This document shows positions 1 to 64,000 of a stretch of 64,000 nucleotides of DNA, piece by piece (the stretch's first letter is position 1; every line of letters begins with the position of its first letter). The stretch comes from Elainellaceae cyanobacterium (GTDB taxonomy: Bacteria > Cyanobacteriota > Cyanobacteriia > CAKZMO01): positions 669 through 64,668 of the forward strand of contig JBARXP010000099.1 of NCBI GenBank assembly GCA_049647405.1, in the 5' to 3' direction. The notes below the pieces were generated by a model, which was not told where the DNA came from, ran no database searches, and saw only the letters and a list, made by a program, of their open reading frames with translations. Both the position numbers and the translations under genes were made by a program.

Positions 1-480
1 AAGCAAGGTAAGCTGACCCGCACAGAATGGGACACAATGCGTCAACACGTCATTATTGGTGAGCAAATCTGCCGTCCTCTCCGGACGATGCGCGGGGTGT
101 TGCCGATTATTCGCCATCACCACGAACGCTGGGATGGTTCGGGATACCCAGACAAACTGACAGAGCACGAGATTCCTTACTTAGCGCAGATTTTCCAAAT
201 TATTGACATCTATGATGCGTTGACAAGCGAGCGCCCTTATAAAGTCGCGTATACCCCGGCTGAGTCTCTCCAAATGCTTCAAGAAGAGACCGATAGAGGT
301 TGGCGAAACCCGGAGCTGATGAGCAAGTTTGCTGAATTTATTCGACTAACGGAGATTGAAGGAAAGTCTCTGGCTGAGGCTCTTCAGGAAAGTGGCTCAT
401 CTCAACATGAATCTTCTTCTGAAGCCGCGTCCGAAGCCGCTGAGGTACAGCCCAGTGGAAAAGTGTCATCGATAGCCTAA
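1..480 (+). CDS. HD-GYP domain phosphohydrolase, C-terminal fragment (5' end lies outside the window)
   Basis: The frame is open from nt 1 and the translation carries the HHERWDGSGYPD motif typical of HD-GYP domains. The ATG at 37 is only an internal Met, with no stop upstream in frame. Confidence 0.7.
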   Translation, partial: KQGKLTRTEWDTMRQHVIIGEQICRPLRTMRGVLPIIRHHHERWDGSGYPDKLTEHEIPYLAQIFQIIDIYDALTSERPYKVAYTPAESLQMLQEETDRGWRNPELMSKFAEFIRLTEIEGKSLAEALQESGSSQHESSSEAASEAAEVQPSGKVSSIA

Positions 481-520
481 ATCAATCCTCCATACACGGT
501 TGTGAGACTGATTCGAGGCT

Positions 521-1654
521 CTACTCTTCAAACTGCCATAAATCTTTGATGGATTCTTCATCTAAGACTTGGCGTGCCTTAAGAATGAAGGCAACCCGTC
601 CAAGGATGGGTTCTTGACTCTCTTCTTCAGTCCATTGAACCTGAAGCGTTGCGTCTGCATCGACCAGAAAATAGCTGTCTGCATTCCACTGGCGCTGTGC
701 TCGATCGACTAATATCAGGACGTTTTCAGTTGTTCCGGTTGGCGGCAGCGGTAATTGATGGGTTTGAGCCAGTACGACAATCGGATCTTCAGCGGCTAAA
801 ACAGCTTTCCATCCTGGTAAGGGAACCCAGGCACCTGTGCCCGAAAATTTGACGATCCTAAAGGGTGCTTCATCTTCAAGCAGAGGAACAGCTTTGAATG
901 CGTCTACGTCAAGGGGAAGCTTTCCAGCAACCGGGATAATGCGGGGGAGTTCTTCCTCTGAGTCCAGCCGATACATGGGCATGAGTGGGGCCGTTCGACT
1001 TTTTATGACTGTAAAGTCGGTCAGCAGTTTTTCAATAGCCGATCGGGCAGAGGCGGTTTCCGCAAAACTCAGGCCCTGGGCAATTAAGCGCGATCGCGCC
1101 TGCAAATCAGATTGTTGACGAGCCAGTTTCCAATAGTAATAGGCGACTGCATCACCCGGATGCTGCTCAAGGGGAGCAAAGTTATGGGGAGTCGTCGTGA
1201 GACGGGTATAGTCTCGCACCGCTTTTGCAAGCTCGTGGGCAGCATCAGCATCTAAGCCCCTTTCCATCGTAATCTTAGCGGCAGCTCTGCGCCCAGGCTG
1301 GTTCAAAATTCGGAACTCATATAATATGTCGCTGCCTCGCTGGCTGAAATAGCCTTGAGCTGCGTCTATGTTGTCGCCAGTGGCGATCGCCCCGTAGACT
1401 TGCACAGCAACAATGATTTGATTTTGCTGGATGGGCTCAAATCCAGTTTCTTCAAAGATTTGTTGAGCATTGTACCCCTCTTTCTGTAACCGCTGACAAG
1501 CCGTTCCCCAGTCTACCCATGTGCCTTCCTTGCGGCGGAGCGACTTCAGCAAAGCTAAGACCTCATCATCACTCATCGGAGTAGAAGGGGCAGACGCATC
1601 GGAGTTGGAAGGAGGAATCGCAGACATGGGAATGACCTGAAGAAGAGAAATCAA
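521..1654 (-). CDS. RuBisCO accumulation factor 1 (Raf1)-like protein (tentative)
   Basis: 377-aa ORF. The N-terminal segment (LRRKEGTWVDWGTACQRLQKEGY...IIVAVQVYG) resembles the alpha-helical domain of cyanobacterial Raf1 as I recall it, and the size also fits. The assignment is from memory and is not verified. Confidence 0.4.
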   Translation of the reverse strand: MISLLQVIPMSAIPPSNSDASAPSTPMSDDEVLALLKSLRRKEGTWVDWGTACQRLQKEGYNAQQIFEETGFEPIQQNQIIVAVQVYGAIATGDNIDAAQGYFSQRGSDILYEFRILNQPGRRAAAKITMERGLDADAAHELAKAVRDYTRLTTTPHNFAPLEQHPGDAVAYYYWKLARQQSDLQARSRLIAQGLSFAETASARSAIEKLLTDFTVIKSRTAPLMPMYRLDSEEELPRIIPVAGKLPLDVDAFKAVPLLEDEAPFRIVKFSGTGAWVPLPGWKAVLAAEDPIVVLAQTHQLPLPPTGTTENVLILVDRAQRQWNADSYFLVDADATLQVQWTEEESQEPILGRVAFILKARQVLDEESIKDLWQFEE

Positions 1655-1728
1655 TCGGAAAAAAGGAGGGAAGGGGCGATCGCCCCAAGACCCTAACAGT
1701 AGTCTAAACGTAGGTGAAGGCAGGTCAT

Positions 1729-1956
1729 TTAAGACGGCGTATTTTGCAGATCAGGACGTTCTTCTGGCACGATCGCCCCTTCAACCGGACAGACTTGGAG
1801 GCAGATGCCACAGTCGATACAGGTCGCAAAGTCAATCCAATACCAATCTGTTCCTTTCGTATTTTTGCCGGGGCCGTCATGAATACATGCAACAGGACAT
1901 GCCTCGACACAATCTGCTACACCTTCACAGGTATTGGTCACGATAGTATGTGGCAC
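1729..1956 (-). CDS. 4Fe-4S (bacterial-type) ferredoxin
   Basis: 75 aa with two Cys clusters, CxxxC...CP and CIDCGICLQVCP, typical of 2x[4Fe-4S] or 7Fe ferredoxins. Confidence 0.75.
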   Translation of the reverse strand: MPHTIVTNTCEGVADCVEACPVACIHDGPGKNTKGTDWYWIDFATCIDCGICLQVCPVEGAIVPEERPDLQNTPS

Positions 1957-2139
1957 AGTCTTTCAGTTCCTTAATCAACAACAGAGAAATAACGGTAAAG
2001 AGGCTTGAGAATCACCATAGCGCAGTGCAATTTATTTGGGAATGTCTGCCATCGGGGTCTTTGCCCAACATGGGGCGCTGCACATTTATGAACCCTGCGA
2101 TGAACCCTGCGATGACATCAACCCTGCGATAACACTGCT

Positions 2140-3510
2140 CTAGAGAGATGTCATGACATTGTCTTGTCGAGCTTCGTCTTGTAGAGCTTCATCCTGTCGT
2201 GTTTCGTCTTGCAACACTTCCAGAGTAGAGCGTCCATCTGCATCGACCCAAATAATCTTAGGAATACAGCGACCCTGAGCCATCTGACGAACCGCATCAA
2301 CCCCCATCTGAATATCGAGATTAATCTCAATGCTCAAGCCTTGCTGCTCAAATTCATCATCCAGTGAGAACGATTCGATTGCCCCTTGGCGCTGTTCAGG
2401 AGAACGTAGCTTTCCTGGAGTTCTCAGCTGATGGGCGATCGCAAACGCAGCCGTGGCCGCATTGGCATCCTTTGGCACCACAAGGCAGTGAGGAGAGGGC
2501 GAGTCGATAGGCATCTGACCTGTTGGAGCCAAGATTTTTTGGAGGGTTTCGATATTGAGCACAAAACCAACGCCAGGGCAGGCTTCTCCTTGAGGATGGT
2601 AAAGCCCTAGGAGCTGATCATAGCGCCCTCCTTGCCCCAAAACGTATTGCTGGCGATCAGTCGCGTGAACCACATTGAACACGATCCCGGTGTAGTAGTT
2701 GAAGGTTTGAATCAAACTCAGATCCAACACCAGCGAAGAAATCATGGGCAGGTTATGCGCTTGAGCCGTTAGCTCTAATAACTCCATCAGAGACTTTAAC
2801 GATTTGACAATGTCCTGCTGGCGCGGGTCTAATTCTATTTCAGAAACTCGTTGCAGCACATCGGCAGGGGTACCCCGCAAATCAAGTAGCCACAGGGCGC
2901 GATCGCGCAGCTCTGGGGCCAGGGGCAGGTTCTCAAGGGTAACCCGATCAAGCTGGGCGATCGCCACGCGAATGCGATTGCGCCACTCTGGAGGAAAAAC
3001 CTCAAAGAGCGATCGCGTCAGCTCGGCTTCGCCAATCACCAGATGCCAGTCATGGAGCTTAAGGGTATTGAGGCAATCGGCTAGCAAGAGCAGCACCTCA
3101 GCATCTGCCATTGCCCCGCCAATGCCCAGCAGCTCAACCCCCGCCTGAAAAAACTCTTGCTGGCGATCGTGGCTGTTGCGATTGAGCCGCCGAAAAACAT
3201 TGGCGCTATAGCAAAAGCGCTGAGCATGATTGACCCCTGAGAGGCGAGTCACTGCCGCACGGGCGATCGATGCCGTCAACTCAGGTCGCAGCCCCAGCAC
3301 TTCATTGTTGGCATCATGTAATTGGATCACAGAAGAAGGCTGCACTGCCCCACCTGCAACTAGGGTGTCTAGCCGCTCAAGGGTTGAAGTGATGATGCGG
3401 TGATATCCCCACTGGTGAAAAACACGCTGCAACCGATCTTCAATCCACTGCCTCTGAGCCACGTCAGGAGGAAATAGGTCTCTGGCTCCAGCCGGAGGTT
3501 GATACACCAT
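2140..3510 (-). CDS. hisZ: ATP phosphoribosyltransferase regulatory subunit HisZ (HisRS paralogue)
   Basis: Class II aaRS/HisRS-like protein with an N-terminal PxGxRDxxP motif and a GGRYD motif 3. HisRS motif 2 is degenerate (FRRLNRNSHDRQQEFFQ instead of RYERPQxGRxRQF), which fits the non-catalytic HisZ paralogue. hisD also lies in this window. Confidence 0.55.
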   Translation of the reverse strand: MVYQPPAGARDLFPPDVAQRQWIEDRLQRVFHQWGYHRIITSTLERLDTLVAGGAVQPSSVIQLHDANNEVLGLRPELTASIARAAVTRLSGVNHAQRFCYSANVFRRLNRNSHDRQQEFFQAGVELLGIGGAMADAEVLLLLADCLNTLKLHDWHLVIGEAELTRSLFEVFPPEWRNRIRVAIAQLDRVTLENLPLAPELRDRALWLLDLRGTPADVLQRVSEIELDPRQQDIVKSLKSLMELLELTAQAHNLPMISSLVLDLSLIQTFNYYTGIVFNVVHATDRQQYVLGQGGRYDQLLGLYHPQGEACPGVGFVLNIETLQKILAPTGQMPIDSPSPHCLVVPKDANAATAAFAIAHQLRTPGKLRSPEQRQGAIESFSLDDEFEQQGLSIEINLDIQMGVDAVRQMAQGRCIPKIIWVDADGRSTLEVLQDETRQDEALQDEARQDNVMTSL

Positions 3511-3627
3511 GCGTATTGTCTCACTTCGGATTGACTTCTATTGCAACTGCTCTATTCTACTAAGCTTCTTGCGCCTCGCAGAATATTAAAGTTGCAGAGG
3601 AGTCTCACACTGCTATTTCTTGCAGCG

Positions 3628-4539
3628 CTATTTCTTCTTGCCGCCAAACAGCCCGCTAAAAATTCCGCCCTTTTCTTTTTGGGGAGGCTGCTGATTTTTA
3701 GATTTATTCTTGCCTTCGATGCGGTCAAGAATTGCCCGAGCCAGCTCATCTTGAGGGTTTGTCTCTAGAGCTTTACGGGCATGGATCTTGGCCATCGTCT
3801 GCTGCTTGGTCGTGAAATAGATATTGGCAAGCCGACTATGACAGCTCGCAACTTTAGGATTCATCCGATTCATTTGAATCGCTTCTCGAAGCTCACCAAT
3901 CGCTGCCGAGAAGTCTCCTCGACGCTCAAACTCCATAGCACGCCCTAAAGCACGATCGACCAAATCTGGGTCTAAAATTGGGTCTGGAATTGGGTCTGGA
4001 ATTGGGTCTGGAATTGGGCCTCGTAATCGTCGCGAACCTGATTGTTGGCGCATCAGATAAACCATATTCAGCTCACTGATCTGCCCAATCATGTCTAAGC
4101 ATTCGCTCAGAGATTCATATTGCTGATCTGATAGCGATTGAACTGCTGCTGAGTAGGCTTGCGTCACATTGCCAGAACTCGCAAGCTGCTGAGCCGCCTT
4201 ACTGCTAATCACCACCGTGTCTTGTTGCTGATTGAGCTGCTTGCCCTTCAGGCTCAAAAGCAGGTTGTATTCTTTAATCTCGTCTTCTTTTTGGGTTGAA
4301 AGCTTCTCGTAAGCAGGGTTCACTAGTTTCGATAACAGCTCTTGGGCGAGCTGCCGCTCTTCGTCACTGGTAATCGCAGAGCTGTCGGGGTGAAGCCGTC
4401 GAGCAATCTTGAGGTATCGTTTTCGGACGGCTTTAGGGTCTGCATCAATCGGAACCCCCAATACTGCGTGGTGATCAATGAAGCTTGAACTGAATAGCCC
4501 TCGGTCTATTTTCAAATCCATTCTGGTTGCCCTGCTCAC
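3628..4539 (-). CDS. DnaJ (J-domain) protein with C-terminal TPR-like region and internal PIPD tandem repeats
   Basis: J-domain signature at the N-terminus (VLGV...YLKIARRLHPD). Internal (PIPD)n repeats are encoded by the 12-bp tandem DNA repeat at 3966-4026. The C-terminal helical region (ANIYFTTKQ...ALETNPQDELA) looks TPR-like. Confidence 0.65.
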   Translation of the reverse strand: MSRATRMDLKIDRGLFSSSFIDHHAVLGVPIDADPKAVRKRYLKIARRLHPDSSAITSDEERQLAQELLSKLVNPAYEKLSTQKEDEIKEYNLLLSLKGKQLNQQQDTVVISSKAAQQLASSGNVTQAYSAAVQSLSDQQYESLSECLDMIGQISELNMVYLMRQQSGSRRLRGPIPDPIPDPIPDPILDPDLVDRALGRAMEFERRGDFSAAIGELREAIQMNRMNPKVASCHSRLANIYFTTKQQTMAKIHARKALETNPQDELARAILDRIEGKNKSKNQQPPQKEKGGIFSGLFGGKKK

Positions 4540-4854
4540 CTGCCGCTTCTTCCTCTATAGTTTACTTGCTCTTTTCGCCCTAGAACTGCATCCGATCGCT
4601 CAAGACGAGTGATTCTGTGTAAAAAATCAGTAAGCTTTATTCACTGAATTATGTAGAATGCATCAAGCCTTGCGGCTGCTTTACGGCTGTCTTGAGTTAC
4701 CGCACGGTGGATGTGCCTCGGGTTTTACCCGTCGTGAGCCAACCTGATCACAAGTTCGGGGGCTCGTTAAAGTTAACGTCTGCTGATGCAGTGTCAATCG
4801 CAATCTTCTCTCTATGGAAAATTGACGGGTGTGCCTTGTGGCTATGTTTCCCAC

Positions 4855-5694
4855 TCAGACGCGAAATCTTTCTAGTGGTTTAATATTGGCTAGGGTATCG
4901 CTCAATTCTTGATGAATCAGGCCATTCGTTGCCAGAATTCGTCCTGTTTTGAGCTGAAACGGGCTGCTGTCATAGGCTGTCACGTGTCCCCCAGCTTCTT
5001 CGACAAGAACAACCCCAGCCGCGAGATCCCAGGGTGACAGTCCTCGTTCCCAATAGCCATCAAGGCGACCGCAGGCGACATAGGCGAGGTCAATGGAGGC
5101 GGCTCCTCCCCGGCGGACTCCCTGGGTTTTGTGGGTTAAGTGGCAAAATTCGGCATAGTTGTTGTCGCTGGTTTCGTGGCGATCGTAAGCAAACCCGGTA
5201 ACGAGCAGGCTCTGACTCAGGGTTTGAGTGTTTGAAACCTGAATCGGACGACGATTGCGATATGCACCTAAGCCTTTAGCGGCTTGGAATAAATCATTGT
5301 GGGACGGGTCATAGATCACCCCTAGAGAGGGCACTCCGTGGACGAGCAGTCCAATCGAGACGGCAAAAAATGGATATTGATGGGTGTAATTTGTGGTGCC
5401 GTCTAGGGGGTCGATCGCCCAGAGATAGTCTGTATTGCTGGCCTCTATCTTGCCAGACTCTTCTGCCAAAACCGAATGTTCAGGAAGATGTCGCTTCAAG
5501 ACACTGAGAACAACTTGCTCGGCTTCCTTGTCTGCAACGGTGACCAAGTCTCCCGGACGGCCTTTTTCTTCAATGTCATCTAACTGGCCCAAGTAATGCT
5601 TGAGAACTTCGCCTGCGGCATATGCGGCTTCAGTCGCAATATCTAAATATGTCTGGAGCTGTCTTAAAGATGGAGTGGTCATGGCGTCGCCCAT
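4855..5694 (-). CDS. inositol monophosphatase family protein (SuhB/IMPase)
   Basis: Canonical IMPase motifs WAIDPLDGTTNY and the metal-binding EE/DP residues; about 270 aa. Confidence 0.85.
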   Translation of the reverse strand: MGDAMTTPSLRQLQTYLDIATEAAYAAGEVLKHYLGQLDDIEEKGRPGDLVTVADKEAEQVVLSVLKRHLPEHSVLAEESGKIEASNTDYLWAIDPLDGTTNYTHQYPFFAVSIGLLVHGVPSLGVIYDPSHNDLFQAAKGLGAYRNRRPIQVSNTQTLSQSLLVTGFAYDRHETSDNNYAEFCHLTHKTQGVRRGGAASIDLAYVACGRLDGYWERGLSPWDLAAGVVLVEEAGGHVTAYDSSPFQLKTGRILATNGLIHQELSDTLANIKPLERFRV

Positions 5695-5810
5695 AGAAGT
5701 TCAGGAGCATTGTAAAGCTCAATGGTGAACTGCCGGATCGATCAGGCTGAAGAGACTTCAGCCCGAAGAAAAAATCGCCTAGAGTGAGCGATCGCCCCAT
5801 TCATCTGCTC

Positions 5811-6179
5811 TCAATCTTCGTCGAGAGGTAGCCCTGCTTTCACCCGCCCTTTGCCAAAATATCGGCCAAACTGAAGCTCATAGACTTCATCTTCATCTTG
5901 GGTCTCAACGGTCAAATCTGATTTGGCGTAGCTCACACACAGCAGGGCATAGCCCTCGGCTCTCAGATCTGGAGAAAGCCCCATTGCTTCAGGCTGGTCA
6001 ATTTCACCCGCTTTGACACGAACAGCGCAGGCTGTGCAGGCTCCATTGCGACAGGAAAACGGTAGCCGAATGCCCTGCTCTTCTGCCCAATGGAGGATGT
6101 AGCGATCGTTTGGAACTTCAATAGAGTGCAGCGTATCGGTTTGGCGATTATAGATTCTGACGGTGTGTGTCTGCTCCAT
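5811..6179 (-). CDS. plant-type [2Fe-2S] ferredoxin-like protein with C-terminal extension
   Basis: The cysteine pattern SCRNGACTACA...LLC is the 2Fe-2S plant-type ferredoxin cysteine pattern. 122 aa. Confidence 0.75.
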   Translation of the reverse strand: MEQTHTVRIYNRQTDTLHSIEVPNDRYILHWAEEQGIRLPFSCRNGACTACAVRVKAGEIDQPEAMGLSPDLRAEGYALLCVSYAKSDLTVETQDEDEVYELQFGRYFGKGRVKAGLPLDED

Positions 6180-6553
6180 AGCCTCGTACTGAATAACCTC
6201 TTAGGAATTGCTTCCAACAAAAAGTCTCCAAACATCTAGTTCACTAGAAATTCTAATGATGCTGTAGAGCATGAGAGACTCTTTTCATTCTGGACTGAAT
6301 TGCGAGAATCTACCAGCGAATCTTCGAGATGCCATGCCTCAAAGCTTTCTTCCTAGAAGGTGCAAGAGTGAAAAGCGATCGCCCTCAGCGCACCTTGACT
6401 CAACGCAAGCTGATCAATTTGCTACAAGGCTGGACTCATCTTCCGATGCGTTGCAGTGAGGATTTTTATACTTTCTTATGCCTTTGGAAAAAACGCCAGG
6501 AGTATCCTCTAGTCAGGAGCGAGTCTATTAAAGACTAAATCTTACATAGCTTC

Positions 6554-7444
6554 ATGAAAACTAAGCAATTTATCTTTTTAGGGCCGACTGGTGCCAGAGC
6601 ACAAGAGCATGCCGCTGCATTGGCGAAGCAATGGCACATTCCTTATGTGTCCACGCCAGAACTTTTGCAGCAGGCGATCGCCAAACAAACTGCCCTCGGA
6701 GTTGAAGCCAGTCCATATATAGAAGCGGGCGAGTTGGTGCCTGATACGATCGTGCTCAAATTGATGCGGCAGCGATTTGAGCAACCCGACACCGTGCTAA
6801 AAGGCTGGATTTTAGATGGGTTTCCCTGCACCGTAGCCCAAGCCCAGGGATTCGATGAGTGGTGGGCAATAATGGGGTCATCTACGCCAACGGTCGTTTA
6901 CTTCAAAGTGATGGCGGGCATTTTAATCAATCGTCTCTACACGGAGCTAGGCGAGACCGAGTCTCTATCGGCAATTCGTCGTCGGTTAGACCAGTACCAA
7001 GCTGAGATCGATCCTATTTTGGAGTATTATCAGCAGCGCGATCAGCTCAAAACGATCAACGCCAGCCTATCTTTTGCCGAAGTTGCCAGAGATTTGGCCT
7101 GCTTAGGTCAAGAAAATATCGGTTCAGCCCCGTTGATTCAAAATGAAGCCGAGCTTGATACTCTCATCGCTAGCCAATCAAGGCTGGTGGTTGATTGTAT
7201 GGCATCTTGGTGTGGGTCTTGCAAACAGGTGACACCGTCTATCGATAAGCTAGCGGAAGAATATGGCGATCGCGTCAAGGTGATGAAAATAGACTTTGAT
7301 GCCAATCGGCAACTATCGAAGCGGTTTGGCTTACAGGGCATACCCGCTGTCATGTTTTTTAAGGACGGTGAATTGTTAAAGACATTGACCGGAGTGAAGT
7401 CTTATCACGAGTATAATGCTGCAGTCATGACCCTGTTGAATTAG
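6554..7444 (+). CDS. adenylate-kinase-like domain (degenerate P-loop) fused to a thioredoxin domain (CGSC active site)
   Basis: The N-terminal 180 aa align with Adk (LGPTGA..., LDGFPCT, VPD motif region), but the P-loop lysine is missing (GPTGARAQ vs GAPGAGKGTQ) and LDGFPRT is changed to LDGFPCT. The C-terminal 100 aa form a thioredoxin fold (WCGSCK ... GIPAVMFFKDGE). Confidence 0.7.
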   Translation: MKTKQFIFLGPTGARAQEHAAALAKQWHIPYVSTPELLQQAIAKQTALGVEASPYIEAGELVPDTIVLKLMRQRFEQPDTVLKGWILDGFPCTVAQAQGFDEWWAIMGSSTPTVVYFKVMAGILINRLYTELGETESLSAIRRRLDQYQAEIDPILEYYQQRDQLKTINASLSFAEVARDLACLGQENIGSAPLIQNEAELDTLIASQSRLVVDCMASWCGSCKQVTPSIDKLAEEYGDRVKVMKIDFDANRQLSKRFGLQGIPAVMFFKDGELLKTLTGVKSYHEYNAAVMTLLN

Positions 7445-7632
7445 TCTGTTGAATTAGCCTGTTGAATTAGTCAGAGACTCACGAGGGAATATTGACGAGT
7501 CGATGAATTTCTATCGCCGCACTGGGAAATCCAAGGGTTAAATCCTTCCATTCCTAACAGTATTTTGACTTAAACAATCACCGTGAAGCCCTCTGCGACT
7601 GACCTACAAAAGGTTCAACAGGAAGAGATTCT

Positions 7633-9012
7633 CTAGGGTTGGAAATGGGTGCGGGCCAACCGTGCTGTCCCATAAGCAGCATCAGGCTGAGCCGACAAGC
7701 CGACTGGAACTCCAATATGTCGCTGGCGAATCTGAGTCCAGATTTGATTTTTTGCACCCCCTCCAGCTGTATAAACCTGAGCCAAGGGAGAGGCTCCTAA
7801 CTCCTGTAGCAGTCGATATCCATGAGCTTCGATACGGGCAATGCTTTCCAAAAGGCCATGTAAAAATGCCTCGTCGGTTTCAGGATAAGGACTAAGCCGG
7901 GGCAGCAAGTTGGGATCATTAATCGGGAAGCGATCGCCCGGTGTCAGCAACGGGTAGTAATCAAGAAGACTTGCCTCATTGGGATCAATCGCATGGCTCA
8001 ATCGTTCAATATCGGCATCGCTGAAAAACTGACGCAATACAGCCCCTCCCGTGTTTGACGCTCCACCCACCAACCACAGGGGGCGATCGCTCTTCGCAAA
8101 AGCATCGAGTCGATGGCTGTAGACTCCATAATGAGATGCATTCACAGGAGTTTCGCTGAGCAGCTTAAGCACCAATGTCGAGCCGAGAGACGTGACCGCC
8201 TCCCCTGGCTGAGACGCCCCACTAGCGAGAAACGCAGCAATGCTGTCGGTGGTTCCTGCACAAATCTGACAGTCTTGAGCCAGACCCAGGCGATCGGCGA
8301 TCGCTGGAGTCACGCAGGCAATGGGCGTTCCGGGGATCAAGACTTGCCGAGGCATCTGTAGTCGAGTCGGGAGTCCTTGCATCCACTGCGGATAGCTCAG
8401 CTGCTGTACGTCATAGCCCAGCTTGAGGCTATTGTGATAATCGCTGACGCTCATTCGACCATGCAGCAAAAAAGCCAGCCAATCCGATTGGTGGAGCAGA
8501 TAACCCGGAGCAATTCGTTCTGATGATTGTTCCAGAATTTTCAGTGCTTCAGTTCGCGCGGTCTGCGAATCTGCCGCCTCTAATAACTTCTGCTCTCCTT
8601 TTCGTGCTCCCTCCTCGCCACAGTGCCACCATACCCACTTGGCAAAGCTTGATGTCGCGCTTAAAGCGACATGTTCAGCCGGGGCGATCGCCCTTACCAA
8701 GGGCAACACTGCCTGTCCTCGATTATCGTTGTAAAGCAGAGGCGGTTTGAGGGGAGTCCCGGCTTCATCGCACCAGAGCACCGTGCCAGAGGTGCCGTTG
8801 ATGGCGATCGCCCGAATATCCCGGCGCGTCGATGCTGGAATTTGTATAATCACATCGTCCAGAGCGGAGCGCCATAGGGAAGGCCACTCTTGCGGCTGAG
8901 CTAGCGAAAAATCACATCGGCCTTCGGCTGCAATAGCTCCGTCTGCGTCAATGGCGACTGATCGCGCCCCCGATGTGCCAAAGTCAATGCCGAGAAAAAG
9001 GTGATGAGTCAT
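7633..9012 (-). CDS. FGGY-family carbohydrate kinase (xylulokinase/ribulokinase-like)
   Basis: The N-terminus reads MTHHLFLGIDFGTSGARS, matching the FGGY N-terminal ATPase motif. A C-terminal FGGY region is present (GGGAKN...W). I chose the internal ATG at 9010-9012 as the start over the longer ORF beginning at 9087. Confidence 0.7.
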   Translation of the reverse strand: MTHHLFLGIDFGTSGARSVAIDADGAIAAEGRCDFSLAQPQEWPSLWRSALDDVIIQIPASTRRDIRAIAINGTSGTVLWCDEAGTPLKPPLLYNDNRGQAVLPLVRAIAPAEHVALSATSSFAKWVWWHCGEEGARKGEQKLLEAADSQTARTEALKILEQSSERIAPGYLLHQSDWLAFLLHGRMSVSDYHNSLKLGYDVQQLSYPQWMQGLPTRLQMPRQVLIPGTPIACVTPAIADRLGLAQDCQICAGTTDSIAAFLASGASQPGEAVTSLGSTLVLKLLSETPVNASHYGVYSHRLDAFAKSDRPLWLVGGASNTGGAVLRQFFSDADIERLSHAIDPNEASLLDYYPLLTPGDRFPINDPNLLPRLSPYPETDEAFLHGLLESIARIEAHGYRLLQELGASPLAQVYTAGGGAKNQIWTQIRQRHIGVPVGLSAQPDAAYGTARLARTHFQP

Positions 9013-9260
9013 GCCAAACGATATAAAGCCCCATGATATTAAACAGAACCCATCGCCTCCGATGCAGTTTAAGAGCGATCGCCCCACTCGTCCTCTTTAT
9101 CGGCAGGTCTGGTGGAAAATGGCGGTGTTGGGGCTGTCAGGAGCCAGCCTATTTTTAATCATGACGCTGATAGCGACTCTTTTCTCGTCATAAGCTTCTT
9201 TGCCTGAGTCTGTGGCAATCATTTGAATCGCCATAGTCGTCAGTAAGCGGTGGGCGATCG

Positions 9261-9292
9261 CCAAAAAAGAAGAGAGCACATTTGTGCTCTCT
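9261..9292 (-). terminator. rho-independent terminator downstream of rpoC2
   Basis: A 9-10 bp perfect stem (agagagcac / gtgctctct) sits at 9271-9292. On the minus strand it is followed by TCTTTTTTGG, and it lies about 100 nt after the rpoC2 stop. A second small hairpin sits at 9303-9320. Confidence 0.5.
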
Positions 9293-9389
9293 TAACAAAG
9301 GCTCTCTTGAAGAGCCGTTACTTAGCGTTTAGCTTCATCACTCAGATTGGGTTACTGGCTCTACCCTTTCGTGACCCAGACGCTATAAA

Positions 9390-12300
9390 CTAGGCGCTGT
9401 CGTCATCCTTGGAGTCTAGATTAAGGTCACTGATATCGCTCCCATCATCAAGGATTGAGGCATTGAGATTGTCACTTCCGTTAGGACGCTGACCATAGCC
9501 AGTAAAGCTCGATGAACCGCCGACCAACTCAGTGTCATCATCACTCACATGACGCTTAGCAATCTCAGATGGAGGGAAAACATCCATGCCCGCTTCCAGT
9601 TCGTACGTACGAGCAGTCTGATCGTCTAGCACAACGTCTTTGATATCGAAGTCACCTTCGATAACAGCATTGTCGAAGCCAGCATCAGAGCTATTTGGCG
9701 ACATCTCCTCATAGGCGTTGAACCCTGTACCAGCAGGAATCAAGCGACCAATGATAACGTTCTCTTTCAAGCCTCTCAACCAGTCAGACTTCCCTTCGAT
9801 AGCAGCTTCCGTTAAGACACGAGTCGTCTCCTGGAAACTTGCCGCCGAGATAAAGCTGTCTGTGTTTAGAGATGCTTTAGTGATTCCGAGCAGCACAGGA
9901 GTGTATTCAGCGGGCGCGCCTCCCGTAATCGACATGGCTTCATTACCTTGCTCAACCTGGTATAGCTCTACGAGTTCTCCAGGCAGCATGGTGGTGTCAC
10001 CTCCATCGTCAATGCGCACTTTCGAAGTCATTTGTCGCACAATCACTTCAATATGCTTGTCTGAAATATCAATTCCCTGAGACTGATATACAGACTGGAC
10101 TTCGTCTACTAAGAAGGTTTGAACCTCTCGCAGACTAATCAAAGCCGCTTCATTAAATCCCTTAGTTTCCCGATTCAGCAAGAAGAAGATTTCAAGAATT
10201 TCGTGGGGATTAGCGGGGCCATCGGTTAGAGCTTCTGCCGCTTGCACCGTTTGCCCATCAGATACGATGACGTTTTGGCCTAAGCCGATAGGATATTCGA
10301 TGACCGCTCCATCGTCTTCGACGACTTTGACTTCTACTGTCTCGTCATCGCTATAGACAACCTGTGCTGTTCCAGGACGAGCTGAAAGGATACAGGCTTC
10401 TTTGGGTTTCCGAGCTTCCAACAATTCTTCAATTCTCGGCAGACCCTGAATAATATCGCCTGTCTTTGCCCTCTCAAAAACGAGTAGTACCAGGTTGTCA
10501 CCCCGCTGCACCAGATCACCATCATCAATGTGTAGCACTGCACCCGAAGAAACTCGATAAGGACGAGCAATGCGAAGTTTTACGGTATCACCCGTAACCT
10601 CTACAACCTGCCCAGATTCTTCAAGGACAGCTCCAGGAACGACTTCAGAACCGGAAACTAGCAGATCTCCAACTTCAACAGCAGGGGTTTGACCTTGAGT
10701 ATCCACAGAAACCTGATCGACTTCACGCACAATCAGAACTCGGCGAATCGCTTCAATGCCTTCTAAAATGCCCTGAACTTCGCCAGCTTCTTTGCACTGA
10801 ATTTCTGTGCGAGCAACCACAGCGCCAGGAGAAATCTGATCGCCTTCTTTAACCAGAATTCGAGTTTGAGTGCTGCCTTGGGTCTGATCGGCAACAACAT
10901 CACGACGAATCACCAGCGTTTCCAGAATCACCATTTGGAGACGAAGAACTTCAGGGTCACTATCGTCTTCAACCAACTCAATATCAGCTGCTAAGTGCGG
11001 AGACTCTTCATCAATCTCTAAGATCAATTGAGTTCTCAATAACTCAAGTCCATTAGCCGACTTAACCCTCTCACCATCTTTATAGGGAACACGCTGGATG
11101 GCTCGAAGTCGGATTGCACGATTTTCTTCGTCGCTGACAGAGTCCTGACTCGGGACGGAAGGAGTATCAGGGACTGTGAACTCAGTGACCGGACGCAGGA
11201 GTAGAGCAGGGCCTTCCGGCGAATCGATATATTCTACGTATCGCAAGTCAGAAGCAACGATACCTTCCGTCACCTCTTCGCCAGCATTAACAATGCTGCC
11301 ATCCTTTGACATCACCTCTTCCGGATTATCAGCCATATGAAGCTCTCCGGGCTTGATCACGATTTCCCGCAAGATGTCATTTTTCTGGGTGACTTCGACA
11401 ACGCCACTGCTCTGGCAATAGATATCTTTAACAACCTCAGTGCCGGCTTCAACATACTGTCCATCTTCGACCAAGAGCAAAGACAAGTCTTTGTTGACTT
11501 CGTGGGCCTCTTCTGGAATCCAGAGAAGAGTGCCTCCTTTAGTAACTTCATAGCCTTGCTTAGCCTTGCCACGCTTTGCCACTTCTACGCCAGAATATTT
11601 GATAATTCCACCCGTTTGCGTGTGGTAGCGATCGTCTATCAGCTCAGCAACAACCTGATTATTGACGACTTTTGCACCTGGAGTAGCAATGAGCGAAAAG
11701 CGCTGACTATTTTGTGTTTCGATCAGGTATTGCTCACGCCCTTGAGCACTTTCAACAAGAACACTAGCTTGATTCAGCAAGACTGATGCGGTTACGATTT
11801 CGACCTCTCGACTACCTTTCCCTTCGGTGTCTTGAGGAATACGAACTAGGCCGCCATTCTCACTGATCAGCCGCGTTTCGGCTAAGATGCTGCCTTTTTC
11901 TACGCGATCGCCATTTTTGACGACGGGTTCAGCACCTGGCAAGAGGTTGTACACTTCCCCAGATAAAATCCAGATCAGTCCACCACGCTGTGCGCTGCGA
12001 GTCGTATTACCCTGGCGGTCAGTTTTTTCTTCTGCAACCAAATCTGCAAATCGAACGGCACCCGCTAAGTCAGTGGCGACATCCTTAGTAGCTCGCTCAG
12101 TGATCTTACGAGCACGGCTCATCGCCTGCATTTCAGAAAGAATCTGCCCAGACGTAACGGTAGCTCCATCACGAACAAATAAGATAGAACCCTGAGCGAC
12201 ATTAAACTGCTTTTTCTTTGAAGACGAAGAAGCCTCAACCGTTACTTGAATATTTCCCTCAGCAATCAGCGCATCTTCACCGTGGCGAGTTCGGAACGAA

Positions 12301-13442
12301 CGAACCCGGCCCTGGTTGCCTGCCGGAAACCGCACTGTTCCATCAAAAGGAGAGCGAAACTGTTGAGCAATCTCTCCAGTGAAAACTCCGCCCGTGTGGA
12401 ATGTCCGCATTGTGAGCTGCGTTCCGGGTTCTCCAATAGATTGAGCAGCAATAATACCGACTGCTTCACCCAGGTCAACAACGCTGGCATGAGCCAAGCT
12501 CCAGCCATAACATTTCTGACAAACACTTCGGTTTGCCTCGCACGTCAGGGGCGATCGCACAATAACTGCGCCCACACCAGAGTCTTGAATTGTTTCTGCA
12601 AGTTCTTCTGATATGTCTTGGTTACGAGCAGCAACGACCTCTTTAGTTTTAGGATGGATCGCATCCCTTGCAAGAACTCGACCCAGCAGACGGTCTTGCA
12701 AAGGAATCAAGACTTTTTCTCCATCCGTCATACTGCTCAGATGAATGCCCCGCTCAGTATTACAGTCAAACTCGCGGATAATAACATCTTGAGATACGTC
12801 AACCAAACGACGAGTCAAATATCCTGAGTCAGCGGTTCGCAGAGCTGTGTCAACCAGCCCCTTTCGCGCTCCATAAGATGAGATGATGTACTCAGTAACG
12901 GTTAAGCCTTCTCGGAAATTTGTCTTAATAGGGAGAGCGATAATCTTACCCTGAGGGTCGGCCATCAGCCCCCTCATTCCAACGAGCTGACGAACCTGAG
13001 AAATATTACCTCGCGCCCCTGAAAACGCCATCATGTAGACCGAATTCAGAGTACTCGTCGCTTCAAAGTTACGAATCACCTCATCCTTCAACTCTTCACT
13101 CGTGCTATTCCAAGTATCAATAACTTTCTGGAATCGCTCGACCTCTGTAATTTCGCCTCGTGTGTAGCGACTCTCAGTATCTCGAGTTAGCTCTTCAGCA
13201 GCATCAAGCAGCTGCCTCTTACTCGGCGGCACTTCTAAGTCATCGACACTGATAGAAACCCCTGCACGAGTAGCATATCGAAAGCCCATGTCTTTCAACA
13301 TATCTGCCATTTGTGCAGTGCGGGCTGTTCCATAATGAATGAACGCCCAAGCCACTAGTTTGCGAAGCTGCTTCTTATCCGTAACTCGATTACGAAAGAT
13401 AAAAGGCTGTTCAGTCTTCTGGTTTGCGAGTTGATCTGACAT
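9390..13442 (-). CDS. rpoC2: DNA-directed RNA polymerase subunit beta' (C-terminal part of split beta', cyanobacterial RpoC2)
   Basis: 1350 aa, homologous to the C-terminal two thirds of bacterial beta'. It lies downstream of rpoC1 on the same strand, which matches the cyanobacterial split rpoC1/rpoC2 arrangement. Confidence 0.95.
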
Positions 13443-13555
13443 AATTTTGTTGTCTGCCCCTACCGATTGCGTCTGCGTGCGATAAATATAGTAAATTCGT
13501 ACCTAACAGTTCAGAGACAGAGTCTTAAAACCTAAACTGTAGCGAACTAACTGAC

Positions 13556-15427
13556 CTAGCTAATCAAGGCATCAAAGATGGTCTTGTTGTAAATAATTCG
13601 TCCAGGTGTTGTGCGAACATACTGCGAAATTATGTTGCCTTCTGCATCTTCACGGGTACGTCGAAACTTATAAACCTTAGTCACAATGCCATTCTCACTA
13701 TTCTCTTCGATAGGGGTACTGTCATCTACGTCAGTCTCTACCATGCCGTCAAACCGTACCCACACAAAAGCATGGAGATCAATCGCCCCTTGCTCATACG
13801 CGATAATGGCATCATCCATACCAGAGAAATAGTGCCCTTCACCGCGCTTTGCATTGGGGTTCTCAACAGTGAGGTAGTAGCACCCTAAAACCATATCCTG
13901 GCTCGGAGTGATAATAGGTCGCCCTGTTGCTGGAGAGAGAATATTGTTAGAGGCAAGCATCAGCAGGCGAGCTTCTGCCTGGGCTTCTAACGATAGCGGC
14001 ACATGAACCGCCATCTGGTCACCATCAAAGTCTGCGTTAAACGCTGGGCAAACAAGAGGATGAATCTGAATCGCTCGTCCTTCAACCAAAATAGGCTCGA
14101 AAGCCTGAATACCAAGACGGTGAAGTGTCGGAGCACGATTGAGCATGACTGGATGTCCGTCAATCACTTCTTCCAAAACATCCCAGATACTCGGGTCATT
14201 CCGCTGAATCAACTTCTTCGCGGCTTTGATATTGTTGACCAAGCCCTGACGAATCAAGCGATGAATGACAAAAGGCTGAAACAACTCAATCGCCATTTCC
14301 CGAGGTAGCCCACACTGATGGATTTTCAGCTTAGGGCCAACGACGATGACAGAACGACCCGAATAATCAACGCGCTTACCTAGCAGGTTTTGACGGAAGC
14401 GCCCCTGCTTTCCTTCAATAATGTCCGACAAAGATTTGAGCGGGCGATTATTCGCGCCAACAACCGTGCGCCCTCTACGACCATTATCAATCAGCGCATC
14501 TACTGCTTCTTGCAGCATCCGCTTTTCATTTCTGACAATGATCTCAGGAGCAAGAATTTCCTGAAGTCTTGCCAAACGATTATTTCGGTTGATGACCCGA
14601 CGATACAGATCGTTCAAGTCCGAAGTCGCAAAGCGCCCGCCATCGAGCTGAACCATGGGTCGCAAGTCAGGAGGGATCACCGGGATATAGCTCAGCACCA
14701 TCCAATCTGGGCGAGACTGCGTGGCGATAAAATTATCGATTACCCTCAAACGCTTGATCAGCTTTGCGCGCTTTTGCCCTTTGGCAACAGCAATTTCTTC
14801 CCGCAAAGTCTCAGCGGTTTCCTCAAGATTTAAATCTTCCAGGAGTCGCTGAATGGCCTCTGCACCAATACCGACCTCAACACCCGTCAGCTTAGAGTCT
14901 TCGCTGTAGAGCTGATCCTCGATCTCAATCCACTGATCTTCTGTCAGTAACTGCTTATAGCTCAGGTTATCGGCGTTACCCTGATCCAAAACAACGTAAG
15001 CATTGAAATAAACAATCTGCTCAACGTCTCGCAGTGGCACATCCAAAAGGATTGCCATATAGCTAGGAATTCCTTTCAGATACCATACATGGGTAACAGG
15101 AGCAGCTAGTTTGATGTATCCCATGCGGTGACGCCGCACACGAGATTCAGTGACTTCAACTCCACAGCGCTCACAGACAATACCTCTATGACGGACACGC
15201 TTATACTTACCGCAGTGGCATTCCCAGTCTTTTGCTGGCCCAAAAATTCGCTCACAAAACAAGCCATCCATTTCAGGCTTAAGAGTTCTGTAGTTAATCG
15301 TCTCAGGCTTAGTAACTTCTCCCACTACCATGCCATTTGGCAAGGTTCTCTCACCCCACTGACGCATCCGATCAGGAGACGCCAACCCAATTTTGACGTA
15401 GTCGAACCGTTGTTCTAGCTTTGGCAT
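13556..15427 (-). CDS. rpoC1: DNA-directed RNA polymerase subunit gamma (N-terminal part of beta')
   Basis: 623 aa. Contains the Zn-binding CHCGKY...CERCGVEV motif and the catalytic [12 protein letters not shown] motif of the beta' N-terminal region. Confidence 0.95.
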
Positions 15428-15562
15428 TGCGAATTGTTCCTATTATGTGATGCTCAGTCGCGAAAGGCTTGAGGTCTGATTAGTTTCGTCAATCAGAACA
15501 TTAGCCCAAAGCACCTAACCCGAAAATGTATGGGGTCAAGTGCTTCGGCTTAGGTGGCTTGG

Positions 15563-18500
15563 TTATTCTTCAACCTCTTCCATCTCTTCACGAGATAGAG
15601 ATTCATAGGTTGGGCGAGAGGGGGTTCGTCGCGCGCTGACGTCAGCCATAAGGTCAACTTCTACATCACGACTAGAACCGTCCTCATTGGTCTCAAGCTT
15701 ATGAGCCACAATATCTAAGCAAAGAGACTGTAACTCACGCATCAAGACCTTGAAAGACTCAGGAGTTCCAGGACGTGGAATAGGCTTGCCTTTAACGATG
15801 GCATTAAGGGCTTCGTTCCGCCCTTGCATATCGTCTGACTTCACGGTCAACAGCTCTTGCAGAGTATATGCAGCTCCAAAGGCTTCTAGAGCCCATACTT
15901 CCATCTCCCCGAATCTTTGGCCACCTTGCTGAGCCTTGCCACCCAGAGGTTGTTGGGTAACCAAGGAGTAAGGACCTGTAGAGCGAGCATGAATCTTATC
16001 GTCTACAAGGTGAACTAACTTCAGCATGTAAGCTTTTCCGATCGTGACTGGCCGATCAAACGCCTCTCCTGTACGCCCATCGTAGACTTGGATCTTTCCA
16101 GGATTGTCAGGATTGAAAACCCAGTCTTGACCGGACTCTTCTCTGGCTTGATTGAGCTTGCCATGGGTAGAAAGGCGTGACGCCTCTTCCCCATGCATTT
16201 CATCAAAGGGCGTAATCTTAAAACGGACATCTAGAATCTGCCCAGCCCAACCCAGCAAACACTCAAACACCTGACCCACATTCATTCGAGACGGCACGCC
16301 CAAAGGATTCAGAACGATGTCCATAGGAGTACCATCTGGCAAATACGGCATGTCTTCTATAGGCAAAATTCGGGAAATAATGCCTTTATTGCCATGACGG
16401 CCTGCCATTTTATCGCCCACCTGGATTTTGCGTTTCTGGGCAACGTAAACGCGAACGACCATATTTGCACCCGGAGGCAGCTCATCTCCTTGTTCACGGG
16501 TAAAGACTCGAACATCAACGACACGACCTTTCTCCCCGTTAGGTACACGCAGAGAATTGTCACGAACGTCTCGGGCTTTTTCGCCAAAAATAGCGCGAAG
16601 CAACTTTTCTTCAGGCGGCTGATCAGACTCGCCTTTGGGAGTAACTTTACCCACAAGAATGTCACCAGCGTCAACCCAGGCTCCAATCCGAATAATGCCA
16701 CCCTCGTCAAGTTGCCTTAGAGCATCTTCACCAACGTTTGGAATCTCACGGGTGATCTCTTCAGGCCCTAACTTCGTCTGGCGCGCTTCAATTTCATATT
16801 TTTCAATGTGAATTGAAGTGTAGACATCATCGAAAACAAGGCGCTCACTAATCAGGATTGCATCTTCGTAGTTGTAGCCTTCCCAAGGCATATACGTAAC
16901 CAGGACATTCTGCCCTAGAGCAATTTCACCACCTTCAGCGGCTGAACCGTCAGCAATGACCTGGCCTGCAACGATGCGATCGCCATGAAACACAATGGGA
17001 CGCTGGTTGAGACAAGTGTCTTGATTAGAGCGTTGATACTTCTGGAGTACATATTCATGAGTTTTTCCCTCCTCATCTTGAATACATACTCGATTGGCAT
17101 CTACGTAGCTAACCTGACCTGCAACTCTGCTCACAAGAACCATTCCCGAGTCACGAGCAGCCTGAGCTTCTAGACCTGTTCCCACCAAAGGCCGCTCTGG
17201 TCTTAACAGAGGAACCGCTTGTCGCTGCATGTTAGAGCCCATGAGCGCCCGGTTAGCATCATCGTGCTCCAGAAAGGGAATCAGAGACGTTGCGACAGAG
17301 ATGATTTGGACAGGAGAGACAGCTACATAGTCAACCTCAGTTGGAGATGTCGTTGTAAAGTCTTGTCGATATCGGACAGGAACCGTCTCACCCAGGATGT
17401 ACCCATTTTCATCAGTCGGCACATCACCAGGAGCGACCCTCAGATCATCTTCCTCGTCAGCCGTCATGTAAGTCGGCATCTCTTCTCGAAGAACGCGACC
17501 GTTCTCAACTCGGCAGTAGGGTGTCTCAATAAACCCATATGAGTTGACGCGAGCATGGGTTGCTAGCGAACCGATCAATCCAGCGTTGGGCCCTTCAGGT
17601 GTCTCGATCGGGCAGATTCGACCATAGTGAGACGGGTGAATATCTCGAACCGCAAAACCAGCTCTCTCCCGAGTCAATCCTCCAGGGCCCAAAGCACTTA
17701 GACGACGCTTATGGGTTAACTCCGCCAGCGGATTAGTCTGATCCATAAACTGCGAGAGCTGCGAAGAGCCAAAGAACTCTTTAATCGCTGCCACCAACGG
17801 CTTGGGATTCACGAGAGATGCAGGCGTCAAAGAATCTGCATCAGAGACGGTCATTCGTTCTCGAATAATTCGCTCTAGGCGATTGAGACCGACTCGCACT
17901 TGGTTTTGAAGCAGCTCACCGACAGAACGAACGCGACGATTTCCAAGGTGATCGATATCGTCTACCGAGCCAATATCAAATTCGAGGTTGATGAGATAAT
18001 CTATAGACGTCAAGATATCTTGAGACGTCAAGACTCGAAGAGTTTCGGGTACATTGAGTCGGAGTTTGCGGTTGAGCTTATAGCGACCCACACGCCCCAA
18101 ATCGTAGCGCTTAGAGTCAAAGAACCTAGAATCTAAAAGCTGCTGTCCACCAGATACGGTAGGAGGCTCACCCGGACGCAGTTTTCGATAAAGCTCCATC
18201 AGAGCCTCTTCTTCAGAAAACTGGCCTTCTTTCTCAATCGTCTTCTGAAAATACTCAGGATGCCTGAGCGCATCAAAAATCTCTGCATCGGATAAACCCA
18301 ACGCTTTGAGGAGAACCTGAGCCGAGAGCTTTCGAGTCTTATCAATCCGGACCCAGACTAAATCGTTTTTGTCGGTCTCAAATTTTAACCACGCGCCTCG
18401 GTTAGGAATCAGACTAGCGTTGTATGTTCGCCGACCGTTCTTATCAGTCTCTGACTTGAAATAAACCCCTGGGCTTCGAACAATCTGATTAACGATAACC

Positions 18501-18862
18501 CGTTCTGCACCATTGATAATGAAAGTTCCGCGATCGGTCATCAGAGGCAGATCGCCAATAAAAACCTCTTGCTCTTTGATCTCTCCCGTTTCTTTATTGA
18601 TTAGACGAGTCGGGACATACATTTGAACTGCATATGTACTGTCTCTTCGCTTTGCCTCGTCAACATCGTACTTGGGTTGCTTGAGCTTGTAGTGTTTGCC
18701 CAAAAAATGCAATTCAAGTTTGCCCGTGTAGTCAGTAATCGGGGAAAAGCTATCAAGCTCTTCGATTAAACCTTCTTCCAGAAACCAGCGAAAACTCGCT
18801 CTTTGGATTTCAACTAAGTCAGGCAGTGTAAACTCAGGGGAGGTTTGAGTCAGATTAGTCAT
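15563..18862 (-). CDS. rpoB: DNA-directed RNA polymerase subunit beta
   Basis: Clear RpoB homology along about 1100 aa. I chose the start at the internal MTNLTQ ATG (18860-18862); the longer ORF to 18898 adds 12 unconserved residues. Confidence 0.95.
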
Positions 18863-19257
18863 GCGTCTCCTCAGATGGATCGCCTCTAGGCGTGCCAAAT
18901 ACTACGATACTACTTTTGATATGTCAACTAAAAGTCAAAAATCAGAAAAGATTAGCGTTCTATATCAATAACTTCAGTTTCAGCACAAAGTTAACTTCCT
19001 AAACCGTTGCAGAAAGGGAACTTTCGGCAAACATTACAAATTAATACACTTTGTTTATGAACGATTGATTTTGAAGCTACCTCTTTTGCTATGCGGCGGC
19101 GATCGCCTATAGGAGGGATATGAATATTTAAGCCAGATCATGCACAAGCGTTCTCTACTGGAAAAGGAATAAAGCTAGACCAGGCATTGGTCACCGAAGA
19201 CTTAGTTGGCTACATAGCACCTCATGTTTTGTGAACTCACTCAAGCACTTCACACAC

Positions 19258-20070
19258 CTAAGCCGTCTTAGAGGCTTCACCTACAAGAGGTTCCAAATCA
19301 AAAAGGCGTAATGCATTAGTTGAGGTTTGTGCTGCGATCGCCTCCACAGAGACATTCCGAAGCTCGGCAAGCCGTTCCGCTACGTGACGGACATAACTAG
19401 GCTGGTTTCGGCCTTTCCCTCTATGGGGGACAGGAGCCAAAAATGGGCAATCTGTTTCAATTAGCAGGCGCTCATCCGGAACGAGCCGAGCCGAGTCATG
19501 CACTTGCTTTGCGTTTTTGAAAGTCGCAATGCCACTGAAGCTAATATAAAACCCCAAGTCTAGAAACCATTGAGTCTCCTCCATAGTCCCACTCCAGCAA
19601 TGCATTACACCCTGGACTGAACCATAAGAATCGCAAAAATTCCGCAATAGCTGTGCAGCTTGTAAAGCCGCGTCTCTGCAATGAATAATCACAGGTAAGT
19701 TCAAATCTACAGCCACTCTTAATTGAGCGGTGAAAGCATCGAGCTGACTTTGGCAATTTTCCGCCTTGAAGAAGTCCAACCCTGTTTCGCCAATGGCAAC
19801 AACTCGCCGATCAGACTGAGCAAGCTGCCGAATTTGCTGCTCAACCTCAGGACACCACCGAGAGTCAACATCTAGAGGGTGAAGACCTACGGCAAAAGAT
19901 AACTCTGGGTATTGGTCGGCGATCGCCCGAATCGAATCAAACTCACCCGGCTCGACACAGGAGTGAACCAAACGAACTACTCCAGCATCGCGCCATTGCT
20001 GAGCAACTTGCTCTAGATCTGACTGAAATGTCGAGAAGTTTAAATGGACGTGGGTATCAATCAACTGCAT
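19258..20070 (-). CDS. tatD: TatD-family metal-dependent hydrolase/DNase
   Basis: [12 protein letters not shown]-terminal TatD motif plus conserved His/Glu/Asp further along. Start taken at the MQLIDTH ATG. Confidence 0.8.
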
Positions 20071-20275
20071 AACAGTAATTTCAGCACCAACTTCTCTACG
20101 GCTAGAACTCTTGGAAGACATTGGATTGAGAAGCTAGAACATGCCTGGAAACTCTGAACGAGAAAGCAGCTAGTATGCAAGCCTTCTTCTTCATTCCTTT
20201 CAGCAACCCTGCCTTCAATATAGTCAAACTATTTTTTCCTTGTTAAGGAAATCTTCGTTAGGCAAGAAAATTAGA

Positions 20276-20581
20276 TCAAGCAGAAGCTTTCTCGGTGGCA
20301 GCAATCTGTTTGGAATAACGAGATAGCCTAGCTTTCTTCCGAGCACCGTTGTTCTTGTGAAAGACTCCACGCTGAACAGCTTTATCAATTTTGCTGTAAG
20401 CAACCGACATCCGTTCCCGAACTTCTTGTTGCGCCTCAGGGGTCGGATCAGCTACACATGCATCAACAGCTACGGTACAGCGCTTTATCAAAGTCCTAAC
20501 TGCGGACTTATAAGACTTATTCCGAAGGCGATTTCGCTCGGTAACTTGAACCCGCTTAATGGCTGATTTGATGTTAGGCAC
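20276..20581 (-). CDS. rpsT: 30S ribosomal protein S20
   Basis: The [33 protein letters not shown] sequence is the S20 signature. The probable start is the GTG at 20579-20581, giving about 101 aa. The longer ORF to 20605 also starts on GTG. Confidence 0.85.
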
Positions 20582-20726
20582 GGCATCTTCCCAAAAACTT
20601 CCCACGAATTCACCACTATATCAAGTAAATTCAAAAAATGCAATTTACCCTCAGCAATTCCAGTAGTTCTCAGAATGAGAATTGCTGCAAAACCTGTACT
20701 ATTTTTTGGCGTTTGGAGATAATTGG

Positions 20727-20810
20727 TTTGAGATTGAGATTGAGATTGAGATTGAGATTGAGATTGAGATTGAGATTGAGATTGAGATTGAGATTGAGTT
20801 TGAGATCGAA
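20727..20810. repeat. hexanucleotide microsatellite (GATTGA)n, about 12 perfect units plus degenerate ends
   Basis: Directly visible as gagattgagattgag... from about 20727 to 20810. It generates spurious SQSQSQ and EIEIEI ORFs on both strands. Confidence 0.9.
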
Positions 20811-21315
20811 TTAAGCATGAAGATCTGTGGTGACGACTGCAAAACACACAGTTTTTGCTCCAACACGTTAATCTGTAGGAGCGTTAAGTCGATAGAATAG
20901 ATAAGAAGTTTCGGCGAGCTTGGCGAAGGGACTGATTCAATACTGCTCTGATGTAGTGTTCCCGATTAGTCGTAACCAGTGCGAATTTTAGTCAGGGTCA
21001 CGAGATCGACATGGAATCCACATAAACAAGCTTGTTGAGCAAGCAAAGGGGTTGTCTCAGGTACGCGGTTTAGTCTACATGCCCAGATACACTAGCTTCA
21101 TCAACTAATGCACAAGACCTGTGCTCACATTCTCCACTCGCGGGAGCCTTGCTCTAATGCTCCATGTAAATCTCGCCAAAACTTGTTGTGGGTATGAATT
21201 TCTTAAGCGTGAGCATGTGTAGTGAAAAACACTGCCATCTCTGGAACTTAATATTTTGAAACAGTGGCGACAGAAATGGATTTGGATCTGAGTTTGACTG
21301 ATGTTTTGAGTTGAA

Positions 21316-22644
21316 GTGGCGATGCTGCGAATAATTACTCAGCTAGCTGAGGCACGGGCTGAACTGCGTCGCATCTGCGGTCGCACAAACGACGAACATA
21401 TCGTTAACAAGGAAGCTACCGTTCGAGAGGTGCTTCAAGCAGTGAAGCGTCAGGGCGACCAAGCGCTCTTACACTACACTGAGGAGTTCGATCATCAACT
21501 TTTAAAGTCTGACGAATTGAGAGTCAGTGGTTCAGAATTGGATGCGGCCTATCAGCAAGTGTCTAAAGAGCTGCTAGAAGCGATTCAAGTGGCTTGCCGT
21601 AATGTCGAATCGTTTCATCGGCAACGCATTCCCAAGAACTGGGTACATTTTGGCGAAAATGACGTAGTTTTGGGCAAACGCTACACGCCTGTTGATCGTG
21701 CTGGGATTTATGTCCCTGGTGGTCGGGCTGCTTACCCTAGCACAGTCATCATGAATGCCATTCCAGCTCGTGTGGCTAAGGTGCCTCAAATTGTTATGGT
21801 TACGCCTCCCGGAGCTGAAAAATCTCTCAATCCGGCGGTTTTAGTTGCGGCTCAGGAAGCGGGTGTTCATGAAATTTACCGCGTTGGCGGTGCCCAGGCG
21901 ATCGCCGCTCTAGCTTATGGAACAGCCAGCATTCCAAACGTAGATGTGATTACAGGGCCAGGAAATATTTACGTCACCCTGGCGAAGAAAATGGTGTACG
22001 GCACGGTTGGCATCGATTCGCTAGCTGGGCCGTCTGAGGTTCTGATTATTGCAGATTCCAAAGCCAACCCTGTCCATGTTGCCGCTGATCTGCTGGCCCA
22101 GGCTGAGCATGATCCCATGGCGTCAGCAGTTTTGTTGACTCCCGACTCCGCTCTCGCTCGTCAGGTTGTAAGCGAAGTTAAAAATCAGCTGACCGATCAT
22201 CCGCGTAGCCTTGATACAGAAAAGGCGATCGCCAACTATGGATTAGTCGTTATTATCGATTCTCTAGAAACAGCAGTACAGCTCTCAAATGAGTTTGCCC
22301 CAGAACACTTAGAACTCGAAGTTGAAGAACCTTGGGAGTTGCTTGAGAATATTCGCCACGCCGGAGCTATTTTCCTGGGCTATTCAACGCCAGAGGCCGT
22401 CGGCGATTATCTAGCAGGGCCAAATCATACTCTCCCCACGTCTGGAGCCGCTCGTTATGCGTCACCCTTAGGGGTTGAGACCTTTATGAAGCACTCTAGC
22501 CTGATTCAATATTCCCCCACGGCTCTGAGGCAGGTGGCCGGAGCCGTTGATCTGTTGGCGACAGCAGAAGGTCTTCCCTCCCATGCCAATTCGGTGCGAT
22601 ATCGAGTGACGGACGAACCCGATCCGAGTGTTTCACAAGAGTAG
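21316..22644 (+). CDS. hisD: histidinol dehydrogenase
   Basis: 442 aa with HisD-family signatures (NAGQ-type NAD-binding region, Zn ligands, HTLPTSG motif). Confidence 0.9.
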
Positions 22645-23261
22645 CCGTACGCCGAATCAGATTTCAGCCTGACGATTCATCACCCCTTAGACAAACAGGA
22701 GGAAGAGAATAAAAAACATCAACACTAGCGTATAGTCCAGACTTGAAACTGAGCCATGAAAGGTGTCAGCCCTTCGGCATCATGAAAAGTTAGTTTCTAA
22801 ACTTTATTTTCTAAACCCTGTTTTCTAAGCCTTGTTTTCTAAACCCTGTATAGATTGCACAGCAGGCAACACAGGATTTAAGAACTTTATATTGAACTGT
22901 GTCCACTTACTCAAGTGGGTATTAGCTCAAAGCTTACATTCCTGAGAAAAGCCATGATTGAGATGTGCAGTCAACCCAACGTTGTTGTGACTGACGTTGT
23001 AGTTCTAAGAAGGGTGCAATTCAGTTAAACCATTAAGCAGTCCGTTTTCATTTTCATGGGATGCCTGATGTTGATATGGCCTGTAAGTAGATGCGCGGCT
23101 AAACCCTAACGTCTGCTTCATGCGCGCAGTCGGCGGCATAGAGGCTAGGCAATAGTTTTTAAGAATGCCGAACTACGTATTTGTTTATGACACAACCAGA
23201 TGATGAGTAGGATGATGATGAGTAGGCTGCGGGTTTTGATGTCTTACATAACCAATGTCTT

Positions 23262-25430
23262 ATGGCACCAGAGTTTATCACTCCACTCGCTCAGGGTCGG
23301 CGAACCCTAGCTGCAATCGTTATTACCGATGGCGTGGGATTCAGTGCCCGTATGTCTACGGACGAAGAGCTGACCCTGGGCCTCATTCATCGTGATTTGC
23401 AGATGATGACGCAGATCTGTGAGCCCGAAGGAGGCCAGGTACTCAAGTCTACGGGCGATGGGCTATTGATGTGTTTTGCTAGTGCTGCCCAGGCGATGAG
23501 TTGCGCGATCGCCATTCAGCAGCAGTTTGCCGAACTCTCGGCTCATCGGCAGCCACAAGATGTGCTGATGCATCGCATCGGAGTGCATCTTGGTGATGTT
23601 TTCTTGAGCGAATCTGATGTCATGGGAAATGGTGTCAATATTGCGGCTCGACTCCAAACTCAGGCAGAACCCGGTGGCATCTGTCTCTCCCAAACCGTCT
23701 ACGACGTGGTCAAGTCGCAGCTATCGCTCAAGGCTCGATTTATGGGAGCGCTGCATCTAAAAAATATTCAGGAACCCGTTCCGGCTTACCACATGATGCC
23801 AGCGGGCGATCGCCCAGATGAACCTGGTTCTGAACAAAATACTGACCCGTCAGGCCAAGTCGATTCCTCAATTGAGCCAGCGACACAAGCTGTCCAACCC
23901 GCTGTCCAGCCAGCCGTCCAACCGTCCGAGTCAGCCAGCTCATCCGATTCAAGAGGGTTTTCCGTCACCCGCATGGATGAGAACGGGAGCCCCGCTCTCC
24001 CCGAGGTCAAAGCTTTTCTCCAGCAGGAAGTGATTTCTACCGGGGAGCTGATTCACGATCGCTACCGGATTCAGACCTCGCTTGGGCAAGGCGGTTTTGG
24101 TCGAACCTACCTCGCCAAAGACATTCATCGCTTTGACGATTTGTGCGTGCTAAAAGAATTTATGCCGCTCAACACCTCCGATTATGTGGTAGAAAAGGCA
24201 CGCACATTGTTTGAGCGAGAGGCGAAGGCGCTTTATCAGCTCAACCATCCGCAGATTCCGAAGTTTCTTGCCTGGTTTACCTATGCCAGTCGGCTGTTTA
24301 TCGTGCAGGAATATGTCAATGGGTCGTCCTATTCACGATTGCTGCAAACTCGATTGCAGAAGGGATGTACGTTTTCTGAGGCAGAAGTGCTGCAGTGGCT
24401 CTACGACTTGCTGATGGTACTCGACTATCTCCATAACCAGGGCATCGTTCATCGCGATATCTCAACCGACAATGTGATGCAGCCAGACAATTCGCCCAAA
24501 CCTGTACTGATCGACTTTGGTCTAGTCAAGCAAACGGTCTCAGACGTGTTGGCGCAATCTTCTAGTCAATCGTCTCAGAGTGGGGAAATGTCTAAGCGGT
24601 CGTTTGTCGGCAAGCTGGGCTATGCGCCGCCCGAACAAATCCGCATGGGGCAGTGTTTTCCATCGAGCGACTTATATGCTCTTGCCGTGACGGCATTAGT
24701 GCTACTGACAGGCCAACAGCCCAATCTGTTAATCAATCCTCATTCTTTAGAGTGGGACTGGCGATCGCACATCACAGTCAGCGATACCTTTGCCCAGTTA
24801 ATCACCCGCATGTTGGCCGAGCGACCGAGCGATCGCTATCCCACCGCCGCCGCCGCGCTGTGTGCCATCCATGATTCTCCTCTAATTCAGCAGATCACCC
24901 TACGCCCGGTCGAAACTCAAATTCAGTCTCAGGCTTGTGCAACAGAACAGGCAGCTCTCAGCCAAAATATTCAAGATATTCCCCCCGTTTCCGCAGCAAG
25001 TTTTCTGAATCCAGAGTTTTTAGAAACGTGCCGAACAGCATTAATCCAGTGCATTGGCCCAATGGCGAATTATCTCTTGGTCGATCTCCAGGGAAACCAT
25101 CCCAACGTTAGCCCCGAACGGTTTGTGCAGCTACTGGTGCAAGAGATTCCCAACACGCATCAGGCCGAGCAGTTTCAGACGGTCATGGAAGATACGTTGA
25201 GACTTGCTTCCCAACGTTCAACAGCCAAGACCAGCATAGATTCTGAGTTTATCAAGCGCTGTCAACGCGAGTTGGCTCAGTGCATCGGCCCCATGGCTAG
25301 CTTCATCCTCGATGATGTGATGGTGCAGATGAAGCCGACTACGCCCCAAGAGCTAATTCAGGCGATCGCCATCGAAATCCCTGATCCCAAAAAAGCAAAA
25401 GAATTTGAAGCCGCTATGCGATCGGTTTAG
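23262..25430 (+). CDS. multidomain signalling protein: class III adenylate/guanylate cyclase domain + Ser/Thr protein kinase domain + two C-terminal repeats of about 65 aa
   Basis: The CHD domain carries the metal Asp residues (ITDGVGFS, GDGLLMCF), K...D and the N/R pair (GNGVNIAARL). The kinase domain has GQGGFG, VLKE, HRDISTDN, DFG and APE motifs. The C-terminus holds two homologous modules (…CRTALIQCIGPMANYLL… and …CQRELAQCIGPMASFIL…). Confidence 0.8.
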   Translation: MAPEFITPLAQGRRTLAAIVITDGVGFSARMSTDEELTLGLIHRDLQMMTQICEPEGGQVLKSTGDGLLMCFASAAQAMSCAIAIQQQFAELSAHRQPQDVLMHRIGVHLGDVFLSESDVMGNGVNIAARLQTQAEPGGICLSQTVYDVVKSQLSLKARFMGALHLKNIQEPVPAYHMMPAGDRPDEPGSEQNTDPSGQVDSSIEPATQAVQPAVQPAVQPSESASSSDSRGFSVTRMDENGSPALPEVKAFLQQEVISTGELIHDRYRIQTSLGQGGFGRTYLAKDIHRFDDLCVLKEFMPLNTSDYVVEKARTLFEREAKALYQLNHPQIPKFLAWFTYASRLFIVQEYVNGSSYSRLLQTRLQKGCTFSEAEVLQWLYDLLMVLDYLHNQGIVHRDISTDNVMQPDNSPKPVLIDFGLVKQTVSDVLAQSSSQSSQSGEMSKRSFVGKLGYAPPEQIRMGQCFPSSDLYALAVTALVLLTGQQPNLLINPHSLEWDWRSHITVSDTFAQLITRMLAERPSDRYPTAAAALCAIHDSPLIQQITLRPVETQIQSQACATEQAALSQNIQDIPPVSAASFLNPEFLETCRTALIQCIGPMANYLLVDLQGNHPNVSPERFVQLLVQEIPNTHQAEQFQTVMEDTLRLASQRSTAKTSIDSEFIKRCQRELAQCIGPMASFILDDVMVQMKPTTPQELIQAIAIEIPDPKKAKEFEAAMRSV

Positions 25431-25461
25431 TCTCAGGGATTACTGCTCCTTGACCCGATTA

Positions 25462-26271
25462 TCAAGACTTCCAGGCTTGGGGTTGCTGAAATCGATACAC
25501 ATCCCGCAGCACCTTTACCCAACCGTCAGAGACAGAATCGAGCAGGCGATCGCCCTTTTCTTTTGTGGCAACGGTTGCATCTCCCAGCACTCCGCTGCGG
25601 CTGAGATCGCGGGTCGTCCAGGCAAAGGGGAGCTTGCCCTCCATGCTGAGCAGGCTATCTTCGGGAAGTCCGTGGGGATATTCAGCCACGGCTCGATCCA
25701 TCTTCACCTGATCGGGCAAGATTGAGAGCAGCACGCTGGTTTCAGCATCCCCCGCATGGATGCCCAGTTCCTTCTCTTTTTGAGACAGCAGCTCGCTGCC
25801 CACGTGGGGCGCACGCCAGCTAAACAGCGGAAACACCAGAAAATCTTCTTTGGCCTGGTGCAAATCGCGGGCGACGATTTCCATGATTTGGGGCTGGCCG
25901 CCGTGGGCATTGAGCAAGACCAGCTTGCGAAATCCAGCGCGGTAGATACTCTCTGCCACTTCCATCAGCACGGTGATCAGCGTTTGAGCCGTCAGCGTAA
26001 TCGTGCCCGGAAAATGCCAGTGCTCATTCGACTTGCCGTAGCACTGGCAGGGCAGCGCATACACCGGAACCTCCGGCTCTAGCTTTTCTAGCGCTTGACC
26101 GAGAATGGCCGTGGCGATCGCCGAATCCACCACAATCGGCAGGTGGGGGCCGTGTTGCTCAATGGCACCCACGGGCTGCACAATCACCACATTTTCCTTG
26201 TCGGGCATGTCGCGAATGTCTGTCCAGGTGAGGTATGGAAAAAAGCGTTCGGGAGGAATGAATCCGTGCAT
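25462..26271 (-). CDS. creatininase-family amidohydrolase
   Basis: The N-terminus (TWTDIRDMPDKENVVIVQPVGAIEQHGPHLP) matches the creatininase/creatinine amidohydrolase family motif. About 270 aa. Confidence 0.75.
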   Translation of the reverse strand: MHGFIPPERFFPYLTWTDIRDMPDKENVVIVQPVGAIEQHGPHLPIVVDSAIATAILGQALEKLEPEVPVYALPCQCYGKSNEHWHFPGTITLTAQTLITVLMEVAESIYRAGFRKLVLLNAHGGQPQIMEIVARDLHQAKEDFLVFPLFSWRAPHVGSELLSQKEKELGIHAGDAETSVLLSILPDQVKMDRAVAEYPHGLPEDSLLSMEGKLPFAWTTRDLSRSGVLGDATVATKEKGDRLLDSVSDGWVKVLRDVYRFQQPQAWKS

Positions 26272-26389
26272 GGTTTCAAATCAATTGAAATTGTAGAGAC
26301 TTTCGGTTGCAGTCGCGCTAGTTGCCAATTCTTGATGGAGTCCACTATTTTTTGGATGTGCTTCTTCATACTTTAAGTGGATATCTGTT

Positions 26390-28468
26390 GTGAGCGATCG
26401 CCCCTTTCTAGATCTTGAGAGCCACTGGGCCAAAGACTGCGTCATGGCCTTAGCCGAGCGTAACCTAATTCAGGGCTATGACGACCAAACGTTTCGCCCT
26501 GAGCAACCCATCACTCGCGCTGAATTTTCTGCTCTGCTCAAGCGCGTGTTTCCTGCTTTTGAGGCGGTGCGTTCGGCTGCTGAATTTCTCGATGTGCCTG
26601 AATCTCACTGGGCATTTGACCCCGTCACTTGGGCTGTCGAGCGAGGCTTTTTTGCAGGCTACCCCGACGATACCTTTCATCCTGATGAATTATTGGCGCG
26701 ATCGCCCGCCTTGGCCGTGCTCAGCAGCGGCTTGAAACTGGGAGAAACGGAGCGCGTCGATCAGATTCTTGCCGCTTACTTTGATGATGAAGCCCAAATC
26801 GAGCTAATGTTTCGACAGGCGATCGCCACAGCAACCCTCAACCAGCTAGTGGTGAATGTGCCCGACGTGCGCAAACTTCGCCCCCTAGACGAAGTGACGA
26901 GGGCCGAAGTGGCCGCGTTCATCGCTCAGGCATTAGACCTGCCCGGTGTACCGCCTCAATTTATAGTCTGGAGTCTGCAACTGTCTGACTTGCCTGAAGA
27001 TGCGGCGATTCCGTTTGAGGAACTGCGATCGCACTCTGTCTTAACTCGTCAGATTCAACTGGAGCTAACCCGACTCGGCCTGTATGTCGGTAGTAGTCAA
27101 ATCGATGGTCTCTATGGAGGCCGTACTGAGGTTGCGCTGCTTCAGTTTATCGAAGAGGTGAAGCTGCCCAATGGTGAAACACGCCTTCTCGATCGGGCAC
27201 TGGCAAAAGCGCTGATCAAAGCCACAGCAGATGACTTTAAGCTGGTAGCTGCCCGTAAACGTCAGCAGGTTTTTCAAGACTATTACGCCCAAGAAGCCGG
27301 ATTGAGTGCCCATTTGCTGGCTTTTCTCGACCGGGGCTATGGGCGATCGCCCTATGTCAACGAAATCAATGCCTTTCCCGACCGACTCAAAGAAATTCCG
27401 AACGGTCAAGATTTGGTCGCCCCCGACCTAGATCAGCTCACCGCGTTTCCCAACGTCGGCAAAGTACCCACCATTGACGAAACGGGGCTAAGTTTTCTGC
27501 ATTCTGACATCAAGCAAGCCTGTGTTTGTCTGCTGAGCAATGACGATGGCGTGCGATCGCGCTGGCTCGGGCGCAATGCCCTGAAAAATGTGGAATGCTG
27601 GAGCACCACAAAAATTCTCACGATTCTCAATGTGGCCTGTCAGGCCAACGCAGCCGACCCATCGATTGATCTCGACACCTGCAAAATCCGGGTAAAGGGA
27701 CACCCTGGCGGTTACGGATTTCACGACATCGTTCGCGATATTTTTACCTACGAATCTCGCATCGCCTCATCCAATTCTCTGGCTTACATGCTGAAACAGT
27801 TTCAGACGCCGCTCCAGCTTGACTCGTGGGTTAAAGACATCACCGGAAATCGGCATCTCAGCTTTCAAGGTCGGTATGGTGAGCCTGCTTTTATGACGAC
27901 TCCCGAACTGTGGGATGAACGCGCTCGGAAGGTGATTTTGGCAGGCAATCCCAACGAGCATCTCTCAGGCAACTCGGTTTCGCTCTACGACCTGACTCGC
28001 ACGATCACTATGCTGGGCTGGCATCATCATCTCACCCGCGAAACTCGTCTCCCCGGTGCCCAGTGGGATACGTTGGAAGGGCTGGTTCGGGCTTTTGCCA
28101 CCGACAAAGCTCGTTATTTAGATGCGGCGATCGCCCGTCTGGGGCTAGACTCAGTGATTCGCTCTCCCGTGATTATTTCCAAACTGGGGGATGGTCGCAG
28201 CTCCATCCGCGATCGCGCCGAAATCGTCTACGTTGCCTTCTGTCAGTTTGTCGATAAGCGTCCCAAAGCCGAAGGCAAACCGCCCAAACAGCGGGCGATC
28301 GCCCTGGGTCTGCTATCAGCCATCGACTTTGGCGGTGACTATGATCGCGAAGCAACCCACCTCGACGCCCGCATGGCGGCAGAAGTGACCGAGATTCTGC
28401 GGCGTGTGGTGACCGATGACTGGCTCAGCCAAGCCTCTCAGACCATTCGATTTGGCATGGGGCGATAG
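26390..28468 (+). CDS. SLH-domain / peptidoglycan-binding-domain protein with large uncharacterised C-terminal domain
   Basis: Three N-terminal SLH-like repeats (HWA...GY.D.TFRP...ITRAE), then a PG_binding_1-like segment (LTRLGLYVGSSQIDGLYGGRTEVALLQF), then about 400 aa of unknown function. The start is a GTG with no recognisable signal peptide. Confidence 0.65.
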   Translation: MSDRPFLDLESHWAKDCVMALAERNLIQGYDDQTFRPEQPITRAEFSALLKRVFPAFEAVRSAAEFLDVPESHWAFDPVTWAVERGFFAGYPDDTFHPDELLARSPALAVLSSGLKLGETERVDQILAAYFDDEAQIELMFRQAIATATLNQLVVNVPDVRKLRPLDEVTRAEVAAFIAQALDLPGVPPQFIVWSLQLSDLPEDAAIPFEELRSHSVLTRQIQLELTRLGLYVGSSQIDGLYGGRTEVALLQFIEEVKLPNGETRLLDRALAKALIKATADDFKLVAARKRQQVFQDYYAQEAGLSAHLLAFLDRGYGRSPYVNEINAFPDRLKEIPNGQDLVAPDLDQLTAFPNVGKVPTIDETGLSFLHSDIKQACVCLLSNDDGVRSRWLGRNALKNVECWSTTKILTILNVACQANAADPSIDLDTCKIRVKGHPGGYGFHDIVRDIFTYESRIASSNSLAYMLKQFQTPLQLDSWVKDITGNRHLSFQGRYGEPAFMTTPELWDERARKVILAGNPNEHLSGNSVSLYDLTRTITMLGWHHHLTRETRLPGAQWDTLEGLVRAFATDKARYLDAAIARLGLDSVIRSPVIISKLGDGRSSIRDRAEIVYVAFCQFVDKRPKAEGKPPKQRAIALGLLSAIDFGGDYDREATHLDARMAAEVTEILRRVVTDDWLSQASQTIRFGMGR

Positions 28469-28784
28469 CGGCCTGTCCGGGTTCGGTAATCCATGATTGA
28501 AAAACATGGAGCAGCCGACATTTAATAGAGATAGCGTAGTCGCGTAACTATCTGTTCGCCCTCACCCTAAATCCCTCTCCCAGAAAGAGAGGGACTTTGA
28601 ATTCGGCTCCCCTTCTTCCAAATTTGGGAGAAGGGGTTGGGGAATGAGGGTCTGGGTCGCGCAGGAATTCAGCCCGAATCTAGGTAACGAGACATTGAGG
28701 GTCTGTGAGGGCTCTTGGTTACGTAGGCTGACTACAGGTAGGGCATCTTCCACATGCACACCCCTCATCTGGCAAAAAACGTTC

Positions 28785-30671
28785 ATGAGTGATTTTTTTA
28801 AGGGCTTCGAGCAACTTCTAGAACTGGCAAAAACCCTCGAAGAGAAGGCAGAAAAAGGCGAGCTAAAGACTGACGTTCAGTTTCGCTCAAGCCATCTCAG
28901 CAGCATTCCACGTCAGGGCAATCGTTCCTCTAGCAGCAGTAGCGATAACATCGGCACCGAAAAGATTCGTCGCCCCGCAGCCGATCGCCCAAACAATTCG
29001 GCACCGGGTCGTGCAGGCAATGGAGACGACTCTGCCTCAGACGATCCCAATGTCATCATCACGCCCCCCCCTGAAGACGAGGGCGAGCGCCCCTCTCTCA
29101 GCGACGTAGGCGGATTGTCGGAAGTGCTCAATGAGCTGAAGGAGCTAGTCGAAATTCCTCTCAAGCGCCCAGATTTGCTGGCAAAGCTAGGGCTAGAACC
29201 CACCCGAGGCGTCTTACTTGTAGGGCCTCCCGGCACCGGAAAAACCCTCACCGCCCGCGCCCTGGCAGAAGCTCTAGATGTCAGCTACATCGCCATTGTT
29301 GGCCCTGAGGTCATGGGCAAATATTATGGAGAGGCAGAAGGTCGCCTGCGGGGCATCTTTGAAAAAGCGACGAAGGCCGCTCCCTGCCTCGTGTTTATTG
29401 ACGAAATCGACAGCCTCGCCCCCGATCGCAGCAAGGTTGAAGGGGAAGTCGAAAAGCGTCTCGTCGCCCAACTGCTGAGCCTCATGGATGGCTTTGCCGC
29501 GTCGAAAGGGGTGATTGTCGTCGCCGCAACCAACCGTCCGGATCACCTTGATCCAGCCTTGCGCCGTCCCGGACGCTTCGACCGCGAAGTCCACTTCCGC
29601 GTCCCTGACCGAGACGGACGCCTGGAAATTCTCAACATTCTCACCCGCAAGATGCCCCTAGAAGACAGCGTGGAGTTGGGGGCGATCGCCGACCTCTGTC
29701 TAGGACTCGTCGGAGCCGACCTCAAAGCCCTCTGCCAAAAAGCGGCCTACGTTGCGCTTCGTCGCCAAGTGAAATCTTTAGATGAGCCGATTCCCAACAG
29801 TTTGACCATTAGCCAAAACGATTTTCTCCAGGCTATCCGCGAGGTGAAGCCTTCGGCATTGCGTTCTGTAGAAGTCGAAAGTCCGAATGTGACGTGGGAC
29901 GATATCGGCGGTCTTGATAGCGTCAAGCAAACCCTGCAAGAGTCGGTCGAAGGGGCGCTACTCTACCCCGAACTTTACCAGCAGACCAAAGCTCAGGCTC
30001 CGCGCGGCATCTTGCTGTGGGGGCCACCGGGTACGGGCAAAACCCTATTGGCGAAGGCGATCGCCGCCCAAGCCCGCGCCAACTTCATCTCCGTCAGCGG
30101 CCCCGAACTGCTGACTAAATGGGTCGGTGATGCCGAGCAGGCCGTGCGAGAACTGTTTGCCAAAGCGCGGCAGGTGTCGCCCTGCGTCGTGTTTATCGAC
30201 GAAATTGACTCGCTGGCTCCCGCCCGAGGTAAATACAGCGGCGACTCCGGCGTGAGCGATCGCGTCGTTGGGCAACTGCTGACCGAGCTTGACGGACTCA
30301 AGGGCTGCGTTGATGTGCTGCTCGTCGGAGCCACCAATCGCCCTGACGCTCTCGACCCAGCCCTGTTGCGAGCAGGCCGACTCGATCTGCAAATCAAAAT
30401 CGATCTGCCCGATTTGGAAAGCCGCCTCGCCATCCTTCAGGTTCACAACCAAGAGCGGCCTCTGGCTGATGAGATTGATCTGTCAACGTGGGCGACTCAA
30501 ACCGATGGCTGGAACGGAGCCGATCTGACACTGCTCAGCAACCAGGCAGCCCTCGAAGCCGTGCGTCGCTATCGCTCCCAGCCTCTGACCGACCCCAGCC
30601 AGATTCGGATTACGACCAACGATTTTGCGATCGCCCACACGATGCTGCTCAATCAACGCCAAGCACGCTGA
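28785..30671 (+). CDS. Cdc48/VCP-like AAA+ ATPase with two AAA domains
   Basis: Two complete AAA modules, each with Walker A GPPGTGKT, Walker B DEID and second-region-of-homology arginines. The start is set at the MSDFFKGFEQL ATG (28785); the listed ORF extends upstream without conservation. Confidence 0.8.
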   Translation: MSDFFKGFEQLLELAKTLEEKAEKGELKTDVQFRSSHLSSIPRQGNRSSSSSSDNIGTEKIRRPAADRPNNSAPGRAGNGDDSASDDPNVIITPPPEDEGERPSLSDVGGLSEVLNELKELVEIPLKRPDLLAKLGLEPTRGVLLVGPPGTGKTLTARALAEALDVSYIAIVGPEVMGKYYGEAEGRLRGIFEKATKAAPCLVFIDEIDSLAPDRSKVEGEVEKRLVAQLLSLMDGFAASKGVIVVAATNRPDHLDPALRRPGRFDREVHFRVPDRDGRLEILNILTRKMPLEDSVELGAIADLCLGLVGADLKALCQKAAYVALRRQVKSLDEPIPNSLTISQNDFLQAIREVKPSALRSVEVESPNVTWDDIGGLDSVKQTLQESVEGALLYPELYQQTKAQAPRGILLWGPPGTGKTLLAKAIAAQARANFISVSGPELLTKWVGDAEQAVRELFAKARQVSPCVVFIDEIDSLAPARGKYSGDSGVSDRVVGQLLTELDGLKGCVDVLLVGATNRPDALDPALLRAGRLDLQIKIDLPDLESRLAILQVHNQERPLADEIDLSTWATQTDGWNGADLTLLSNQAALEAVRRYRSQPLTDPSQIRITTNDFAIAHTMLLNQRQAR

Positions 30672-30731
30672 AATGGCTATTAGTCGAGTGTAAGGAGTAG
30701 AAATATTGAACCCATTTGGAGAAATAGGATC

Positions 30732-30986
30732 ATGCCTGAACCGTCAGTCGAAGAAGTCAAGAAACAAGCACTTGCAACCCTGATGGCACATTTTGTTCAG
30801 CAAGGTCACCCTGAGCAATACGCTCAGCACATGGCGATGTTGGCAATTTTTCAAACTGACTTGGAATTGCGAAATGCTCAGATGACGCGGTTGCTCGGAT
30901 GGCTAAAACAAGACCATGCCGACATCTATGAACAGGCGGCAGAGTTGGTCGAAGAAGTGCGGCTTGAGTTTGAAACTCGGCTGTAG
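30732..30986 (+). CDS. hypothetical small protein (84 aa)
   Basis: ORF only, with no recognisable motif. It is the first gene of the accessory island. Confidence 0.3.
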   Translation: MPEPSVEEVKKQALATLMAHFVQQGHPEQYAQHMAMLAIFQTDLELRNAQMTRLLGWLKQDHADIYEQAAELVEEVRLEFETRL

Positions 30987-31153
30987 TTTCTGTTAGGAAA
31001 AGGGGCGATACGGGCTACGCCCAGGCAAGCCAACGCTCTTGCCTTGTGGGGAGGGCGATCGCCCATTTATAGAAAAGGGGCGATCGCCCTTCATCAAAAC
31101 TCCAGGACTTCACAGTGTTAGCATCAAGACCAATGAGCATTTAGGTCATCGTA

Positions 31154-31522
31154 GTGACGATCACAAAAGAACAAATGGCTGTCTATCGAGCGTCTGCTCA
31201 GCAACGGCAACGGCAACAGCTAGAGCATTCGCGTCAACGTTATCAATTGGGCATGACCGTTGTTCAACAAGCGACTGAACTGCTCAAACAAGAATTTCGA
31301 GTGAAAAAAGTGGTCTTGTTTGGTTCTATGCGATCGCCCAATAGAGTTCACGAACGCTCTGATGTAGACCTTGCTGTTTGGGGACTTAACCCAAAACACT
31401 ACTATCGGGCCGTAGGCCAACTTCAAGGACTCCATCCTGACATTTCGGTAGATCTCATTGAAGCTGAATCAGCCTCGCCGCAGATGCTGAGAGAGATTGA
31501 GACAATTGGAATTGTGTTATGA
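31154..31522 (+). CDS. minimal nucleotidyltransferase (MNT; type VII antitoxin-like)
   Basis: Contains the GS...DVDL nucleotidyltransferase motif (VVLFGSMRSPNRVHERSDVDLAVWG). It overlaps the downstream HEPN gene by 4 bp (ATGA). Confidence 0.7.
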   Translation: MTITKEQMAVYRASAQQRQRQQLEHSRQRYQLGMTVVQQATELLKQEFRVKKVVLFGSMRSPNRVHERSDVDLAVWGLNPKHYYRAVGQLQGLHPDISVDLIEAESASPQMLREIETIGIVL

Positions 31523-32007
31523 GTCAGAATGCCATTAGTCTTGCTGTTCGCATTCGCGCAGAGTTAGCTGATATTGATCAAGTCGTTGAACGAACGCAGC
31601 GATTGCTAGCAAAAGCAATCGAACGTAATGATGACGACTATTATGATGGTGTTGCCCTTAATCTCCATAGCTTTTACACAGCGACTGAGCGCATTTTAGA
31701 AGAAATTGCCCGAGAAATTGATGCTGCTATCCCTACAGGCCCTGAGTGGCATCGAGATTTGCTATTGCAAATGTCAGCAGAATTTCCAAAGGTTCGCCCG
31801 CCTGTGCTGCAACGAACATCTCGACGTTGTTTAGATGAGTATAGAGGGTTGCGTCATGTGATTCGGAATGTATATACGTTTGACTTGAAGCCGACTCGTT
31901 TACGAGAGTTAGTTAGCATGATGCCCGAATGTCATGCTTCTCTGGTAAAAGACATAACAGATTTTTGCGCCTTCCTCGAAGCTTTAGGGCAATCCGAAAT
32001 ATCGTAA
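31519..32007 (+). CDS. HEPN-domain protein (HepT/HI0074-like toxin partner of the MNT)
   Basis: 162 aa, translationally coupled to the upstream MNT. Contains a R-x4-H-x-I-R-N-x-Y-like HEPN signature (RGLRHVIRNVY). Confidence 0.55.
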   Translation: MSQNAISLAVRIRAELADIDQVVERTQRLLAKAIERNDDDYYDGVALNLHSFYTATERILEEIAREIDAAIPTGPEWHRDLLLQMSAEFPKVRPPVLQRTSRRCLDEYRGLRHVIRNVYTFDLKPTRLRELVSMMPECHASLVKDITDFCAFLEALGQSEIS

Positions 32008-32052
32008 GCGATCGCCTCTTGCTGAGAAGAGGGGCGATCGCTTTTGTTTTGG
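32007..32052 (+). terminator. rho-independent terminator after the MNT-HEPN operon
   Basis: A 13-14 bp near-perfect stem (agcgatcgcctctt / aagaggggcgatcgct) is followed by TTTGTTTTGG. Confidence 0.5.
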
Positions 32053-32161
32053 AGAGAGGGGTTGAATGTAGTCTGTATCGCCTTCTCTGCCAGTCAAATA
32101 AAATGAAGAGGTCTGGCTCAAGATTCAGTTATCTTGATATCAATAACAACCGTTTTGCTAC

Positions 32162-32401
32162 TTGCGGCGTATGAGTACTTTTGAGCAAATCCTGGATGGG
32201 GTAGCTGATTTACCCCTTGATCAGCAAGAACTTCTCATTGAGATCGTGAAGCATCGCACGACTGCTGCACGTCGTCAGGAACTGGCGAAAACCTCTCAAG
32301 AAGCATTAGCTGAATACCGAACAGGACAGCTTCAGCCTCAGACTTCACAAGAGGCGATCGCTGAATTACGGGCATATTTGGAGAGCACTGAAGACGAATG
32401 A
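32162..32401 (+). CDS. putative addiction-module (antitoxin-like) small protein, orphan
   Basis: About 75 aa, helical and acidic at the C-terminus. It resembles small cyanobacterial addiction-module component families. No toxin gene lies adjacent. Confidence 0.3.
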   Translation: MRRMSTFEQILDGVADLPLDQQELLIEIVKHRTTAARRQELAKTSQEALAEYRTGQLQPQTSQEAIAELRAYLESTEDE

Positions 32402-32539
32402 GAAAGCTCGTTCTCACCTCTCGACTCAAGCGATCGCCCTTTTTGTGAAGTGGATAAAGTAACACAATTTAGCTAATTAATTTGTAGAATAAAAGCATTG
32501 ACTAAATGGTATAAATTAATTGAATTTTAAAAATTAATT

Positions 32540-33265
32540 ATGGCAAAAAGAAAACCTAAACCGGGTAAATGCGTACATTGTCTTAAGACATTCGAGAATC
32601 TAACTTGGGATCATGTATTTCCACAAGCTTGGTACCCAACTACAACCAAGCCAGACGAATATAAATGGCAGGTTCCAAGTTGTCAGGATTGTAATAGAGA
32701 GTATGGCAACTTAGAAAATGACTTTCTGACTCGTATATCAATTTTCTTAGAACCCTCTGACTTAGCTTGCGCAGGCATCTTTGAAAAAGGAATGCGAGCG
32801 CTTGACCCTAAATATGCAAAAAACAATAAAGATAAAAAATTTCGAAAAGCTAAAAAAGAGAAAATTCTAAGAGAACTTTGGGTGGGAGAGGAAATTCCTC
32901 AAAAGCATCTTTATCCAAATTTTGGTTTGTCTTCCCACCTCCCTATAGAAGAACAGGTTGCAGTTCCAATCAGATCAGACTCAGTACAGCGTATAGCGGA
33001 AAAAATTGTCCGAGGAATTTTTTACATTGAAGATCATCTCTTGATAGAACCTCCGTATAAGATAGAGAGCTATGTATTGAGTGACAAAGGTTATCAACGA
33101 GTGATAGATGCTGCAAAGAGATTTGGCTCTGTTTATAAAAGGGAACCTGGAATCACAGTATTTCGAGCAGTTGTTCCGGAATGTTCACCTAGCTCACTAT
33201 TTGCTATCGAAATATGGAAGCGATGGAAAGTCTATGCGACTGTTTTAGTTTCTGACGTCACTTAA
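32540..33265 (+). CDS. HNH-endonuclease-domain protein with uncharacterised C-terminal domain
   Basis: The N-terminus reads CVHC...WDHVFP...CQDCN, matching the HNH zinc-finger/His-Asn-His arrangement. The gene sits in a markedly AT-rich patch. Confidence 0.55.
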   Translation: MAKRKPKPGKCVHCLKTFENLTWDHVFPQAWYPTTTKPDEYKWQVPSCQDCNREYGNLENDFLTRISIFLEPSDLACAGIFEKGMRALDPKYAKNNKDKKFRKAKKEKILRELWVGEEIPQKHLYPNFGLSSHLPIEEQVAVPIRSDSVQRIAEKIVRGIFYIEDHLLIEPPYKIESYVLSDKGYQRVIDAAKRFGSVYKREPGITVFRAVVPECSPSSLFAIEIWKRWKVYATVLVSDVT

Positions 33266-33487
33266 TACTACTTTCTTTGGATAGAATTAGCGAGCTTTAT
33301 CTAAAGTTTAACAATGCAAAAGTGGCAAAAATTTAAGAACGATTTATAAACTTTTATCGATTGGAGATGCTTGGAAACTTAAGTGTTAGTTGACGTAGCT
33401 AATTTCTCTTTTTAGTCCATATCAACGAAGGTCTGAGTTGGCAGTTAGGATAGAGCCAGAATTTTGCCGCTAGTACGAGTAAGAAAA

Positions 33488-34330
33488 ATGAGTAGATTTC
33501 TTATAATTGATACGTGCGTGTGGATCGCACTTGCAGGAGAACCCAAGCTTTATAGCCTGATTGAAACTCTAGATGAAGCTCTCCAAACGACTGATTTTAT
33601 CCTAATACTTCCTGAATCGGTCAAGCTTGAATTTGATCGCCACAGAAACACTATAAACTCAACTTGGAAAAATAAGTGTAAAGGATTAATTCGTCAGATT
33701 ATGCAGGTCAAAAACCATTTCCCTAATCATGCACAAGAAATTTCAGTTATTCACAACCTTCTTCAAAATACGTTGGCAGTAAGCGGCGCAAATATTGAGG
33801 ATAATTTGAAATTAGTTGATCAAATTTTCTTGCAAGCTACAGTAATAGACAATTGCTCCGATCAAATGTTTGCAGAAGCTGCTAAGAGAGTTTTTCAACG
33901 CATGCCTCCTGCTCTAAAGCCTGAGGGCAGCAGTATAGGCGATTGTTTACTTTGGCTATCTATATTAGAACTGTTGAAAACCGGAGAAGTATGGTTTTGT
34001 ACAGATAACAAACATGACTTTTCTCGTCGTAATGCTGAAAACTTACCATTTGAAGATCTAGATATGGAGGCTTTCAGTATTAATAAGAAAGGTATGTTTA
34101 ATTACTTTATTGATCCAAATAAGTTCATTAAACAAATCTCTCCTGTTTCTAGAGACTTACCTCGCTATTCAGACTATGTAGAGAAAGATTCATGGATGAA
34201 ACCAATAACTTGTCCTAGTTGCGAAGCAGTAGCAGCCTTTCCACACCTTTACAGCACAGGTTACAGATATATTTGCGCGAATTGTGGAAGTGCTTCATCT
34301 TTTTTACCTGCTGACGATCCACTTTTATAG
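33488..34330 (+). CDS. PIN-like nuclease-fold protein with C-terminal CxxC...CxxC zinc ribbon
   Basis: FLIIDTCVWIAL opens a PIN-like fold, with further acidic positions at IGDCLLW and FCTDNKHDF. The C-terminus carries CPSCE...CANCG. AT-rich. Start set at the MSRFLIID ATG. Confidence 0.5.
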   Translation: MSRFLIIDTCVWIALAGEPKLYSLIETLDEALQTTDFILILPESVKLEFDRHRNTINSTWKNKCKGLIRQIMQVKNHFPNHAQEISVIHNLLQNTLAVSGANIEDNLKLVDQIFLQATVIDNCSDQMFAEAAKRVFQRMPPALKPEGSSIGDCLLWLSILELLKTGEVWFCTDNKHDFSRRNAENLPFEDLDMEAFSINKKGMFNYFIDPNKFIKQISPVSRDLPRYSDYVEKDSWMKPITCPSCEAVAAFPHLYSTGYRYICANCGSASSFLPADDPLL

Positions 34331-34512
34331 ATTCGTAAAGAAGCGCCGATCTTTAAACACTTGGAGCTGATTGTGAACGGGCGATCGTACTCTAGGCTTT
34401 AACTGTGGGAGCGATCGCCATGCTGAACATGAAGGGGCGATCGCGGAAGTGCAATGCTCCAAAAAGGCTGCGGTAGAATTGAGGCGGAACCTGATGATGG
34501 CGACTTACAAAC

Positions 34513-34815
34513 ATGACTGATCATCCCAGTTCATCGACTACATCTCTTGAATTGCTGCTTCATGAAATTGAAGCAACGCCTAGAGAATATTGGGCAGATC
34601 TACTCGATACATTGCGCCAGTTTCGCCAGAACATTCCATCCACCGCTCCACATATTATTGATGCTGAACAAGCTCAGAAAAATCAAGCGGCGATCAACCT
34701 TCTAGACTCTTGGTCGAGTGATGATGAAGATGCCTCTGAACATCAGCAGGCTTGGGATTTCCTGAAGACGGCTCTAGATGAAGATCGACTATCTGATCGT
34801 CCCTTATTTCCATGA
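34513..34815 (+). CDS. VapB-like antitoxin (uncharacterised family)
   Basis: 100-aa acidic protein that overlaps the downstream PIN toxin gene by 4 bp. Confidence 0.4.
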   Translation: MTDHPSSSTTSLELLLHEIEATPREYWADLLDTLRQFRQNIPSTAPHIIDAEQAQKNQAAINLLDSWSSDDEDASEHQQAWDFLKTALDEDRLSDRPLFP

Positions 34816-35264
34816 ATCGTCTAATTTTGCTAGATTCTGGCCCCTTAGGAATGATCACGCACCCCAAAGCCACAGGCATTCCCTTTGATTGTCAGCTCTG
34901 GCTCAAATCTCTTCTACGACGCGGAGAAAAGGTTGCTATCCCTGAAATTTCAGATTACGAAGTTCGCCGTGAACTGCTTCGAGCAGGATTGTTGCGAAGT
35001 TTACGCCGATTGGATGACTTGAAGCAAACGCTCGACTACATCCCAATTCATACAGAGACGATGCTTCTAGCGGCTGAGTTGTGGGCACAAGCGAGAAACC
35101 TTGGGCAGCCTACGGCAGATGCTAAAGCATTAGATGGAGACGTTATTCTGGCCGCTCAAGCCCGACTTCTTGGCAACGAGGGAGCCGAGGTAATTGTGGC
35201 AACAACGAACGTGTCTCATCTATCTCGATTTATTACAGCATTAGATTGGCAATTCATTGAGTAA
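34812..35264 (+). CDS. vapC: PIN-domain toxin (VapC-like)
   Basis: ILLDSGPL N-terminal PIN motif, with conserved acidic residues along 150 aa. Translationally coupled to the upstream small ORF. Confidence 0.7.
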   Translation: MNRLILLDSGPLGMITHPKATGIPFDCQLWLKSLLRRGEKVAIPEISDYEVRRELLRAGLLRSLRRLDDLKQTLDYIPIHTETMLLAAELWAQARNLGQPTADAKALDGDVILAAQARLLGNEGAEVIVATTNVSHLSRFITALDWQFIE

Positions 35265-35447
35265 GATAGAGCGATCGCCTTTTTCCTCCACACAAATAAG
35301 GGCGATCGCCACGCCGATAACAAACGGGCGATCGGTGTGATAGTTTACCAGTGACAACAACGATCCTTTATGCCTAAAAAGCATTCTTTCGAGGAAGGGT
35401 TGATTCGTTAGAATATTGATGCAAGTTTAATCAAAGGTATCCTGTCC

Positions 35448-35693
35448 ATGTTCAGCACAACAGTTACCGACACTGGGCAAATCACCTTACCAGAAGAAAT
35501 TCGGCAGCATCTCAAGCTGACCAGCGGCAGCAGAGTCGAATTCGTGGTTGAAGAAGATGGCCAGGTAAAAATCTTTCCTCTCAATGTTGCTGTAGAAACC
35601 CTGTCAGGCATCTTGCATCGGCCCGCTGCTCAACCCGTTGCGCTCGAAGATATGGAGGCTGCTATTTCTGAGGGAGCCAATGATTGGGCTTGA
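35448..35693 (+). CDS. AbrB/MazE/SpoVT-type antitoxin (VapB-like)
   Basis: The TGQITLPEEIRQHLKLTSGSRVEF sequence is a swapped-hairpin AbrB-like DNA-binding motif. Confidence 0.6.
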   Translation: MFSTTVTDTGQITLPEEIRQHLKLTSGSRVEFVVEEDGQVKIFPLNVAVETLSGILHRPAAQPVALEDMEAAISEGANDWA

Positions 35694-35781
35694 TACCAAT
35701 ATCCTAGTCCGCTACCTGACTCGCGATGATGAGCCTCAATGGCGGCAAGCTACCGACCTGATTCAGCAAAACCAACACTGA
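35680..35781 (+). pseudogene. truncated VapC (PIN) toxin remnant
   Basis: A 33-codon ORF (MIGLDTNILVRYLTRDDEPQWRQATDLIQQNQH*) overlaps the antitoxin stop. It has a PIN N-terminus with a premature stop and no continuation in frame. Confidence 0.45.
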
Positions 35782-36011
35782 GATCGCCAGCTTTGATAGC
35801 AAGCTGAAAGGCGAGAAGAGTTTCCGTTGGCTGGAGTAACCACAGCCAGCTAACCCTTCGTCGGTGCAGACGCAACAGAGATTGTCTTGGGAAAGAAGAA
35901 GCGATCGCCACCGCATCACTTAACCGTTTGCCTTATTGAAAAAATAGCAGGGTGCAGGAGCGATCGCCACGCCACTAAATAAACGGGCGATCGCCTCTCT
36001 AGGGCTTCGCG

Positions 36012-36263
36012 TTACTCAATCTGGACCGTCTTGGTGAGAATGCACATCATCTCGCCAGGGCGATCCGTGGGCATCGGTCGGCTCCACTCATTCGGTTCGG
36101 CATAGCCTCGTTGATGCAGGGACTTGATCACGATCTGAATCGCCTTGGGCGAACCGTAAAGCAGGTGACGCACGGATTCATTGTGCGGACTCGATTGGGG
36201 TCGGGATGGAAAATCGCCACCGGAATCTGTGGACGCAAACGCGCCCGAATTGGGTTGAAACAT
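36012..36263 (-). CDS. hypothetical small protein (83 aa)
   Basis: ORF preceded by a highly structured leader of about 200 nt. The ...GYAEPNEWSRP... segment looks like a conserved cyanobacterial hypothetical family, not identified. Confidence 0.4.
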   Translation of the reverse strand: MFQPNSGAFASTDSGGDFPSRPQSSPHNESVRHLLYGSPKAIQIVIKSLHQRGYAEPNEWSRPMPTDRPGEMMCILTKTVQIE

Positions 36264-36950
36264 GAGGTTCTGGTTCCTTTTTGAAAATAAACAACAGAAG
36301 GAAACCAGAACTCAGTCCCCTGGCTACCCCGCAAATGTGTGTGCAATTCGAGGCAGCCACGGTTTACCATAAACCGTTAGCCCCCCGACTGGCATGAGCA
36401 GTCGCGGTGGGTTAGCCATCTGTGGGTGTGACCGCACTCGCAGATGGTGCCAAGTTCTTGAGTTCTGAACTAAGCCATTCCAAAAAAACAGCTTAATGAA
36501 AAAGGATACTCATACAGGAGTTCTGAGTCAACCGTAGAGGAAGAGAGGATTTAGGAGAGAGGAGTCAGGAGAGAGGAGTCAGGAGAGGGGTGTTATGACG
36601 CACCTCAAACTAAAACATACATCATTTCATAATGTTGCATAGCCTAACAGACCTGAGGCGAGTCATTTGTCGGGATGAGGCTTTGCTTGTATAGATACAG
36701 CATCTGAAAAGCGATAATAAATCACCTCTAAATAGGTTTAACCCAGAAGCAGAAAAATGATTAGACTAAACTATAAGTCACCTGTCTACTTAAATAGAGA
36801 TCTTAGGCGGACGTAATTCTACCTATTCCACTAAAAAAGAGCTTAGGTGGAAAACTTTTCATATAATTTAGAAAATTTTCCCTCTAATCAATCGTTAGGT
36901 GCGCCAACAACGGTCGCACTCTTCTCTAACCTGAACATTGGCTAATTGAA

Positions 36951-38435
36951 GTGACCTGGGCAGATAATCCTCCACCTACAGTACGACTTGGTGAAGTCGC
37001 CGCAATCCATGTCGGTCTACGGATCTCTTCGATCGGGATAGTCATAGAAGAAGGCAGTGGCACTTCTTTCATAACTGGCCGCGATCTATACACCAACCGA
37101 CCGACAGCTGCATCGTTACGACAAGTTCAACTCACAGAAGATGTAGCCACAACGCGGTATCTTACTGTGGGCGACCTCGTTATTGCGACCACCTTCAAAC
37201 ACCCGCGTGTGCAGTCGGTCTCCGAAGAACTCGCTGGCGTCCTCCCTGCTAATACGGTTCTGGCCATCAGGCCGGATCATGCGATTATTGCGGTCGACTT
37301 CCTCGCTGACTATTTGTCGTCAGACACGTTTCTCCGGCACGCGCGCACGGTTTGCTCCACGCTTCATGACGCGATTCGACTGACGGTGACTGACCTAGCC
37401 AACGTTCCGGTTCCGTTATACCCAGTTGATCTACTCAAGGACTTCGATGTCATCCGCGACGAGGAGCAGCACCTTCGTACTCGGGCAGACGAACTGCATC
37501 GAGTCATCGTGTCATTCTTTAACTTTGGCACCGAAGCCGCACTGCGAGAAGCGGTAAACGATGTTCGGTTGCAGACCAACATAGTAGAGCAAAGCCTCCA
37601 GGCAGCGACCGATCCCGACTTTCAGATAAGGACATTCTATCCGTTCCCTATCGCCTATCCCTATCGTCTCACTGACCTCGATATTGAACCGACGAAGACT
37701 CTATATGAATTGCACCGCGTGTCAGAGGCCATCGCCGCGTACATAGCGTCACTATTGTTGGTGCTCCTAGAACCGCTTCCTACCACCATGCAGAAGTACG
37801 TCAAGAGGAGTTTTGGTGGCCACGGAGCAACCTTCGGCAACTGGTACAAGATCATTGTCCAGGGCACGGAATATCTGGACAGCGGGACTTCTGCGCTACA
37901 CAGATCTCTGGCTCACCTCGGGAAGACCGCTTTCTTGCGTCAGGTAAAAGAACTTCTTCAGTACCGCGACGACTTTCATCACCCCTCTGGGACGGGATCT
38001 CTGGTTGGTGCAGCGGCAGTGGCTCGTGAATCCGCTATTCGAAAAACGATGCGTTCAGTAATGTTGGAACTCGCGTTTCTCTGCGAACACCCGCTCTACC
38101 TGCCGATGGACTACGATGTTGTCCGCGCTACTGGCCTGTTTCGAACAGTGGCTTTGAAGTACACCGGTGACCATCCGGGAATGCGGAAGTTCGAGGTCGA
38201 CCTGCATCACGCGGTGACGAAAAATGACCTATGCACAGCAATTGGTAATGGGGACATGTGGCGCAGTCTCTATCCATACTTGTCTGTCGCGCACTGTCCA
38301 GTGTGCGGATCGCGAGAAACGTACTATGTGGACGAATGGCAGCCCGGAAAGGCGGCACGCATTCGGAGTTTCGAGCGTGGGCACGAGCAGATCTCCGACG
38401 AGATCGGTCACGAACTCTCGTTACGCCTCAGATGA
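36951..38435 (+). CDS. stand-alone protein: type I R-M HsdS-like target-recognition domain fused to an uncharacterised C-terminal domain of about 300 aa with a CxxC zinc ribbon
   Basis: The N-terminal 190 aa show the HsdS TRD pattern (LGEVAAI...GDLVIATTFK...VLPANTVLAIRP...TVTDLANVPVPLYPVDLLKDFDVIRDEEQHL...ELHRVI). The C-terminus carries RDDFHHP and HCPVCGS motifs. No hsdM or hsdR lies nearby. Confidence 0.6.
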   Translation: MTWADNPPPTVRLGEVAAIHVGLRISSIGIVIEEGSGTSFITGRDLYTNRPTAASLRQVQLTEDVATTRYLTVGDLVIATTFKHPRVQSVSEELAGVLPANTVLAIRPDHAIIAVDFLADYLSSDTFLRHARTVCSTLHDAIRLTVTDLANVPVPLYPVDLLKDFDVIRDEEQHLRTRADELHRVIVSFFNFGTEAALREAVNDVRLQTNIVEQSLQAATDPDFQIRTFYPFPIAYPYRLTDLDIEPTKTLYELHRVSEAIAAYIASLLLVLLEPLPTTMQKYVKRSFGGHGATFGNWYKIIVQGTEYLDSGTSALHRSLAHLGKTAFLRQVKELLQYRDDFHHPSGTGSLVGAAAVARESAIRKTMRSVMLELAFLCEHPLYLPMDYDVVRATGLFRTVALKYTGDHPGMRKFEVDLHHAVTKNDLCTAIGNGDMWRSLYPYLSVAHCPVCGSRETYYVDEWQPGKAARIRSFERGHEQISDEIGHELSLRLR

Positions 38436-38603
38436 AGGTAAAGCTTTGCTGAGAGGAGTGCGATCGCTCGATCTTGTAAGGTGCATTACCCACTACAACT
38501 TCTCGCAACTCTGCCAAGCAATTCTTGGAAATACGCCAGATCATGGATTTTAAGAAAGTGCGATCGCGCATCTACACCTGCTGCAATATAAAGAACACCG
38601 CGA

Positions 38604-39488
38604 CTAGACATCGCTAATCGAGGTCGTGCTAGATTGCCGCGCTAGCCTGACGAAAACAGCACTGGTGGCAAACATAATCAAGCTATAGATTCCTGCCGGA
38701 ATTGCCATGCTAGGTGTATTGAGAAACGTGGGTGCGCTTGCAACGGCAATAGCCAACGTCCCGTTCTGAATGCCCACTTCTACCGCAATGGCTTTTTTGC
38801 TACGGGTGTCTAACTGAGCCAGAGTGGCGATCGCAAAACCCAGCAGCATCGTGCTGACGTTTAGGGCAAGGGTCACCCATCCCACCTGTAAGAAGAAGCT
38901 GGCGACATTGGCGCGTTCTTTGGCTAACAACCCGACCACAATCAAGCTTAAAAAAGCGATCGATAGCCATTTAACCCCTTTTTCAACCTGAGAGGCAAAC
39001 CGAGGCGCGTAGTGGTGGAGCGCCATGCCTAATGCCACGGGGATCAGGGTAATGACAGCAATTTGAATAACTGTCGTCAAAAACGGCAGTTGGAGGGCAG
39101 CGGCTTCTCCTATAAAGTGCTGCATTGCCAGGTTGACGACCAACGGAATGGTGAACACCGTGATGAGGCTGCTAATCGCGGTCAGCGTAATCGATAGAGC
39201 CACGTTTCCCTGCAATAGATAGGTCATCAGATTGGATGTCGGGCCACCGGGGCAGGCGGCTAAAATCATGACGCCGACCGCCAGCTCTGGAGAAAGCGGA
39301 AAAAGACTCGCGAGCAGGAAGCCAACGGCTGGCAGCATAATCAGCTGAGCAATCAGCCCAAGGGCGACGGCTTTAGGCTCAACCAAGACTCGCTTAAAGT
39401 CATCCGCCGTTAGCCCCAATCCCATGCCCAGCATGATGATAAATAGAGCTAGGGGAAGAAAAACTGCGGTTAAGATGCTCGATTCCAT
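38604..39488 (-). CDS. bile acid:sodium symporter (BASS) family transporter
   Basis: 294 aa with about 9-10 TM helices and a Gly/Pro-rich pattern (ILAACPGGPTSN) typical of the BASS/ACR3 superfamily. Confidence 0.65.
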   Translation of the reverse strand: MESSILTAVFLPLALFIIMLGMGLGLTADDFKRVLVEPKAVALGLIAQLIMLPAVGFLLASLFPLSPELAVGVMILAACPGGPTSNLMTYLLQGNVALSITLTAISSLITVFTIPLVVNLAMQHFIGEAAALQLPFLTTVIQIAVITLIPVALGMALHHYAPRFASQVEKGVKWLSIAFLSLIVVGLLAKERANVASFFLQVGWVTLALNVSTMLLGFAIATLAQLDTRSKKAIAVEVGIQNGTLAIAVASAPTFLNTPSMAIPAGIYSLIMFATSAVFVRLARQSSTTSISDV

Positions 39489-40004
39489 AATTGTCTGGGT
39501 GCTGTGCTACCCGATAGCTGGGGAATATCTTAAGATGCTATCGGTAAAACGCACCATAACCCTAGTGAGCCTTGGCGATCGCTCGTTTCTATCGCTCGTT
39601 TCTTAAGTAGACGCTTCGCGCTGGCATAGCCTGTCTATCTGGCAAACACGTCTCTATCTGGCAAACACGTCGTTCAACAGCGACCCACGGAAGTCACTAT
39701 TTTGGCTGGGTCGATCTGCTGGGTCGATCTAGCCAAACAGGTTAATCGGTCGGCACGATACCCGATCATGCCAACCGATTCAAAATTACTCTGGCGGAGT
39801 CGTTGAATGGCTGGGGTGCCCTGGTAAAAACGGCACGAGACGCGGTTTGCGATGGGTAAAAATTAAACATAAGAATTTAATCAATGGCCTCAAACATATA
39901 TATAGGTGTATTTCGGCTTTAGAGACGCATTTGAGGGGCACCCAAAATGCTGAGGGTTTGCTATCTTCATAAGTGTTTAGACCTCTATAAGTTTCTACAT
40001 CATT

Positions 40005-40502
40005 GTGTTTGAGTATTTACCACCACTCAACGAACATAACCTTCCCTATCCCGACACCATGCACCCGATCGTGGTTCATTTCGTCATTGCGATGGTGTTG
40101 TTTTCCGTGATTTGTGATGCAATCGGCTATTTCACTAAAAACACTCGTCTCTACGAGGTGAGCTGGTGGAATATGACGTTTGCAACAGTGTCTATTTTTG
40201 TTGCGATTATTTTCGGTCAAATCGAAGCAGGGCTGGCCGAACCCTATCCTGCGGCTGTAGGTGATTTGAACTTGCATACGCTGATTGGCTGGTCGCTGTC
40301 TGGCATCATTGCGGCGATTACGGGGTGGCGCTACATTATTCGCATTCGTACGCCACAGCAGATTCCCATTCTATATCTGGGTGCAAATGGGCTGTTGACG
40401 GCGATCGTGCTGTTCCAAATTTACCTGGGTGACAAGCTCGTGTGGGTCTATGGGCTACACTCTGAGCCTGTAGTTGAAGCCTTGCGCGGAGGGGCGTTGT
40501 GA
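40005..40502 (+). CDS. DUF2231-like integral membrane protein
   Basis: 165 aa with 4 TM helices and an HPxxVHFxI N-terminal motif. It overlaps the next paralogous gene by 4 bp. Confidence 0.5.
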   Translation: MFEYLPPLNEHNLPYPDTMHPIVVHFVIAMVLFSVICDAIGYFTKNTRLYEVSWWNMTFATVSIFVAIIFGQIEAGLAEPYPAAVGDLNLHTLIGWSLSGIIAAITGWRYIIRIRTPQQIPILYLGANGLLTAIVLFQIYLGDKLVWVYGLHSEPVVEALRGGAL

Positions 40503-41113
40503 TGCCTTCGGTCACTTTATTCTGCTCAACTGACTTCCTCTTGGCTGACGTAGGAGCAAACAATTTGCCCTACAGCATTCCGATTCACCCCAACTTGGTG
40601 CATCTCACCTTGGGGTTGTTTATTGTGGCGATCGCCTTCGATATTGTGGGTGCGCTATTTCCCTTAGAAAAGCCCGTGTTTAAGTTTCTGGCCATTCCGG
40701 CAGTTCGCGCCAATTTATTTGATGTGGGCTGGTACAACATGGTGGCTGCCGCGATCATCACCTTTTTCACCGTTGCGGCGGGGTTTTATGAAATTATTAC
40801 GGCCAACATTTCCAAAGATGCCGTCAGTTCTTGGGGGCTGAGCGCAATGGATACGATGATCTGGCATGGGCTGGGCGGTGTTCTGTTGCTGTCTCTTATT
40901 GTTGGAATGACGGTTTGGCGAGGCTTTCAGCGCTATGTCTGGCGACAAGATCGATCGATGCAGGTGCAGTGGAGCTATTTGATCGCTGGACTTGGAATTT
41001 TTGCCCTGATGTTTGCCCAAGGGACGTTGGGAGCCCATCTAGGGGGCGAATTTGGGTTGCATGTCACCGCCGATCAGATGCTGCGAGTGGGCAGCGATCC
41101 CAACACGCTCTAG
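40499..41113 (+). CDS. DUF2231-like integral membrane protein (paralogue of upstream gene)
   Basis: The IHPNLVHLTLGLFIVAIAFDIVG sequence repeats the HP..VH motif of the previous gene. 204 aa. Confidence 0.5.
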   Translation: MMPSVTLFCSTDFLLADVGANNLPYSIPIHPNLVHLTLGLFIVAIAFDIVGALFPLEKPVFKFLAIPAVRANLFDVGWYNMVAAAIITFFTVAAGFYEIITANISKDAVSSWGLSAMDTMIWHGLGGVLLLSLIVGMTVWRGFQRYVWRQDRSMQVQWSYLIAGLGIFALMFAQGTLGAHLGGEFGLHVTADQMLRVGSDPNTL

Positions 41114-41167
41114 GCTGCATCTTCTATATCCCTGCCATCCCCGTAGAAAGACAAGAGCGACGCATTC

Positions 41168-42103
41168 ATGAAACGACGCAACATTGTGATATTGACAGGA
41201 TTGGCGATCGCCTATGCCCTGATTAGCTTCTGGGTTGGGCAACAAGCCTATAGCTGGATGCCGCCTCAGGCGTCTGCCGAAGCGGTGCTGGTCGATCAGC
41301 TGTTTAGCTTTTTAGTGACGATTGGAATGTTCATTTTCCTGGGAGTCACGGGCACGCTGCTGTTTTCGACCCTGTTTCAGAGAGCCGAAAAGTATGACAC
41401 TAGCGATGGCCCCCCGATGGAGGGCTATGTTCCTCTAGAGATCGTCTGGACGGCTATTCCCTTTGCGCTCGTAATCTGGATTGGAGTCTATAGCTTCCAG
41501 ATTTATCAGCAAATGGGCATTCTTGGGCCAATGGATCACCTGTCGATGGGAATGGCCACGGCAGAGGCTGCACCCATGTCTTCAGAGTTAGTGGTGGCAG
41601 AGTCAGTGGCGGCATCAAGCTCTCCCATCCAAGTGCAGGCTCGCCAGTGGGCCTGGGAGTTTTACTATCCGGATCAGGAAGTCGCAAGTACTGAGCTACA
41701 TCTCCCTGTGAACCAACGGGCAAAACTCCGACTCTCTTCAGAAGATGTGTTGCATGGATTCTATGTGCCTGCTTTTCGTGTGAAGCAAGATGTGGTGCCG
41801 GGACGAGACATCAATTTTGAATTTACCCCCATTCGCGAAGGGCGCTATCGGCTGCGAGATTCTGAATACAGCGGCACCTACTTTGCAGCCAATCAAACCA
41901 ACGTAGTCGTGGAGTCGGCAGAAGACTATCAAGAATGGTTGGCGATCGCCGCTGCTCAGCCACCCCAAGCAGCCGAAAACCCTGCCTTCGATGAATTTCA
42001 GCGGGCGGAGGAACACCCCATCAGCCTTGGGTGGGAATCGATCAAGCCAGAACCTGCCCCCATCGTCAATTACGCCAGTTCAGAAAAGGATCTTCATGAG
42101 TAA
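41168..42103 (+). CDS. ctaC: haem-copper oxidase subunit II lacking CuA ligands (ARTO-type CtaCII, quinol-oxidase-like)
   Basis: Carries the subunit II fold motif DVLHGFYVPAFRVKQDVVPGR. The CuA site H-x34-C-x-E-x-C-G-x2-H-x2-M is replaced by ...D-S-E-Y-S-G-T-Y-F-A-A-N, so both Cys, the second His and the Met are lost. Confidence 0.85.
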   Translation: MKRRNIVILTGLAIAYALISFWVGQQAYSWMPPQASAEAVLVDQLFSFLVTIGMFIFLGVTGTLLFSTLFQRAEKYDTSDGPPMEGYVPLEIVWTAIPFALVIWIGVYSFQIYQQMGILGPMDHLSMGMATAEAAPMSSELVVAESVAASSSPIQVQARQWAWEFYYPDQEVASTELHLPVNQRAKLRLSSEDVLHGFYVPAFRVKQDVVPGRDINFEFTPIREGRYRLRDSEYSGTYFAANQTNVVVESAEDYQEWLAIAAAQPPQAAENPAFDEFQRAEEHPISLGWESIKPEPAPIVNYASSEKDLHE

Positions 42104-43769
42104 CGCATCCATTGAAGCTGTCGCTAGTGGGAGTAATCAGCCCCAACCGGGTGCCCCAGACAACTGGCAGCGATTCTTTACCTTTAGCACTGACCACAAG
42201 GTCATCGGTATTCAATACATTGTCACCGCCTTTGTGTTCTTCTTGTTTGGCGGGCTGCTAGCCATGATCATGCGGGGTGAACTCATCACCCCTGAAGCGG
42301 ATTTGGTCGATCGCACCGTCTACAACGGCTTGTTCACCATGCACGGCACCATCATGCTGTTCATGTGGACGTTTCCCGTGTTGAATGGCTTGGCAAACTA
42401 CCTCGTGCCGCTAATGATTGGTGCGCGAGACATGGCCTTTCCCCGGCTCAATGCGGCAGCGTTTTGGCTGGTGCCGATCTTCGGGGTTATTCTGACCGCC
42501 AGTTTCTTTGTGCCGGGTGGCCCTTCTCAATCCGGCTGGTGGGCTTATCCGCCCGTTAGCTTGCAAAACCCAACCGGAAATCTGATTAACGGACAGGCGC
42601 TGTGGCTCTTGGCCGTGGCGCTCTCTGGCGTATCGTCCATCATGGGCGCAGTCAATATCGTCACCACCATCTTTCGAATGCGGGCTCCTGGCATGGGCTG
42701 GTTTAGAATGCCTGCCTTCTGCTGGACGGTGCTTGCCGCCCAGATGATTCAGCTATTTGGTCTGCCTGCTCTGACGGCTGGAGCGGTCATGCTGCTGCTT
42801 GATCTCACCGCAGGCACGGCTTTCTTTGACCCGGCTCGCGGCGGTGATCCGGTACTCTACCAGCATTTCTTCTGGTTCTATTCTCATCCGGCAGTGTACG
42901 TCATCATCCTGCCGATCTTCGGCGTGTTCTCCGAGATTTTTCCGGTCTACGCTCGCAAGCCGCTCTTTGGCTACAAAGTCGTGGTGGTGTCGTCGGTGAT
43001 CATCACCGTGCTCAGCGGCGTGGTTTGGGTGCATCACATGTTTGCCAGCGGCACGCCAGACTGGATGCGGATGCTGTTCATGTTTTCGACCATGCTGATC
43101 TCGGTTCCCACAGGGATCAAGGTGTTCGCCTGGGTGGCAACCGTGTGGGGCGGCAAGCTGCGGCTCGATACTCCCATGCTGTTTGCCCTGGGCGGCTTGA
43201 CGATGTTTTTGTTTGCTGGCATTACAGGCATTATGCTGGCGGCGGTTCCGTTTGATATTCACGTCAACAATACCTACTTCGTTGTCGGCCATTTCCACTA
43301 CGTCATCTACGGAGCAACGGTGATGGGGGTCTATGCCGCCATCTATCACTGGTTTCCTAAGATGACGGGGCGAATGTATTACGAGGGCTTGGGCAAGCTG
43401 CACTTTGCCCTCACCTTTATCGGTGCAAATCTCAACTTCTTCCCCATGCATCCATTGGGCTTGATGGGAATGCCCCGGCGTGTGGCCTCTTATGATCCCG
43501 AGTTCGCCTTTTGGAATGTGTTGGCGAGTCTTGGCGGGTTTCTGCTGGGCGTCTCGACGTTGCCGTTCATTCTCAACATGATGAGTTCGTGGATTTTGGG
43601 TAAGCCTGCACCCGATAACCCCTGGCGGGCGATCGGTTTGGAGTGGCTTGTCTCTTCGCCGCCACCCCACGAAAATTTCGACGAAATTCCTGTTGTGGTG
43701 TCTGCGCCCTATGGATATGGCAGTGATGAACCTCTCGTTGCAAGTCAGGTAAAGGAGTTGACTCCATGA
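42096..43769 (+). CDS. ctaD: haem-copper oxidase subunit I
   Basis: 12-TM CoxI with the conserved His ligands (e.g. WFYSHPAVY, GHFHYV). The start is set at the MSNASIEA ATG, which overlaps the ctaC stop. Confidence 0.95.
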   Translation: MSNASIEAVASGSNQPQPGAPDNWQRFFTFSTDHKVIGIQYIVTAFVFFLFGGLLAMIMRGELITPEADLVDRTVYNGLFTMHGTIMLFMWTFPVLNGLANYLVPLMIGARDMAFPRLNAAAFWLVPIFGVILTASFFVPGGPSQSGWWAYPPVSLQNPTGNLINGQALWLLAVALSGVSSIMGAVNIVTTIFRMRAPGMGWFRMPAFCWTVLAAQMIQLFGLPALTAGAVMLLLDLTAGTAFFDPARGGDPVLYQHFFWFYSHPAVYVIILPIFGVFSEIFPVYARKPLFGYKVVVVSSVIITVLSGVVWVHHMFASGTPDWMRMLFMFSTMLISVPTGIKVFAWVATVWGGKLRLDTPMLFALGGLTMFLFAGITGIMLAAVPFDIHVNNTYFVVGHFHYVIYGATVMGVYAAIYHWFPKMTGRMYYEGLGKLHFALTFIGANLNFFPMHPLGLMGMPRRVASYDPEFAFWNVLASLGGFLLGVSTLPFILNMMSSWILGKPAPDNPWRAIGLEWLVSSPPPHENFDEIPVVVSAPYGYGSDEPLVASQVKELTP

Positions 43770-44371
43770 GCACAGCTAATCTCGACCCGACCGTCAATGC
43801 CCACGTGGCTCACGCGGTAGAGCATGAAGAAGAAGACCACCGCATGTTTGGCTTCATTGTCTTCTTGCTGTCGGAAAGCGTGATTTTTCTTAGCTTTTTC
43901 GTTGGCTACATCGTTCTCAAGACAGAGGCGACCCAGTGGCTGCCGACTGGCTTTGAAGGCTTAGAAGTTCGAGAGCCGTTTATCAATACCATCGTGCTGG
44001 TGTCGAGCAGTTTCGTCATCTATTTTGCAGAGCGCTTTTTGCACAAGGAAAACCTCTGGGGCTTCAGAGCGTTTTGGCTGCTAACGATGGCCATGGGGGG
44101 CTTCTTTCTATACGGTCAGGCGGTGGAATGGATGGCCTTGCCTTTTGGCTTTACGGATGGCGTCTTTGGCGGCACTTTCTATTTGCTGACGGGCTTTCAT
44201 GGGCTGCACGTAATGACCGGAGTGCTGATGCAAGGCATTATGCTGGGGCGATCGTTTCTGCCTGGTAACTATGAAGGGGGCGAGTTTGGTGTCGCGTCAA
44301 CCTCCCTTTTCTGGCACTTTGTCGATGTGATTTGGATTGTCTTGTTCTTGCTGATTTATATCTGGCGCTGA
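43766..44371 (+). CDS. ctaE: haem-copper oxidase subunit III
   Basis: 201 aa, CoxIII-like (FFVGYIV..., GFHGLHV). It overlaps the ctaD stop by 4 bp. Confidence 0.9.
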   Translation: MSTANLDPTVNAHVAHAVEHEEEDHRMFGFIVFLLSESVIFLSFFVGYIVLKTEATQWLPTGFEGLEVREPFINTIVLVSSSFVIYFAERFLHKENLWGFRAFWLLTMAMGGFFLYGQAVEWMALPFGFTDGVFGGTFYLLTGFHGLHVMTGVLMQGIMLGRSFLPGNYEGGEFGVASTSLFWHFVDVIWIVLFLLIYIWR

Positions 44372-45024
44372 TGAGTACTCCTATTCTTGATGAATATGCT
44401 CTGGCATTGGATGGTCTCTCAGCAGCCTTAGAAAGCTCTTTCACTAAGATGAAAGAGTCTTCTTTATCACGTGAAAATCTCGATTACTCAAACATTTTAC
44501 TAGCTCGATTACGTGCGTTCTATTGTGCCCAGGACAACATCAAAAAGTTTCTTGGTAAGCGTGTTGCTCAAGCAGGTGCGGATTTTTTTGTGGAGGGTGT
44601 TCTGTTCTCACTAAAACTCTTCAATGAAATAGAGAACTTAAATTTTCAAATTATTTCAGAGCGAGCAATTCAACACAAACGTAAAGCAATAAGGCCTGAT
44701 ATTAGTATTTGGAGAGGAGATAGATTGCTTGCTGTCGTCGAATGTAAGACTCAGCTTGGCTGGATGCGTAGCAATTGGAAATCTCATTTTGCAAAGCGAG
44801 AGAGGGATCTGAAAGAAGCATGTCCAGAAGCAAAGTTATTTGTATTAGTGATGACCAGTTGTAACTGGTCAGGGTTTGATGATCAACTCGATAGTTCTGA
44901 AGTAAACCAACAATTTTTCTGCCTACTGAAGGATATCTGGCCAACGCAAATACCTGAGGTATTTAATCTCTCACTTCTTGAATCTCCAATCGAAAATCTA
45001 TTGCAACAAGTTGAGAAACTGTGA
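44371..45024 (+). CDS. hypothetical protein with putative PD-(D/E)xK nuclease-like motif
   Basis: AT-rich gene whose ATG overlaps the ctaE TGA. Contains RPDISIW...LAVVECKT, a D...ExK arrangement. Confidence 0.4.
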   Translation: MSTPILDEYALALDGLSAALESSFTKMKESSLSRENLDYSNILLARLRAFYCAQDNIKKFLGKRVAQAGADFFVEGVLFSLKLFNEIENLNFQIISERAIQHKRKAIRPDISIWRGDRLLAVVECKTQLGWMRSNWKSHFAKRERDLKEACPEAKLFVLVMTSCNWSGFDDQLDSSEVNQQFFCLLKDIWPTQIPEVFNLSLLESPIENLLQQVEKL

Positions 45025-45040
45025 TTTGTGAAGAAACGAC

Positions 45041-46555
45041 ATGATTATTGACGATCAACATTACGACATTATTATCGTGGGTAGCGGAGCCGGAGGCGGA
45101 ACTCTGGCTCAGAAACTCGCTCCTACAGGTAAGCAAATTTTGATTCTAGAAAGAGGCGAAGCCATGTCTCTAGAAGATCAAAATCGTGCGGATGTCGATG
45201 TCTTCAAGAAAGAGCGCTACCACGCCCCCGAACAGTGGTATGACGAAACTGGAGAACCCTTTTCTCCTCAAACAAACTACGCCGTTGGAGGCAACACCAA
45301 AATCTACGGCGCGACCCTAATGCGGCTGCGAGAGCGCGACTTTGATGCCGTGCCCCATCAAGACGGCATGTCGCCAGAATGGCCGTTTACGTATGCCGAC
45401 CTCGAACCCTACTACACCGAAGCAGAGCAGCTCTACCAGGTTCACGGCAATGCCACTGCCGACCCCACCGAACCGCCCCACAGTGCAGACTATCCTTTTC
45501 CTGCCGTTGAGCATGAGCCGCTGGTTAAGCCGATTGTCGAAACCCTGACCCAACAGGGGCTACATCCCACGACGCTGCCCCTGAGCCTGACTCGCCAAGA
45601 CGATGACCCCACCGGAGACTCAGAAGTTTTTGGCATTCAGCCTGCCCTCAAGCATGAAAACGTCACGCTGAAGACCGGAGCCAAGGTGGTGAGTCTGCAC
45701 ACCAACACCTCAGGCACAGTAATTAAAGGAGTACAGGCTGAAGTGGGAGATCAGATATTTCTCTACACCAGCGATATGGTGGTGCTGGCCTGCGGCGCGA
45801 TCAACTCAGCGGCGCTGATGCTCGCTTCTGCCAATGCAAAGCATCCGACTGGGCTAGCCAATAGCTCTGACCAGGTGGGGCGCAACTTGATGAAGCACCA
45901 GGTCACTAGCATTGTTCAGCTCAGCACCTCGGCAAACTCAGGTCAGTTTTCTCGCAGCATCAGCCTCAACGATTTCTACTGGGGCGATCGCGACTACGAA
46001 TACCCCATGGGTCACATTCACAACGCCGGGGGGCTATTGCAGGACGTGCTGTTTGCCGAGTCGCCGCCGCTACTATCCGTCTTAGCCAAAGTTATGCCAG
46101 GAGCAGGGCTGAAGCAGTTGGCGAAGCGATCGATTGGCTGGTGGGCTCAGACCGAAGTGCTGCCCGATCCCAAAAACCGAGTACGGGTGGAGAAGGGCAA
46201 GCTGCGACTAGAATATACGCCCAACAACACCGAGGCTCACGATCGCCTGGTTTACCGCTGGATTGAAGCGCTGAAAACCATGGAAAAAAGCACAAAAGGG
46301 ATGCAGCGCAGCGGCATTCACCCCCGTGGCGAGGCTCCAATTCAGGTCGTGGCTTACCAGTGTGGAACCTGTCGCATGGGCACCGATCCCGCAACCTCGG
46401 TTTTAGATGTCAACTGCCGCACCCACGATATCGATAATCTCTATGTGGTCGATAGCAGCTTCTTTCCATCATGCGGCGGAGTCGGGCCAGCGTTGACCGT
46501 CATCGCCAATGCTCTGCGAGTCGGAGATCATTTGAAAGAACGATTAAAAGGATAG
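45041..46555 (+). CDS. GMC-family FAD-dependent oxidoreductase
   Basis: N-terminal DIIIVGSGAGGGTLAQKLA Rossmann FAD motif. 504 aa with a C-terminal GMC region. Confidence 0.85.
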   Translation: MIIDDQHYDIIIVGSGAGGGTLAQKLAPTGKQILILERGEAMSLEDQNRADVDVFKKERYHAPEQWYDETGEPFSPQTNYAVGGNTKIYGATLMRLRERDFDAVPHQDGMSPEWPFTYADLEPYYTEAEQLYQVHGNATADPTEPPHSADYPFPAVEHEPLVKPIVETLTQQGLHPTTLPLSLTRQDDDPTGDSEVFGIQPALKHENVTLKTGAKVVSLHTNTSGTVIKGVQAEVGDQIFLYTSDMVVLACGAINSAALMLASANAKHPTGLANSSDQVGRNLMKHQVTSIVQLSTSANSGQFSRSISLNDFYWGDRDYEYPMGHIHNAGGLLQDVLFAESPPLLSVLAKVMPGAGLKQLAKRSIGWWAQTEVLPDPKNRVRVEKGKLRLEYTPNNTEAHDRLVYRWIEALKTMEKSTKGMQRSGIHPRGEAPIQVVAYQCGTCRMGTDPATSVLDVNCRTHDIDNLYVVDSSFFPSCGGVGPALTVIANALRVGDHLKERLKG

Positions 46556-46591
46556 TGAGCCCTAAACTAAGCGGATGATTGGGTAGAAAAA

Positions 46592-46834
46592 TCAGCGACT
46601 TAGAAACTGAGCAGGAGTGACAATCTTGATGTCACGAAAGGGATTGAGCATAGAAACATATTTGTCGAATTTCGTACGAGTGATGACTTGCTGTAACTCA
46701 TCAAAAGTAGTGTCGCTGAATAGAAGACTGCATGAAGATCTTGCAACTTGAAATGCTCTATCCGGGATTGATTGAGCCAACAAAACAGCACTGATCAAGG
46801 TATTCGTATCAAAAACAACGCGCACCTCATTCAT
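46592..46834 (-). CDS. PIN-domain toxin, probably internally deleted/degenerate (80 aa)
   Basis: VVFDTNTLISAVL is a PIN N-terminus, and the C-terminal ...IKIVTPAQFL resembles the end of PIN toxins, but the middle catalytic segment is absent. Overlaps the upstream antitoxin ORF by 8 bp. Confidence 0.4.
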   Translation of the reverse strand: MNEVRVVFDTNTLISAVLLAQSIPDRAFQVARSSCSLLFSDTTFDELQQVITRTKFDKYVSMLNPFRDIKIVTPAQFLSR

Positions 46835-47045
46835 CTTGAAGAAGATGCTCTAAGATGTCTGAAGTCAACCCGCGAGCGCTGGCTTGAGTTTGCAAATCAT
46901 CGATAATCTCATCCAAAGAACGACCTCGTATCGTCTGTTTGAGCCAGGTATTCACCAACCCTTGAATTCTCTGACGTTCAGCAGAATCTGCCTCTCGAAA
47001 AGCCTTGGCAACATCTGAGTCAACTTCAATAGAAATAATTTCCAT
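46827..47045 (-). CDS. putative antitoxin of the adjacent PIN gene
   Basis: 72-aa acidic helical protein immediately upstream of, and overlapping, the PIN ORF. Confidence 0.35.
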   Translation of the reverse strand: MEIISIEVDSDVAKAFREADSAERQRIQGLVNTWLKQTIRGRSLDEIIDDLQTQASARGLTSDILEHLLQDE

Positions 47046-47094
47046 CAGTTCAAATCCTAGAAGGCCGTCTTCACTTTACTTATAGCTTTTATTC

Positions 47095-47955
47095 TCACGC
47101 GTTTCGACGACGATATTGACTGACCACAGTCGCGACCAAGATGCAGGCTGCCCCGATCGCCCCGCGAAATCCGAGCCCTTCGCCCAAAATCAGAAACGAA
47201 AACAGAGTGGCAAAAACAGGTTCCAACGTATAAAGCAGAGCCGCTTCATTGGCAGGAACTGAGCGCTGACCAATGGCTTGCCCACAAAGGGGGCCAATCG
47301 TCACAACGATTCCCAAATAGATGAGCTGAGGCAGGCGATCGCCAATTCCTGCCATCTGGTTCACCACCTCTGGCAATGCCCAAATGCCACCCAGCAGCAC
47401 CATCACCCAAATCTGCACAGCAGCGAGCGACAAAGAGGCATGACGAGGGGCGATCGCCTCTAGCAGCAAAATATAGAGAGCAATGCCCAGAGCCGAAGCG
47501 AGCGTCAGCAGATCGCCAGCCCCGATGCCGCCCCCCTCTAACGACATAACGCCAATGCCAACCACCGCCAGCCCTGTGGCGAGTAAGACGCGATTTGCCA
47601 GGGGTCTGCCGATGAGGGTTCCGAGCAGCGGCACAAACATGACGTTCATGCCGACGAGGAATGCCGAGCGGCTAGCCGAAATGGTTTCTAAGCCGCTCAA
47701 GGCGAACCCCGTTTCTAAAAACAGAATTGCACCTAACAACGCTCCATCTCGCAGCAGTTTTCCGTTGATGCGGCGCAGCCAGGGAAGTAGGGCGATCGCC
47801 GCAATGCTATAGCGCACCACGATCAGCACCGAGGGCGACAAACTGCCGAGAGTTTCTTTCAGCACCGGAAACGAGGTTCCCCAAATCACAGTCGTCAGCA
47901 ATAGGATGATGACACCTTGTCGATGAGAGGTGAGAGAGGCCGCAACCATGAGCAC
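47095..47955 (-). CDS. DMT-superfamily (EamA-like) transporter
   Basis: 286 aa with 10 TM helices and two EamA-like halves. Confidence 0.8.
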   Translation of the reverse strand: MLMVAASLTSHRQGVIILLLTTVIWGTSFPVLKETLGSLSPSVLIVVRYSIAAIALLPWLRRINGKLLRDGALLGAILFLETGFALSGLETISASRSAFLVGMNVMFVPLLGTLIGRPLANRVLLATGLAVVGIGVMSLEGGGIGAGDLLTLASALGIALYILLLEAIAPRHASLSLAAVQIWVMVLLGGIWALPEVVNQMAGIGDRLPQLIYLGIVVTIGPLCGQAIGQRSVPANEAALLYTLEPVFATLFSFLILGEGLGFRGAIGAACILVATVVSQYRRRNA

Positions 47956-48125
47956 ATCCTAATCGCGTCAATACGCTTTACTCTACGAAACTGCCACAGA
48001 CTCAGCAAGCAGTTGGTTGAATCTCTTCCATCAATCAATTCGATAGAAAGTCGTGTTTCGCGCACCGCAGGGTCTGCGACAATTCAGAGATTGCTTCGAG
48101 GTCTGCCGAGGAATTCGCTGAGGAG

Positions 48126-49028
48126 TTGCCGATGGGGTCTGATTACTCCAGCCATCCCAAACTGTCATATCTCTATGCTCTGATCGCGATCGCCGACTCG
48201 GGCAGTTTCAGCGAAGCGGCTCTGCGCTTACAGCTTTCACAGTCAGCCATCAGCTATGCGATCGCCACCCTCGAAGATGAGCTAGGCGTGGTGCTGCTGT
48301 CGCGAGGTCGCCACGGAGCCTTGCTGACTCCTGTTGGAGAGCAGATTGTCGAACGGGCACGCCGCATTACTTATCTACTCGACGACGTGGTGAAACAGGC
48401 CAATCTCGCCAAAGGCTTAGAGGGCGGCTATGTCCGCATTTCATCCTTTCGCAGTGCCGCCTCCCATGTATTGCCCGACGTGATTGCCGAATTTTGTCGG
48501 CGCTATCCGGCGATCGCCATCCGCATTGCAGAATATGATGACTGCCCTGAAGCTGAGGCTGACCTGCGGCGGGGGCGGGTAGATTTGGCCATGACCTACC
48601 TTGAGGCAGACCGCGACTTTGAAACTTGGGATCTGATGCAAGACGACTTCGTGGTGCTGTTTCCGCCTGAATTTGAACTCCAGAACGATACGCTGACCTG
48701 GGAAGATTTGCTCCGCTATCCGCTGGTCATGGCTCCAGAAGGCGATTTTTGTGATGCGATCGTGTACGAACACTGCGCCAACTATGGCATTACGCTATCG
48801 CCAAAATATCATGTGCGCTCCGATGCCACCATCGTCAGCATGGTCGCGAAAGGGCTGGGCGCAACCATTAGCCCTCGATTGGCAACAGTGCCTACGCCCC
48901 CTGGGGTGCAGGTCTACAGCTTACCCGTGCCGCTATTTCGCACGATTCGGGTGGCAATTTTGAAAGAGTCGCTGCTCACCCCAGCCGGATTTGCGTTTTT
49001 AGATTTGCTGAAGGAGATGTGTTCGTAG
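48126..49028 (+). CDS. LysR-family transcriptional regulator
   Basis: N-terminal HTH (LSYLYALIAIADSGSFSEAALRLQLSQSAISYAIATLEDELG) plus a LysR substrate-binding domain. Divergent from the DMT transporter gene. Confidence 0.85.
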   Translation: MPMGSDYSSHPKLSYLYALIAIADSGSFSEAALRLQLSQSAISYAIATLEDELGVVLLSRGRHGALLTPVGEQIVERARRITYLLDDVVKQANLAKGLEGGYVRISSFRSAASHVLPDVIAEFCRRYPAIAIRIAEYDDCPEAEADLRRGRVDLAMTYLEADRDFETWDLMQDDFVVLFPPEFELQNDTLTWEDLLRYPLVMAPEGDFCDAIVYEHCANYGITLSPKYHVRSDATIVSMVAKGLGATISPRLATVPTPPGVQVYSLPVPLFRTIRVAILKESLLTPAGFAFLDLLKEMCS

Positions 49029-49134
49029 CGGGTTGGCGTTGAGTCCGTGTCGCCCCATACCTTAACCTTAGTGAACCTTAGTGTCATGAGAGCTAGGTTA
49101 GATGGATGTCTTTGCTATAAATGCCACCGCAGGG

Positions 49135-51927
49135 CTACCGCTTAACGGCTTCTCGCACAATGCGAATTCCCTCCCAGGCTGGCATTTTGCCTTCTTTTCG
49201 TGCTTCTAACAGCGCAAAAAATGCATAGAGATTCATAACGCGATCGCGCTGTGTAATACAGTCTAAGCGGGTGCTGTTGACTCGATAGTTCAACAGCCAG
49301 GTCATAAATCGAGGCAAGTAGGGGATTCCTTGCTGTCTATTGTCAGCGAGATTAGCGTGAGCATCGGCTAGGGCTTGCCAAAACTCGGCAGCCAGCAATA
49401 GATAACTGCGAACAGCTTGAACGTCTCGCTGATGAGCGCCACGGGTGAGCAGGGCTTTTCGATCGAAGCTACGAGTATCTCGTCTTGCCATTGTTCGTTC
49501 GCAGGTGCGAATTTTGCTTCGCACATCGTCATCAATTACATCCGCAGTCATCGAGCTACTGCGGGCGATCGCCAAGGCTCGGCTGAGATCTAGGGCAAAG
49601 ACTTGCTGTAGAACACTGGGCAGTTCCAACGACGGATCAAACACAGGATGAAACCCCGTGTCAGACTGCAAGTCAAGGGAAAGTTGAAACTCGGAATCTT
49701 GGGTGAGATGCTGCACATGGGGGCGATCTCGCTCCACATAATCCCGCAGAAGATTGCTAAATTGTCCCTGCCAATCTTGCCATACGCCAGGTTTTAGCCC
49801 AGCCACTCGCCTATCTTGCAGATCCGCACACCAGCACCCGGTTCCTGGCTCTTTGCTGGGGTTTTCTTTGACTTCTACCAACCGAGGCAAGCGATATTTA
49901 AACCGCAGTTCTGGTTTGGCCTGGGTTTGAGTCAGCCAATCGCAAAACGCCTGAGCATCTTCAGCCCGAACCCCCGTCACGGGAAGTTGAGCGTTTTGGG
50001 GTAAAAAGCGATCGCTCGTCCAGTGGTCAGGGTAAGCGGCATGGGGCCACTGGTCTAAGAACAACTGATACTCGGCTTGAGTAATCTGGTGCTGGTCAAT
50101 TTCAGTCTTATTGTTGAGCCGCAGGAGCTGACTCAACCGATTAGACAGCTTCACCTCAGCCGCTAACTTAAAGATGGCTGGGTCAGAAGAGAGCAGCCCT
50201 TCATCAATGGCTTGTCGGAGATGACGGGCAACGTCAGGTTCAATCGGCACTCCATCTTTGTCTAAGGTATAGGCCAAACTGAGCGACGCAACCGTGGAGT
50301 GTTCTAGCGCGATTTCAACAATAGGAGTCGCATCTTTCTTTTGAGCGGCATAGAGATAGAGAGTATCAAACCACCAATCATCCGTTACCCTCTGCAATAG
50401 CTCCTGCTCTTTGCCCAACACCTGAATCTGCACCGCTGCTAGGTAGTGTTGAAAACTCTCATGAGCAAACTCGTAAACTCCCTCCGCTTTTTTCATGAGG
50501 AGCCCATGAGCACTATCGGTCTGCTGCAAAAACTGCCCTAGAGCAATGTCATGCCCCAAGATTTCAGCCACGGTAGAGCGCAGCGACAGATTATCCTCTG
50601 CTAACTGATAGTCTTGGGTGTTTTGTTCCATCATGGCCAAAGCCAGGGTTTGCAGAAGCGTTCGCGTTTTGTGGGCGATCGCCTCGTCGTAGATATCGCG
50701 ATCTTTCTGCCGTTTCTCAATCAGTACTTCGTAGATCACCGCATAGAGCCGCACCCGGTTTTCGGGCAGCACCGCTCGGTAGTTGTGAACCGTCGTCATC
50801 ATAGTCAACAGCAGCGGATTTAACGCCATTGCAGCCAGGGGTGGATTGTCTTTGATGCGACCAAATAAATCAGTCGCCTTGGCTTGGGCAATCTGTCTAG
50901 CCTGTCGTTTTGACATTCGCGTGGCGGCTGAACCCGTTCGGGGACGGCGCATTAGCTCATTTTGCAGATACCAGTTATGGATAAACCGCTCAATTTGCTT
51001 GAGGGTAAAGGGCTCAACCTTGAGCACTCGTGGAATAGACTTAATCTCAGCCGATTGATAGCCCAATGGCCGAGAGGTGACGAGAAAATAGCTGTCGGAA
51101 TAAGACTTAATCTGCTGCTCAATCCACTGGCTCACGTCTCGACGAGCATCGGCATCAGCAATTTCATCAAATCCATCGAGCATGACAAGGCACTGGCCTT
51201 TCTGTAAGCGACGTTCAAACCAGTTTGGCGGCGGATTGCATCGCCTCACAATCTCTTGACGCTCGATGAGACGGGGCAAGGCAGCGGGCGATCGCCCCAA
51301 CTCTCGCAGCGAAATAAAAACTGGAACCAGCTTAGGAGCACGGCGGCGCTGTTTGCGGTGGGCGTTTTGAACGTAAGTGACAATGAGATGCTTGAGCAGG
51401 GTTGTCTTTCCCGACCCTGGAGGGGCAAGCAAAGCCTGGTGACGCAGGCGAGATTCTTCGACCCCATCCACCACAAAATCCCAGATATTGAAGTCTTCGG
51501 CACTATAGTCTTGCTGAATCAGACCTGCGGAGATTTCCTCCGATTCAGGAGAGGTAATCCCCAACGGAATGAACATCTGCTCAAGCTCCAAAACTTGATT
51601 ACCGATGTCTAACCCGTGGGTGCGATAGTCGCTGAAATGGTACAGCAGAGTCTTGTAATAGTTTCGCTGAAATGGAGAGGTGACCGACACCCAAGAAATC
51701 TCAATCCACCGAACTAAGGTATCTGAGATTGATTCTCCCAATTTTTCAATAACAGTCTTGCTAATATTCGAGAAAAGCGAGGTGATTGAGCCGATAATGG
51801 CAAACAAAATGGCAGCATAAAGTCCACTACCATCTTCAAGGTATCCAAGGAGACGATTGATGGCGATCGCAAAGAAAAAGCCAGCAAGCCCATATTTCTG
51901 AAAAAGTTCGAGAACCTTTTCTCCCAT
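49135..51927 (-). CDS. NACHT-family STAND NTPase with N-terminal TM segment and C-terminal SUMF1/FGE-sulfatase-like domain
   Basis: Walker A APPGSGKTTLLKHL and Walker B LVMLDGFDEIAD of the NACHT module. About 2 TM helices at the N-terminus. The C-terminus carries ...ITQAEYQLFLDQWP...PVTGVRAEDAQAFCDWL (SUMF1/FGE signature). Confidence 0.8.
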   Translation of the reverse strand: MGEKVLELFQKYGLAGFFFAIAINRLLGYLEDGSGLYAAILFAIIGSITSLFSNISKTVIEKLGESISDTLVRWIEISWVSVTSPFQRNYYKTLLYHFSDYRTHGLDIGNQVLELEQMFIPLGITSPESEEISAGLIQQDYSAEDFNIWDFVVDGVEESRLRHQALLAPPGSGKTTLLKHLIVTYVQNAHRKQRRRAPKLVPVFISLRELGRSPAALPRLIERQEIVRRCNPPPNWFERRLQKGQCLVMLDGFDEIADADARRDVSQWIEQQIKSYSDSYFLVTSRPLGYQSAEIKSIPRVLKVEPFTLKQIERFIHNWYLQNELMRRPRTGSAATRMSKRQARQIAQAKATDLFGRIKDNPPLAAMALNPLLLTMMTTVHNYRAVLPENRVRLYAVIYEVLIEKRQKDRDIYDEAIAHKTRTLLQTLALAMMEQNTQDYQLAEDNLSLRSTVAEILGHDIALGQFLQQTDSAHGLLMKKAEGVYEFAHESFQHYLAAVQIQVLGKEQELLQRVTDDWWFDTLYLYAAQKKDATPIVEIALEHSTVASLSLAYTLDKDGVPIEPDVARHLRQAIDEGLLSSDPAIFKLAAEVKLSNRLSQLLRLNNKTEIDQHQITQAEYQLFLDQWPHAAYPDHWTSDRFLPQNAQLPVTGVRAEDAQAFCDWLTQTQAKPELRFKYRLPRLVEVKENPSKEPGTGCWCADLQDRRVAGLKPGVWQDWQGQFSNLLRDYVERDRPHVQHLTQDSEFQLSLDLQSDTGFHPVFDPSLELPSVLQQVFALDLSRALAIARSSSMTADVIDDDVRSKIRTCERTMARRDTRSFDRKALLTRGAHQRDVQAVRSYLLLAAEFWQALADAHANLADNRQQGIPYLPRFMTWLLNYRVNSTRLDCITQRDRVMNLYAFFALLEARKEGKMPAWEGIRIVREAVKR

Positions 51928-52150
51928 GTGTCTCCGTCCCCTTGTAGATGTCCCTGCGGCCTGATCGTGCTATCGCTTACCAGTGTATGAGAAGAAGTCT
52001 TGAATTTCGTGAGCTTTAGAGAGAATTTAGCGGGGCTTCAAGATTCGGGCGCTGGCTATGAGCAGGACAGAAGCGATACGGGCTACACCCAGGCAAACCA
52101 ACGTCCCCATGAGAGTTTTGTAGAAATCATTGCTGAAGTCCATTGCCAAA

Positions 52151-55100
52151 CTAAAGCCCATTGCCAATCAGGATAAAAGGAGCCCAATAATAAGGATGGG
52201 CTAAATCGCTGCCTTGGGAGAGCGATCGCCCTATTTGCAGGTTAGTGCTTTCAATTTCGACACCTCTTGCTCCCTCTAGGATCGTTGCGTTATTTGTGAT
52301 GAGAGCAATCTGGGCACGTTGGAGAGCTTCGGCTTTTGTATAACCATTATTGAGTGCGGCATAGAATGCATCCATCAACACCTGAGTTCCGCCATCGCTC
52401 ACCTGCCACAGCGAGGCGATCGCCGCATCAGCTCCAGCCAACTGCATCAAATAGCCAAATCCTAAAATCTCTTCTCCATTGCCGAGGGGCACATCGCCAA
52501 CCGCCGTTTCACAGGCACTTAACACTACTAACTCTACATTGGGAAACGTCCAATCTTTAATGTCCGTAAGGGTTGCACGACTACCATCACCAAACAAAAT
52601 GAACGAGTTTTCCGGTGGCCCTGGATTAAAGGTGGCGTGGGTCGCTAGATGAATCACGTTGAAGTCGTTCATGTCGTAGATGATATCAACGTTGAAGTCG
52701 GCATTCGTTCGAGTTTCGGTACCGGGAATAAGCTGGACTAAGTTTTCAACTTCTCGGCCAGCAAACGTCAACCCGACGAATGAAAGAGTGCGATCGCCAA
52801 TTTGAACTTGATACTGACCTTCAGTAAACGCAGCGGCTAAGACGCTCAACTCTCCGCGAAATGGCTGACTATCCAGGTCGTCTAAACTCGCGGCTGTAAT
52901 ATTGTTGATCTGAAATTGTTCAACCAACCATTGATTGCCATCGTGAAGAGCCGCCAGGGGAATGTAGCGCAGCTGACGATCAGGAGCATAGATGATGACC
53001 TCTGCATCGGCTTGGGCTAAATCATCAATAATTGGACGAATCAGCCAATCATAGAGTTGCTGAGCTTGCGGAATCGCAGTTTGGCTCGGAGTCCGTAGGG
53101 CAGAACGAAAGTTGGCGATCGCCTGATTGAGGGTCAGTCTATCAATGGCAAATGTACGCCGAATAGGAGGAGCATTGGCCGTGACCAAAATCAGCTCGAT
53201 GCGATCGTCTAACACTAATGGGTATAAAATCACCGCATTTTGGCTCAGAGCTTGCAGATTATTTTGTAAGTCGTTCAGCTCCTCTAGCTCTAGGTTGGCG
53301 GCTCCTGTGATTTGGCGCAGTTGGGCAATCAGCATTTGAATTTCGTCAGACTCAAAAAAGTTGCGAAAGGTCTGTCGAGCATCTTGCTGAAGCTGACGCA
53401 GTTGTCGCACCCGTGCAACTTGGTCAGACGTGCGATCGAGGCGATCAATTTGCTCTAGACCCCGTAGTTCTCGCCCCAGGGCGACCACCCTATTCGACCG
53501 CTCCTGAAACTGGTCAAGGAGACGCTGTTCTTCATCTCGCAGGGCAATACCAGACTCGGTTTCCGCACTACGCTCTACACCTTGAAGATAGTCGTCTAGC
53601 TCCTGCACCTTCAGCAAATCAAGCACTCGCTGGGCTTCTAAGATTCGATCTTCTTGCAGTAGCAAATCGGCAAGCTGTCGGTAGGTAGCGGCAACGGTAT
53701 CTGTGTAGGTTTGCTGAACGTCAAACGGAAGAGTTCTCAGTTCTTGGCGAATCGATTCGGTTAAGTTCACGGCCTGTTTGTAAAATACGATCGCCAGTTC
53801 GATTTCACTCTGCTGAGCAAACATATCGCCCAATCGACTCAAAATGAATCGCTCTCCGTCTCGATTTCCAGACTCTTGAAAGAGGCCAAGCGCAAGTTGA
53901 AAAGCTTCTAACGCCTGTTCAGGTTGAGAAAGAGCACTGTAGCTCACACCCAGATTTGTCAGTGCAGAAGCCTCTCCAATGGGATTGCCAATGTCGCGAT
54001 AGATATCGAGAGATTGTTGTGATGCGCTCACAGCTTCTGAAAAATTGCCAATATCAATAGATAGCGCGCCAATGCCGTTTAGGGTGGCAGCTTCTCCTGC
54101 GCGATCGCCAATGTCTCGACGTAGCTCTAGCGATCGCTCAAAAGCAGTGATTGCTTCACTTGCGTTGCCCTGAATGTTGTGGATGAGGGCAATGTTGTAA
54201 AGGGTGCCCCCCATACCGGGGCGATCGCCAATGTCTTGTCGTATGGTGAGAGCTTGCTGATAGTAGTCAAGCGCTTGATCGAACTGTCCGAGGGCGTAAT
54301 GCAATCCCCCTATGCTATTGAGAATACCTGCTTCCTCTGAGCGGGCACCAAGGGCTTGAAAAATTTGAAGCGACTGCTGGAAGAAACTTAGAGATTCAAC
54401 GTAATTTCCTATGCTGAAATTGACAGTGGCAAGCCTTGACAAAGAATAAGCCTCTCCGCGACGATCGCCAATATCCTGTTGAATTTCGAGCGCTTCTTGA
54501 CAATACTCAAGTGCTGTCGCGTAGTTTCCTAAGTTCCAATGAGCTGATCCCAAACTTACCAAACTCGATGCCTCATCAATCAGGTTACCAATCGATTGAT
54601 GAACATCTAAAGCAGCTTCTAATCTTTCGAGAGCGGCTTGATAGTTACCTCGATTAATCTCAATTAGACCTAAATTAATCAAAATACGCCCAAGCTCTGC
54701 TTGATTTCCAAGATCTTGAGCAACAGCTAATGCGTTTCGAAGAAATTCTTGTGCTTGCGTATAATCGCCAATATTGATGTAGGTAGTTCCAATACTACTG
54801 AGAATACGAGCTTCGACGAGGCGATCGTTAGTTTCTTGACTCATTGAGAGTGCTTGAAGGTTATATCGAATCGACTCTGAGTAATCACCGTAGAGTGTAT
54901 AGATGATTCCAATATTATTAAGAATTCGATCTTTCAGTGCAGATAAATAAGCTGAATCAGATTGAACAAGATTTAGAGCTTGCTGATGAAAGTCTAATGC
55001 TGTTTCATATTGTCCTTGTCTTCGGTAAACGACACCGATGTCGTCAAGAATCTTAGCTGTAATAGAGAGGTTTTCTATATTCAGGCTTAATTCTAAAGCC

Positions 55101-55573
55101 TGCTGATATTGCTCCAAAGCTAAGTTAAAATCACTCAAATTATAAGCAATTATCCCAGACTCATTAAGGCTACGGCTAAGGAGATCAAGATCACCAAAGT
55201 TTTCACTAATGGCGATCGCTCTATCAATATAGTTCTCTGCTTTATCAAAGCAACCAAGAATTCGAGCAGTTACAGCAGCACTATGCAAGAGATGACCGAT
55301 GGCTAATGAGCTATCGTCCATACTATATAACAGTGCTTCTTCATAGACAGAAAGTGCCTCCTGGAACTGATTAGATTGAAATAAATCATTTCCTTCTCTG
55401 AATAGTCTAAGAGTTGCAGTTGTTTCTTCCTGTTCACTCGTTTGTGATATAAGGAACCCGTGCTCATTAAGCTTCATAGCTAGCACAGCGGAATCCGAAC
55501 ATAATAGAATTGATAAGGCAGAGCAAAAGACTGTAGCTATTCTTTTATGAAATATTAGTTCTGAAATAAACAT
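52151..55573 (-). CDS. TPR-repeat protein with C-terminal CHAT (caspase-like) protease domain, signal peptide
   Basis: About 20 TPR units; the C-terminus carries a His...Cys dyad (IHLATHA ... VLSACETA). Hydrophobic N-terminal leader. Confidence 0.85.
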   Translation of the reverse strand: MFISELIFHKRIATVFCSALSILLCSDSAVLAMKLNEHGFLISQTSEQEETTATLRLFREGNDLFQSNQFQEALSVYEEALLYSMDDSSLAIGHLLHSAAVTARILGCFDKAENYIDRAIAISENFGDLDLLSRSLNESGIIAYNLSDFNLALEQYQQALELSLNIENLSITAKILDDIGVVYRRQGQYETALDFHQQALNLVQSDSAYLSALKDRILNNIGIIYTLYGDYSESIRYNLQALSMSQETNDRLVEARILSSIGTTYINIGDYTQAQEFLRNALAVAQDLGNQAELGRILINLGLIEINRGNYQAALERLEAALDVHQSIGNLIDEASSLVSLGSAHWNLGNYATALEYCQEALEIQQDIGDRRGEAYSLSRLATVNFSIGNYVESLSFFQQSLQIFQALGARSEEAGILNSIGGLHYALGQFDQALDYYQQALTIRQDIGDRPGMGGTLYNIALIHNIQGNASEAITAFERSLELRRDIGDRAGEAATLNGIGALSIDIGNFSEAVSASQQSLDIYRDIGNPIGEASALTNLGVSYSALSQPEQALEAFQLALGLFQESGNRDGERFILSRLGDMFAQQSEIELAIVFYKQAVNLTESIRQELRTLPFDVQQTYTDTVAATYRQLADLLLQEDRILEAQRVLDLLKVQELDDYLQGVERSAETESGIALRDEEQRLLDQFQERSNRVVALGRELRGLEQIDRLDRTSDQVARVRQLRQLQQDARQTFRNFFESDEIQMLIAQLRQITGAANLELEELNDLQNNLQALSQNAVILYPLVLDDRIELILVTANAPPIRRTFAIDRLTLNQAIANFRSALRTPSQTAIPQAQQLYDWLIRPIIDDLAQADAEVIIYAPDRQLRYIPLAALHDGNQWLVEQFQINNITAASLDDLDSQPFRGELSVLAAAFTEGQYQVQIGDRTLSFVGLTFAGREVENLVQLIPGTETRTNADFNVDIIYDMNDFNVIHLATHATFNPGPPENSFILFGDGSRATLTDIKDWTFPNVELVVLSACETAVGDVPLGNGEEILGFGYLMQLAGADAAIASLWQVSDGGTQVLMDAFYAALNNGYTKAEALQRAQIALITNNATILEGARGVEIESTNLQIGRSLSQGSDLAHPYYWAPFILIGNGL

Positions 55574-55719
55574 GTCTAAAGTAAACTATTTAAGCAAGTA
55601 AATTGGCCACATAACTTTATCTTTAGCTGTACTAATTTATATTGGTGTTGAGTTAATTCATGAATTAATTATAGCCAGCTCAGACTATTCTACTAAAAAA
55701 TAGTTGTCTCTTTACGAAA

Positions 55720-57033
55720 TCAACGTGTTCCTCTTCCTTCTGTTCTACCAGGTAGTCCTATGTCAGGTGGGCTATAACCAGACCTACCACCATTACGTAT
55801 TGGTAGATTATCTTCATCTTCACTCGACATAATTTCCAATGGCTCGAACTCCGAATCATTAGGAGTGTTTTCTTCTTCATAAAATATGGTTCCAGTTCCA
55901 TAAGAATTGAAACTAGAAAGCCTAGACCAGTAACCAATGAAGCTCTCTTCTCGGATTGATTCAAGACCTACAGATATCAGCAGTGCTTGAAGATCTTCTA
56001 TAGCGATAAAGCTACTAGAAGATCTCTGACTCAACTTGAAAAAGGCAGCAAGAGAATCATACCAAATTCCCTCTTCAGCATACGTGTAAGGCTGATCTAT
56101 GATTGAAGTCTCTATTTCTTGCAAGTCATATGGCAATGGCTCTAATCTTTGAATCCAGCCATTTGTGTAGTGACTTGAACTCCAATCTTCCACTCCAGCA
56201 ACCCAAAATATCCAGTAATACGTTTTGCCGATTTCAAGAGCAGGTAAATCCTCTATCCCTTCTAAGTCAACACCTAGAACTCCAGTCTCTTCTGGATAAG
56301 GTTGGGTTAACTTATAAAGGAATCTACCTTGCTCATCCCAAAGTCCAAATTGAATCGTTAGGTCGCCAAATAGTTCTACGTTGATTATCTCTTCTGTAAG
56401 AGAAACAAAAATTGTAGGTTTAGGTGAGAGCGTATAACCATGATTTGTCTCTGGTGGAACCAATGCCGTCACTAATGGCAAATCCTCTTGTGGTGGATCA
56501 ACTTGTGTCCCGTCGTCTTCGCTGTCACTTGCAATGCCACCCGACTCTCCTGAACCCGGCATAAGAATATCTGGTGGCTGAAACGTAGGTAAACTAAAAG
56601 AAACATGGCGGTCTGGCAGCGTAGATGAAGCCTCTGCAAGAGTAGAAGAAGGCGAGGCAGATAACGACTGTCCCTCAGTCTGTCTAAGAGTGAGCGCCTG
56701 CTGAAAAAATTCCAAAGCCTGCTCATGCTGATTCAGACTTAGATAAATATTGCCAATTTGGTTGAGAGTATCGGCTTGTCCCTGGCGATCGCCCCTTTCC
56801 TCATAAACTCTCAACGCTGCCTCAAACTTTTCTAGCGCTACTTCAAGCTGTTCGGCTTGCCTCAGCTCCATACCTTCTTGAAACAGGCGATCGCCCTCTG
56901 CCTCTTGCGCTTCATCTGGAATAGCTTGGGCGATCGCTTCATTTGCCATCGCCATCGCAACTCCCGATACAAGAGCAGGAATAAGCAGCAGTGAACCGAC
57001 ACTCATCAGAAGCCGACACATTGATGGGTTCAT
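55720..57033 (-). CDS. secreted TPR-repeat protein with uncharacterised C-terminal domain (possibly DUF928-like)
   Basis: Signal-peptide-like N-terminus (LLMSVGSLLLIPALVSGVAMA), three TPRs, a Ser/Asp-rich linker and a roughly 200-aa C-terminal domain. Start set at the MNPSMCRLL ATG. Confidence 0.55.
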   Translation of the reverse strand: MNPSMCRLLMSVGSLLLIPALVSGVAMAMANEAIAQAIPDEAQEAEGDRLFQEGMELRQAEQLEVALEKFEAALRVYEERGDRQGQADTLNQIGNIYLSLNQHEQALEFFQQALTLRQTEGQSLSASPSSTLAEASSTLPDRHVSFSLPTFQPPDILMPGSGESGGIASDSEDDGTQVDPPQEDLPLVTALVPPETNHGYTLSPKPTIFVSLTEEIINVELFGDLTIQFGLWDEQGRFLYKLTQPYPEETGVLGVDLEGIEDLPALEIGKTYYWIFWVAGVEDWSSSHYTNGWIQRLEPLPYDLQEIETSIIDQPYTYAEEGIWYDSLAAFFKLSQRSSSSFIAIEDLQALLISVGLESIREESFIGYWSRLSSFNSYGTGTIFYEEENTPNDSEFEPLEIMSSEDEDNLPIRNGGRSGYSPPDIGLPGRTEGRGTR

Positions 57034-57229
57034 GAAGATGACCATCCTGAATTTAGGAATGCACGTTCTGTATATCACTTAGTCTCAACTCATTCTACCT
57101 ACGCAGTCTCAAACAAGTTTTTGATGAGCAGATTGCCTAAGAGCTTTATATTCAATGTATGTGGCGATCGCGCCTCTCTCAGTAAGGCGGCTTATCTTCC
57201 AAACAAAAACTAAAGAATCTCTCAGGCCA

Positions 57230-57838
57230 TCAAAAATTGCAGCCTGACGGCAAAGGCTCTTGTTGAGCCACATCCACCGCAAACCCCTCAGGCAAATCTA
57301 CAGCACTGAAGCCCTCAGCCACCGTTCCCTTTTGAGCCTGAGTTCCGTAACCGCTCCGATTCATGTGCGATCGCACAATCACCCCATCAGTCGGTTGAAT
57401 CGCAACAGGCCCACCCGATCGCGTAAACGGCTGCTCATCGACATGGCTATGAAGCAGCACCCGCCGATACAACAACTCTCCCTCCTCGCTCAGCACTTCC
57501 CACCAGTCTGCATATTGCTCACACCCCGTATCCGGACTCTGCACCGTCACGCTAAAGGTGAAATTGCCTGACTCTTCACTGACCGAGACATCTATCACCT
57601 CAGCAAAGTCACCTGAACTAGCCTGGGCAGTTGCTATAGAAGAAGGCTCTTGCCGTTCGATAGCTTCTGACTCCAATGGTCGAGGAGAAGAGGCGTCAGA
57701 GGTCGGCGGGTCACTCGTTGCGCATCCTCCCAAAAAGGTAACGACGACAATAGAAAGCACCGTCTTAGAAATGGGTTGCAGTCGCTGAGGCAAAGCTTGA
57801 TAGTGGCTCATTGAATTTTGTGATTTTGACTTGCTCAA
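57230..57838 (-). CDS. hypothetical lipoprotein
   Basis: Lipobox-like FLGGC after a hydrophobic segment. No recognisable domain otherwise. Confidence 0.45.
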   Translation of the reverse strand: MSKSKSQNSMSHYQALPQRLQPISKTVLSIVVVTFLGGCATSDPPTSDASSPRPLESEAIERQEPSSIATAQASSGDFAEVIDVSVSEESGNFTFSVTVQSPDTGCEQYADWWEVLSEEGELLYRRVLLHSHVDEQPFTRSGGPVAIQPTDGVIVRSHMNRSGYGTQAQKGTVAEGFSAVDLPEGFAVDVAQQEPLPSGCNF

Positions 57839-58679
57839 AGAAATGTGTGCTTGGGCGATCGCCTACAATGCAGATGAAAGTCTCACAGTCATTATCGAGA
57901 CAAATAAGGATGCCCCTATGTGCTGGAATGGACAAGCCTCTGCAACTTTGGCAACTCTGGGTTTCGCGAGCACTGCCTATGTCGCGTTTAAGGGGGAAGA
58001 TAAAAAGCTCTGGATACCGCTGGCCTATTTTGCCCTAATGGAAGCGCTTCAGGCTGGAACGTATACAGTTATCGATCAGTGTGGACTTCCTCTCAACCAA
58101 ATCCTAACTTTTTTAGGGAGCCTGCACATCGCCTTTCAGCCATTTTTTATTAGTGCTGTTTCCCTCCATTTCATTCCAACACCTGTGTACAAACGAATCA
58201 GTCCTTATGTTTTTGGATCATGTTTCGTTGGCTCTGTCATGATGTTAACGATGCTTTATCCATTTGAATGGACAGGGATGTGTCATGTTGGGCATGTTCC
58301 CTTTTGTGGTGAACACTTATGCTCTGTCTCAGGAAACTGGCATATTGCTTGGCAGGCTCCCCTAAACGACATGAAATGGCTCTACTTAGGATATTTCATC
58401 CCCGTTTTTCTACTTCCTTTGCTGTACGGATCGTGGAAATTTACGCTTTATCATCTGATGGTTGGCCCTTTGCTTGCCCGACTCTTAACCGACAACATTA
58501 ATGAGTGGCCTGCGGTTTGGTGCTTATTGTCAATTGGGCTATTTTTGATTGTTATCAAAACTCCAATCCGACAACTGCTCTATTGCAACCAGTGGTTTCT
58601 CTGGGGCGATCTCAATCCCCAACTGACCGAAGCATCGCCTGAACTCGACCCCGTAAAGGTGGCTGCATCTGCCGAATGA
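57831..58679 (+). CDS. hypothetical Cys/His-rich integral membrane protein
   Basis: About 6 predicted TM helices. The start is uncertain; an alternative ATG lies at 57915. Confidence 0.4.
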   Translation: MLKEMCAWAIAYNADESLTVIIETNKDAPMCWNGQASATLATLGFASTAYVAFKGEDKKLWIPLAYFALMEALQAGTYTVIDQCGLPLNQILTFLGSLHIAFQPFFISAVSLHFIPTPVYKRISPYVFGSCFVGSVMMLTMLYPFEWTGMCHVGHVPFCGEHLCSVSGNWHIAWQAPLNDMKWLYLGYFIPVFLLPLLYGSWKFTLYHLMVGPLLARLLTDNINEWPAVWCLLSIGLFLIVIKTPIRQLLYCNQWFLWGDLNPQLTEASPELDPVKVAASAE

Positions 58680-58852
58680 AGCTGAATTCTGATCTCAACT
58701 CTTAGCGATGAACAGTTAGGGGACTTATGCAAAACAGTCAGACCAGAAATTTCATCATTTCTTGCCATGCCGTATCGGTCACAGCGGGATGATAGCGATC
58801 GCCACCATCCCGCATAAACGTATAATTTGCCTCCTATAGAAATGATCTCCGT

Positions 58853-61285
58853 TCACTTCACATAGGCTACCGTTACCCCGTTTCCTCCATCTGTCTTATC
58901 CGCAAACTCAAACCGCGAGACTTGGGGATGGCGCTTGAGAAACTCCTGCACCCCTCGCTTTAGCTTGCCTGTACCGTGGCCATGAATAATCCACATGGGG
59001 CCAGCCGGAGCAGCGGCGATCGCCCGATCAATCTCGATCTCAGCATCGGCCACTCGGCTTCCGCGTAAATCCATCGTATTTTTTGACGTGCGAACCGCAG
59101 GGGCGTCGGCCACTTGTTCTGGTGGTTTTGCGGGTTTCGATTCGGGTTCGGGTTTCGGCTTCGTCGGCACTTCTGCCTTTTCGCCCTGAAGCGATTCCAC
59201 ATCTACCAGGGAAACGGTCATCTTCATCAGGCCAAACCGCACCGTTAGTTCGCCGTCTTCGTCGGGATGGGTGAGCACTTCAGCCGTTTGTCCTAGTCGC
59301 GGAATGCGAACCCGTTCACCGACCTGAGGCCGATAGCCCGGTTTGGGTTTGGGTGGCTTTTGCTGAGATGGGAGGCGATCGCCTGCAATTTGGTTGAGCT
59401 GATCGGTAGCTTGTTGGGCGTGTCGTGCCGTGGTGTTGCCTTTTTGCAACTGTCGGATGACTCCGGCAATTTCTGACTTGGCAGCGGCGATCGCCTCTTG
59501 AATCTGCTGTTCTTGCTGCTGCTTTAGGTCGCGCTCGCGCTCTTTCAGCAGAGAAGCTTTGCGCGACACTTCGCCGTGGAGCCGTTCGGCCTGGTGCAGC
59601 AGCGTTTCGGTTTCTTTGGCTTTCTCTTCTTGCTGCCGTCGCTGGGCTTCTAGTCCGGCAATCACCTGGTTCACCTCGTCCGCAGCGCCCATGCCGACGT
59701 AGCCCCGTGCCTGGTCTAAAACCTCAGGATCGAGGCCGAGTCGAGCGGCGATCGCCAACGCATTCGACCGTCCCGGAATGCCCCACAGCAGCCGATAGGT
59801 GGGCGACAGACTGACATCATCAAACTCGACCGAGGCATTTTCAAACCGCTCGTCTTGATATTTGAGGGCTTTGAGTTCGCCAAAGTGGGTGGTGGCAACG
59901 GTGAGCTGAGCATGGTCAGCTAGATAGCGCAGCAGGGCGATCGCCAAGGCGCTGCCTTCGCTGGGGTCGGTGCCTGCGCCGACTTCGTCTAGCAGAATCA
60001 GGGCATTTGCCAGTGAAGGCTCTTGGAGTGCTGGAGCAGGAGGAACCTGTATCGCCTCCAAAATGCGGCTAATGCGGCGGATGTGCCCCGAAAACGTAGA
60101 TAGGCTTTGCTGGAGCGACTGCTCATCACCAATATCAGCCAAAATCTGGTCAAACCAGGGCATTTCCACGGGTTCTTTGGCCGGAATGAACATGCCTGCC
60201 TTTGCCATCAGACTGATCAGACCCAGGGTTTTGAGGGTTACTGTTTTGCCGCCCGTGTTTGGCCCTGTAATGGCGACTACGCGAATGCTCGACTGAATCG
60301 TTAGGTTAATCGGCACCACCTCTGGCCCTTCTTCGTGCTGGTGCTGCCATACCAGCAACGGATGGCGCAAGTTGCGTAAAACGATGCGCTCATTGTTGTT
60401 GCGCTCGACAAAGCGGGGTGCGTTGCCCTCTAGCCACAGGCCGTAGCGGGCACGGGCTGTGGCGAGATCGAGAGTCGTGGCGATCGCCAAAATATGCTCT
60501 AGATCCTCAAGCACCGCCGCGACTTGCTCTGTCAATTCTTGGCAGATTTTCTCTTCTTCGGTTTGCTCTTGGCGCAGGGTTTGGCGCAGCTGATTGCCCA
60601 GATCAACCACGCTGTGAGGCTCCACATAGAGAGTCGCGCCACTGGTCGAAGCATCGTGAACAATGCCCGGAATCGCGTCTTTTTGAGGCGCTTTGACGGG
60701 AATGACGAAGCGATCGCCCCGCTGGGTAATGACCGATTCTTGAACGGCTCCCCCCTGGCGCTGCAAAATTTTCTGGAGTCGCTGATAGATGCGATCGCGT
60801 AGGCTGCGAATCTTCTCGCGAATGCCCGCTAGTTTTGGATTGGCGCGATCGGCGACGCGCCCATTGTCGTCGATGCAGTGATGGATGGCTTGCTCAAGCT
60901 CAGGGTGGGTGCTCAGGTCAGCGACCAGCGCCTGCAACACAGGCACGTCTTCCTGGTCGTCGATGGTGCGCCGCAGTTGGCGGGCTCCCGCCAGGGTCGA
61001 AGCGACATCCAGCAGATCTTGCCCCGTGAGAATGCTGCCATGTTCTGCCCTTTCTAGAGCCGCCCAAATATCGCGCAAGCCGCCAAACGAGAGACCGTTG
61101 GCGAGACGCAGTTCCAGGCTGTAGGCTTCCTGAGTCTGAGCCAAAAGAGTACGGCTCGTGGCCAATTTTTCGGGAATCACAAGTCGCCGCGCGGCGATCG
61201 CACCCAACTTTGTCGCGGCGAACGTCGCTAGGTGCTGACACAGTCGGGGCCATTCGAGTAAGTCTAGGGTTTCACGTTGAATCAA
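58853..61285 (-). CDS. mutS2: endonuclease MutS2 (MutS domain + C-terminal Smr domain)
   Basis: 810 aa. Walker A GPNTGGKT, a long coiled-coil and a C-terminal Smr domain (LDLRGSRVADAE...WIIHGHGTGKL). Confidence 0.9.
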   Translation of the reverse strand: MIQRETLDLLEWPRLCQHLATFAATKLGAIAARRLVIPEKLATSRTLLAQTQEAYSLELRLANGLSFGGLRDIWAALERAEHGSILTGQDLLDVASTLAGARQLRRTIDDQEDVPVLQALVADLSTHPELEQAIHHCIDDNGRVADRANPKLAGIREKIRSLRDRIYQRLQKILQRQGGAVQESVITQRGDRFVIPVKAPQKDAIPGIVHDASTSGATLYVEPHSVVDLGNQLRQTLRQEQTEEEKICQELTEQVAAVLEDLEHILAIATTLDLATARARYGLWLEGNAPRFVERNNNERIVLRNLRHPLLVWQHQHEEGPEVVPINLTIQSSIRVVAITGPNTGGKTVTLKTLGLISLMAKAGMFIPAKEPVEMPWFDQILADIGDEQSLQQSLSTFSGHIRRISRILEAIQVPPAPALQEPSLANALILLDEVGAGTDPSEGSALAIALLRYLADHAQLTVATTHFGELKALKYQDERFENASVEFDDVSLSPTYRLLWGIPGRSNALAIAARLGLDPEVLDQARGYVGMGAADEVNQVIAGLEAQRRQQEEKAKETETLLHQAERLHGEVSRKASLLKERERDLKQQQEQQIQEAIAAAKSEIAGVIRQLQKGNTTARHAQQATDQLNQIAGDRLPSQQKPPKPKPGYRPQVGERVRIPRLGQTAEVLTHPDEDGELTVRFGLMKMTVSLVDVESLQGEKAEVPTKPKPEPESKPAKPPEQVADAPAVRTSKNTMDLRGSRVADAEIEIDRAIAAAPAGPMWIIHGHGTGKLKRGVQEFLKRHPQVSRFEFADKTDGGNGVTVAYVK

Positions 61286-61458
61286 TGTCTAGCTAAACCT
61301 GTCACTGAAAGTAGAAAGTTGATGATATGAAAGAAAGATTAAGTTTCGCTCTTTCATTCTACATAGATGGTCTCCGTTCGTTGGAGGATCGGTCACAACC
61401 TACACATACTCACGTTTATTCTGATCCACCTACCTAATGTTCATACTTAACGTTTATT

Positions 61459-61549
61459 AGGACTTACGCAGTTCGTTGAAAGGGTGGGCGCGTCGCGCCC
61501 ACCCTTTCAACGAGTTTAGTCAGGCTTAGACGAGTTGTGCGTAAGTCCT
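61459..61549. repeat. nested perfect palindrome (12-bp outer inverted repeats enclosing a 19-bp-stem GC-rich hairpin), MITE-like or regulatory
   Basis: The outer inverted repeat is aggacttacgca (61459-61470) / tgcgtaagtcct (61538-61549). The inner hairpin is cgttgaaagggtgggcgcg-tc-cgcgcccaccctttcaacg (61474-61513). Confidence 0.6.
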
Positions 61550-61607
61550 GTTTATAAAAAAAGAATCGATCCAGAATGTTCGGTAGAAAGGTCGGATCGG
61601 CTTTAAG

Positions 61608-62567
61608 ATGAGTCCTTACTGTGGTGAGGGGGAGATCTGCTCCATGTCAGCCCCAACTGAAGTTCCACCCATGCCATCTCCTAAGCTTCGCCCCTCCGTG
61701 AGCTGGAAGGTTCGGCTACAGCGTCTTGCTCAGCCGTTCATTTTGCTTGCTCCTTCCGGGTTGTGGCTGCTTTTGCTGCTGGTGATTCCGATGGTTCTGA
61801 TTCTCGACATCAGCCTCGTACCTGGCCTCAAACCCGACGATCCAACCGGGCCTTACGGCCTTGGCAACTATCTCCGAATTCTCGAACCCGTCTATTTAAA
61901 GGTGATTGGGCGATCGCTCTATTTTGGCGCAGTCTCCACCATATTTTGCCTATTGCTGGGCTTTCCCGTCGCCTACTGGATTGCACTCATGGCTCCCCAA
62001 CGATGGCGCAACTTGCTGCTGATCACCTTTGTGCTTCCCTTGTGGACTTCTTCTCTACTGCGAGCCTATGCATGGCGGTCGATTCTCAGCCCCGAAAGTG
62101 GCGTCTTAAATACCGTACTCTCAGCCCTCCACTTGCCCACACAAGACTGGCTCAACACCCATACGGCTGTCTTTATCGGGCTGACCTATAACTTTTTGCC
62201 TTACATGGTGCTGATTCTCTACGCTTCTCTCGAACGGCTCGATCGTCGTTTGCTAGAAGCTTCTGCCGATCTCGGCGCGACCCCTCGCCAGACCTTTTGG
62301 AAAATCACCGTGCCTCAGACTCTACCCGGCATCGCCGCTGGCTCGCTGCTCGTCTTCATCACCAGCATGGGCGACTTCATCGTCCCTGAACTGTTGGGTG
62401 GCACCGCGAGCATGACGATTCCGCGTCTTATCTATAACCAGTTTTTAGGGGCAGGGCGAAATTGGGGCTTTGGTTCGGCACTCAGTATGGTGTTGATCTT
62501 GGCGGTCAGTCTTTCTATCGCCTTGCTGCTAAGATATGGCGATCGCAACCCCGAAAGCCTTTCTTGA
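61608..62567 (+). CDS. ABC transporter permease (PotB/PotC-type)
   Basis: 6 TM helices and an EAA-like loop (EASADLGATPRQTFWKITVPQTLPG). The start is uncertain; alternatives lie at 61644 and 61671. Confidence 0.8.
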   Translation: MSPYCGEGEICSMSAPTEVPPMPSPKLRPSVSWKVRLQRLAQPFILLAPSGLWLLLLLVIPMVLILDISLVPGLKPDDPTGPYGLGNYLRILEPVYLKVIGRSLYFGAVSTIFCLLLGFPVAYWIALMAPQRWRNLLLITFVLPLWTSSLLRAYAWRSILSPESGVLNTVLSALHLPTQDWLNTHTAVFIGLTYNFLPYMVLILYASLERLDRRLLEASADLGATPRQTFWKITVPQTLPGIAAGSLLVFITSMGDFIVPELLGGTASMTIPRLIYNQFLGAGRNWGFGSALSMVLILAVSLSIALLLRYGDRNPESLS

Positions 62568-62611
62568 GACGTTAAACTCTCACTCCAAGACAGTTCAGTT
62601 CTACTGCCCCT

Positions 62612-63115
62612 TTGAGTCTTATGACGACGCTATACCTGATTCGCCACGGCATTGCTGCCAAACGAGGAACCTATGCCCATGATGATGAGCGTCCTCTCAC
62701 CCAAAAAGGCACCCGAAAAACAGAAAGCATGGCTCAACGACTGGTGGAATTAGATCTAAAGTTTGATCTGATTCAAACCAGTCCTCTGGTCAGAGCCCGA
62801 CAGACGGCAGCGATTCTGCATGACTATCAACTGGCCACGGTTGTAGAACTGTCGTCGTTTCTTGCTCCTGAGGGAAATTTGCAGGACTGGCTAGACTGGC
62901 TTAAACCCTGGAACGAAGATGCAGACTCTACATTGGCTCTTGTTGGCCATCAACCCAATTTAGGAAACTGGGCAGAATGCTTAATCTGGGGAGCATCTAA
63001 AGAGCATCTCGTGGTCAAAAAAGCAGGCATTATTGGGCTGTCGCTCCCTTCAAGAGGGCCAATCATTGGCCACAGCGAACTTTTCTGGCTGACGCCGCCT
63101 CGATTTCTGCTGTAG
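62612..63115 (+). CDS. sixA: histidine phosphatase family protein (SixA-like phosphohistidine phosphatase)
   Basis: N-terminal LYLIRHG catalytic RHG motif. 167 aa. Confidence 0.7.
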   Translation: MSLMTTLYLIRHGIAAKRGTYAHDDERPLTQKGTRKTESMAQRLVELDLKFDLIQTSPLVRARQTAAILHDYQLATVVELSSFLAPEGNLQDWLDWLKPWNEDADSTLALVGHQPNLGNWAECLIWGASKEHLVVKKAGIIGLSLPSRGPIIGHSELFWLTPPRFLL

Positions 63116-64000
63116 CAAGAGCCAACCCCCTACAGGGAAGTGGTTTGTGCGATCGCACAAACTCATCTAAAAGCAGGGAACTCCGCATTTCCCGGTACGT
63201 CATGACCTGTAGTTCCCTGCTATCCGTAATCGCTGACTGACACACTGATGTCTAAGCTATGAGCAAATATTTATGAGGTCAATATTCATAAATATGTTGT
63301 TTATATTTTGCAGCAGATTTTCTAGGATCATTTAGACCGTACGTCTGAATGTTACGAGATAATGCACTACCACCCCATTGGGAGAAGATCCGGAAAATCT
63401 GGGTGACTTTACACAAGACACTTCGACCAGGGTGTAGTAAAAATATAATAATGAGACCGATTAGAGAGACGAGTAGCGCAACTCTTGTTTATTTCTATCC
63501 AAAGATTAGAGTTTAATAATCGAGCTTAATTAACGAGGGAAGGAAATCTGTGTAGTCACGTATTAAAAGCGGTCACTATTTTTTCCCAGTTTCTTTTGTA
63601 GAAGCTGATTGTAAAGTGTGCAGTTTCAGAGTTTAGTGCCCGTTTCGCCTACGATGACAACTAGCCGTTTACCTTTTCTCAATCGCTCATTTTTTGTGCA
63701 AATCTTAAGCCTTTTATCGAGCAAAGATTGGACAGAAATAAAGGGAAATAGAGTTTTTTTGATCGAGTGTGCAACCTGTTGAGATCATTTCCAGAGGAAG
63801 ATTTAACGCTTCCTCACGAAGATTAAATTTCTGAACTTGCCGGACTCAGAGTAGCTCAAGCAGTGCGACTTAGCGTGATATTTCATGACTCAAAAGCCAT
63901 GATTTAGAAGCTGTTGCAAGCGTTTAGATAAGCGTTGAATCGTATTGTGTTCTCCTTTTCAACTCTTAGATCTAAACATTGCAGTCGTTCACTCTATGCC

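What the first reader, a model, noticed from the sequence alone, without database searches (positions are those of the whole stretch)
6554..7444. Adenylate-kinase-like pseudo-kinase domain fused to a thioredoxin with a non-canonical CGSC motif
The N-terminal domain aligns to Adk across the NMP-bind and LID-less core, but lacks the P-loop lysine (GPTGARAQ) and replaces the AMP-binding Arg in LDGFPRT with Cys. That suggests loss of phosphotransfer activity while nucleotide binding may be kept. It is fused to a thioredoxin domain whose active site is WCGSCK rather than WCGPCK.

The architecture suggests a nucleotide-sensing redox protein; I do not know of a characterised Adk-like::thioredoxin fusion of this kind.
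Basis: seen in the sequence. Interest (0 to 1): 0.55.

Follow-up and report, generated by a model that had tools for sequence, protein, structure and literature searches.

The report
Dead adenylate kinase fused to thioredoxin
This cyanobacterial gene encodes a conserved, uncharacterised protein: an adenylate-kinase-shaped domain that has lost its catalytic residues, fused to a thioredoxin with an unusual CGSC active site. It is a drifted-off copy of the adenylate kinase and thioredoxin genes of a known redox and energy-sensing gene cluster.

Summary
Window 6554..7444 (+) is one intact 296-aa ORF with an ADK domain (Pfam 1.2e-31) and a thioredoxin domain (2.2e-22).

- **P-loop:** the Lys is absent in 72 of 72 species-level orthologues, so this is not a sequencing error.
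- **Fusion:** it is a single ORF in more than 70 genomes, so it is not a missed frameshift.
- **CGSC:** it is a family trait (68/72).
- **Arg to Cys in LDGFPCT:** this is not a family trait. It occurs in 3/72 and is a single-base change that even the closest relative lacks.

New context:
- Both domains are closest to the adjacent adk and trx genes of the cyanobacterial CBS-CP12/TrxA cluster (Hackenberg 2018).
- Fully canonical Adk::Trx fusions (GPPGAGKGTQ plus WCGPC) sit inside that cluster.
- The window's clade is monophyletic (97/100), lies outside the cluster, and can coexist with a canonical copy in the same genome.
- CGSC never occurs with an intact P-loop.
- The dead kinase domain is still under purifying selection (median dN/dS about 0.16; Trx 0.08).

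Most likely it is an atypical redox-active thioredoxin carrying a non-catalytic Adk-fold docking or regulatory module. Canonical nucleotide binding is doubtful for this particular protein. It is an uncharacterised family, annotated in public records as a "nucleoside monophosphate kinase" although the catalytic residues are missing. Interest is moderate.

The parts
6554..7444 (+). CDS of the 296-aa pseudo-Adk::thioredoxin fusion protein (stop codon included)
   Evidence: ORF list and sequence. It is 100% identical to P0001, an NCBI MAG protein from an Elainellaceae cyanobacterium named 'nucleoside monophosphate kinase'.
6566..7099 (+). Adenylate-kinase-fold domain (residues 5-182), short-LID type, predicted catalytically inactive
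   Evidence: Pfam PF00406 at 1.2e-31. It scores below every NCBIfam adk cut-off. The AF2 model has Adk-fold matches with TM-score 0.76-0.82 normalised to the target. Median dN/dS is 0.16.
6581..6610 (+). Degenerate P-loop GPTGARAQEH (canonical form GPPGAGKGTQ)
   Evidence: Direct reading of the sequence. Column counts show the Lys position has no Lys in 120 top hits or in 72 genome orthologues.
6827..6829 (+). Cys92 codon (TGC) at the position of the AMP-binding Arg of LDGFPRT
   Evidence: Direct reading of the sequence. Arg is kept in 56/72 orthologues and Cys occurs in 3/72. The nearest relative, P0002, has Arg. TGC is one transition away from CGC.
7100..7141 (+). Inter-domain linker (residues 183-196)
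   Evidence: Residues 187-190 have pLDDT below 50 in the AF2 model and pTM is 0.63, so the relative orientation of the domains is not fixed.
7142..7423 (+). Thioredoxin domain (residues 197-290)
   Evidence: Pfam PF00085 at 2.2e-22. It is the most conserved part of the family, with dN/dS 0.08. It shares 53-58% identity with the stand-alone WCGPC thioredoxins that are most similar, including the cluster trx of L081.
7196..7198 (+). Extra conserved Cys215, five residues before the active site (VVDC-MAS-WCGSC)
   Evidence: Present in 71/72 orthologues. It is also present in canonical fusions and in the closest stand-alone thioredoxins, so it was inherited rather than newly acquired.
7208..7225 (+). 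Active-site motif WCGSCK
   Evidence: Direct reading of the sequence. Across 72 orthologues the middle residue is Ser in 68, Pro in 3 and Ala in 1, and both Cys are present in all 72.

Best explanation
The gene encodes a member of a clade of thin filamentous, Leptolyngbya-like cyanobacterial proteins. In this clade an adenylate-kinase-fold domain has become a pseudo-enzyme and is fused to a still redox-active but atypical (CGSC) thioredoxin.

**Shown**
- Both domains derive from the adjacent adk and trx genes of the CBS-CP12/TrxA regulatory gene cluster.
- A canonical Adk::Trx fusion exists inside that cluster.
- The window's clade is a separate monophyletic lineage that has left the cluster and lost the P-loop Lys and most phosphate-binding residues.
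- Most members have changed CGPC to CGSC.
- Both domains remain under purifying selection.

**Inferred**
- The thioredoxin domain is the working end. It carries out thiol-disulfide exchange with an active site expected to be less reducing than CGPC, as in the plant WC(G/A)SC ACHT proteins. Those proteins drain electrons from target enzymes towards peroxiredoxin.
- The dead Adk domain no longer transfers phosphate. It serves as a docking or regulatory module that gives the thioredoxin its partner specificity.
- In family members that keep the R36, R88 and Q92 equivalents, it may still bind AMP.
- In this particular protein both AMP-site arginines are gone, so a protein-binding or scaffolding role is more likely than nucleotide sensing.
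For: **Domains and fold:**

**Loss of catalytic residues is family-wide**
- There is no Lys at the P-loop position in 120 top hits or in 72 genome orthologues.
- The R123 equivalent is Glu in 49/72, and the D158/D159 equivalents are lost.
- All NCBIfam adk equivalog cut-offs are missed, for example 160 against 262 bits.

**The thioredoxin machinery is intact**
- Both Cys and the cis-Pro are present in 72/72; Trp, the buried Asp and the Lys after CxxC are invariant or nearly so.

**Classification of 233 retrieved relatives**
- Degenerate P-loop with CGSC: 119.
- Degenerate P-loop with CGPC: 20.
- Degenerate P-loop with CGAC: 2.
- Canonical fusion with CGPC: 36.
- Canonical P-loop with CGSC: 0.

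**Phylogeny:** the degenerate clade is monophyletic in 97/100 NJ bootstraps, and many CGPC members lie among the deepest branches.

**Ancestry**
- Separate canonical adk and trx genes (L078, L080, L081) and the canonical fusion P0276 (L083/L084) lie in the cluster CBS4 / recombinase-like / adk / trx / orf85 / CBS-CP12.
- That cluster is described in PMC6142219.
- The query's Adk domain is 44-48% identical, and its Trx domain 50-58% identical, to the cluster-type and most similar stand-alone proteins. The figures are 39% against M. tuberculosis Adk and 35% against E. coli TrxA.

**Paralogy:** assembly GCA_039028535.1 holds both the canonical fusion (contig JBCCHX010000065) and a degenerate fusion (L077, contig JBCCHX010000010).

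**Purifying selection:** median dN/dS is 0.16 for the Adk-like domain and 0.08 for Trx over 219 pairs.

**ACHT parallel:** ACHT carries WC(G/A)SC and acts as an oxidation factor (PMC12661521; PMC8713810).
Against: - No biochemical data exist for any member.
- The redox potential, the reductant and the targets are unknown.
- The effect of Pro to Ser on potential is inferred from other thioredoxins, not measured here.
- No conserved gene neighbour points to a partner.
- The AF2 model does not fix the relative position of the domains (pTM 0.63, linker pLDDT below 50), so no inter-domain mechanism can be read from it.
- About 60% of orthologues carry Lys or Arg one residue after the lost P-loop Lys (43/72). 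Residual nucleotide binding in those members cannot be excluded.
- The NJ tree does not resolve whether the degenerate clade arose from the canonical fusion or from an independent fusion (fusions as a whole are monophyletic in only 13/100).
Confidence: 0.55

Rival explanations
1. The Adk-like domain is a nucleotide (AMP/ADP) sensor that gates the thioredoxin domain. The protein would then couple energy charge to thiol redox signalling.
For: - Its ancestors sit in a cluster built around AMP sensing. CBS-CP12 inhibits TrxA-dependent activation of PRK in an AMP-dependent way (PMC6142219).
- Most family members keep the equivalents of R88 (56/72), Q92 (72/72), R119 (70/72) and R167 (56/72). About half keep the R36 equivalent (39/72).
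- The domain is under purifying selection.
Against: - In the window's protein the R36 equivalent is Gln and the R88 equivalent is Cys.
- The P-loop is changed at six of its ten positions, including the Lys (Ala) and Thr (Glu) equivalents.
- The AMP-site residues vary across the family, which is not what an essential ligand site would show.
- Two orthologues (P0075, P0115) carry deletions within the NMP-binding region.
Confidence: 0.2
2. The protein is still an active adenylate or NMP kinase with an unorthodox P-loop, redox-regulated by its own thioredoxin domain. This is what the public annotation 'nucleoside monophosphate kinase' implies.
For: - The Adk fold is predicted with high confidence.
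- The R119 and R167 equivalents are kept.
- 43/72 members have Lys or Arg one residue after the canonical Lys position.
- Canonical Adk::Trx fusions, which probably are active kinases, exist as relatives.
Against: - The Walker A Lys and Thr are missing in every member.
- The LID arginines and the Asp-Asp pair are lost.
- The shifted Lys/Arg is not conserved and is Gln in this protein.
- Scores fall below all curated adk cut-offs.
- Genomes carrying the protein also carry canonical Adk copies. That fits release from catalytic constraint.
Confidence: 0.05
3. The feature is an artefact or a decaying remnant. The degenerate motifs would come from sequencing or assembly errors, or from a missed frameshift joining two genes. 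Alternatively the Adk part would be a neutral relic on its way to loss.
For: - The source is a metagenome-assembled genome.
- The single Arg to Cys change is one transition and could be an error or a polymorphism.
- L043 carries an interrupted copy.
Against: - The same architecture and the same degenerate P-loop occur in 72 species-level genomes and in more than 140 protein clusters.
- dN/dS of 0.16 on the Adk-like domain shows selection.
- Length and secondary structure are preserved.
Confidence: 0.03

Closest known systems
Adenylate kinase and thioredoxin A genes of the cyanobacterial CBS-CP12/TrxA gene cluster (Hackenberg et al. 2018, PMC6142219)
   Same: - Both domains of the window protein are most similar to these proteins: 44-48% identity for the Adk part and 50-58% for the Trx part.
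- The gene order adk then trx matches the domain order.
- The extra Cys before the active site is shared.
- Canonical one-ORF fusions occur inside the cluster.
   Different: - The window gene is not in such a cluster. No CBS4, orf85 or CBS-CP12 lies within 6 kb in any of the 77 degenerate-fusion loci, and none is found anywhere in the 64-kb window.
- The kinase residues are lost.
- The active site is CGSC instead of CGPC.
Plant plastid ACHT (atypical Cys His-rich thioredoxins, WC(G/A)SC)
   Same: - The active-site motif WCGSC is the same.
- ACHTs act as oxidation factors that pass electrons from target enzymes to 2-Cys peroxiredoxin. That is a plausible functional analogy.
   Different: - ACHTs are single-domain eukaryotic proteins. 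They are reported absent from cyanobacteria and derived from Trx-h (PMC12661521).
- The Trx domain here derives from a cyanobacterial CGPC thioredoxin, so the motif is convergent.
- ACHTs have no Adk-like domain.
Cyanobacterial TrxC (WCG[L/V/I]C; Lopez-Maury et al. 2018, PMC6262485)
   Same: It is a cyanobacteria-specific thioredoxin in which the active-site Pro is replaced. It lacks classical insulin-reduction and FBPase-activation activity. This is a precedent for an atypical function after loss of the Pro.
   Different: - The motif differs (Leu, Val or Ile rather than Ser).
- TrxC is a stand-alone protein.
- TrxC is reported to show a clear divergence from other cyanobacterial thioredoxins, whereas the domain here is a close relative of ordinary WCGPC ones.
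NTRC and other enzyme::thioredoxin fusions; Chlamydomonas ADK3 with a CP12-like tail
   Same: - A thioredoxin or redox-sensitive module is fused to a nucleotide-handling enzyme domain.
- ADK3 links an adenylate kinase to thiol-dependent complex formation with GAPDH (PMC9406205).
   Different: In those proteins the enzyme domain is catalytically active. Here it is a pseudo-enzyme.

Membership tests
Adenylate kinase (EC 2.7.4.3; Pfam PF00406, NCBIfam TIGR01351/NF002700) | Adk/NMP-kinase fold and sequence homology | tested here: met
   PF00406 at E 1.2e-31, above the gathering score. M. tuberculosis Adk at 1.4e-28 over residues 6-185. Foldseek TM-score 0.76-0.82 normalised to the target.
Adenylate kinase (EC 2.7.4.3; Pfam PF00406, NCBIfam TIGR01351/NF002700) | Score above the curated equivalog or subfamily cut-offs | tested here: not met
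   NF002700 scores 160.2 against 262. TIGR01351 scores 121.2 against 168. All other listed adk models are also below their cut-offs.
Adenylate kinase (EC 2.7.4.3; Pfam PF00406, NCBIfam TIGR01351/NF002700) | Walker A P-loop GxPGxGKGT with the catalytic Lys | tested here: not met
   The sequence is GPTGARAQE. The Lys position is Ala here, and none of 72 orthologues has Lys there.
Adenylate kinase (EC 2.7.4.3; Pfam PF00406, NCBIfam TIGR01351/NF002700) | AMP-site arginines (E. coli R36 and R88) | tested here: not met
   They are Gln39 and Cys92 in this protein. Across the family Arg is kept in 39/72 and 56/72 respectively.
Adenylate kinase (EC 2.7.4.3; Pfam PF00406, NCBIfam TIGR01351/NF002700) | LID and catalytic residues (E. 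coli R123, D158, D159; GRGRxDD in short Adks) | tested here: not met
   The sequence reads YTELGETES where canonical relatives have GRGRQDD. Canonical relatives have Arg at 0.99 and Asp-Asp at 0.98-0.99 at these positions.
Adenylate kinase (EC 2.7.4.3; Pfam PF00406, NCBIfam TIGR01351/NF002700) | Phosphotransfer activity ATP + AMP = 2 ADP | not testable with these tools
   This needs an enzyme assay.
Thioredoxin (Pfam PF00085, TIGR01068) | Thioredoxin fold with two active-site Cys, cis-Pro, buried Asp and Trp before the CxxC | tested here: met
   PF00085 at 2.2e-22. C220, C223 and P264 are present in 72/72; W219 and D214 are invariant in the 22-sequence alignment.
Thioredoxin (Pfam PF00085, TIGR01068) | Canonical WCGPC motif and equivalog score | tested here: not met
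   The motif is WCGSC. TIGR01068 scores 84.3 against a cut-off of 96.8.
Thioredoxin (Pfam PF00085, TIGR01068) | Disulfide reductase activity and reduction by FTR or NTR | not testable with these tools
   This needs insulin or DTNB assays and reductase coupling.
ACHT (plant atypical thioredoxins) | WC(G/A)SC active site | tested here: met
   WCGSC is present. The motif definition comes from PMC12661521.
ACHT (plant atypical thioredoxins) | Membership of the eukaryotic plastid Trx-h-derived clade | tested here: not met
   The nearest relatives are cyanobacterial WCGPC thioredoxins and Adk::Trx fusions (50-58% identity). ACHT is reported absent from cyanobacteria. No direct tree with ACHT sequences was built.
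ACHT (plant atypical thioredoxins) | Less negative midpoint potential and efficient electron transfer to 2-Cys peroxiredoxin | not testable with these tools
   This needs redox titration and peroxiredoxin assays.
Cyanobacterial TrxC | WCG[L/V/I]C active site | tested here: not met
   The residue is Ser in 68/72, Pro in 3 and Ala in 1. It is never Leu, Val or Ile. The definition comes from PMC6262485.
CBS-CP12/TrxA(/Adk) gene cluster | Location next to a CBS-CP12 gene, with a four-CBS-domain gene upstream | tested here: not met
   tblastn with the CBS4, orf85 and CBS-CP12 proteins of L081 hits only L078, L080, L081, L083 and L084. It hits neither the window nor any of L001-L077, apart from one weak CBS-domain match (29% identity over 95 residues) about 5 kb downstream in L053.
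CBS-CP12/TrxA(/Adk) gene cluster | Descent of both domains from the cluster's adk and trx | tested here: inconclusive
   The best identities are to the cluster-type and most similar stand-alone proteins, and the domain order matches the gene order. The NJ tree does not resolve the branching between the degenerate clade, the canonical fusions and the stand-alone cluster Adks.

The most novel reading that the evidence does not exclude
This clade would be the cyanobacterial counterpart of the plant "oxidation-factor" thioredoxins (ACHT, TrxL2), which have been reported missing from cyanobacteria.

It would be a high-potential CGSC thioredoxin that switches target enzymes off by draining their electrons towards peroxiredoxin. 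Its specificity or gating would come from a pseudo-adenylate-kinase domain recruited from an AMP-sensing regulatory cluster.

It would also be a clear bacterial example of an NMP-kinase fold converted into a non-catalytic regulatory module.
Probability: 0.2. Interest if true: 0.7.

Novelty: new variant of a known kind. Interest (0 to 1): 0.5.

Why it matters
- **Oxidative side of thiol regulation.** How cyanobacteria switch thiol-regulated enzymes back off is poorly understood. The plant solution (ACHT, TrxL2) is reported absent from cyanobacteria. A conserved cyanobacterial thioredoxin with the ACHT-type CGSC site is a concrete, testable candidate.
- **Evolutionary series.** The family runs from adjacent adk and trx genes, to an active fusion, to a dead-kinase fusion, to the CGSC form. 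This makes it a tidy system for studying how a pseudo-enzyme domain is kept for a new role.
- **Annotation.** More than 140 database entries named "nucleoside monophosphate kinase" or "adenylate kinase" are probably misnamed and should not be counted as adenylate kinases in metabolic reconstructions.

Tried and rejected
- **Synteny with the window.** None of the window's neighbours is conserved next to the gene in 80 related loci. The neighbours are IMPase, 2Fe-2S ferredoxin, FGGY kinase and rpoC2. The only exception is one ferredoxin hit in L078.
- **Shared neighbours among loci.** All-against-all clustering of neighbours found only sub-clade synteny in about 15 loci, including a biotin carboxylase-like ORF and small membrane-like ORFs that I did not identify. 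There is no family-wide partner.
- **Promoter and terminator scan of 6100-7700.** Results were no better than shuffled sequence.
- **Literature searches.** I searched WCGSC, adenylate kinase with thioredoxin fusion, and the two domain names together. No description of this architecture turned up.
- **TrxC membership.** Rejected on the motif.
- **Foldseek against PDB.** Every top hit covers only the Adk part, so no solved two-domain analogue exists.
- **AF2 inter-domain geometry.** It is not interpretable (pTM 0.63, low-confidence linker).
- **Tree topology.** The NJ tree could not resolve whether the degenerate clade descends from the canonical fusion.
- **Second Adk or Trx in the window.** None was found. 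Whether this genome also has a canonical copy cannot be checked from 64 kb.
Full report
**1. The observation**

Window 6554..7444 (+) is a single ATG-initiated ORF of 296 codons with no internal stop. Pfam finds an adenylate kinase domain on residues 9-163 (E 1.2e-31) and a thioredoxin domain on residues 197-284 (E 2.2e-22). The best solved relative is the short-LID adenylate kinase of M. tuberculosis, which aligns over residues 6-185 (E 1.4e-28).

- GPTGARAQEH stands where canonical enzymes have GPPGAGKGTQ.
- STPELLQ stands where they have STGELFR.
- LDGFPCT stands where they have LDGFPRT.
- YTELGETES stands where short adenylate kinases have GRGRxDD.
- The thioredoxin active site reads WCGSCK.

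An AlphaFold2 model is confident for both domains (mean pLDDT 87). Its linker is poorly defined (residues 187-190 below 50; pTM 0.63). Foldseek against the PDB returns only adenylate kinases, and these cover only the first 185-226 alignment columns. No solved protein has this two-domain architecture.

**2. It is neither an error nor a missed frameshift**

The protein database holds the identical protein (P0001, an Elainellaceae MAG) and more than a hundred full-length orthologues at 57-82% identity. All are cyanobacterial. Most named entries are called "nucleoside monophosphate kinase"; others are "adenylate kinase", "thioredoxin" or "AAA family ATPase".

A scan of one genome per species returned 77 loci that carry the same fusion. 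They come mainly from thin filamentous genera: Leptolyngbya, Nodosilinea, Halomicronema, Leptothoe, Tildeniella, Thainema, Phormidesmidales and Elainellaceae.

In 72 full-length genome copies:
- The P-loop Lys position is never Lys (V58, G5, L4, A3, I2).
- The Thr that follows the P-loop is mostly Ala or Glu.
- The R123 equivalent is Glu in 49.
- Q92 (72), the R119 equivalent (70) and the R167 equivalent (56) are largely kept.
- CGSC is present in 68, CGPC in 3 and CGAC in 1.
- Both cysteines and the cis-proline are invariant.

One correction is needed. The Arg to Cys change in LDGFPCT occurs in only 3 of 72 orthologues. It is a single transition away from CGC. It is absent from the closest relative, P0002, which is 82% identical and has LDGFPRT. 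It is a feature of this lineage, or possibly a MAG polymorphism, and not of the family.

**3. Where the protein comes from**

An exhaustive HMMER search over 1.84 billion cluster representatives found only two full-length representatives. One of them, P0122, is a fusion with fully canonical motifs: GPPGVGKGTQ, STGDILR, LDGFPRT, GRQDD and WCGPC. A search started from P0122 found a clade of such canonical fusions, plus stand-alone canonical adenylate kinases of 185-193 aa.

Classification of 233 retrieved sequences:

| Architecture | Count |
|---|---|
| Fused, degenerate P-loop, CGSC | 119 |
| Fused, degenerate P-loop, CGPC | 20 |
| Fused, degenerate P-loop, CGAC | 2 |
| Fused, canonical P-loop, CGPC | 36 |
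| Stand-alone, canonical | 55 |
| Stand-alone, degenerate | 1 |
| Canonical P-loop with CGSC | 0 |

In a neighbour-joining tree of the kinase domain, the degenerate fusions form one clade (97/100 bootstraps) on a long stem. Many CGPC members lie among its deepest branches, although some are nested higher up. The order of branching among the degenerate clade, the canonical fusions and the stand-alone enzymes is not resolved.

**4. Genomic context of the relatives**

Three loci (L078, L080 from Geminocystis, and L081) have a canonical adk followed directly by a separate WCGPC trx. These genes sit in a conserved cluster:
- a four-CBS-domain protein,
- a small recombinase-like ORF,
- adk,
- trx,
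- a small Cys-rich ORF (orf85),
- one or two CBS-CP12 genes.

The canonical fusion P0276 lies in the same cluster (L083/L084). This is the CBS-CP12/TrxA cluster described by Hackenberg et al. 2018. They noted that some versions also encode ferredoxin and adenylate kinase. They also showed that CBS-CP12 counteracts TrxA-dependent activation of phosphoribulokinase in an AMP-dependent manner (PMC6142219).

The window protein's kinase part is 44-48% identical to the cluster-type kinases, against 39% to M. tuberculosis Adk. Its thioredoxin part is 50-58% identical to the cluster-type and most similar stand-alone thioredoxins, against 35% to E. coli TrxA.

None of the 77 degenerate-fusion loci has a CBS4, orf85 or CBS-CP12 gene within 6 kb, apart from one weak CBS-domain match in L053. 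The window has none anywhere in its 64 kb. No other neighbour is conserved family-wide.

Degenerate and canonical copies can coexist:
- Assembly GCA_039028535.1 carries the canonical fusion on contig JBCCHX010000065 and a degenerate fusion on JBCCHX010000010 (L077).
- MAG P01_C01_bin.147 has a degenerate fusion (P0014) and the stand-alone adk-trx-CBS-CP12 cluster (L081).
- By record name, P01_D01_bin.115 and Leptolyngbya sp. SIO1D8 also hold both a degenerate fusion and a canonical Adk.

The window's gene is thus a paralogue that left the cluster and was released from the need to be a kinase.

**5. The dead domain is still maintained**

I computed Nei-Gojobori dN/dS over 219 orthologue pairs with dS between 0.05 and 1.2. 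The median is 0.16 for the kinase-like domain and 0.08 for the thioredoxin domain. The domain is about twice as relaxed as the thioredoxin, but it is clearly under purifying selection. Its length and predicted secondary structure are preserved. Some positions are more conserved in the degenerate clade than in canonical relatives, for example Gln77, Leu82 and Gly108. This argues against a decaying relic and for a retained, non-catalytic role.

**6. Most likely mechanism (inferred)**

The thioredoxin domain keeps everything needed for thiol-disulfide exchange, so it is probably the working end.

Replacing the active-site proline is known to alter thioredoxin properties:
- The plant ACHT proteins carry WC(G/A)SC. 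They act as high-potential oxidation factors that pass electrons from target enzymes to 2-Cys peroxiredoxin.
- Cyanobacterial TrxC (WCGLC) lacks the classical reductase activities.

By analogy, the CGSC domain here is expected to be less reducing than its CGPC paralogue. CGSC is found only together with a dead kinase domain, which suggests that the two changes belong to one functional shift.

The kinase-like domain most plausibly provides docking or regulation. Nucleotide sensing is attractive given the AMP-centred ancestry, and it is possible for family members that keep R36, R88 and Q92. The window protein has lost both arginines and nearly the whole P-loop, so canonical nucleotide binding is doubtful for it. 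None of this is shown experimentally.

**7. Comparison with known systems, and novelty**

The protein fails the defining tests for an adenylate kinase. It lacks the Walker A Lys, the AMP arginines and the LID residues, and it scores below every curated cut-off. It has the thioredoxin fold and cysteines but not the canonical motif or the equivalog score.

It shares the ACHT motif by convergence, not by descent. It is not TrxC. It is homologous to the adk and trx of the CBS-CP12/TrxA cluster but does not reside in that cluster.

I found no publication describing an Adk::Trx fusion or its pseudo-kinase derivative. The paper library covers only part of the literature. I rate it a new variant of a known kind: an atypical thioredoxin with a pseudo-enzyme partner domain.

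**8. Verdict**

| Item | Verdict |
|---|---|
| Observation | Confirmed |
| Interest | 0.5 |

A specialist in cyanobacterial redox regulation would find the family worth testing, particularly as a candidate for the missing oxidising branch. The components are familiar, however, and the function remains inferred.

Noticed in passing
window 7433-7472: A 13-nt unit, CTGTTGAATTAGT, is repeated 3.1 times in tandem (92% matches). The repeat starts in the last three sense codons and includes the stop codon of the fusion gene, so the stop codon TAG is present three times, 13 nt apart.
   Followed up: partly
window 5811-6179 (-): A plant-type 2Fe-2S ferredoxin gene (Pfam Fer2, 3e-18) is divergently oriented, 374 bp upstream of the fusion gene. 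Hackenberg 2018 notes that some CBS-CP12/TrxA clusters also encode ferredoxin. The pairing is not conserved in the related loci: only L078 has a similar ferredoxin.
   Followed up: partly
L078, L080, L081, L083 and stand-alone or canonical Adk relatives (alignment position 164 of the window protein): Canonical cluster-type adenylate kinases, both stand-alone and fused, have a conserved Cys (92%) in the motif YQ(R/K)RxC-L. In the degenerate clade it is Gln (79%). This could be a redox-regulatory site for the neighbouring thioredoxin.
   Followed up: no
L081 3836-4093; L083 4942-5124; L078 7306-7482; L080 7034-7261: A small Cys-rich ORF of about 85 aa, with CxxC-type pairs and no Pfam hit, is conserved directly downstream of trx or of the canonical fusion in the CBS-CP12 cluster.
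   Followed up: no
L043 1375-2281: One orthologue, from a Halomicronema MAG, is split into two ORFs at about residue 120 inside the kinase-like domain. This is either a pseudogene or an assembly error.
   Followed up: no
P0157 (206 aa, protein): This is a stand-alone Adk-like protein with a degenerate P-loop (GPPGADIGRQ). It keeps the AMP arginines and GRQDD, and it groups with the canonical stand-alone kinases. It may represent an independent, earlier stage of P-loop loss.
   Followed up: no
window 7633-9087 (-) and 9390-13442 (-): Downstream on the opposite strand lie an FGGY-family carbohydrate kinase, whose ORF as listed starts at GTG, and rpoC2. The split beta-prime C-terminal gene (rpoC2) is consistent with a cyanobacterial origin.
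   Followed up: partly

What the first reader, a model, noticed from the sequence alone, without database searches (positions are those of the whole stretch)
23262..25430. Nucleotide cyclase + Ser/Thr kinase fusion with duplicated C-terminal module of about 65 aa
The cyclase domain retains the catalytic residues and the kinase domain retains nearly all its catalytic motifs; in the kinase, the catalytic-loop Lys is replaced by Ser (HRDISTDN). Two tandem homologous C-terminal modules (…CIGPMANYLL… and …CIGPMASFIL…) follow a low-complexity AVQP repeat.

This couples cAMP or cGMP production to protein phosphorylation in one polypeptide. The duplicated C-terminal module is unrecognised.
Basis: seen in the sequence. 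Interest (0 to 1): 0.5.

Follow-up and report, generated by a model that had tools for sequence, protein, structure and literature searches.

The report
Sensor-less cyclase-kinase with STAC-like docking tail
This cyanobacterial gene encodes a soluble enzyme that probably makes cAMP and phosphorylates proteins, and its duplicated, previously unexplained tail looks like a small "STAC" plug that in most relatives sits next to a haem-containing membrane sensor with no output of its own, which suggests how such output-less sensors pass on their signal.

Summary
ORF 23262-25430(+) encodes 722 aa: a class III cyclase with all six catalytic residues (the K62/D119 pair predicts ATP as substrate), a Hanks-type Ser/Thr kinase whose catalytic-loop Lys is Ser, and two homologous ~65-aa C-terminal modules. 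It is not a chimera: more than 100 cyanobacterial orthologues share the layout, and the closest one shares the gene order.

The Ser loop is a family trait (121/121). The AVQP repeat lies between cyclase and kinase, not next to the modules.

In 55 of 69 related loci the gene lies tail-to-tail with a ~310-aa receptor (TM, haem-c Cache, TM, HAMP) that has no output domain, which parallels Af1503/Af1502. Kinase-only and cyclase-only proteins carrying the module keep this neighbour.

Best model: the module docks the sensor-less enzyme onto a HAMP-only receptor. The window itself has no receptor gene. The docking is inferred, not shown.

The parts
23262..25430 (+). Whole ORF, 722 aa plus stop: cyclase, linker, Ser/Thr kinase, two DUF8082/STAC-like modules. 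Soluble, with no transmembrane segment.
   Evidence: The AlphaFold model shows four folded units: mean pLDDT 81.5, pTM 0.52.
23307..23801 (+). Class III nucleotidyl cyclase catalytic domain (aa ~16-180). D23/D66 bind metal, K62/D119 specify adenine, N126/R130 stabilise the transition state. Predicted adenylate cyclase.
   Evidence: Pfam PF00211 35.4 bits. Nearest solved structures are 3mr7 (E 3e-29) and Ma1120. Residues conserved in >=119/121.
23814..24020 (+). Disordered low-complexity linker (aa ~185-253) containing the AVQP x3 repeat (12-bp x3 tandem at 23888-23923).
   Evidence: pLDDT <50 over aa 185-253. TRF row 23888-23923. The linker varies among homologues.
24045..24896 (+). Hanks-type Ser/Thr protein kinase domain (aa ~262-545). 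All catalytic motifs are present except the catalytic-loop Lys.
   Evidence: Pfam PF00069 125.6 bits. Nearest solved structures are StkP and PknB. Motifs 121/121.
24450..24473 (+). Catalytic loop HRDISTDN (aa 397-404), with Ser401 in place of the canonical Lys.
   Evidence: Sequence. S401 is 121/121 in the family. 17 of 22 other module-bearing kinases also have HRD[IV]S.
24600..24602 (+). Ser447 in the activation loop. This position is always Ser or Thr in the family, so it is a candidate phospho-acceptor.
   Evidence: T 81 / S 40 of 121. The role is an inference from the analogous PknB activation-loop threonines (own knowledge).
24993..25217 (+). C-terminal module 1 (aa ~578-652): DUF8082/STAC-like four-helix bundle. 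IGPMA (aa 598-602, nt 25053-25067) joins helices 1 and 2.
25224..25427 (+). C-terminal module 2 (aa 655-722): second DUF8082/STAC-like bundle, ending at the C-terminus. IGPMA at aa 675-679 (nt 25284-25298).
   Evidence: In 143/148 module-bearing representatives the last module ends within 15 aa of the C-terminus.

Best explanation
The gene encodes a soluble signalling enzyme with no input domain of its own. It has an N-terminal class III adenylate cyclase, a Hanks-type Ser/Thr kinase with an unusual but family-invariant Ser in the catalytic loop, and two copies of a ~65-aa four-helix module (Pfam DUF8082) that is most likely a relative of the STAC domain typified by Af1502.

Proposed mechanism: the STAC-like tail is the input port. 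It docks the enzyme onto a separately encoded, dimeric membrane receptor made of TM, haem-c Cache (Tll0287-like), TM and HAMP, with no output domain. Changes at the extracytoplasmic haem (NO or another gas, or redox state), perhaps helped by a PhnD-type binding protein, are passed through the HAMP domain and the docked modules. This would alter the dimer geometry of the cyclase (an obligate dimer) and the kinase, and so set cAMP synthesis and Ser/Thr phosphorylation.

Shown here by computation: domain content, residue conservation, the module's predicted fold, and the gene adjacency in relatives. Inferred: homology to STAC, physical docking, the signal sensed, and both enzyme activities. In this window's lineage the receptor gene is not adjacent and would have to lie elsewhere in the genome.
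For: Domains and residues.

Module resembles STAC:
- The predicted four-helix, two-hairpin bundle has (I/L)GPxA in the h1-h2 connector. Af1502/STAC is described the same way, with an LGPx(x)A motif (PMC4834066).
- Af1502 is the top hit of the first module profile against PDB sequences.
- hhalign between the module profile and the Af1502 family gives pairwise E 2e-4 and 47% probability.
- Pfam's own DUF8082 model hits Af1502 orthologues as their only family: 'weak' (E <= 1e-3) for P0270 and 'faint' for P0274.

Context:
- In 55 of 69 genome loci with enough flank, a ~305-315-aa Tll0287-like + HAMP gene lies convergently downstream, at a median gap of 88 bp. No other neighbour family except the PhnD-like gene (36 of 80 loci; 35 of 72 with enough upstream flank) occurs in more than 16 loci.
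- The receptor's best PDB sequence match is the Af1503 HAMP domain.
- Kinase + module proteins without a cyclase keep the receptor. So do cyclase + module proteins without a kinase. The module is the only shared part.
- The Af1503 (HAMP-only)/Af1502 gene pair was re-observed here.
- Non-kinase module carriers are also sensor-less catalytic cores.
- In CbrA the STAC domain docks onto its partner domain (PMC13022988).
- A receptor with the same TM-sCache_haem-TM-HAMP design binds NO (PMC12889525).
Against: - The window has no receptor or PhnD-like gene, and neither does the 78%-identical orthologue's locus.
- The receptor and enzyme genes are convergent, not co-transcribed.
- From the receptor side only 26 of 52 loci have a module-bearing neighbour.
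- Histidine-kinase and caspase carriers of the module showed no adjacent receptor, though only one locus of each was checked.
- Sequence support for STAC homology is individually weak: profile E-values are 0.74-1.2 and RuvA domain III scores as well. Foldseek is not significant (E 3.9, TM 0.55-0.58). hhalign aligns only 24 columns. Small four-helix bundles are common.
- Cyclase-only and kinase-only forms may be domain-loss derivatives that inherited the synteny.
- No physical interaction was tested.
- The Ser-for-Lys change could lower or alter kinase activity.
Confidence: 0.55

Rival explanations
1. The module is a general self-association or scaffold-targeting tail, comparable to small helical adaptor domains. 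It clusters or localises diverse effectors (kinase, cyclase, histidine kinase, caspase, TIR) and does not contact the HAMP receptor. On this view the receptor adjacency reflects only a shared pathway or co-regulation.
For: The module occurs at the C-terminus of very different effectors, including Peptidase_C14, CHAT, TIR, pentapeptide and HisKA_3 proteins. It comes in 1-5 copies. The caspase and histidine-kinase carriers examined had no adjacent receptor. The genes are convergent rather than in an operon.
Against: Af1502 is monomeric in solution (PMC4834066). The receptor adjacency persists across three architectures whose only common part is the module. The Af1503/Af1502 pairing is an independent archaeal parallel.
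Confidence: 0.2
2. The kinase domain is a regulatory pseudokinase, like the kinase-homology domain of animal receptor guanylyl cyclases. It binds ATP and gates the cyclase, so cAMP is the only real output.
For: The catalytic-loop Lys, which contacts the gamma-phosphate in canonical kinases (own knowledge of PKA K168), is replaced by Ser in all 121 members. Kinase-like and cyclase domains are combined in known receptor cyclases (PMC1262709).
Against: Every other catalytic residue is invariant: K298, E320, D399, N404, DFG and PPE, plus an always-Ser/Thr activation-loop position. Related kinase + module proteins have no cyclase to regulate. RIO and Bud32 kinases work with Ser/Thr at this loop position (own knowledge; weak RIO1 and Bud32 profile hits).
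Confidence: 0.12
3. The module is itself a sensor, for example a redox or metal sensor that uses its conserved cysteines, so the protein needs no partner receptor.
For: The first Cys of the module is conserved in at least 90% of copies (C590 115/121, C667 112/112), and a second Cys seven residues later is common. The window has no receptor gene.
Against: Counting back four residues from the aligned Leu in the Af1502 family alignment, the equivalent position is a Leu, which suggests a buried core residue rather than a ligand. A 65-aa helical bundle has little room for a pocket. This model does not explain the receptor adjacency.
Confidence: 0.08
4. It is an anti-phage defence kinase of the PD-T4-6 / MADS6 type.
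For: PADLOC PD-T4-6 models score up to 257 bits over the kinase domain. The NCBIfam MADS6 model scores 118 bits. The module also occurs with caspase, CHAT and TIR domains.
Against: The NCBIfam score is far below its cut-off (118 vs 460). The PADLOC PD-T4-6 models match only the generic kinase domain. The gene lies among core genes (rpoB/C, hisD). It occurs in at least 80 species-level genomes of related cyanobacteria, consistent with an orthologous chromosomal gene. Its conserved neighbours are sensory proteins, not defence genes.
Confidence: 0.03

Closest known systems
Af1503 / Af1502 of Archaeoglobus fulgidus (HAMP-only receptor plus stand-alone STAC protein; Korycinski et al. 2015; PDB 5a1q)
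   Different: Here the STAC-like unit is not stand-alone. It is duplicated and fused to the C-terminus of enzymes (cyclase and/or kinase). The receptor has a haem-c Cache sensor. The genes are convergent rather than translationally coupled. The organisms are cyanobacteria. The window's own locus lacks the receptor.
CbrA / CrbS / RpuS SLC5-STAC-histidine kinases
   Same: A small STAC four-helix bundle links a membrane protein to a cytoplasmic signalling enzyme. In CbrA it docks onto the membrane domain, and deleting it weakens signalling.
   Different: In those proteins STAC is internal, present once, covalently joined to both partners, and associated with SLC5 transporters and two-component kinases. 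Here it is terminal, tandem, on a soluble protein, and associated with Ser/Thr kinase and cyclase outputs. Direct profile comparison with CbrA-type STAC could not be done.
Kinase-cyclase fusions: Myxococcus Pkn2, TOMM kinase/cyclase (TIGR03903), animal receptor guanylyl cyclases
   Same: A protein-kinase-like domain and a class III cyclase domain lie in one polypeptide.
   Different: Those have the kinase or kinase-homology domain first and the cyclase after it, with transmembrane, AAA or TPR parts. This protein has the cyclase first, apparently intact catalytic sites in both domains, no membrane segment, and the STAC-like tail. TIGR03903 scores 91 bits against a cut-off of 706.
Minimal class III cyclases (3mr7 from a structural-genomics project; Ma1120 of Mycobacterium avium)
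   Same: Compact ~170-aa cyclase domain with the same catalytic signature. 3mr7 matches at E 3e-29.
   Different: Those are stand-alone or fused to other partners. None carries a kinase or the module.
TM-sCache_haem-TM-HAMP nitric-oxide sensor of Pseudomonas azotoformans (preprint PMC12889525)
   Same: It has the same architecture as the receptor encoded next to most family members: Tll0287-like domain with CxxCH, two TM helices and HAMP only.
   Different: It is a different phylum, no partner or output is described there, and NO binding by the cyanobacterial receptors is untested.

Membership tests
Class III nucleotidyl cyclase (Pfam PF00211) | Profile match above the curated threshold | tested here: met
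   35.4 bits vs cut-off 21.9, aa 18-167. 3mr7 matches at E 3e-29.
Class III nucleotidyl cyclase (Pfam PF00211) | Two metal-binding Asp, plus the transition-state Asn (four residues before Arg) and Arg | tested here: met
   D23, D66, N126 and R130 are in canonical spacing, each conserved in >=119/121.
Class III nucleotidyl cyclase (Pfam PF00211) | Substrate-specifying pair: Lys/Asp for ATP, Glu/Cys-type for GTP | tested here: met
   K62 (121/121) and D119 (120/121) predict an adenylate cyclase. The specificity rule is cited in PMC1262709.
Class III nucleotidyl cyclase (Pfam PF00211) | Catalytically active head-to-tail dimer that produces cAMP | not testable with these tools
   Needs an enzyme assay or a multimer model.
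Hanks-type Ser/Thr protein kinase (Pfam PF00069) | Gly-rich loop, VAIK Lys, alphaC Glu, HRD Asp, catalytic-loop Asn, DFG, APE | tested here: met
   GQGGFG, K298, E320, D399, N404, DFG 418-420 and PPE 456-458. All are 121/121 except P457 (114/121). Pfam 125.6 bits.
Hanks-type Ser/Thr protein kinase (Pfam PF00069) | Catalytic-loop Lys (HRDxKxxN) | tested here: not met
   Ser401 (HRDISTDN). Ser is found in 121/121 family members. The aligned StkP has HRDLKPQN.
Pfam PF26309 (DUF8082) | Match to the Pfam model | tested here: inconclusive
   The model is absent from the local Pfam copy, so the window protein could not be scored directly. The 78%-identical orthologue P0001 and all 120 listed homologues carry PF26309, which is unmarked (E <= 1e-5) and listed last, i.e. 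C-terminal. The window's modules align with theirs. Membership is very likely, but rests on proxies.
STAC domain (Af1502 type) | 60-90-aa four-helix bundle made of two alpha-hairpins | tested here: met
   AlphaFold model with pLDDT 89.2 and helices 7-21, 25-35, 41-51 and 55-69. This is a prediction, not a solved structure.
STAC domain (Af1502 type) | [quoted passage not shown] | tested here: met
   IGPMA at aa 598-602 and 675-679. G, P and A are invariant in the 43-sequence module alignment. The motif sits in the h1-h2 connector of the model. Motif definition from PMC4834066.
STAC domain (Af1502 type) | Structural similarity to Af1502 (PDB 5a1q) | tested here: inconclusive
   [not shown]
STAC domain (Af1502 type) | Statistically significant sequence or profile similarity to STAC members | tested here: inconclusive
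   Module profiles vs Af1502 give E 0.74 and 1.2. hhalign gives 47% probability, pairwise E 2e-4, over 24 columns. Pfam DUF8082 hits Af1502 orthologues at 'weak' and 'faint' level. The STAC authors state that Af1502 is itself undetectable from other STACs by sequence.
STAC domain (Af1502 type) | Genomic coupling to an effector-less HAMP-only receptor, or fusion between SLC5 and two-component domains | tested here: met
   Met for the family: 55/69 loci have a Tll0287-like + HAMP-only gene next door, and so do cyclase-only and kinase-only module proteins. Not met for the window's own locus. No SLC5 association was seen.
STAC domain (CbrA type) | Profile similarity to STAC domains of SLC5-STAC kinases | not tested
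   I could not obtain CbrA, CrbS or RpuS STAC sequences. The attempts through the plasmid collection failed.
PD-T4-6 / MADS6 defence kinases | Full-length model match and a defence-island context | tested here: not met
   NCBIfam MADS6 scores 118 bits vs cut-off 460. PADLOC hits cover only the kinase domain. The context is core genes and sensory neighbours.

The most novel reading that the evidence does not exclude
DUF8082/STAC is a general plug that connects output-less HAMP receptors to separately encoded, sensor-less enzymes. Here it would link an extracytoplasmic haem-c (NO or redox) sensor to simultaneous cAMP synthesis and Ser/Thr phosphorylation. That would be a 'split receptor' design, and it would explain both what HAMP-only receptors such as Af1503 signal to and what STAC domains do. 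The same plug on histidine kinases, caspases and TIR proteins would mean many cyanobacterial effectors are wired this way.
Probability: 0.35. Interest if true: 0.8.

Novelty: new variant of a known kind. Interest (0 to 1): 0.62.

Why it matters
Two small puzzles in bacterial signalling are still open. What do receptors that end in a HAMP domain, such as Af1503, signal to? And what does the STAC domain do? Its role is described as elusive or unclear in 2021 and 2026 papers.

This family offers a testable answer in bacteria. A STAC-like tail is the only common part of cyclase, kinase and cyclase-kinase enzymes that sit beside one kind of HAMP-only haem receptor. If the tail docks to the receptor, a DUF gains a function, a recently described class of haem-c Cache (NO) sensors gains an output, and second-messenger and phosphorylation signalling are shown to be driven from one input.

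The always-Ser catalytic loop is a separate, cheap biochemical question about how a Hanks kinase works without its catalytic-loop lysine.

Tried and rejected
1. A word-indexed search with the C-terminal 155 aa alone found nothing. The whole-protein search was needed instead.
2. The local Pfam, NCBIfam and PADLOC libraries gave no hit on the module. Weak NGO1945_C and PXA hits in a few homologues were treated as noise.
3. A broader module profile (A5) did not improve the Af1502 E-value, and RuvA domain III scored equally. STAC homology cannot be claimed on sequence alone.
4. Foldseek against the PDB was not significant. The afdb50 library was unavailable.
5. Attempts to fetch CbrA/RpuS-type STAC sequences for a profile-profile test all failed. 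tblastn with E. coli ActP against plasmids found only transporters. A Vibrio hit was plain PutP. Two 50-kb stretches of pNGR234b did not contain rpuS and yielded only an unrelated NCS1-permease/histidine-kinase fusion.
6. Synteny with the window's own neighbours (tatD, hisD, creatininase, SLH, AAA) holds only in the closest relative, so these genes are not functional partners.
7. The defence-kinase reading was rejected (see rival explanations).
8. The chimera/assembly-error reading was rejected on the basis of more than 100 full-length orthologues and shared gene order.
9. Literature searches for 'DUF8082' and 'HRDISP' found nothing relevant.
Full report
**1. The observation**

The ORF is exactly where stated: 23262..25430 on the + strand, 722 aa, ATG start. 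Pfam places a class III cyclase domain at aa 18-167 (35.4 bits, cut-off 21.9) and a protein kinase domain at aa 268-527 (125.6 bits). The last ~200 aa match nothing in the local Pfam or NCBIfam.

The two C-terminal segments are truly homologous: 33% identity over 66 ungapped residues, pairwise E = 2e-17. The AVQP repeat exists as a 12-bp x3 tandem at 23888-23923. However, it lies at aa 207-221 in the disordered linker between cyclase and kinase, not next to the modules. The protein has no membrane-spanning segment.

**2. Not a chimera, and not a one-off**

A whole-protein search returned more than 100 cyanobacterial proteins at 39-78% identity with the same layout. A scan of species-representative genomes found 329 related stretches. 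The 80 kept all come from thin filamentous cyanobacteria (Leptolyngbya, Nodosilinea, Halomicronema, Elainellaceae, Phormidium tenue and others), including cultured strains.

The window's gene order is rpoC2-rpoC1-rpoB-tatD-...-hisD-[this gene]-creatininase-SLH protein-AAA ATPase. It matches the contigs of the 78%-identical orthologue. Assembly error is therefore excluded.

**3. The catalytic domains**

In a 121-sequence alignment the six canonical cyclase residues are nearly invariant: D23 119, K62 121, D66 120, D119 120, N126 119 and R130 119. They sit in the standard spacing when compared with the nearest solved cyclases, 3mr7 (E 3e-29) and Ma1120. The Lys/Asp pair predicts ATP as substrate, so cAMP rather than cGMP; the specificity rule is cited in PMC1262709.

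The kinase is an ordinary Hanks-type domain, closest to StkP and PknB. The Gly-rich loop, K298, E320, HRD, N404 and DFG are all 121/121, and PPE is 121/121 except P457 (114/121). The one departure is Ser401 in place of the catalytic-loop Lys, and this Ser is itself 121/121. It is also found in 17 of 22 other module-bearing kinases. It is therefore a selected feature of a subfamily and not decay.

Activation-loop position 447 is always Ser or Thr, which fits a phospho-acceptor. From my own knowledge, RIO and Bud32 kinases also carry Ser/Thr at this loop position and are active. This protein nonetheless has a full Hanks substrate-binding lobe. Whether activity is normal, reduced or altered cannot be decided here.

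**4. What the module is**

- Orthologues carry the precomputed Pfam family PF26309, named DUF8082, listed last along the protein. The model is newer than the local Pfam copy. No paper in the library mentions DUF8082.
- A profile of 43 diverse copies found 1,843 cluster representatives at E <= 1e-3 among 1.84 billion proteins.
- Among the best 148, the last module ends within 15 aa of the C-terminus in 143. Copy number is 1 (45 proteins), 2 (89), 3 (13) or 5 (1).
- Partner domains in 97 proteins scanned were Pkinase (39), pentapeptide repeats (8), HisKA_3 + HATPase_c (7), cyclase (7), caspase (5), CHAT (4), TIR (3) and FHA (2).
- The non-kinase carriers examined are bare catalytic cores that start at the N-terminus and have no input domain.

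**5. Link to STAC**

AlphaFold predicts a four-helix bundle of two hairpins (pLDDT 89.2), with IGPMA in the connector between helices 1 and 2. The published description of Af1502, the founding STAC domain, is a ~68-aa four-helix bundle of two alpha-hairpins with a conserved LGPx(x)A motif joining h1 and h2 (PMC4834066).

Evidence for the link:
- Af1502 is the top hit of the module profile against all PDB sequences, although at E 0.74.
- hhalign between the module profile and an alignment of six Af1502 orthologues gives 47% probability and pairwise E 2e-4, over 24 columns spanning the motif.
- Pfam's own DUF8082 model hits Af1502 orthologues as their only family: 'weak' (E <= 1e-3) for P0270 and 'faint' for P0274.

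Evidence against the link:
- Foldseek is not significant (E 3.9, TM 0.55-0.58).
- A broader profile does not improve the E-value, and RuvA domain III scores as well.
- I could not obtain CbrA-type STAC sequences for a cleaner test.

I rate homology to STAC at roughly 0.75-0.8. Each line of evidence is modest, but they are independent and they agree.

**6. The context that suggests a function**

Clustering the flanking ORFs of the 80 genome loci revealed one dominant neighbour, found in 57 loci. Of 69 loci with at least 1.1 kb downstream, 55 (80%) have it. It is always on the opposite strand, at a median gap of 88 bp, and sometimes overlaps the 3' end. It encodes a protein of ~305-315 aa.

Pfam identifies this neighbour as a Tll0287-like domain (133 bits, with a CxxCH haem-c motif) followed by HAMP (46 bits), and nothing else; hydrophobic stretches before and between these domains read as two TM helices. 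Its best PDB sequence match is the Af1503 HAMP domain. A PhnD-type periplasmic binding protein is encoded just upstream in 35 of 72 loci. No other neighbour family exceeds 16 loci.

The pairing includes the deepest relatives (46-53% identity), so it is probably ancestral. The window and its closest relative have lost the adjacency.

This is the same logic as Af1503, a HAMP-only receptor with no effector, encoded beside the STAC protein Af1502. I re-observed that pair directly.

**7. Does the pairing follow the module?**

- A kinase with three modules and no cyclase (P0122) has the receptor's HAMP end overlapping its 3' end (83 bits).
- Starting from the receptor, a metagenome scan gave 52 loci with usable downstream sequence. 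Of these, 26 have a convergent module-bearing gene. For the more divergent receptors that gene is a 405-530-aa kinase with one module and no cyclase.
- Two cyclase + module proteins with no kinase (P0175, P0174) also have the receptor immediately downstream, convergent. In one case the PhnD-like gene follows as well.
- The only part common to all three architectures is the module.
- One histidine-kinase carrier and one caspase carrier had no such neighbour, so the rule is not universal, or their partners lie elsewhere.

**8. Proposed mechanism**

The enzyme has no sensor of its own, and the receptor has no output. I propose that the STAC-like tail docks onto the receptor. In CbrA, cryo-EM shows the STAC bundle inserted into the cytoplasmic face of its membrane partner, and deleting it weakens signalling (PMC13022988 and PMC7096432).

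Receptors with HAMP domains are dimers, class III cyclases need to dimerise, and Hanks kinases are commonly activated by dimerisation (own knowledge). Docking, or a HAMP conformational switch, could therefore set both activities at once. The sensed signal is probably a gas or redox state: a Pseudomonas receptor with the same TM-sCache_haem-TM-HAMP design binds NO tightly (PMC12889525).

All of this paragraph is inference. For the window's own protein the receptor must be encoded outside the 64 kb.

**9. Comparison with known systems and novelty**

Known kinase-cyclase fusions (Pkn2, TOMM kinase/cyclase, receptor guanylyl cyclases) have the opposite domain order and different accessories. STAC has been described only as a stand-alone protein or between SLC5 transporters and two-component domains.

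I found no description of the following: a tandem, C-terminal STAC-like tail on Ser/Thr kinases and cyclases; its pairing with a haem-c HAMP-only receptor; or the equivalence of DUF8082 and STAC. I could not read the original STAC paper (J Mol Biol 2015), so an earlier mention there cannot be excluded.

The gene family itself is already in the databases, annotated simply as 'protein kinase'. I class the finding as a new variant of a known kind.

**10. Verdict**

The most interesting aspect was not visible from the window alone: the module's likely identity and role. Interest is 0.62. It is tempered because the docking model is untested and the receptor is missing from this locus.

Noticed in passing
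window 31519-34330 (GC 0.39 in 32001-34000): This is a low-GC stretch. It encodes a HepT-like (HEPN toxin) protein at 31519-32007, a 241-aa ORF with no Pfam hit at 32540-33265, and a PIN_12-domain protein at 33464-34330. It may be a small toxin-antitoxin or defence islet.
   Followed up: partly
window 54001-56000: A second GC dip (0.406) against a window average of about 0.50. Its content was not examined.
   Followed up: no
window 26390-28468 (+): A 692-aa protein with two N-terminal SLH repeats and about 600 aa with no Pfam match. It is conserved next to the creatininase gene in the closest relative.
   Followed up: partly
L158:5001-7175 and other HisKA_3 carriers (P0148, P0168, P0178, P0184): These are sensor-less HisKA_3 + HATPase_c histidine kinases that start at residue ~16-30 and end in DUF8082 modules. 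The one locus examined (P0148) lies next to a GerE-type response regulator. They look like two-component kinases whose only candidate input is the module.
   Followed up: partly
P0186, P0187, P0195, P0246 (L160:1019-3652): Caspase-family (Peptidase_C14) proteins of 750-880 aa end in DUF8082 modules. CHAT and TIR carriers also exist. The module may also regulate protease or cell-death-type effectors.
   Followed up: partly
[not shown]
   Followed up: no
L163:4946-5290 and one module-bearing protein: A Roadblock/LC7 protein is encoded two genes from Af1502 in Archaeoglobus, and one DUF8082 protein carries a Robl_LC7 domain. This is a possible recurring association.
   Followed up: no
L007:271-3663 (Sinorhizobium fredii pNGR234b): An 1130-aa ORF that, by my reading of the sequence only (no domain scan), looks like a fusion of an NCS1-like permease, a Cys-rich segment (CSICEH...CSLCCSLDSRCHDMCK), a histidine kinase and a receiver domain. 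It resembles a transporter-sensor fusion but has no STAC motif.
   Followed up: no
L159:2811-4832: A Mg-chelatase/VWA protein upstream of a cyclase + module gene carries the Pfam family 'AAPxQ' (PF26791). This short Pro/Gln repeat is reminiscent of the AVQP repeat in the window protein's linker.
   Followed up: no

What the first reader, a model, noticed from the sequence alone, without database searches (positions are those of the whole stretch)
30700..38600. Roughly 8-kb accessory island dense in toxin-antitoxin/defence modules between the Cdc48-like ATPase and the BASS transporter
Within 8 kb the window holds:
- an MNT-HEPN pair;
- an orphan antitoxin-like gene;
- an HNH nuclease and a PIN-like/Zn-ribbon protein, both AT-rich;
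- an intact VapBC pair;
- an AbrB-type VapB with a truncated VapC remnant;
- a small structured-leader gene;
- the HsdS-like fusion gene.

Base composition shifts and extended double-HIP1 repeats punctuate the modules. This looks like a defence/TA island assembled by serial insertions and decay.
Basis: partly seen in the sequence, partly recalled or inferred. Interest (0 to 1): 0.6.

Follow-up and report, generated by a model that had tools for sequence, protein, structure and literature searches.

The report
Mosaic toxin-antitoxin gene cluster, HIP1-punctuated
This 7.6-kb stretch of a filamentous cyanobacterium is a strain-variable patchwork of small toxin-antitoxin and nuclease genes, some visibly decayed; such clusters are ordinary, but here the seams seen against relatives mostly fall on the cyanobacterial HIP1 palindrome.

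Summary
Window 30987-38603 contains:
- an MNT/HepT pair;
- a small antitoxin-like ORF;
- an AT-rich HNH gene and an AT-rich PIN_12/Zn-ribbon gene;
- an antitoxin/PIN pair;
- an AbrB antitoxin with a broken vapC;
- an 83-aa gene with a conserved structured leader;
- an orphan 494-aa protein (HsdS-type recognition domain, HEPN-like domain, Cys/His beta domain).

The 84-aa ORF at 30732-30986 is not accessory. It follows the AAA ATPase in about 45 of 80 cyanobacterial loci.

A close relative (L100) shares MNT-HepT and AbrB-VapC-83aa at 89-94% nucleotide identity. It carries different cargo between them (a TIR gene), different flanks and an intact vapC. The window's vapC lost 225 bp internally. Three block edges, and the edge against a second relative, lie on HIP1 (GCGATCGC) sites. 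Island spacers hold 6.6 HIP1 per kb against 1.1 elsewhere.

No integrase, transposase, tRNA, attC site or complete PADLOC system is present. BASS and the ATPase are adjacent in no relative, so the region is a synteny breakpoint, not a clean insertion.

Verdict: an ordinary TA-rich variable cluster, a new member of a known kind. HIP1-linked cassette exchange is suggestive only.

The parts
30732..30986 (+). 84-aa ORF. It is the conserved partner of the upstream 2xAAA ATPase, so it is core flank and not part of the variable cluster.
   Evidence: tblastn finds it directly after the ATPase in about 45 of 80 loci. No Pfam, NCBIfam or PADLOC hit.
31005..31090 (.). Left seam. Homology with the 94% relative L001 ends at a degenerate HIP1 (about 31005-31012). 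A 17-nt-arm HIP1 hairpin lies at 31052-31090. Homology with L100 starts at 31077.
   Evidence: Hairpin -33.2 kcal/mol, z -7.1.
31154..31522 (+). MntA-like minimal nucleotidyltransferase (antitoxin of an MNT/HEPN pair).
   Evidence: Polbeta E 5.7e-11; NCBIfam MntA 37.8 bits, below the 60-bit equivalog cut-off; PADLOC PDC-S09 E 1.5e-9. The block is 89.3% nt identical in L100.
31519..32007 (+). HepT-like HEPN protein (toxin of the pair). Overlaps the MNT gene by 4 nt.
   Evidence: HepT-like_2 E 3.2e-32, full-length match.
32006..32052 (+). HIP1-HIP1 hairpin followed by a T-run, an intrinsic-terminator-like site. The right edge of the MNT-HEPN block lies exactly after the second HIP1 (32041).
   Evidence: -26.7 kcal/mol, z -4.7.
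32162..32401 (+). 79-aa ORF, antitoxin-like by inference only.
   Evidence: No hit in Pfam, NCBIfam, PADLOC, PHROGs or PDB. One 36% tblastn match on a Nostoc plasmid, with no toxin beside it.
32398..32448 (+). 16-codon ORF (MRKLVLTSRLKRSPFL*) starting in an ATGA overlap with the 79-aa ORF and ending at a HIP1 where the AT-rich block begins. Possible stub of a lost toxin gene (unverified).
   Evidence: Translation. Searches for related N-termini found nothing usable.
32540..33265 (+). Stand-alone HNH-motif protein, 241 aa, AT-rich.
   Evidence: HNH_5 E 3e-4; PHROG HNH E 1.6e-4; PADLOC PDC-M01B E 9e-6 on the motif only. GC 0.384. A cyanobacterial contig, L095, shares only this gene (78.7% nt over 32524-33248) and has other neighbours.
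33464..34330 (+). PIN_12 (DUF4935) protein with a C-terminal CxxC...CxxC zinc-ribbon-like tail, AT-rich.
   Evidence: PIN_12 E 6.6e-15. GC 0.374. 22 relatives; the three that carry an organism name are cyanobacterial. Not found next to the HNH homologues.
34381..34444 (.). Spacer with a HIP1-like site plus a HIP1-N18-HIP1 element. It is the left copy of the 33-nt imperfect direct repeat flanking the next cassette.
   Evidence: (D3, D6).
34513..35264 (+). Antitoxin (100 aa) plus PIN toxin (150 aa) pair with a 4-nt overlap. Apparently intact.
   Evidence: PIN E 9e-4. Homologous overlapping pairs occur on Pseudanabaena and Nostoc plasmids; the Pseudanabaena toxin passes Pfam PIN (27.7 bits) and its partner matches the 100-aa protein (E 2e-8).
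35271..35335 (.). Three HIP1 or HIP1-like sites, including the right copy of the 33-nt repeat. Homology with L100 resumes at 35327, on the third site.
   Evidence: -33.4 kcal/mol, z -4.7.
35448..35693 (+). AbrB/MazE-type antitoxin (VapB-like).
   Evidence: MazE_antitoxin E 8.4e-11; TIGR01439 E 6.7e-11. The block is 94% nt identical in L100.
35680..35838 (+). Broken vapC. The N-terminal 33 codons (35680-35781) end in a stop created at the deletion joint. C-terminal codons follow in another frame (35783-35838). 225 bp are missing.
   Evidence: L100 12997-13221 is absent from the window, with a CCTG/ACTG microhomology at the joint. The L100 gene is an intact 129-aa PIN, E 1.3e-12.
35956..35997 (.). 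HIP1-N19-HIP1 hairpin between vapC and the convergent 83-aa gene. Conserved in L100.
36012..36263 (-). 83-aa protein of unknown function, from a cyanobacterial family seen in several genomic contexts.
   Evidence: No family hit. Copies at 90% identity or more sit in other contexts.
36264..36533 (-). Conserved, structured 5' leader of the 83-aa gene (about 270-290 nt), including a hairpin just upstream of the start codon.
   Evidence: Alignment. RNAalifold gives 74 pairs, 13 with compensatory changes. nhmmer finds it only beside homologues of the gene. No Rfam match at E <= 1.
36566..36950 (.). AT-rich, ORF-free spacer specific to the window. Homology with L100 ends at 36565, in a purine-rich 14-nt repeat.
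   Evidence: (D8). No relic of an N-terminal methylase or nuclease domain.
36951..38435 (+). Orphan 494-aa protein: one HsdS-type target-recognition domain (about 1-155), long helices, a HEPN-like helical domain (about 222-379), and a Cys/His-bearing beta domain (about 382-482).
38604..39488 (-). BASS/SBF transporter, the right flank. In the 89-93% relatives checked at DNA level it is the only conserved piece hereabouts.
   Evidence: SBF E 1.4e-46. Nucleotide homology is restricted to 38635-39500. Neighbours differ in every relative looked up.

Best explanation
Window 30987-38603 is a strain-variable, mosaic cluster of independent small modules. It sits at a synteny breakpoint between a conserved ATPase/84-aa unit and a BASS-DUF2231-ctaCDE block.

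The modules.
- An MNT/HepT pair. From the published HepT/MntA systems, the likely mechanism is a HEPN RNase toxin held inactive by its cognate nucleotidyltransferase. This is inferred, not tested.
- An antitoxin/PIN pair. The inferred mechanism is a PIN RNase neutralised by its upstream partner.
- An AbrB antitoxin left alone after an internal deletion of its vapC.
- A possible second orphan antitoxin.
- Two compositionally foreign stand-alone nuclease genes: HNH, and PIN_12 with a Zn ribbon.
- An 83-aa gene with a structured leader.
- An orphan recognition-domain/HEPN-like protein with no methylase or nuclease partner in 64 kb.

The modules are not one machine. Each has its own distribution.

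Shown.
- The modules are exchanged or lost block by block between close relatives.
- The five multi-HIP1 spacers each fold as a HIP1-N17-23-HIP1 hairpin. They follow five + strand units (the 84-aa ORF, HepT, PIN_12, the 150-aa PIN, the vapC remnant). The 79-aa ORF, the HNH gene and the 494-aa gene have no such hairpin after them.
- Four block edges fall on HIP1 or HIP1-like sites.

Inferred.
- The blocks are shuffled by recombination at or near these HIP1-rich spacers, probably after natural transformation.
- The hairpins double as transcript ends. Only one of them has a T-run.
For: Gene content.

Mosaic structure against L100.
- Blocks 31077-32041 (89.3%), 35327-35780 (94.1%) and 35776-36565 (89.5%) are shared.
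- 3.3 kb of window cargo faces 1.66 kb of unrelated cargo in L100, which includes a TIR gene (E 6e-25).
- The flanks are unrelated: katG/pentapeptide in L100 against ATPase/84-aa here.

Third arrangement. In L001, the sequence after the 84-aa ORF matches the L100 56-aa-gene region in inverted orientation.

HNH gene. It is shared alone with L095, where it is again AT-rich (0.381 against 0.538 for the rest of the contig).

Decay. A 225-bp vapC deletion with microhomology at the joint.

Composition.

HIP1.
- Spacer density 6.6/kb against 1.1/kb elsewhere. Five of six close HIP1 pairs are in the island (Fisher P 0.002).
- Five hairpins of -19 to -33 kcal/mol.
- Junction sequences.

No tRNA or Rfam family in the window. 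No attC pattern.

Literature. TA clusters and stand-alone antitoxins are known in Synechocystis (PMC4963859). HIP1 raises recombination-dependent transformation in a Chi-like way (bioRxiv 10.1101/2024.09.10.611283).
Against: - Only three informative relatives exist, and all are metagenomic contigs. L001 ends 229 bp into the variable region.
- The HIP1/breakpoint coincidence rests on 3-4 independent events and was noticed after the fact. With about 12% of island spacer positions lying within 4 nt of a HIP1-like site, P is about 0.005. The same test on the other loci held shows no enrichment (8 observed against 6.0 expected, P 0.26).
- The edges of the HNH gene, the right edge of the 83-aa block (36565) and the BASS edges are not at HIP1.
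- No toxin, antitoxin or nuclease activity has been tested.
- The HepT protein has YRGLRHVIRNVY where the Rx4-6H motif would be expected, not the canonical spacing.
- PADLOC recognises no complete defence system.
Confidence: 0.75

Rival explanations
1. The region is one integrated mobile element (a remnant of a prophage, ICE or transposon) that brought all the genes in together.
For: It is accessory and partly AT-rich. Relatives carry IS256-type and DDE transposases and an integrase fragment beside BASS.
Against: - The window region has no integrase, transposase, tRNA target or terminal repeats.
- PHROG hits are limited to an HNH motif and one unknown family. There is no viral-contig match.
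- Composition differs between blocks.
- L100 shares only some blocks, and in other flanks.
Confidence: 0.07
2. The region is an integron-like cassette array (a CALIN). Co-oriented promoterless cassettes are separated by imperfect inverted repeats that an integrase recombines.
For: Nine of the eleven ORFs, remnants included, lie on the + strand with no intervening minus-strand gene. Five spacers hold an inverted-repeat hairpin. TA cassettes are typical of chromosomal integrons (established knowledge).
Against: - No RYYYAAC...GTTRRRY attC-type pair is present (0 found, 1.5 expected in shuffles).
- No tyrosine recombinase turned up among the region's ORFs or the window proteins scanned against Pfam.
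- The repeats are the genome-wide HIP1 octamer, not an attC family.
- One hairpin is simply a terminator conserved inside a block.
Confidence: 0.04
3. The genes form one cooperating multi-gene anti-phage system, for example with the recognition-domain/HEPN protein as sensor and the HNH and PIN proteins as effectors.
For: Nucleases and a DNA-recognition domain lie clustered. PADLOC gives weak candidate hits (PDC-S09, PDC-M01B, Specificity_I).
Against: - The components do not co-occur. Homologues of HNH, of the 83-aa gene, of MNT/HEPN and of the PIN pair all sit in other neighbourhoods.
- L100 lacks HNH, PIN_12, the PIN pair and the 494-aa gene.
- One toxin gene is broken.
Confidence: 0.06
4. 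The region is ordinary core DNA, and the apparent variability is an artefact of fragmented metagenome assemblies.
For: All comparators are MAG or metagenome contigs. Several contigs break inside the region (L001, L081, L082, L104).
Against: L100 is a 43.6-kb contig that spans its version of the cluster without a break and shows clean block edges. The window itself is a continuous 64-kb stretch. Contig breaks at repeats are expected for HIP1-rich variable DNA.
Confidence: 0.03

Closest known systems
Chromosomal and plasmid clusters of type II TA loci in cyanobacteria (Synechocystis PCC 6803: 69 loci, clusters on pSYSA and in variable regions; PMC4963859)
   Same: Several small TA pairs and stand-alone antitoxins lie side by side in strain-variable DNA. 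PIN and HEPN/MNT types dominate. Loci are missing from close relatives.
   Different: Here the seams against relatives are resolved to the nucleotide and mostly fall on HIP1 sites. The cluster also holds stand-alone HNH and PIN_12 genes and an orphan recognition-domain/HEPN-like protein. No transposase or reverse transcriptase borders it.
[not shown]
   Same: An MNT gene directly upstream of a HEPN gene and overlapping it. Family-level Pfam matches (Polbeta, HepT-like_2).
   Different: The NCBIfam MntA equivalog score is below its cut-off (37.8 against 60 bits). The HEPN protein belongs to HepT-like_2 and lacks a canonically spaced Rx4-6H motif. No activity data exist.
VapBC type II TA modules
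   Same: A small antitoxin gene overlaps a downstream PIN gene (34513-35264). A second pair has an AbrB-type antitoxin.
   Different: The first toxin scores below the Pfam cut-off on its own, and its antitoxin has no family. The second toxin is inactivated by a 225-bp deletion.
Defence islands in the sense of Makarova and colleagues (recalled from memory, not read here)
   Same: Nucleases, TA modules and an R-M-type domain are clustered in variable DNA. A relative carries a TIR gene in the same slot.
   Different: PADLOC detects no complete recognised defence system. The cluster is small (7.6 kb), and defence activity is unproven.
Integron cassette arrays and CALINs
   Same: Co-oriented small cassettes are separated by imperfect inverted repeats. 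TA cargo.
   Different: No attC consensus and no integrase. The repeats are HIP1 palindromes, which occur genome-wide.
HEPN domains linked to R-M systems (PrrC-like logic; Anantharaman et al. 2013, PMC3710099)
   Same: The 494-aa protein joins an R-M recognition domain to a HEPN-like fold. Its relatives carry type I methylase or HsdR N-terminal domains.
   Different: That survey stated that R-M-linked HEPN domains fuse to nucleases, helicases and ATPases but not to methylases. Relatives here are HsdM-methylase/TRD/HEPN-like fusions. The window copy has no enzymatic head at all. The family consensus at the motif is K-N-D-F-K-H rather than Rx4H.

Membership tests
HepT/MntA (HEPN/MNT) toxin-antitoxin | Adjacent, co-oriented MNT and HEPN genes, usually overlapping | tested here: met
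   31154-31522 and 31519-32007 overlap by 4 nt. Polbeta E 5.7e-11; HepT-like_2 E 3.2e-32.
HepT/MntA (HEPN/MNT) toxin-antitoxin | MNT catalytic GSx(9-10)DxD motif | tested here: met
   The sequence reads LFGSMRSPNRVHERSDVDLAV. The motif definition is from established knowledge.
HepT/MntA (HEPN/MNT) toxin-antitoxin | HEPN Rx4-6H RNase motif | tested here: inconclusive
   The sequence reads YRGLRHVIRNVY. This gives R-x3-H and RH..RN, not the canonical spacing.
HepT/MntA (HEPN/MNT) toxin-antitoxin | NCBIfam MntA equivalog score | tested here: not met
   37.8 bits against a cut-off of 60.
HepT/MntA (HEPN/MNT) toxin-antitoxin | Toxicity of HEPN and neutralisation by MNT-catalysed nucleotidylylation | not testable with these tools
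   Needs expression and mass-spectrometry assays.
VapBC type II TA (34513-35264) | PIN-domain toxin | tested here: inconclusive
   Own Pfam score is 20.2 bits, below the 23.6 cut-off. A 55%-identical plasmid homologue scores 27.7 bits. D8, DxxILAAQA and TTNxxHL motifs are visible in the sequence. The single-sequence AF2 model is unusable (pLDDT 37.5).
VapBC type II TA (34513-35264) | Small upstream antitoxin gene in one operon | tested here: met
   4-nt ATGA overlap. The same arrangement occurs on Pseudanabaena and Nostoc plasmids, and the partner is homologous (E 2e-8).
VapBC type II TA (35448-35838) | Intact PIN toxin | tested here: not met
   225 bp are deleted relative to the intact 129-aa gene of L100. 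A stop codon sits at the joint.
Known anti-phage defence systems (PADLOC-DB 2.0) | A complete set of component genes of a described system | tested here: not met
   Only PDC-S09 (MNT), weak PDC-M01B (HNH motif) and Specificity_I (orphan) were hit. The window proteins scanned include no HsdM or HsdR.
Integron / CALIN | attC sites (R'' RYYYAAC ... R' GTTRRRY) between cassettes | tested here: not met
   0 matches in the island against 1.5 expected in shuffles.
Integron / CALIN | IntI tyrosine recombinase nearby | tested here: not met
   No recombinase was seen among the region's ORFs or among the window proteins scanned against Pfam. Not every ORF of the window was scanned.
Type I R-M specificity subunit (HsdS), for the 494-aa protein | Two target-recognition domains separated by conserved helical regions | tested here: not met
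   One TRD only (residues about 1-155), followed by helices and other domains.
Type I R-M specificity subunit (HsdS), for the 494-aa protein | Adjacent hsdM and hsdR genes | tested here: not met
   None was found in the window. No relic of a methylase lies upstream.
HEPN superfamily, for the central domain of the 494-aa protein | Four-helix up-down HEPN fold | tested here: met
   [not shown]
HEPN superfamily, for the central domain of the 494-aa protein | Conserved Rx4-6H motif | tested here: inconclusive
   The window protein has R339-DDFH-H344. H344 is invariant across 50 relatives, but position 339 is mostly K (consensus KNDFKH).

The most novel reading that the evidence does not exclude
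The HIP1-N17-23-HIP1 hairpins that follow several of the modules are the exchange points of an integrase-free cassette system. HIP1-stimulated (Chi-like, transformation-linked) recombination would swap toxin-antitoxin and defence cassettes between related cyanobacteria. The paired HIP1 sites in the spacers would be the visible seams of that process. If so, this would be natural-population evidence for a recombination function of HIP1, which is still an open question. A separate candidate novelty is the roughly 270-nt leader of the 83-aa gene, which may be an undescribed cis-regulatory RNA.
Probability: 0.18. Interest if true: 0.7.

Novelty: new member of a known kind. Interest (0 to 1): 0.35.

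Why it matters
In itself the cluster is one more TA-rich variable region of a cyanobacterial genome.

Its value is as a worked example. Three related genomes show module-by-module replacement with nucleotide-level seams, a dated decay event (the vapC deletion), and a striking excess of HIP1 hairpins exactly in the spacers.

HIP1 has lacked an agreed function for 30 years. Recent work points to a role in transformation and recombination. Natural breakpoints on HIP1 would be the genomic footprint of that role, and a survey of complete genomes could test this directly.

Two by-products deserve their own look:
- a protein family that joins an R-M recognition domain to a HEPN-like domain, often together with a methylase;
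- a conserved structured leader with no Rfam family.

Tried and rejected
80 ATPase loci share only the ATPase and the 84-aa ORF with the window, apart from L001. BASS orthologues share only BASS, by tblastn and blastn for L085-L090 and by gene content for the more distant ones. No empty site is available, so the test is uninformative.
- Exact-sequence look-up of the NCBI 422-aa version of the 494-aa protein: not on record.
- Toxin-stub hypothesis for MRKLVLTSRLKRSPFL. A short-peptide tblastn gave only noise. No ORF with a similar N-terminus exists in 1.5 Mb of held loci. The Nostoc homologue of the 79-aa ORF has no toxin beside it. The hypothesis is left as unverified inference.
- HNH plus PIN_12 as a conserved two-gene system: rejected. 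HNH homologues have no PIN_12 neighbour. The AT-rich partner gene in L095 is unrelated to PIN_12.
- Viral origin: no viral-contig relative of the HNH gene.
- Plasmid DNA matches for the MNT-HEPN block: none. HNH protein against plasmids: none.
- PDB sequence searches for the 150-aa, 79-aa and 83-aa proteins: nothing at E <= 1.
- Single-sequence AF2 model of the 150-aa protein: pLDDT 37.5, discarded.
- The afdb50 fold library was not available.
- HIP1-free stretches as a marker of foreign DNA: rejected, because rpoB/C1/C2 and ctaCDE are also HIP1-free.
- General test of HIP1 at homology ends across all held loci. The overall excess (20 observed against 7.3 expected) comes almost entirely from the island comparisons. 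Other loci give 8 against 6.0, P 0.26.
- The 494-aa gene as a recently truncated methylase fusion: no relic lies upstream, and stand-alone forms of about 495 aa recur.

Full report
**What is there.**

The window comes from a MAG contig annotated at NCBI as Elainellaceae cyanobacterium (locus tags WBA57_05910 to WBA57_05965).

Between the 2xAAA ATPase (28785-30671) and the BASS transporter (38604-39488, minus strand), I confirm the following features.

- **84-aa ORF, 30732-30986.** No family hit.
- **MNT, 31154-31522.** Polbeta E 5.7e-11.
- **HepT-like HEPN, 31519-32007.** HepT-like_2 E 3.2e-32. Overlaps the MNT gene by 4 nt.
- **79-aa ORF, 32162-32401.** No hit in any library.
- **HNH-motif protein, 32540-33265.** HNH_5 E 3e-4, sub-threshold.
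- **PIN_12 protein, 33464-34330.** E 6.6e-15. Carries a CxxC...CxxC tail.
- **100-aa plus 150-aa pair, 34513-35264.** The genes overlap. PIN E 9e-4 for the 150-aa protein.
- **AbrB/MazE antitoxin, 35448-35693.** E 8e-11. Followed by a 33-codon PIN stub at 35680-35781.
- **83-aa gene, 36012-36263, minus strand.**
- **ORF-free, AT-rich spacer.**
- **494-aa gene, 36951-38435.**

The window has no tRNA gene and no Rfam family.

**Composition and HIP1.**

- The HNH and PIN_12 genes have GC 0.384 and 0.374 and GC3 0.29. The mean for 31 reference genes of the window is 0.519 +/- 0.035, giving z of about -4.
- MNT, HEPN and the PIN pair are mildly low in GC3.
- The 84-aa ORF, AbrB and the 83-aa gene look like core genes.
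- The 494-aa gene has normal GC but low codon adaptation (z -2.2).
- HIP1 occurs 107 times in the window against 1.7 expected.
- Island spacers carry 14 HIP1 in 2.1 kb, or 6.6/kb. Other intergenic DNA has 1.1/kb and coding DNA 1.56/kb.
- Five of the six HIP1 pairs spaced 35 nt or less lie in island spacers (Fisher P 0.002).
- Each of the five folds as a hairpin of -19 to -33 kcal/mol (z -2.3 to -7.1). Together they follow the 84-aa ORF, HepT, PIN_12, the 150-aa PIN and the vapC remnant. Only the one after HepT has a T-run, at 32006-32052.
- Long HIP1-free stretches are not informative here. The largest ones are rpoB/rpoC1/rpoC2 and ctaCDE.

**Left boundary.**

The 84-aa ORF follows the ATPase in about 45 of 80 cyanobacterial loci, so it belongs to the core.

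The closest genome, L001, has an ATPase 94% identical at the protein level and shares the upstream synteny. Its homology with the window stops about 25 nt after the 84-aa stop codon. At that point L001 has a HIP1 and the window has a degenerate copy.

**Right boundary and synteny.**

BASS orthologues at 93, 89, 85 and 82% identity have different neighbours on both sides in every relative looked up. These neighbours include IS256-type transposases, a CN-hydrolase, NACHT/WD40 genes and an integrase fragment.

For the 89-93% orthologues, nucleotide homology with the window is confined to the BASS ORF.

The ATPase and BASS are never adjacent. The region is therefore a synteny breakpoint, and the 'empty site' test cannot be done.

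**The decisive comparator.**

Cluster look-up led to L100, a 43.6-kb contig from an Elkhorn Slough mat metagenome. blastn and the junction sequences show three shared blocks.

| Block | Window | L100 | Identity | Content |
|---|---|---|---|---|
| A | 31077-32041 | 9924-10886 | 89.3% | MNT + HepT |
| B | 35327-35780 | 12543-12996 | 94.1% | AbrB + start of vapC |
| C | 35776-36565 | 13222-14007 | 89.5% | end of vapC, 83-aa gene, about 300 nt of its leader |

- Between A and B the window has 3.3 kb: the 79-aa ORF, HNH, PIN_12 and the PIN pair.
- L100 has 1.66 kb of unrelated DNA there: a 56-aa gene, a TIR-domain gene (TIR_2 E 6e-25; PADLOC PDC-S66, ThsB-like) and a 134-aa gene.
- To the left of A, L100 has katG and a pentapeptide gene instead of the ATPase and the 84-aa ORF. 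L104 and L105 share this left flank and the start of block A, then end inside the HEPN gene.
- To the right of C, L100 has unrelated genes instead of the 494-aa gene.
- The 229-nt tail of L001 after the 84-aa ORF matches the L100 56-aa-gene region in inverted orientation (86% over 136 nt). This is a third arrangement.

**Seams.**

- Block A starts exactly at GGGGCGATCGCCC.
- Block A ends directly after the second HIP1 of the terminator hairpin.
- Block B starts at GGCGATCGG.
- The L001 break is at a HIP1.
- The PIN-pair cassette is flanked by 33-nt imperfect direct repeats of the form HIP1-N17-HIP1 (34411-34443 and 35302-35334, 79% identical). A third copy follows the AbrB/vapC block.

About 12% of island spacer positions lie within 4 nt of a HIP1-like site. 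With that background, four of seven edges at HIP1 gives P of about 0.005. The pattern was seen post hoc and rests on few events.

A blind test over all held loci gave 20 observed against 7.3 expected. Outside the island-related loci it gave only 8 against 6.0 (P 0.26).

The edges of the HNH gene, position 36565 and the BASS edges are not at HIP1.

**Decay.**

L100 has an intact 129-aa VapC (PIN E 1.3e-12). The window lacks L100 12997-13221, which is 225 bp. The joint shows CCTG/ACTG microhomology, creates a TGA stop codon and abuts a one-mismatch HIP1. The C-terminal codons survive out of frame.

The 79-aa ORF ends in an ATGA overlap with a 16-codon ORF, MRKLVLTSRLKRSPFL*. That ORF stops at a HIP1 where the AT-rich block begins. 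From memory, this resembles the N-terminus of RelE/ParE-type toxins. I could not verify this.

**Independence of the modules.**

- HNH: a cyanobacterial contig, L095, shares only this gene (78.7% nt). There too it is AT-rich and sits beside an unrelated AT-rich gene. Non-cyanobacterial relatives are 42-47% identical. PIN_12 is never adjacent.
- PIN_12: 22 relatives. The three that carry an organism name are cyanobacterial.
- PIN pair: the same overlapping two-gene unit occurs on Pseudanabaena and Nostoc plasmids. The Pseudanabaena toxin passes Pfam PIN, and its antitoxin is homologous.
- 83-aa gene: near-identical copies lie next to a tRNA synthetase gene, or next to another MNT/HepT pair with Uma2.

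**The 494-aa protein.**

- NCBI calls a 422-aa version. Homologues and the model support the longer GTG start.
- The word-index search found 5 relatives. The exhaustive search found 564.
- Most relatives are 750-985 aa, with the homologous part at the C-terminus. Their N-terminal heads are HsdM_N + N6_Mtase or HSDR_N. Stand-alone forms of about 495 aa also recur.
- AF2 on a 50-sequence alignment gave pLDDT 93.4.
- H344 is invariant. The motif is R339-x4-H344 in the window protein but KNDFKH in the family consensus.
- GDHPG, CxxC and SFERGH are conserved in the beta domain.
- No methylase relic lies upstream, and no hsdM or hsdR turned up in the window.
- Anantharaman et al. (PMC3710099) stated that R-M-linked HEPN domains do not fuse to methylases. 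If the fold assignment holds, this family is an exception.

**The leader of the 83-aa gene.**

- About 270-290 nt upstream of the gene are conserved, even in L095, where the protein is only 40% identical.
- RNAalifold predicts 74 pairs, 13 with compensatory changes. One helix has five.
- nhmmer finds the leader only next to homologues of the gene.
- Rfam has no match at E <= 1.

**Comparison with what is known.**

Clusters of TA loci, stand-alone antitoxins and strain-specific TA content are documented for Synechocystis (PMC4963859).

The function of HIP1 is unsettled. Recent work shows homology- and methylation-dependent stimulation of transformation, 'reminiscent of Chi' (bioRxiv 10.1101/2024.09.10.611283). 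Other work reports a phylogenetic link to DNA-uptake machinery (bioRxiv 10.64898/2026.06.24.733823).

The region is not an integron. It has no attC consensus and no integrase was found.

PADLOC recognises no complete system.

**Verdict.**

The region is accessory, mosaic and decaying. It is not shown to be a defence island, and it is not a simple insertion between two conserved neighbours.

It is a new member of a known kind, and interest is modest. The HIP1 seams, the recognition-domain/HEPN-like family and the unclassified leader RNA are the parts worth following.

Noticed in passing
window 30732-30986: An 84-aa ORF with no known family lies directly downstream of the 2xAAA (Cdc48/FtsH-like) ATPase in about 45 of 80 cyanobacterial loci. 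This looks like a conserved two-gene unit whose small partner is uncharacterised.
   Followed up: partly
window 36264-36533 (minus strand); also L100 13710-13975, L107 3730-3995, L095 1398-1638: A conserved 5' leader of about 270 nt precedes the 83-aa gene. It has predicted helices supported by compensatory changes and a hairpin just upstream of the start codon. No Rfam family matches even at E <= 1, so it is a candidate new cis-regulatory RNA.
   Followed up: partly
window 36951-38435 and relatives P0006-P0154: A protein family of 564 detectable members joins an HsdS-type recognition domain to a HEPN-like domain and a Cys/His beta domain. It is usually fused behind a type I methylase or an HsdR N-terminal nuclease domain. 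Methylase-HEPN fusions were reported as absent in the 2013 HEPN survey.
   Followed up: partly
window 9390-18898 and 41168-44371: The longest HIP1-free stretches of the window (2-4.4 kb) are rpoC2/rpoC1/rpoB and ctaCDE. Highly conserved core genes can therefore lack HIP1 entirely in a genome that averages one copy per 600 bp.
   Followed up: partly
window 49135-57078: A NACHT-domain protein (930 aa, with an FGE-sulfatase-like domain), a TPR-CHAT protein (1140 aa) and a TPR/DUF928 protein lie side by side. This is an NLR/caspase-like conflict-system neighbourhood about 10 kb from the cluster.
   Followed up: no
window 35776-35787: The right end of the 225-bp vapC deletion abuts a one-mismatch HIP1 (GAGATCGC). 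As recalled from the literature (not checked here), HIP1-bounded deletions have been reported in Synechococcus.
   Followed up: no
L100 11427-12237: In the relative, the variable slot holds a 93-aa TIR-domain ORF followed by a 134-aa ORF with no family. This may be a split or truncated TIR effector.
   Followed up: no
L085 5349-9799; L089 439-1224: In the 93% relatives, BASS is bordered by several IS256-type (Transposase_mut) genes. This points to recent rearrangement on that side in those genomes.
   Followed up: no
window 36542-36583: Three tandem 14-nt purine-rich units (AGAGAGGAGTCAGG) mark the point where homology with L100 ends. A read-assembly contig of the same organism (L081) also breaks nearby, at 36452.
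   Followed up: no
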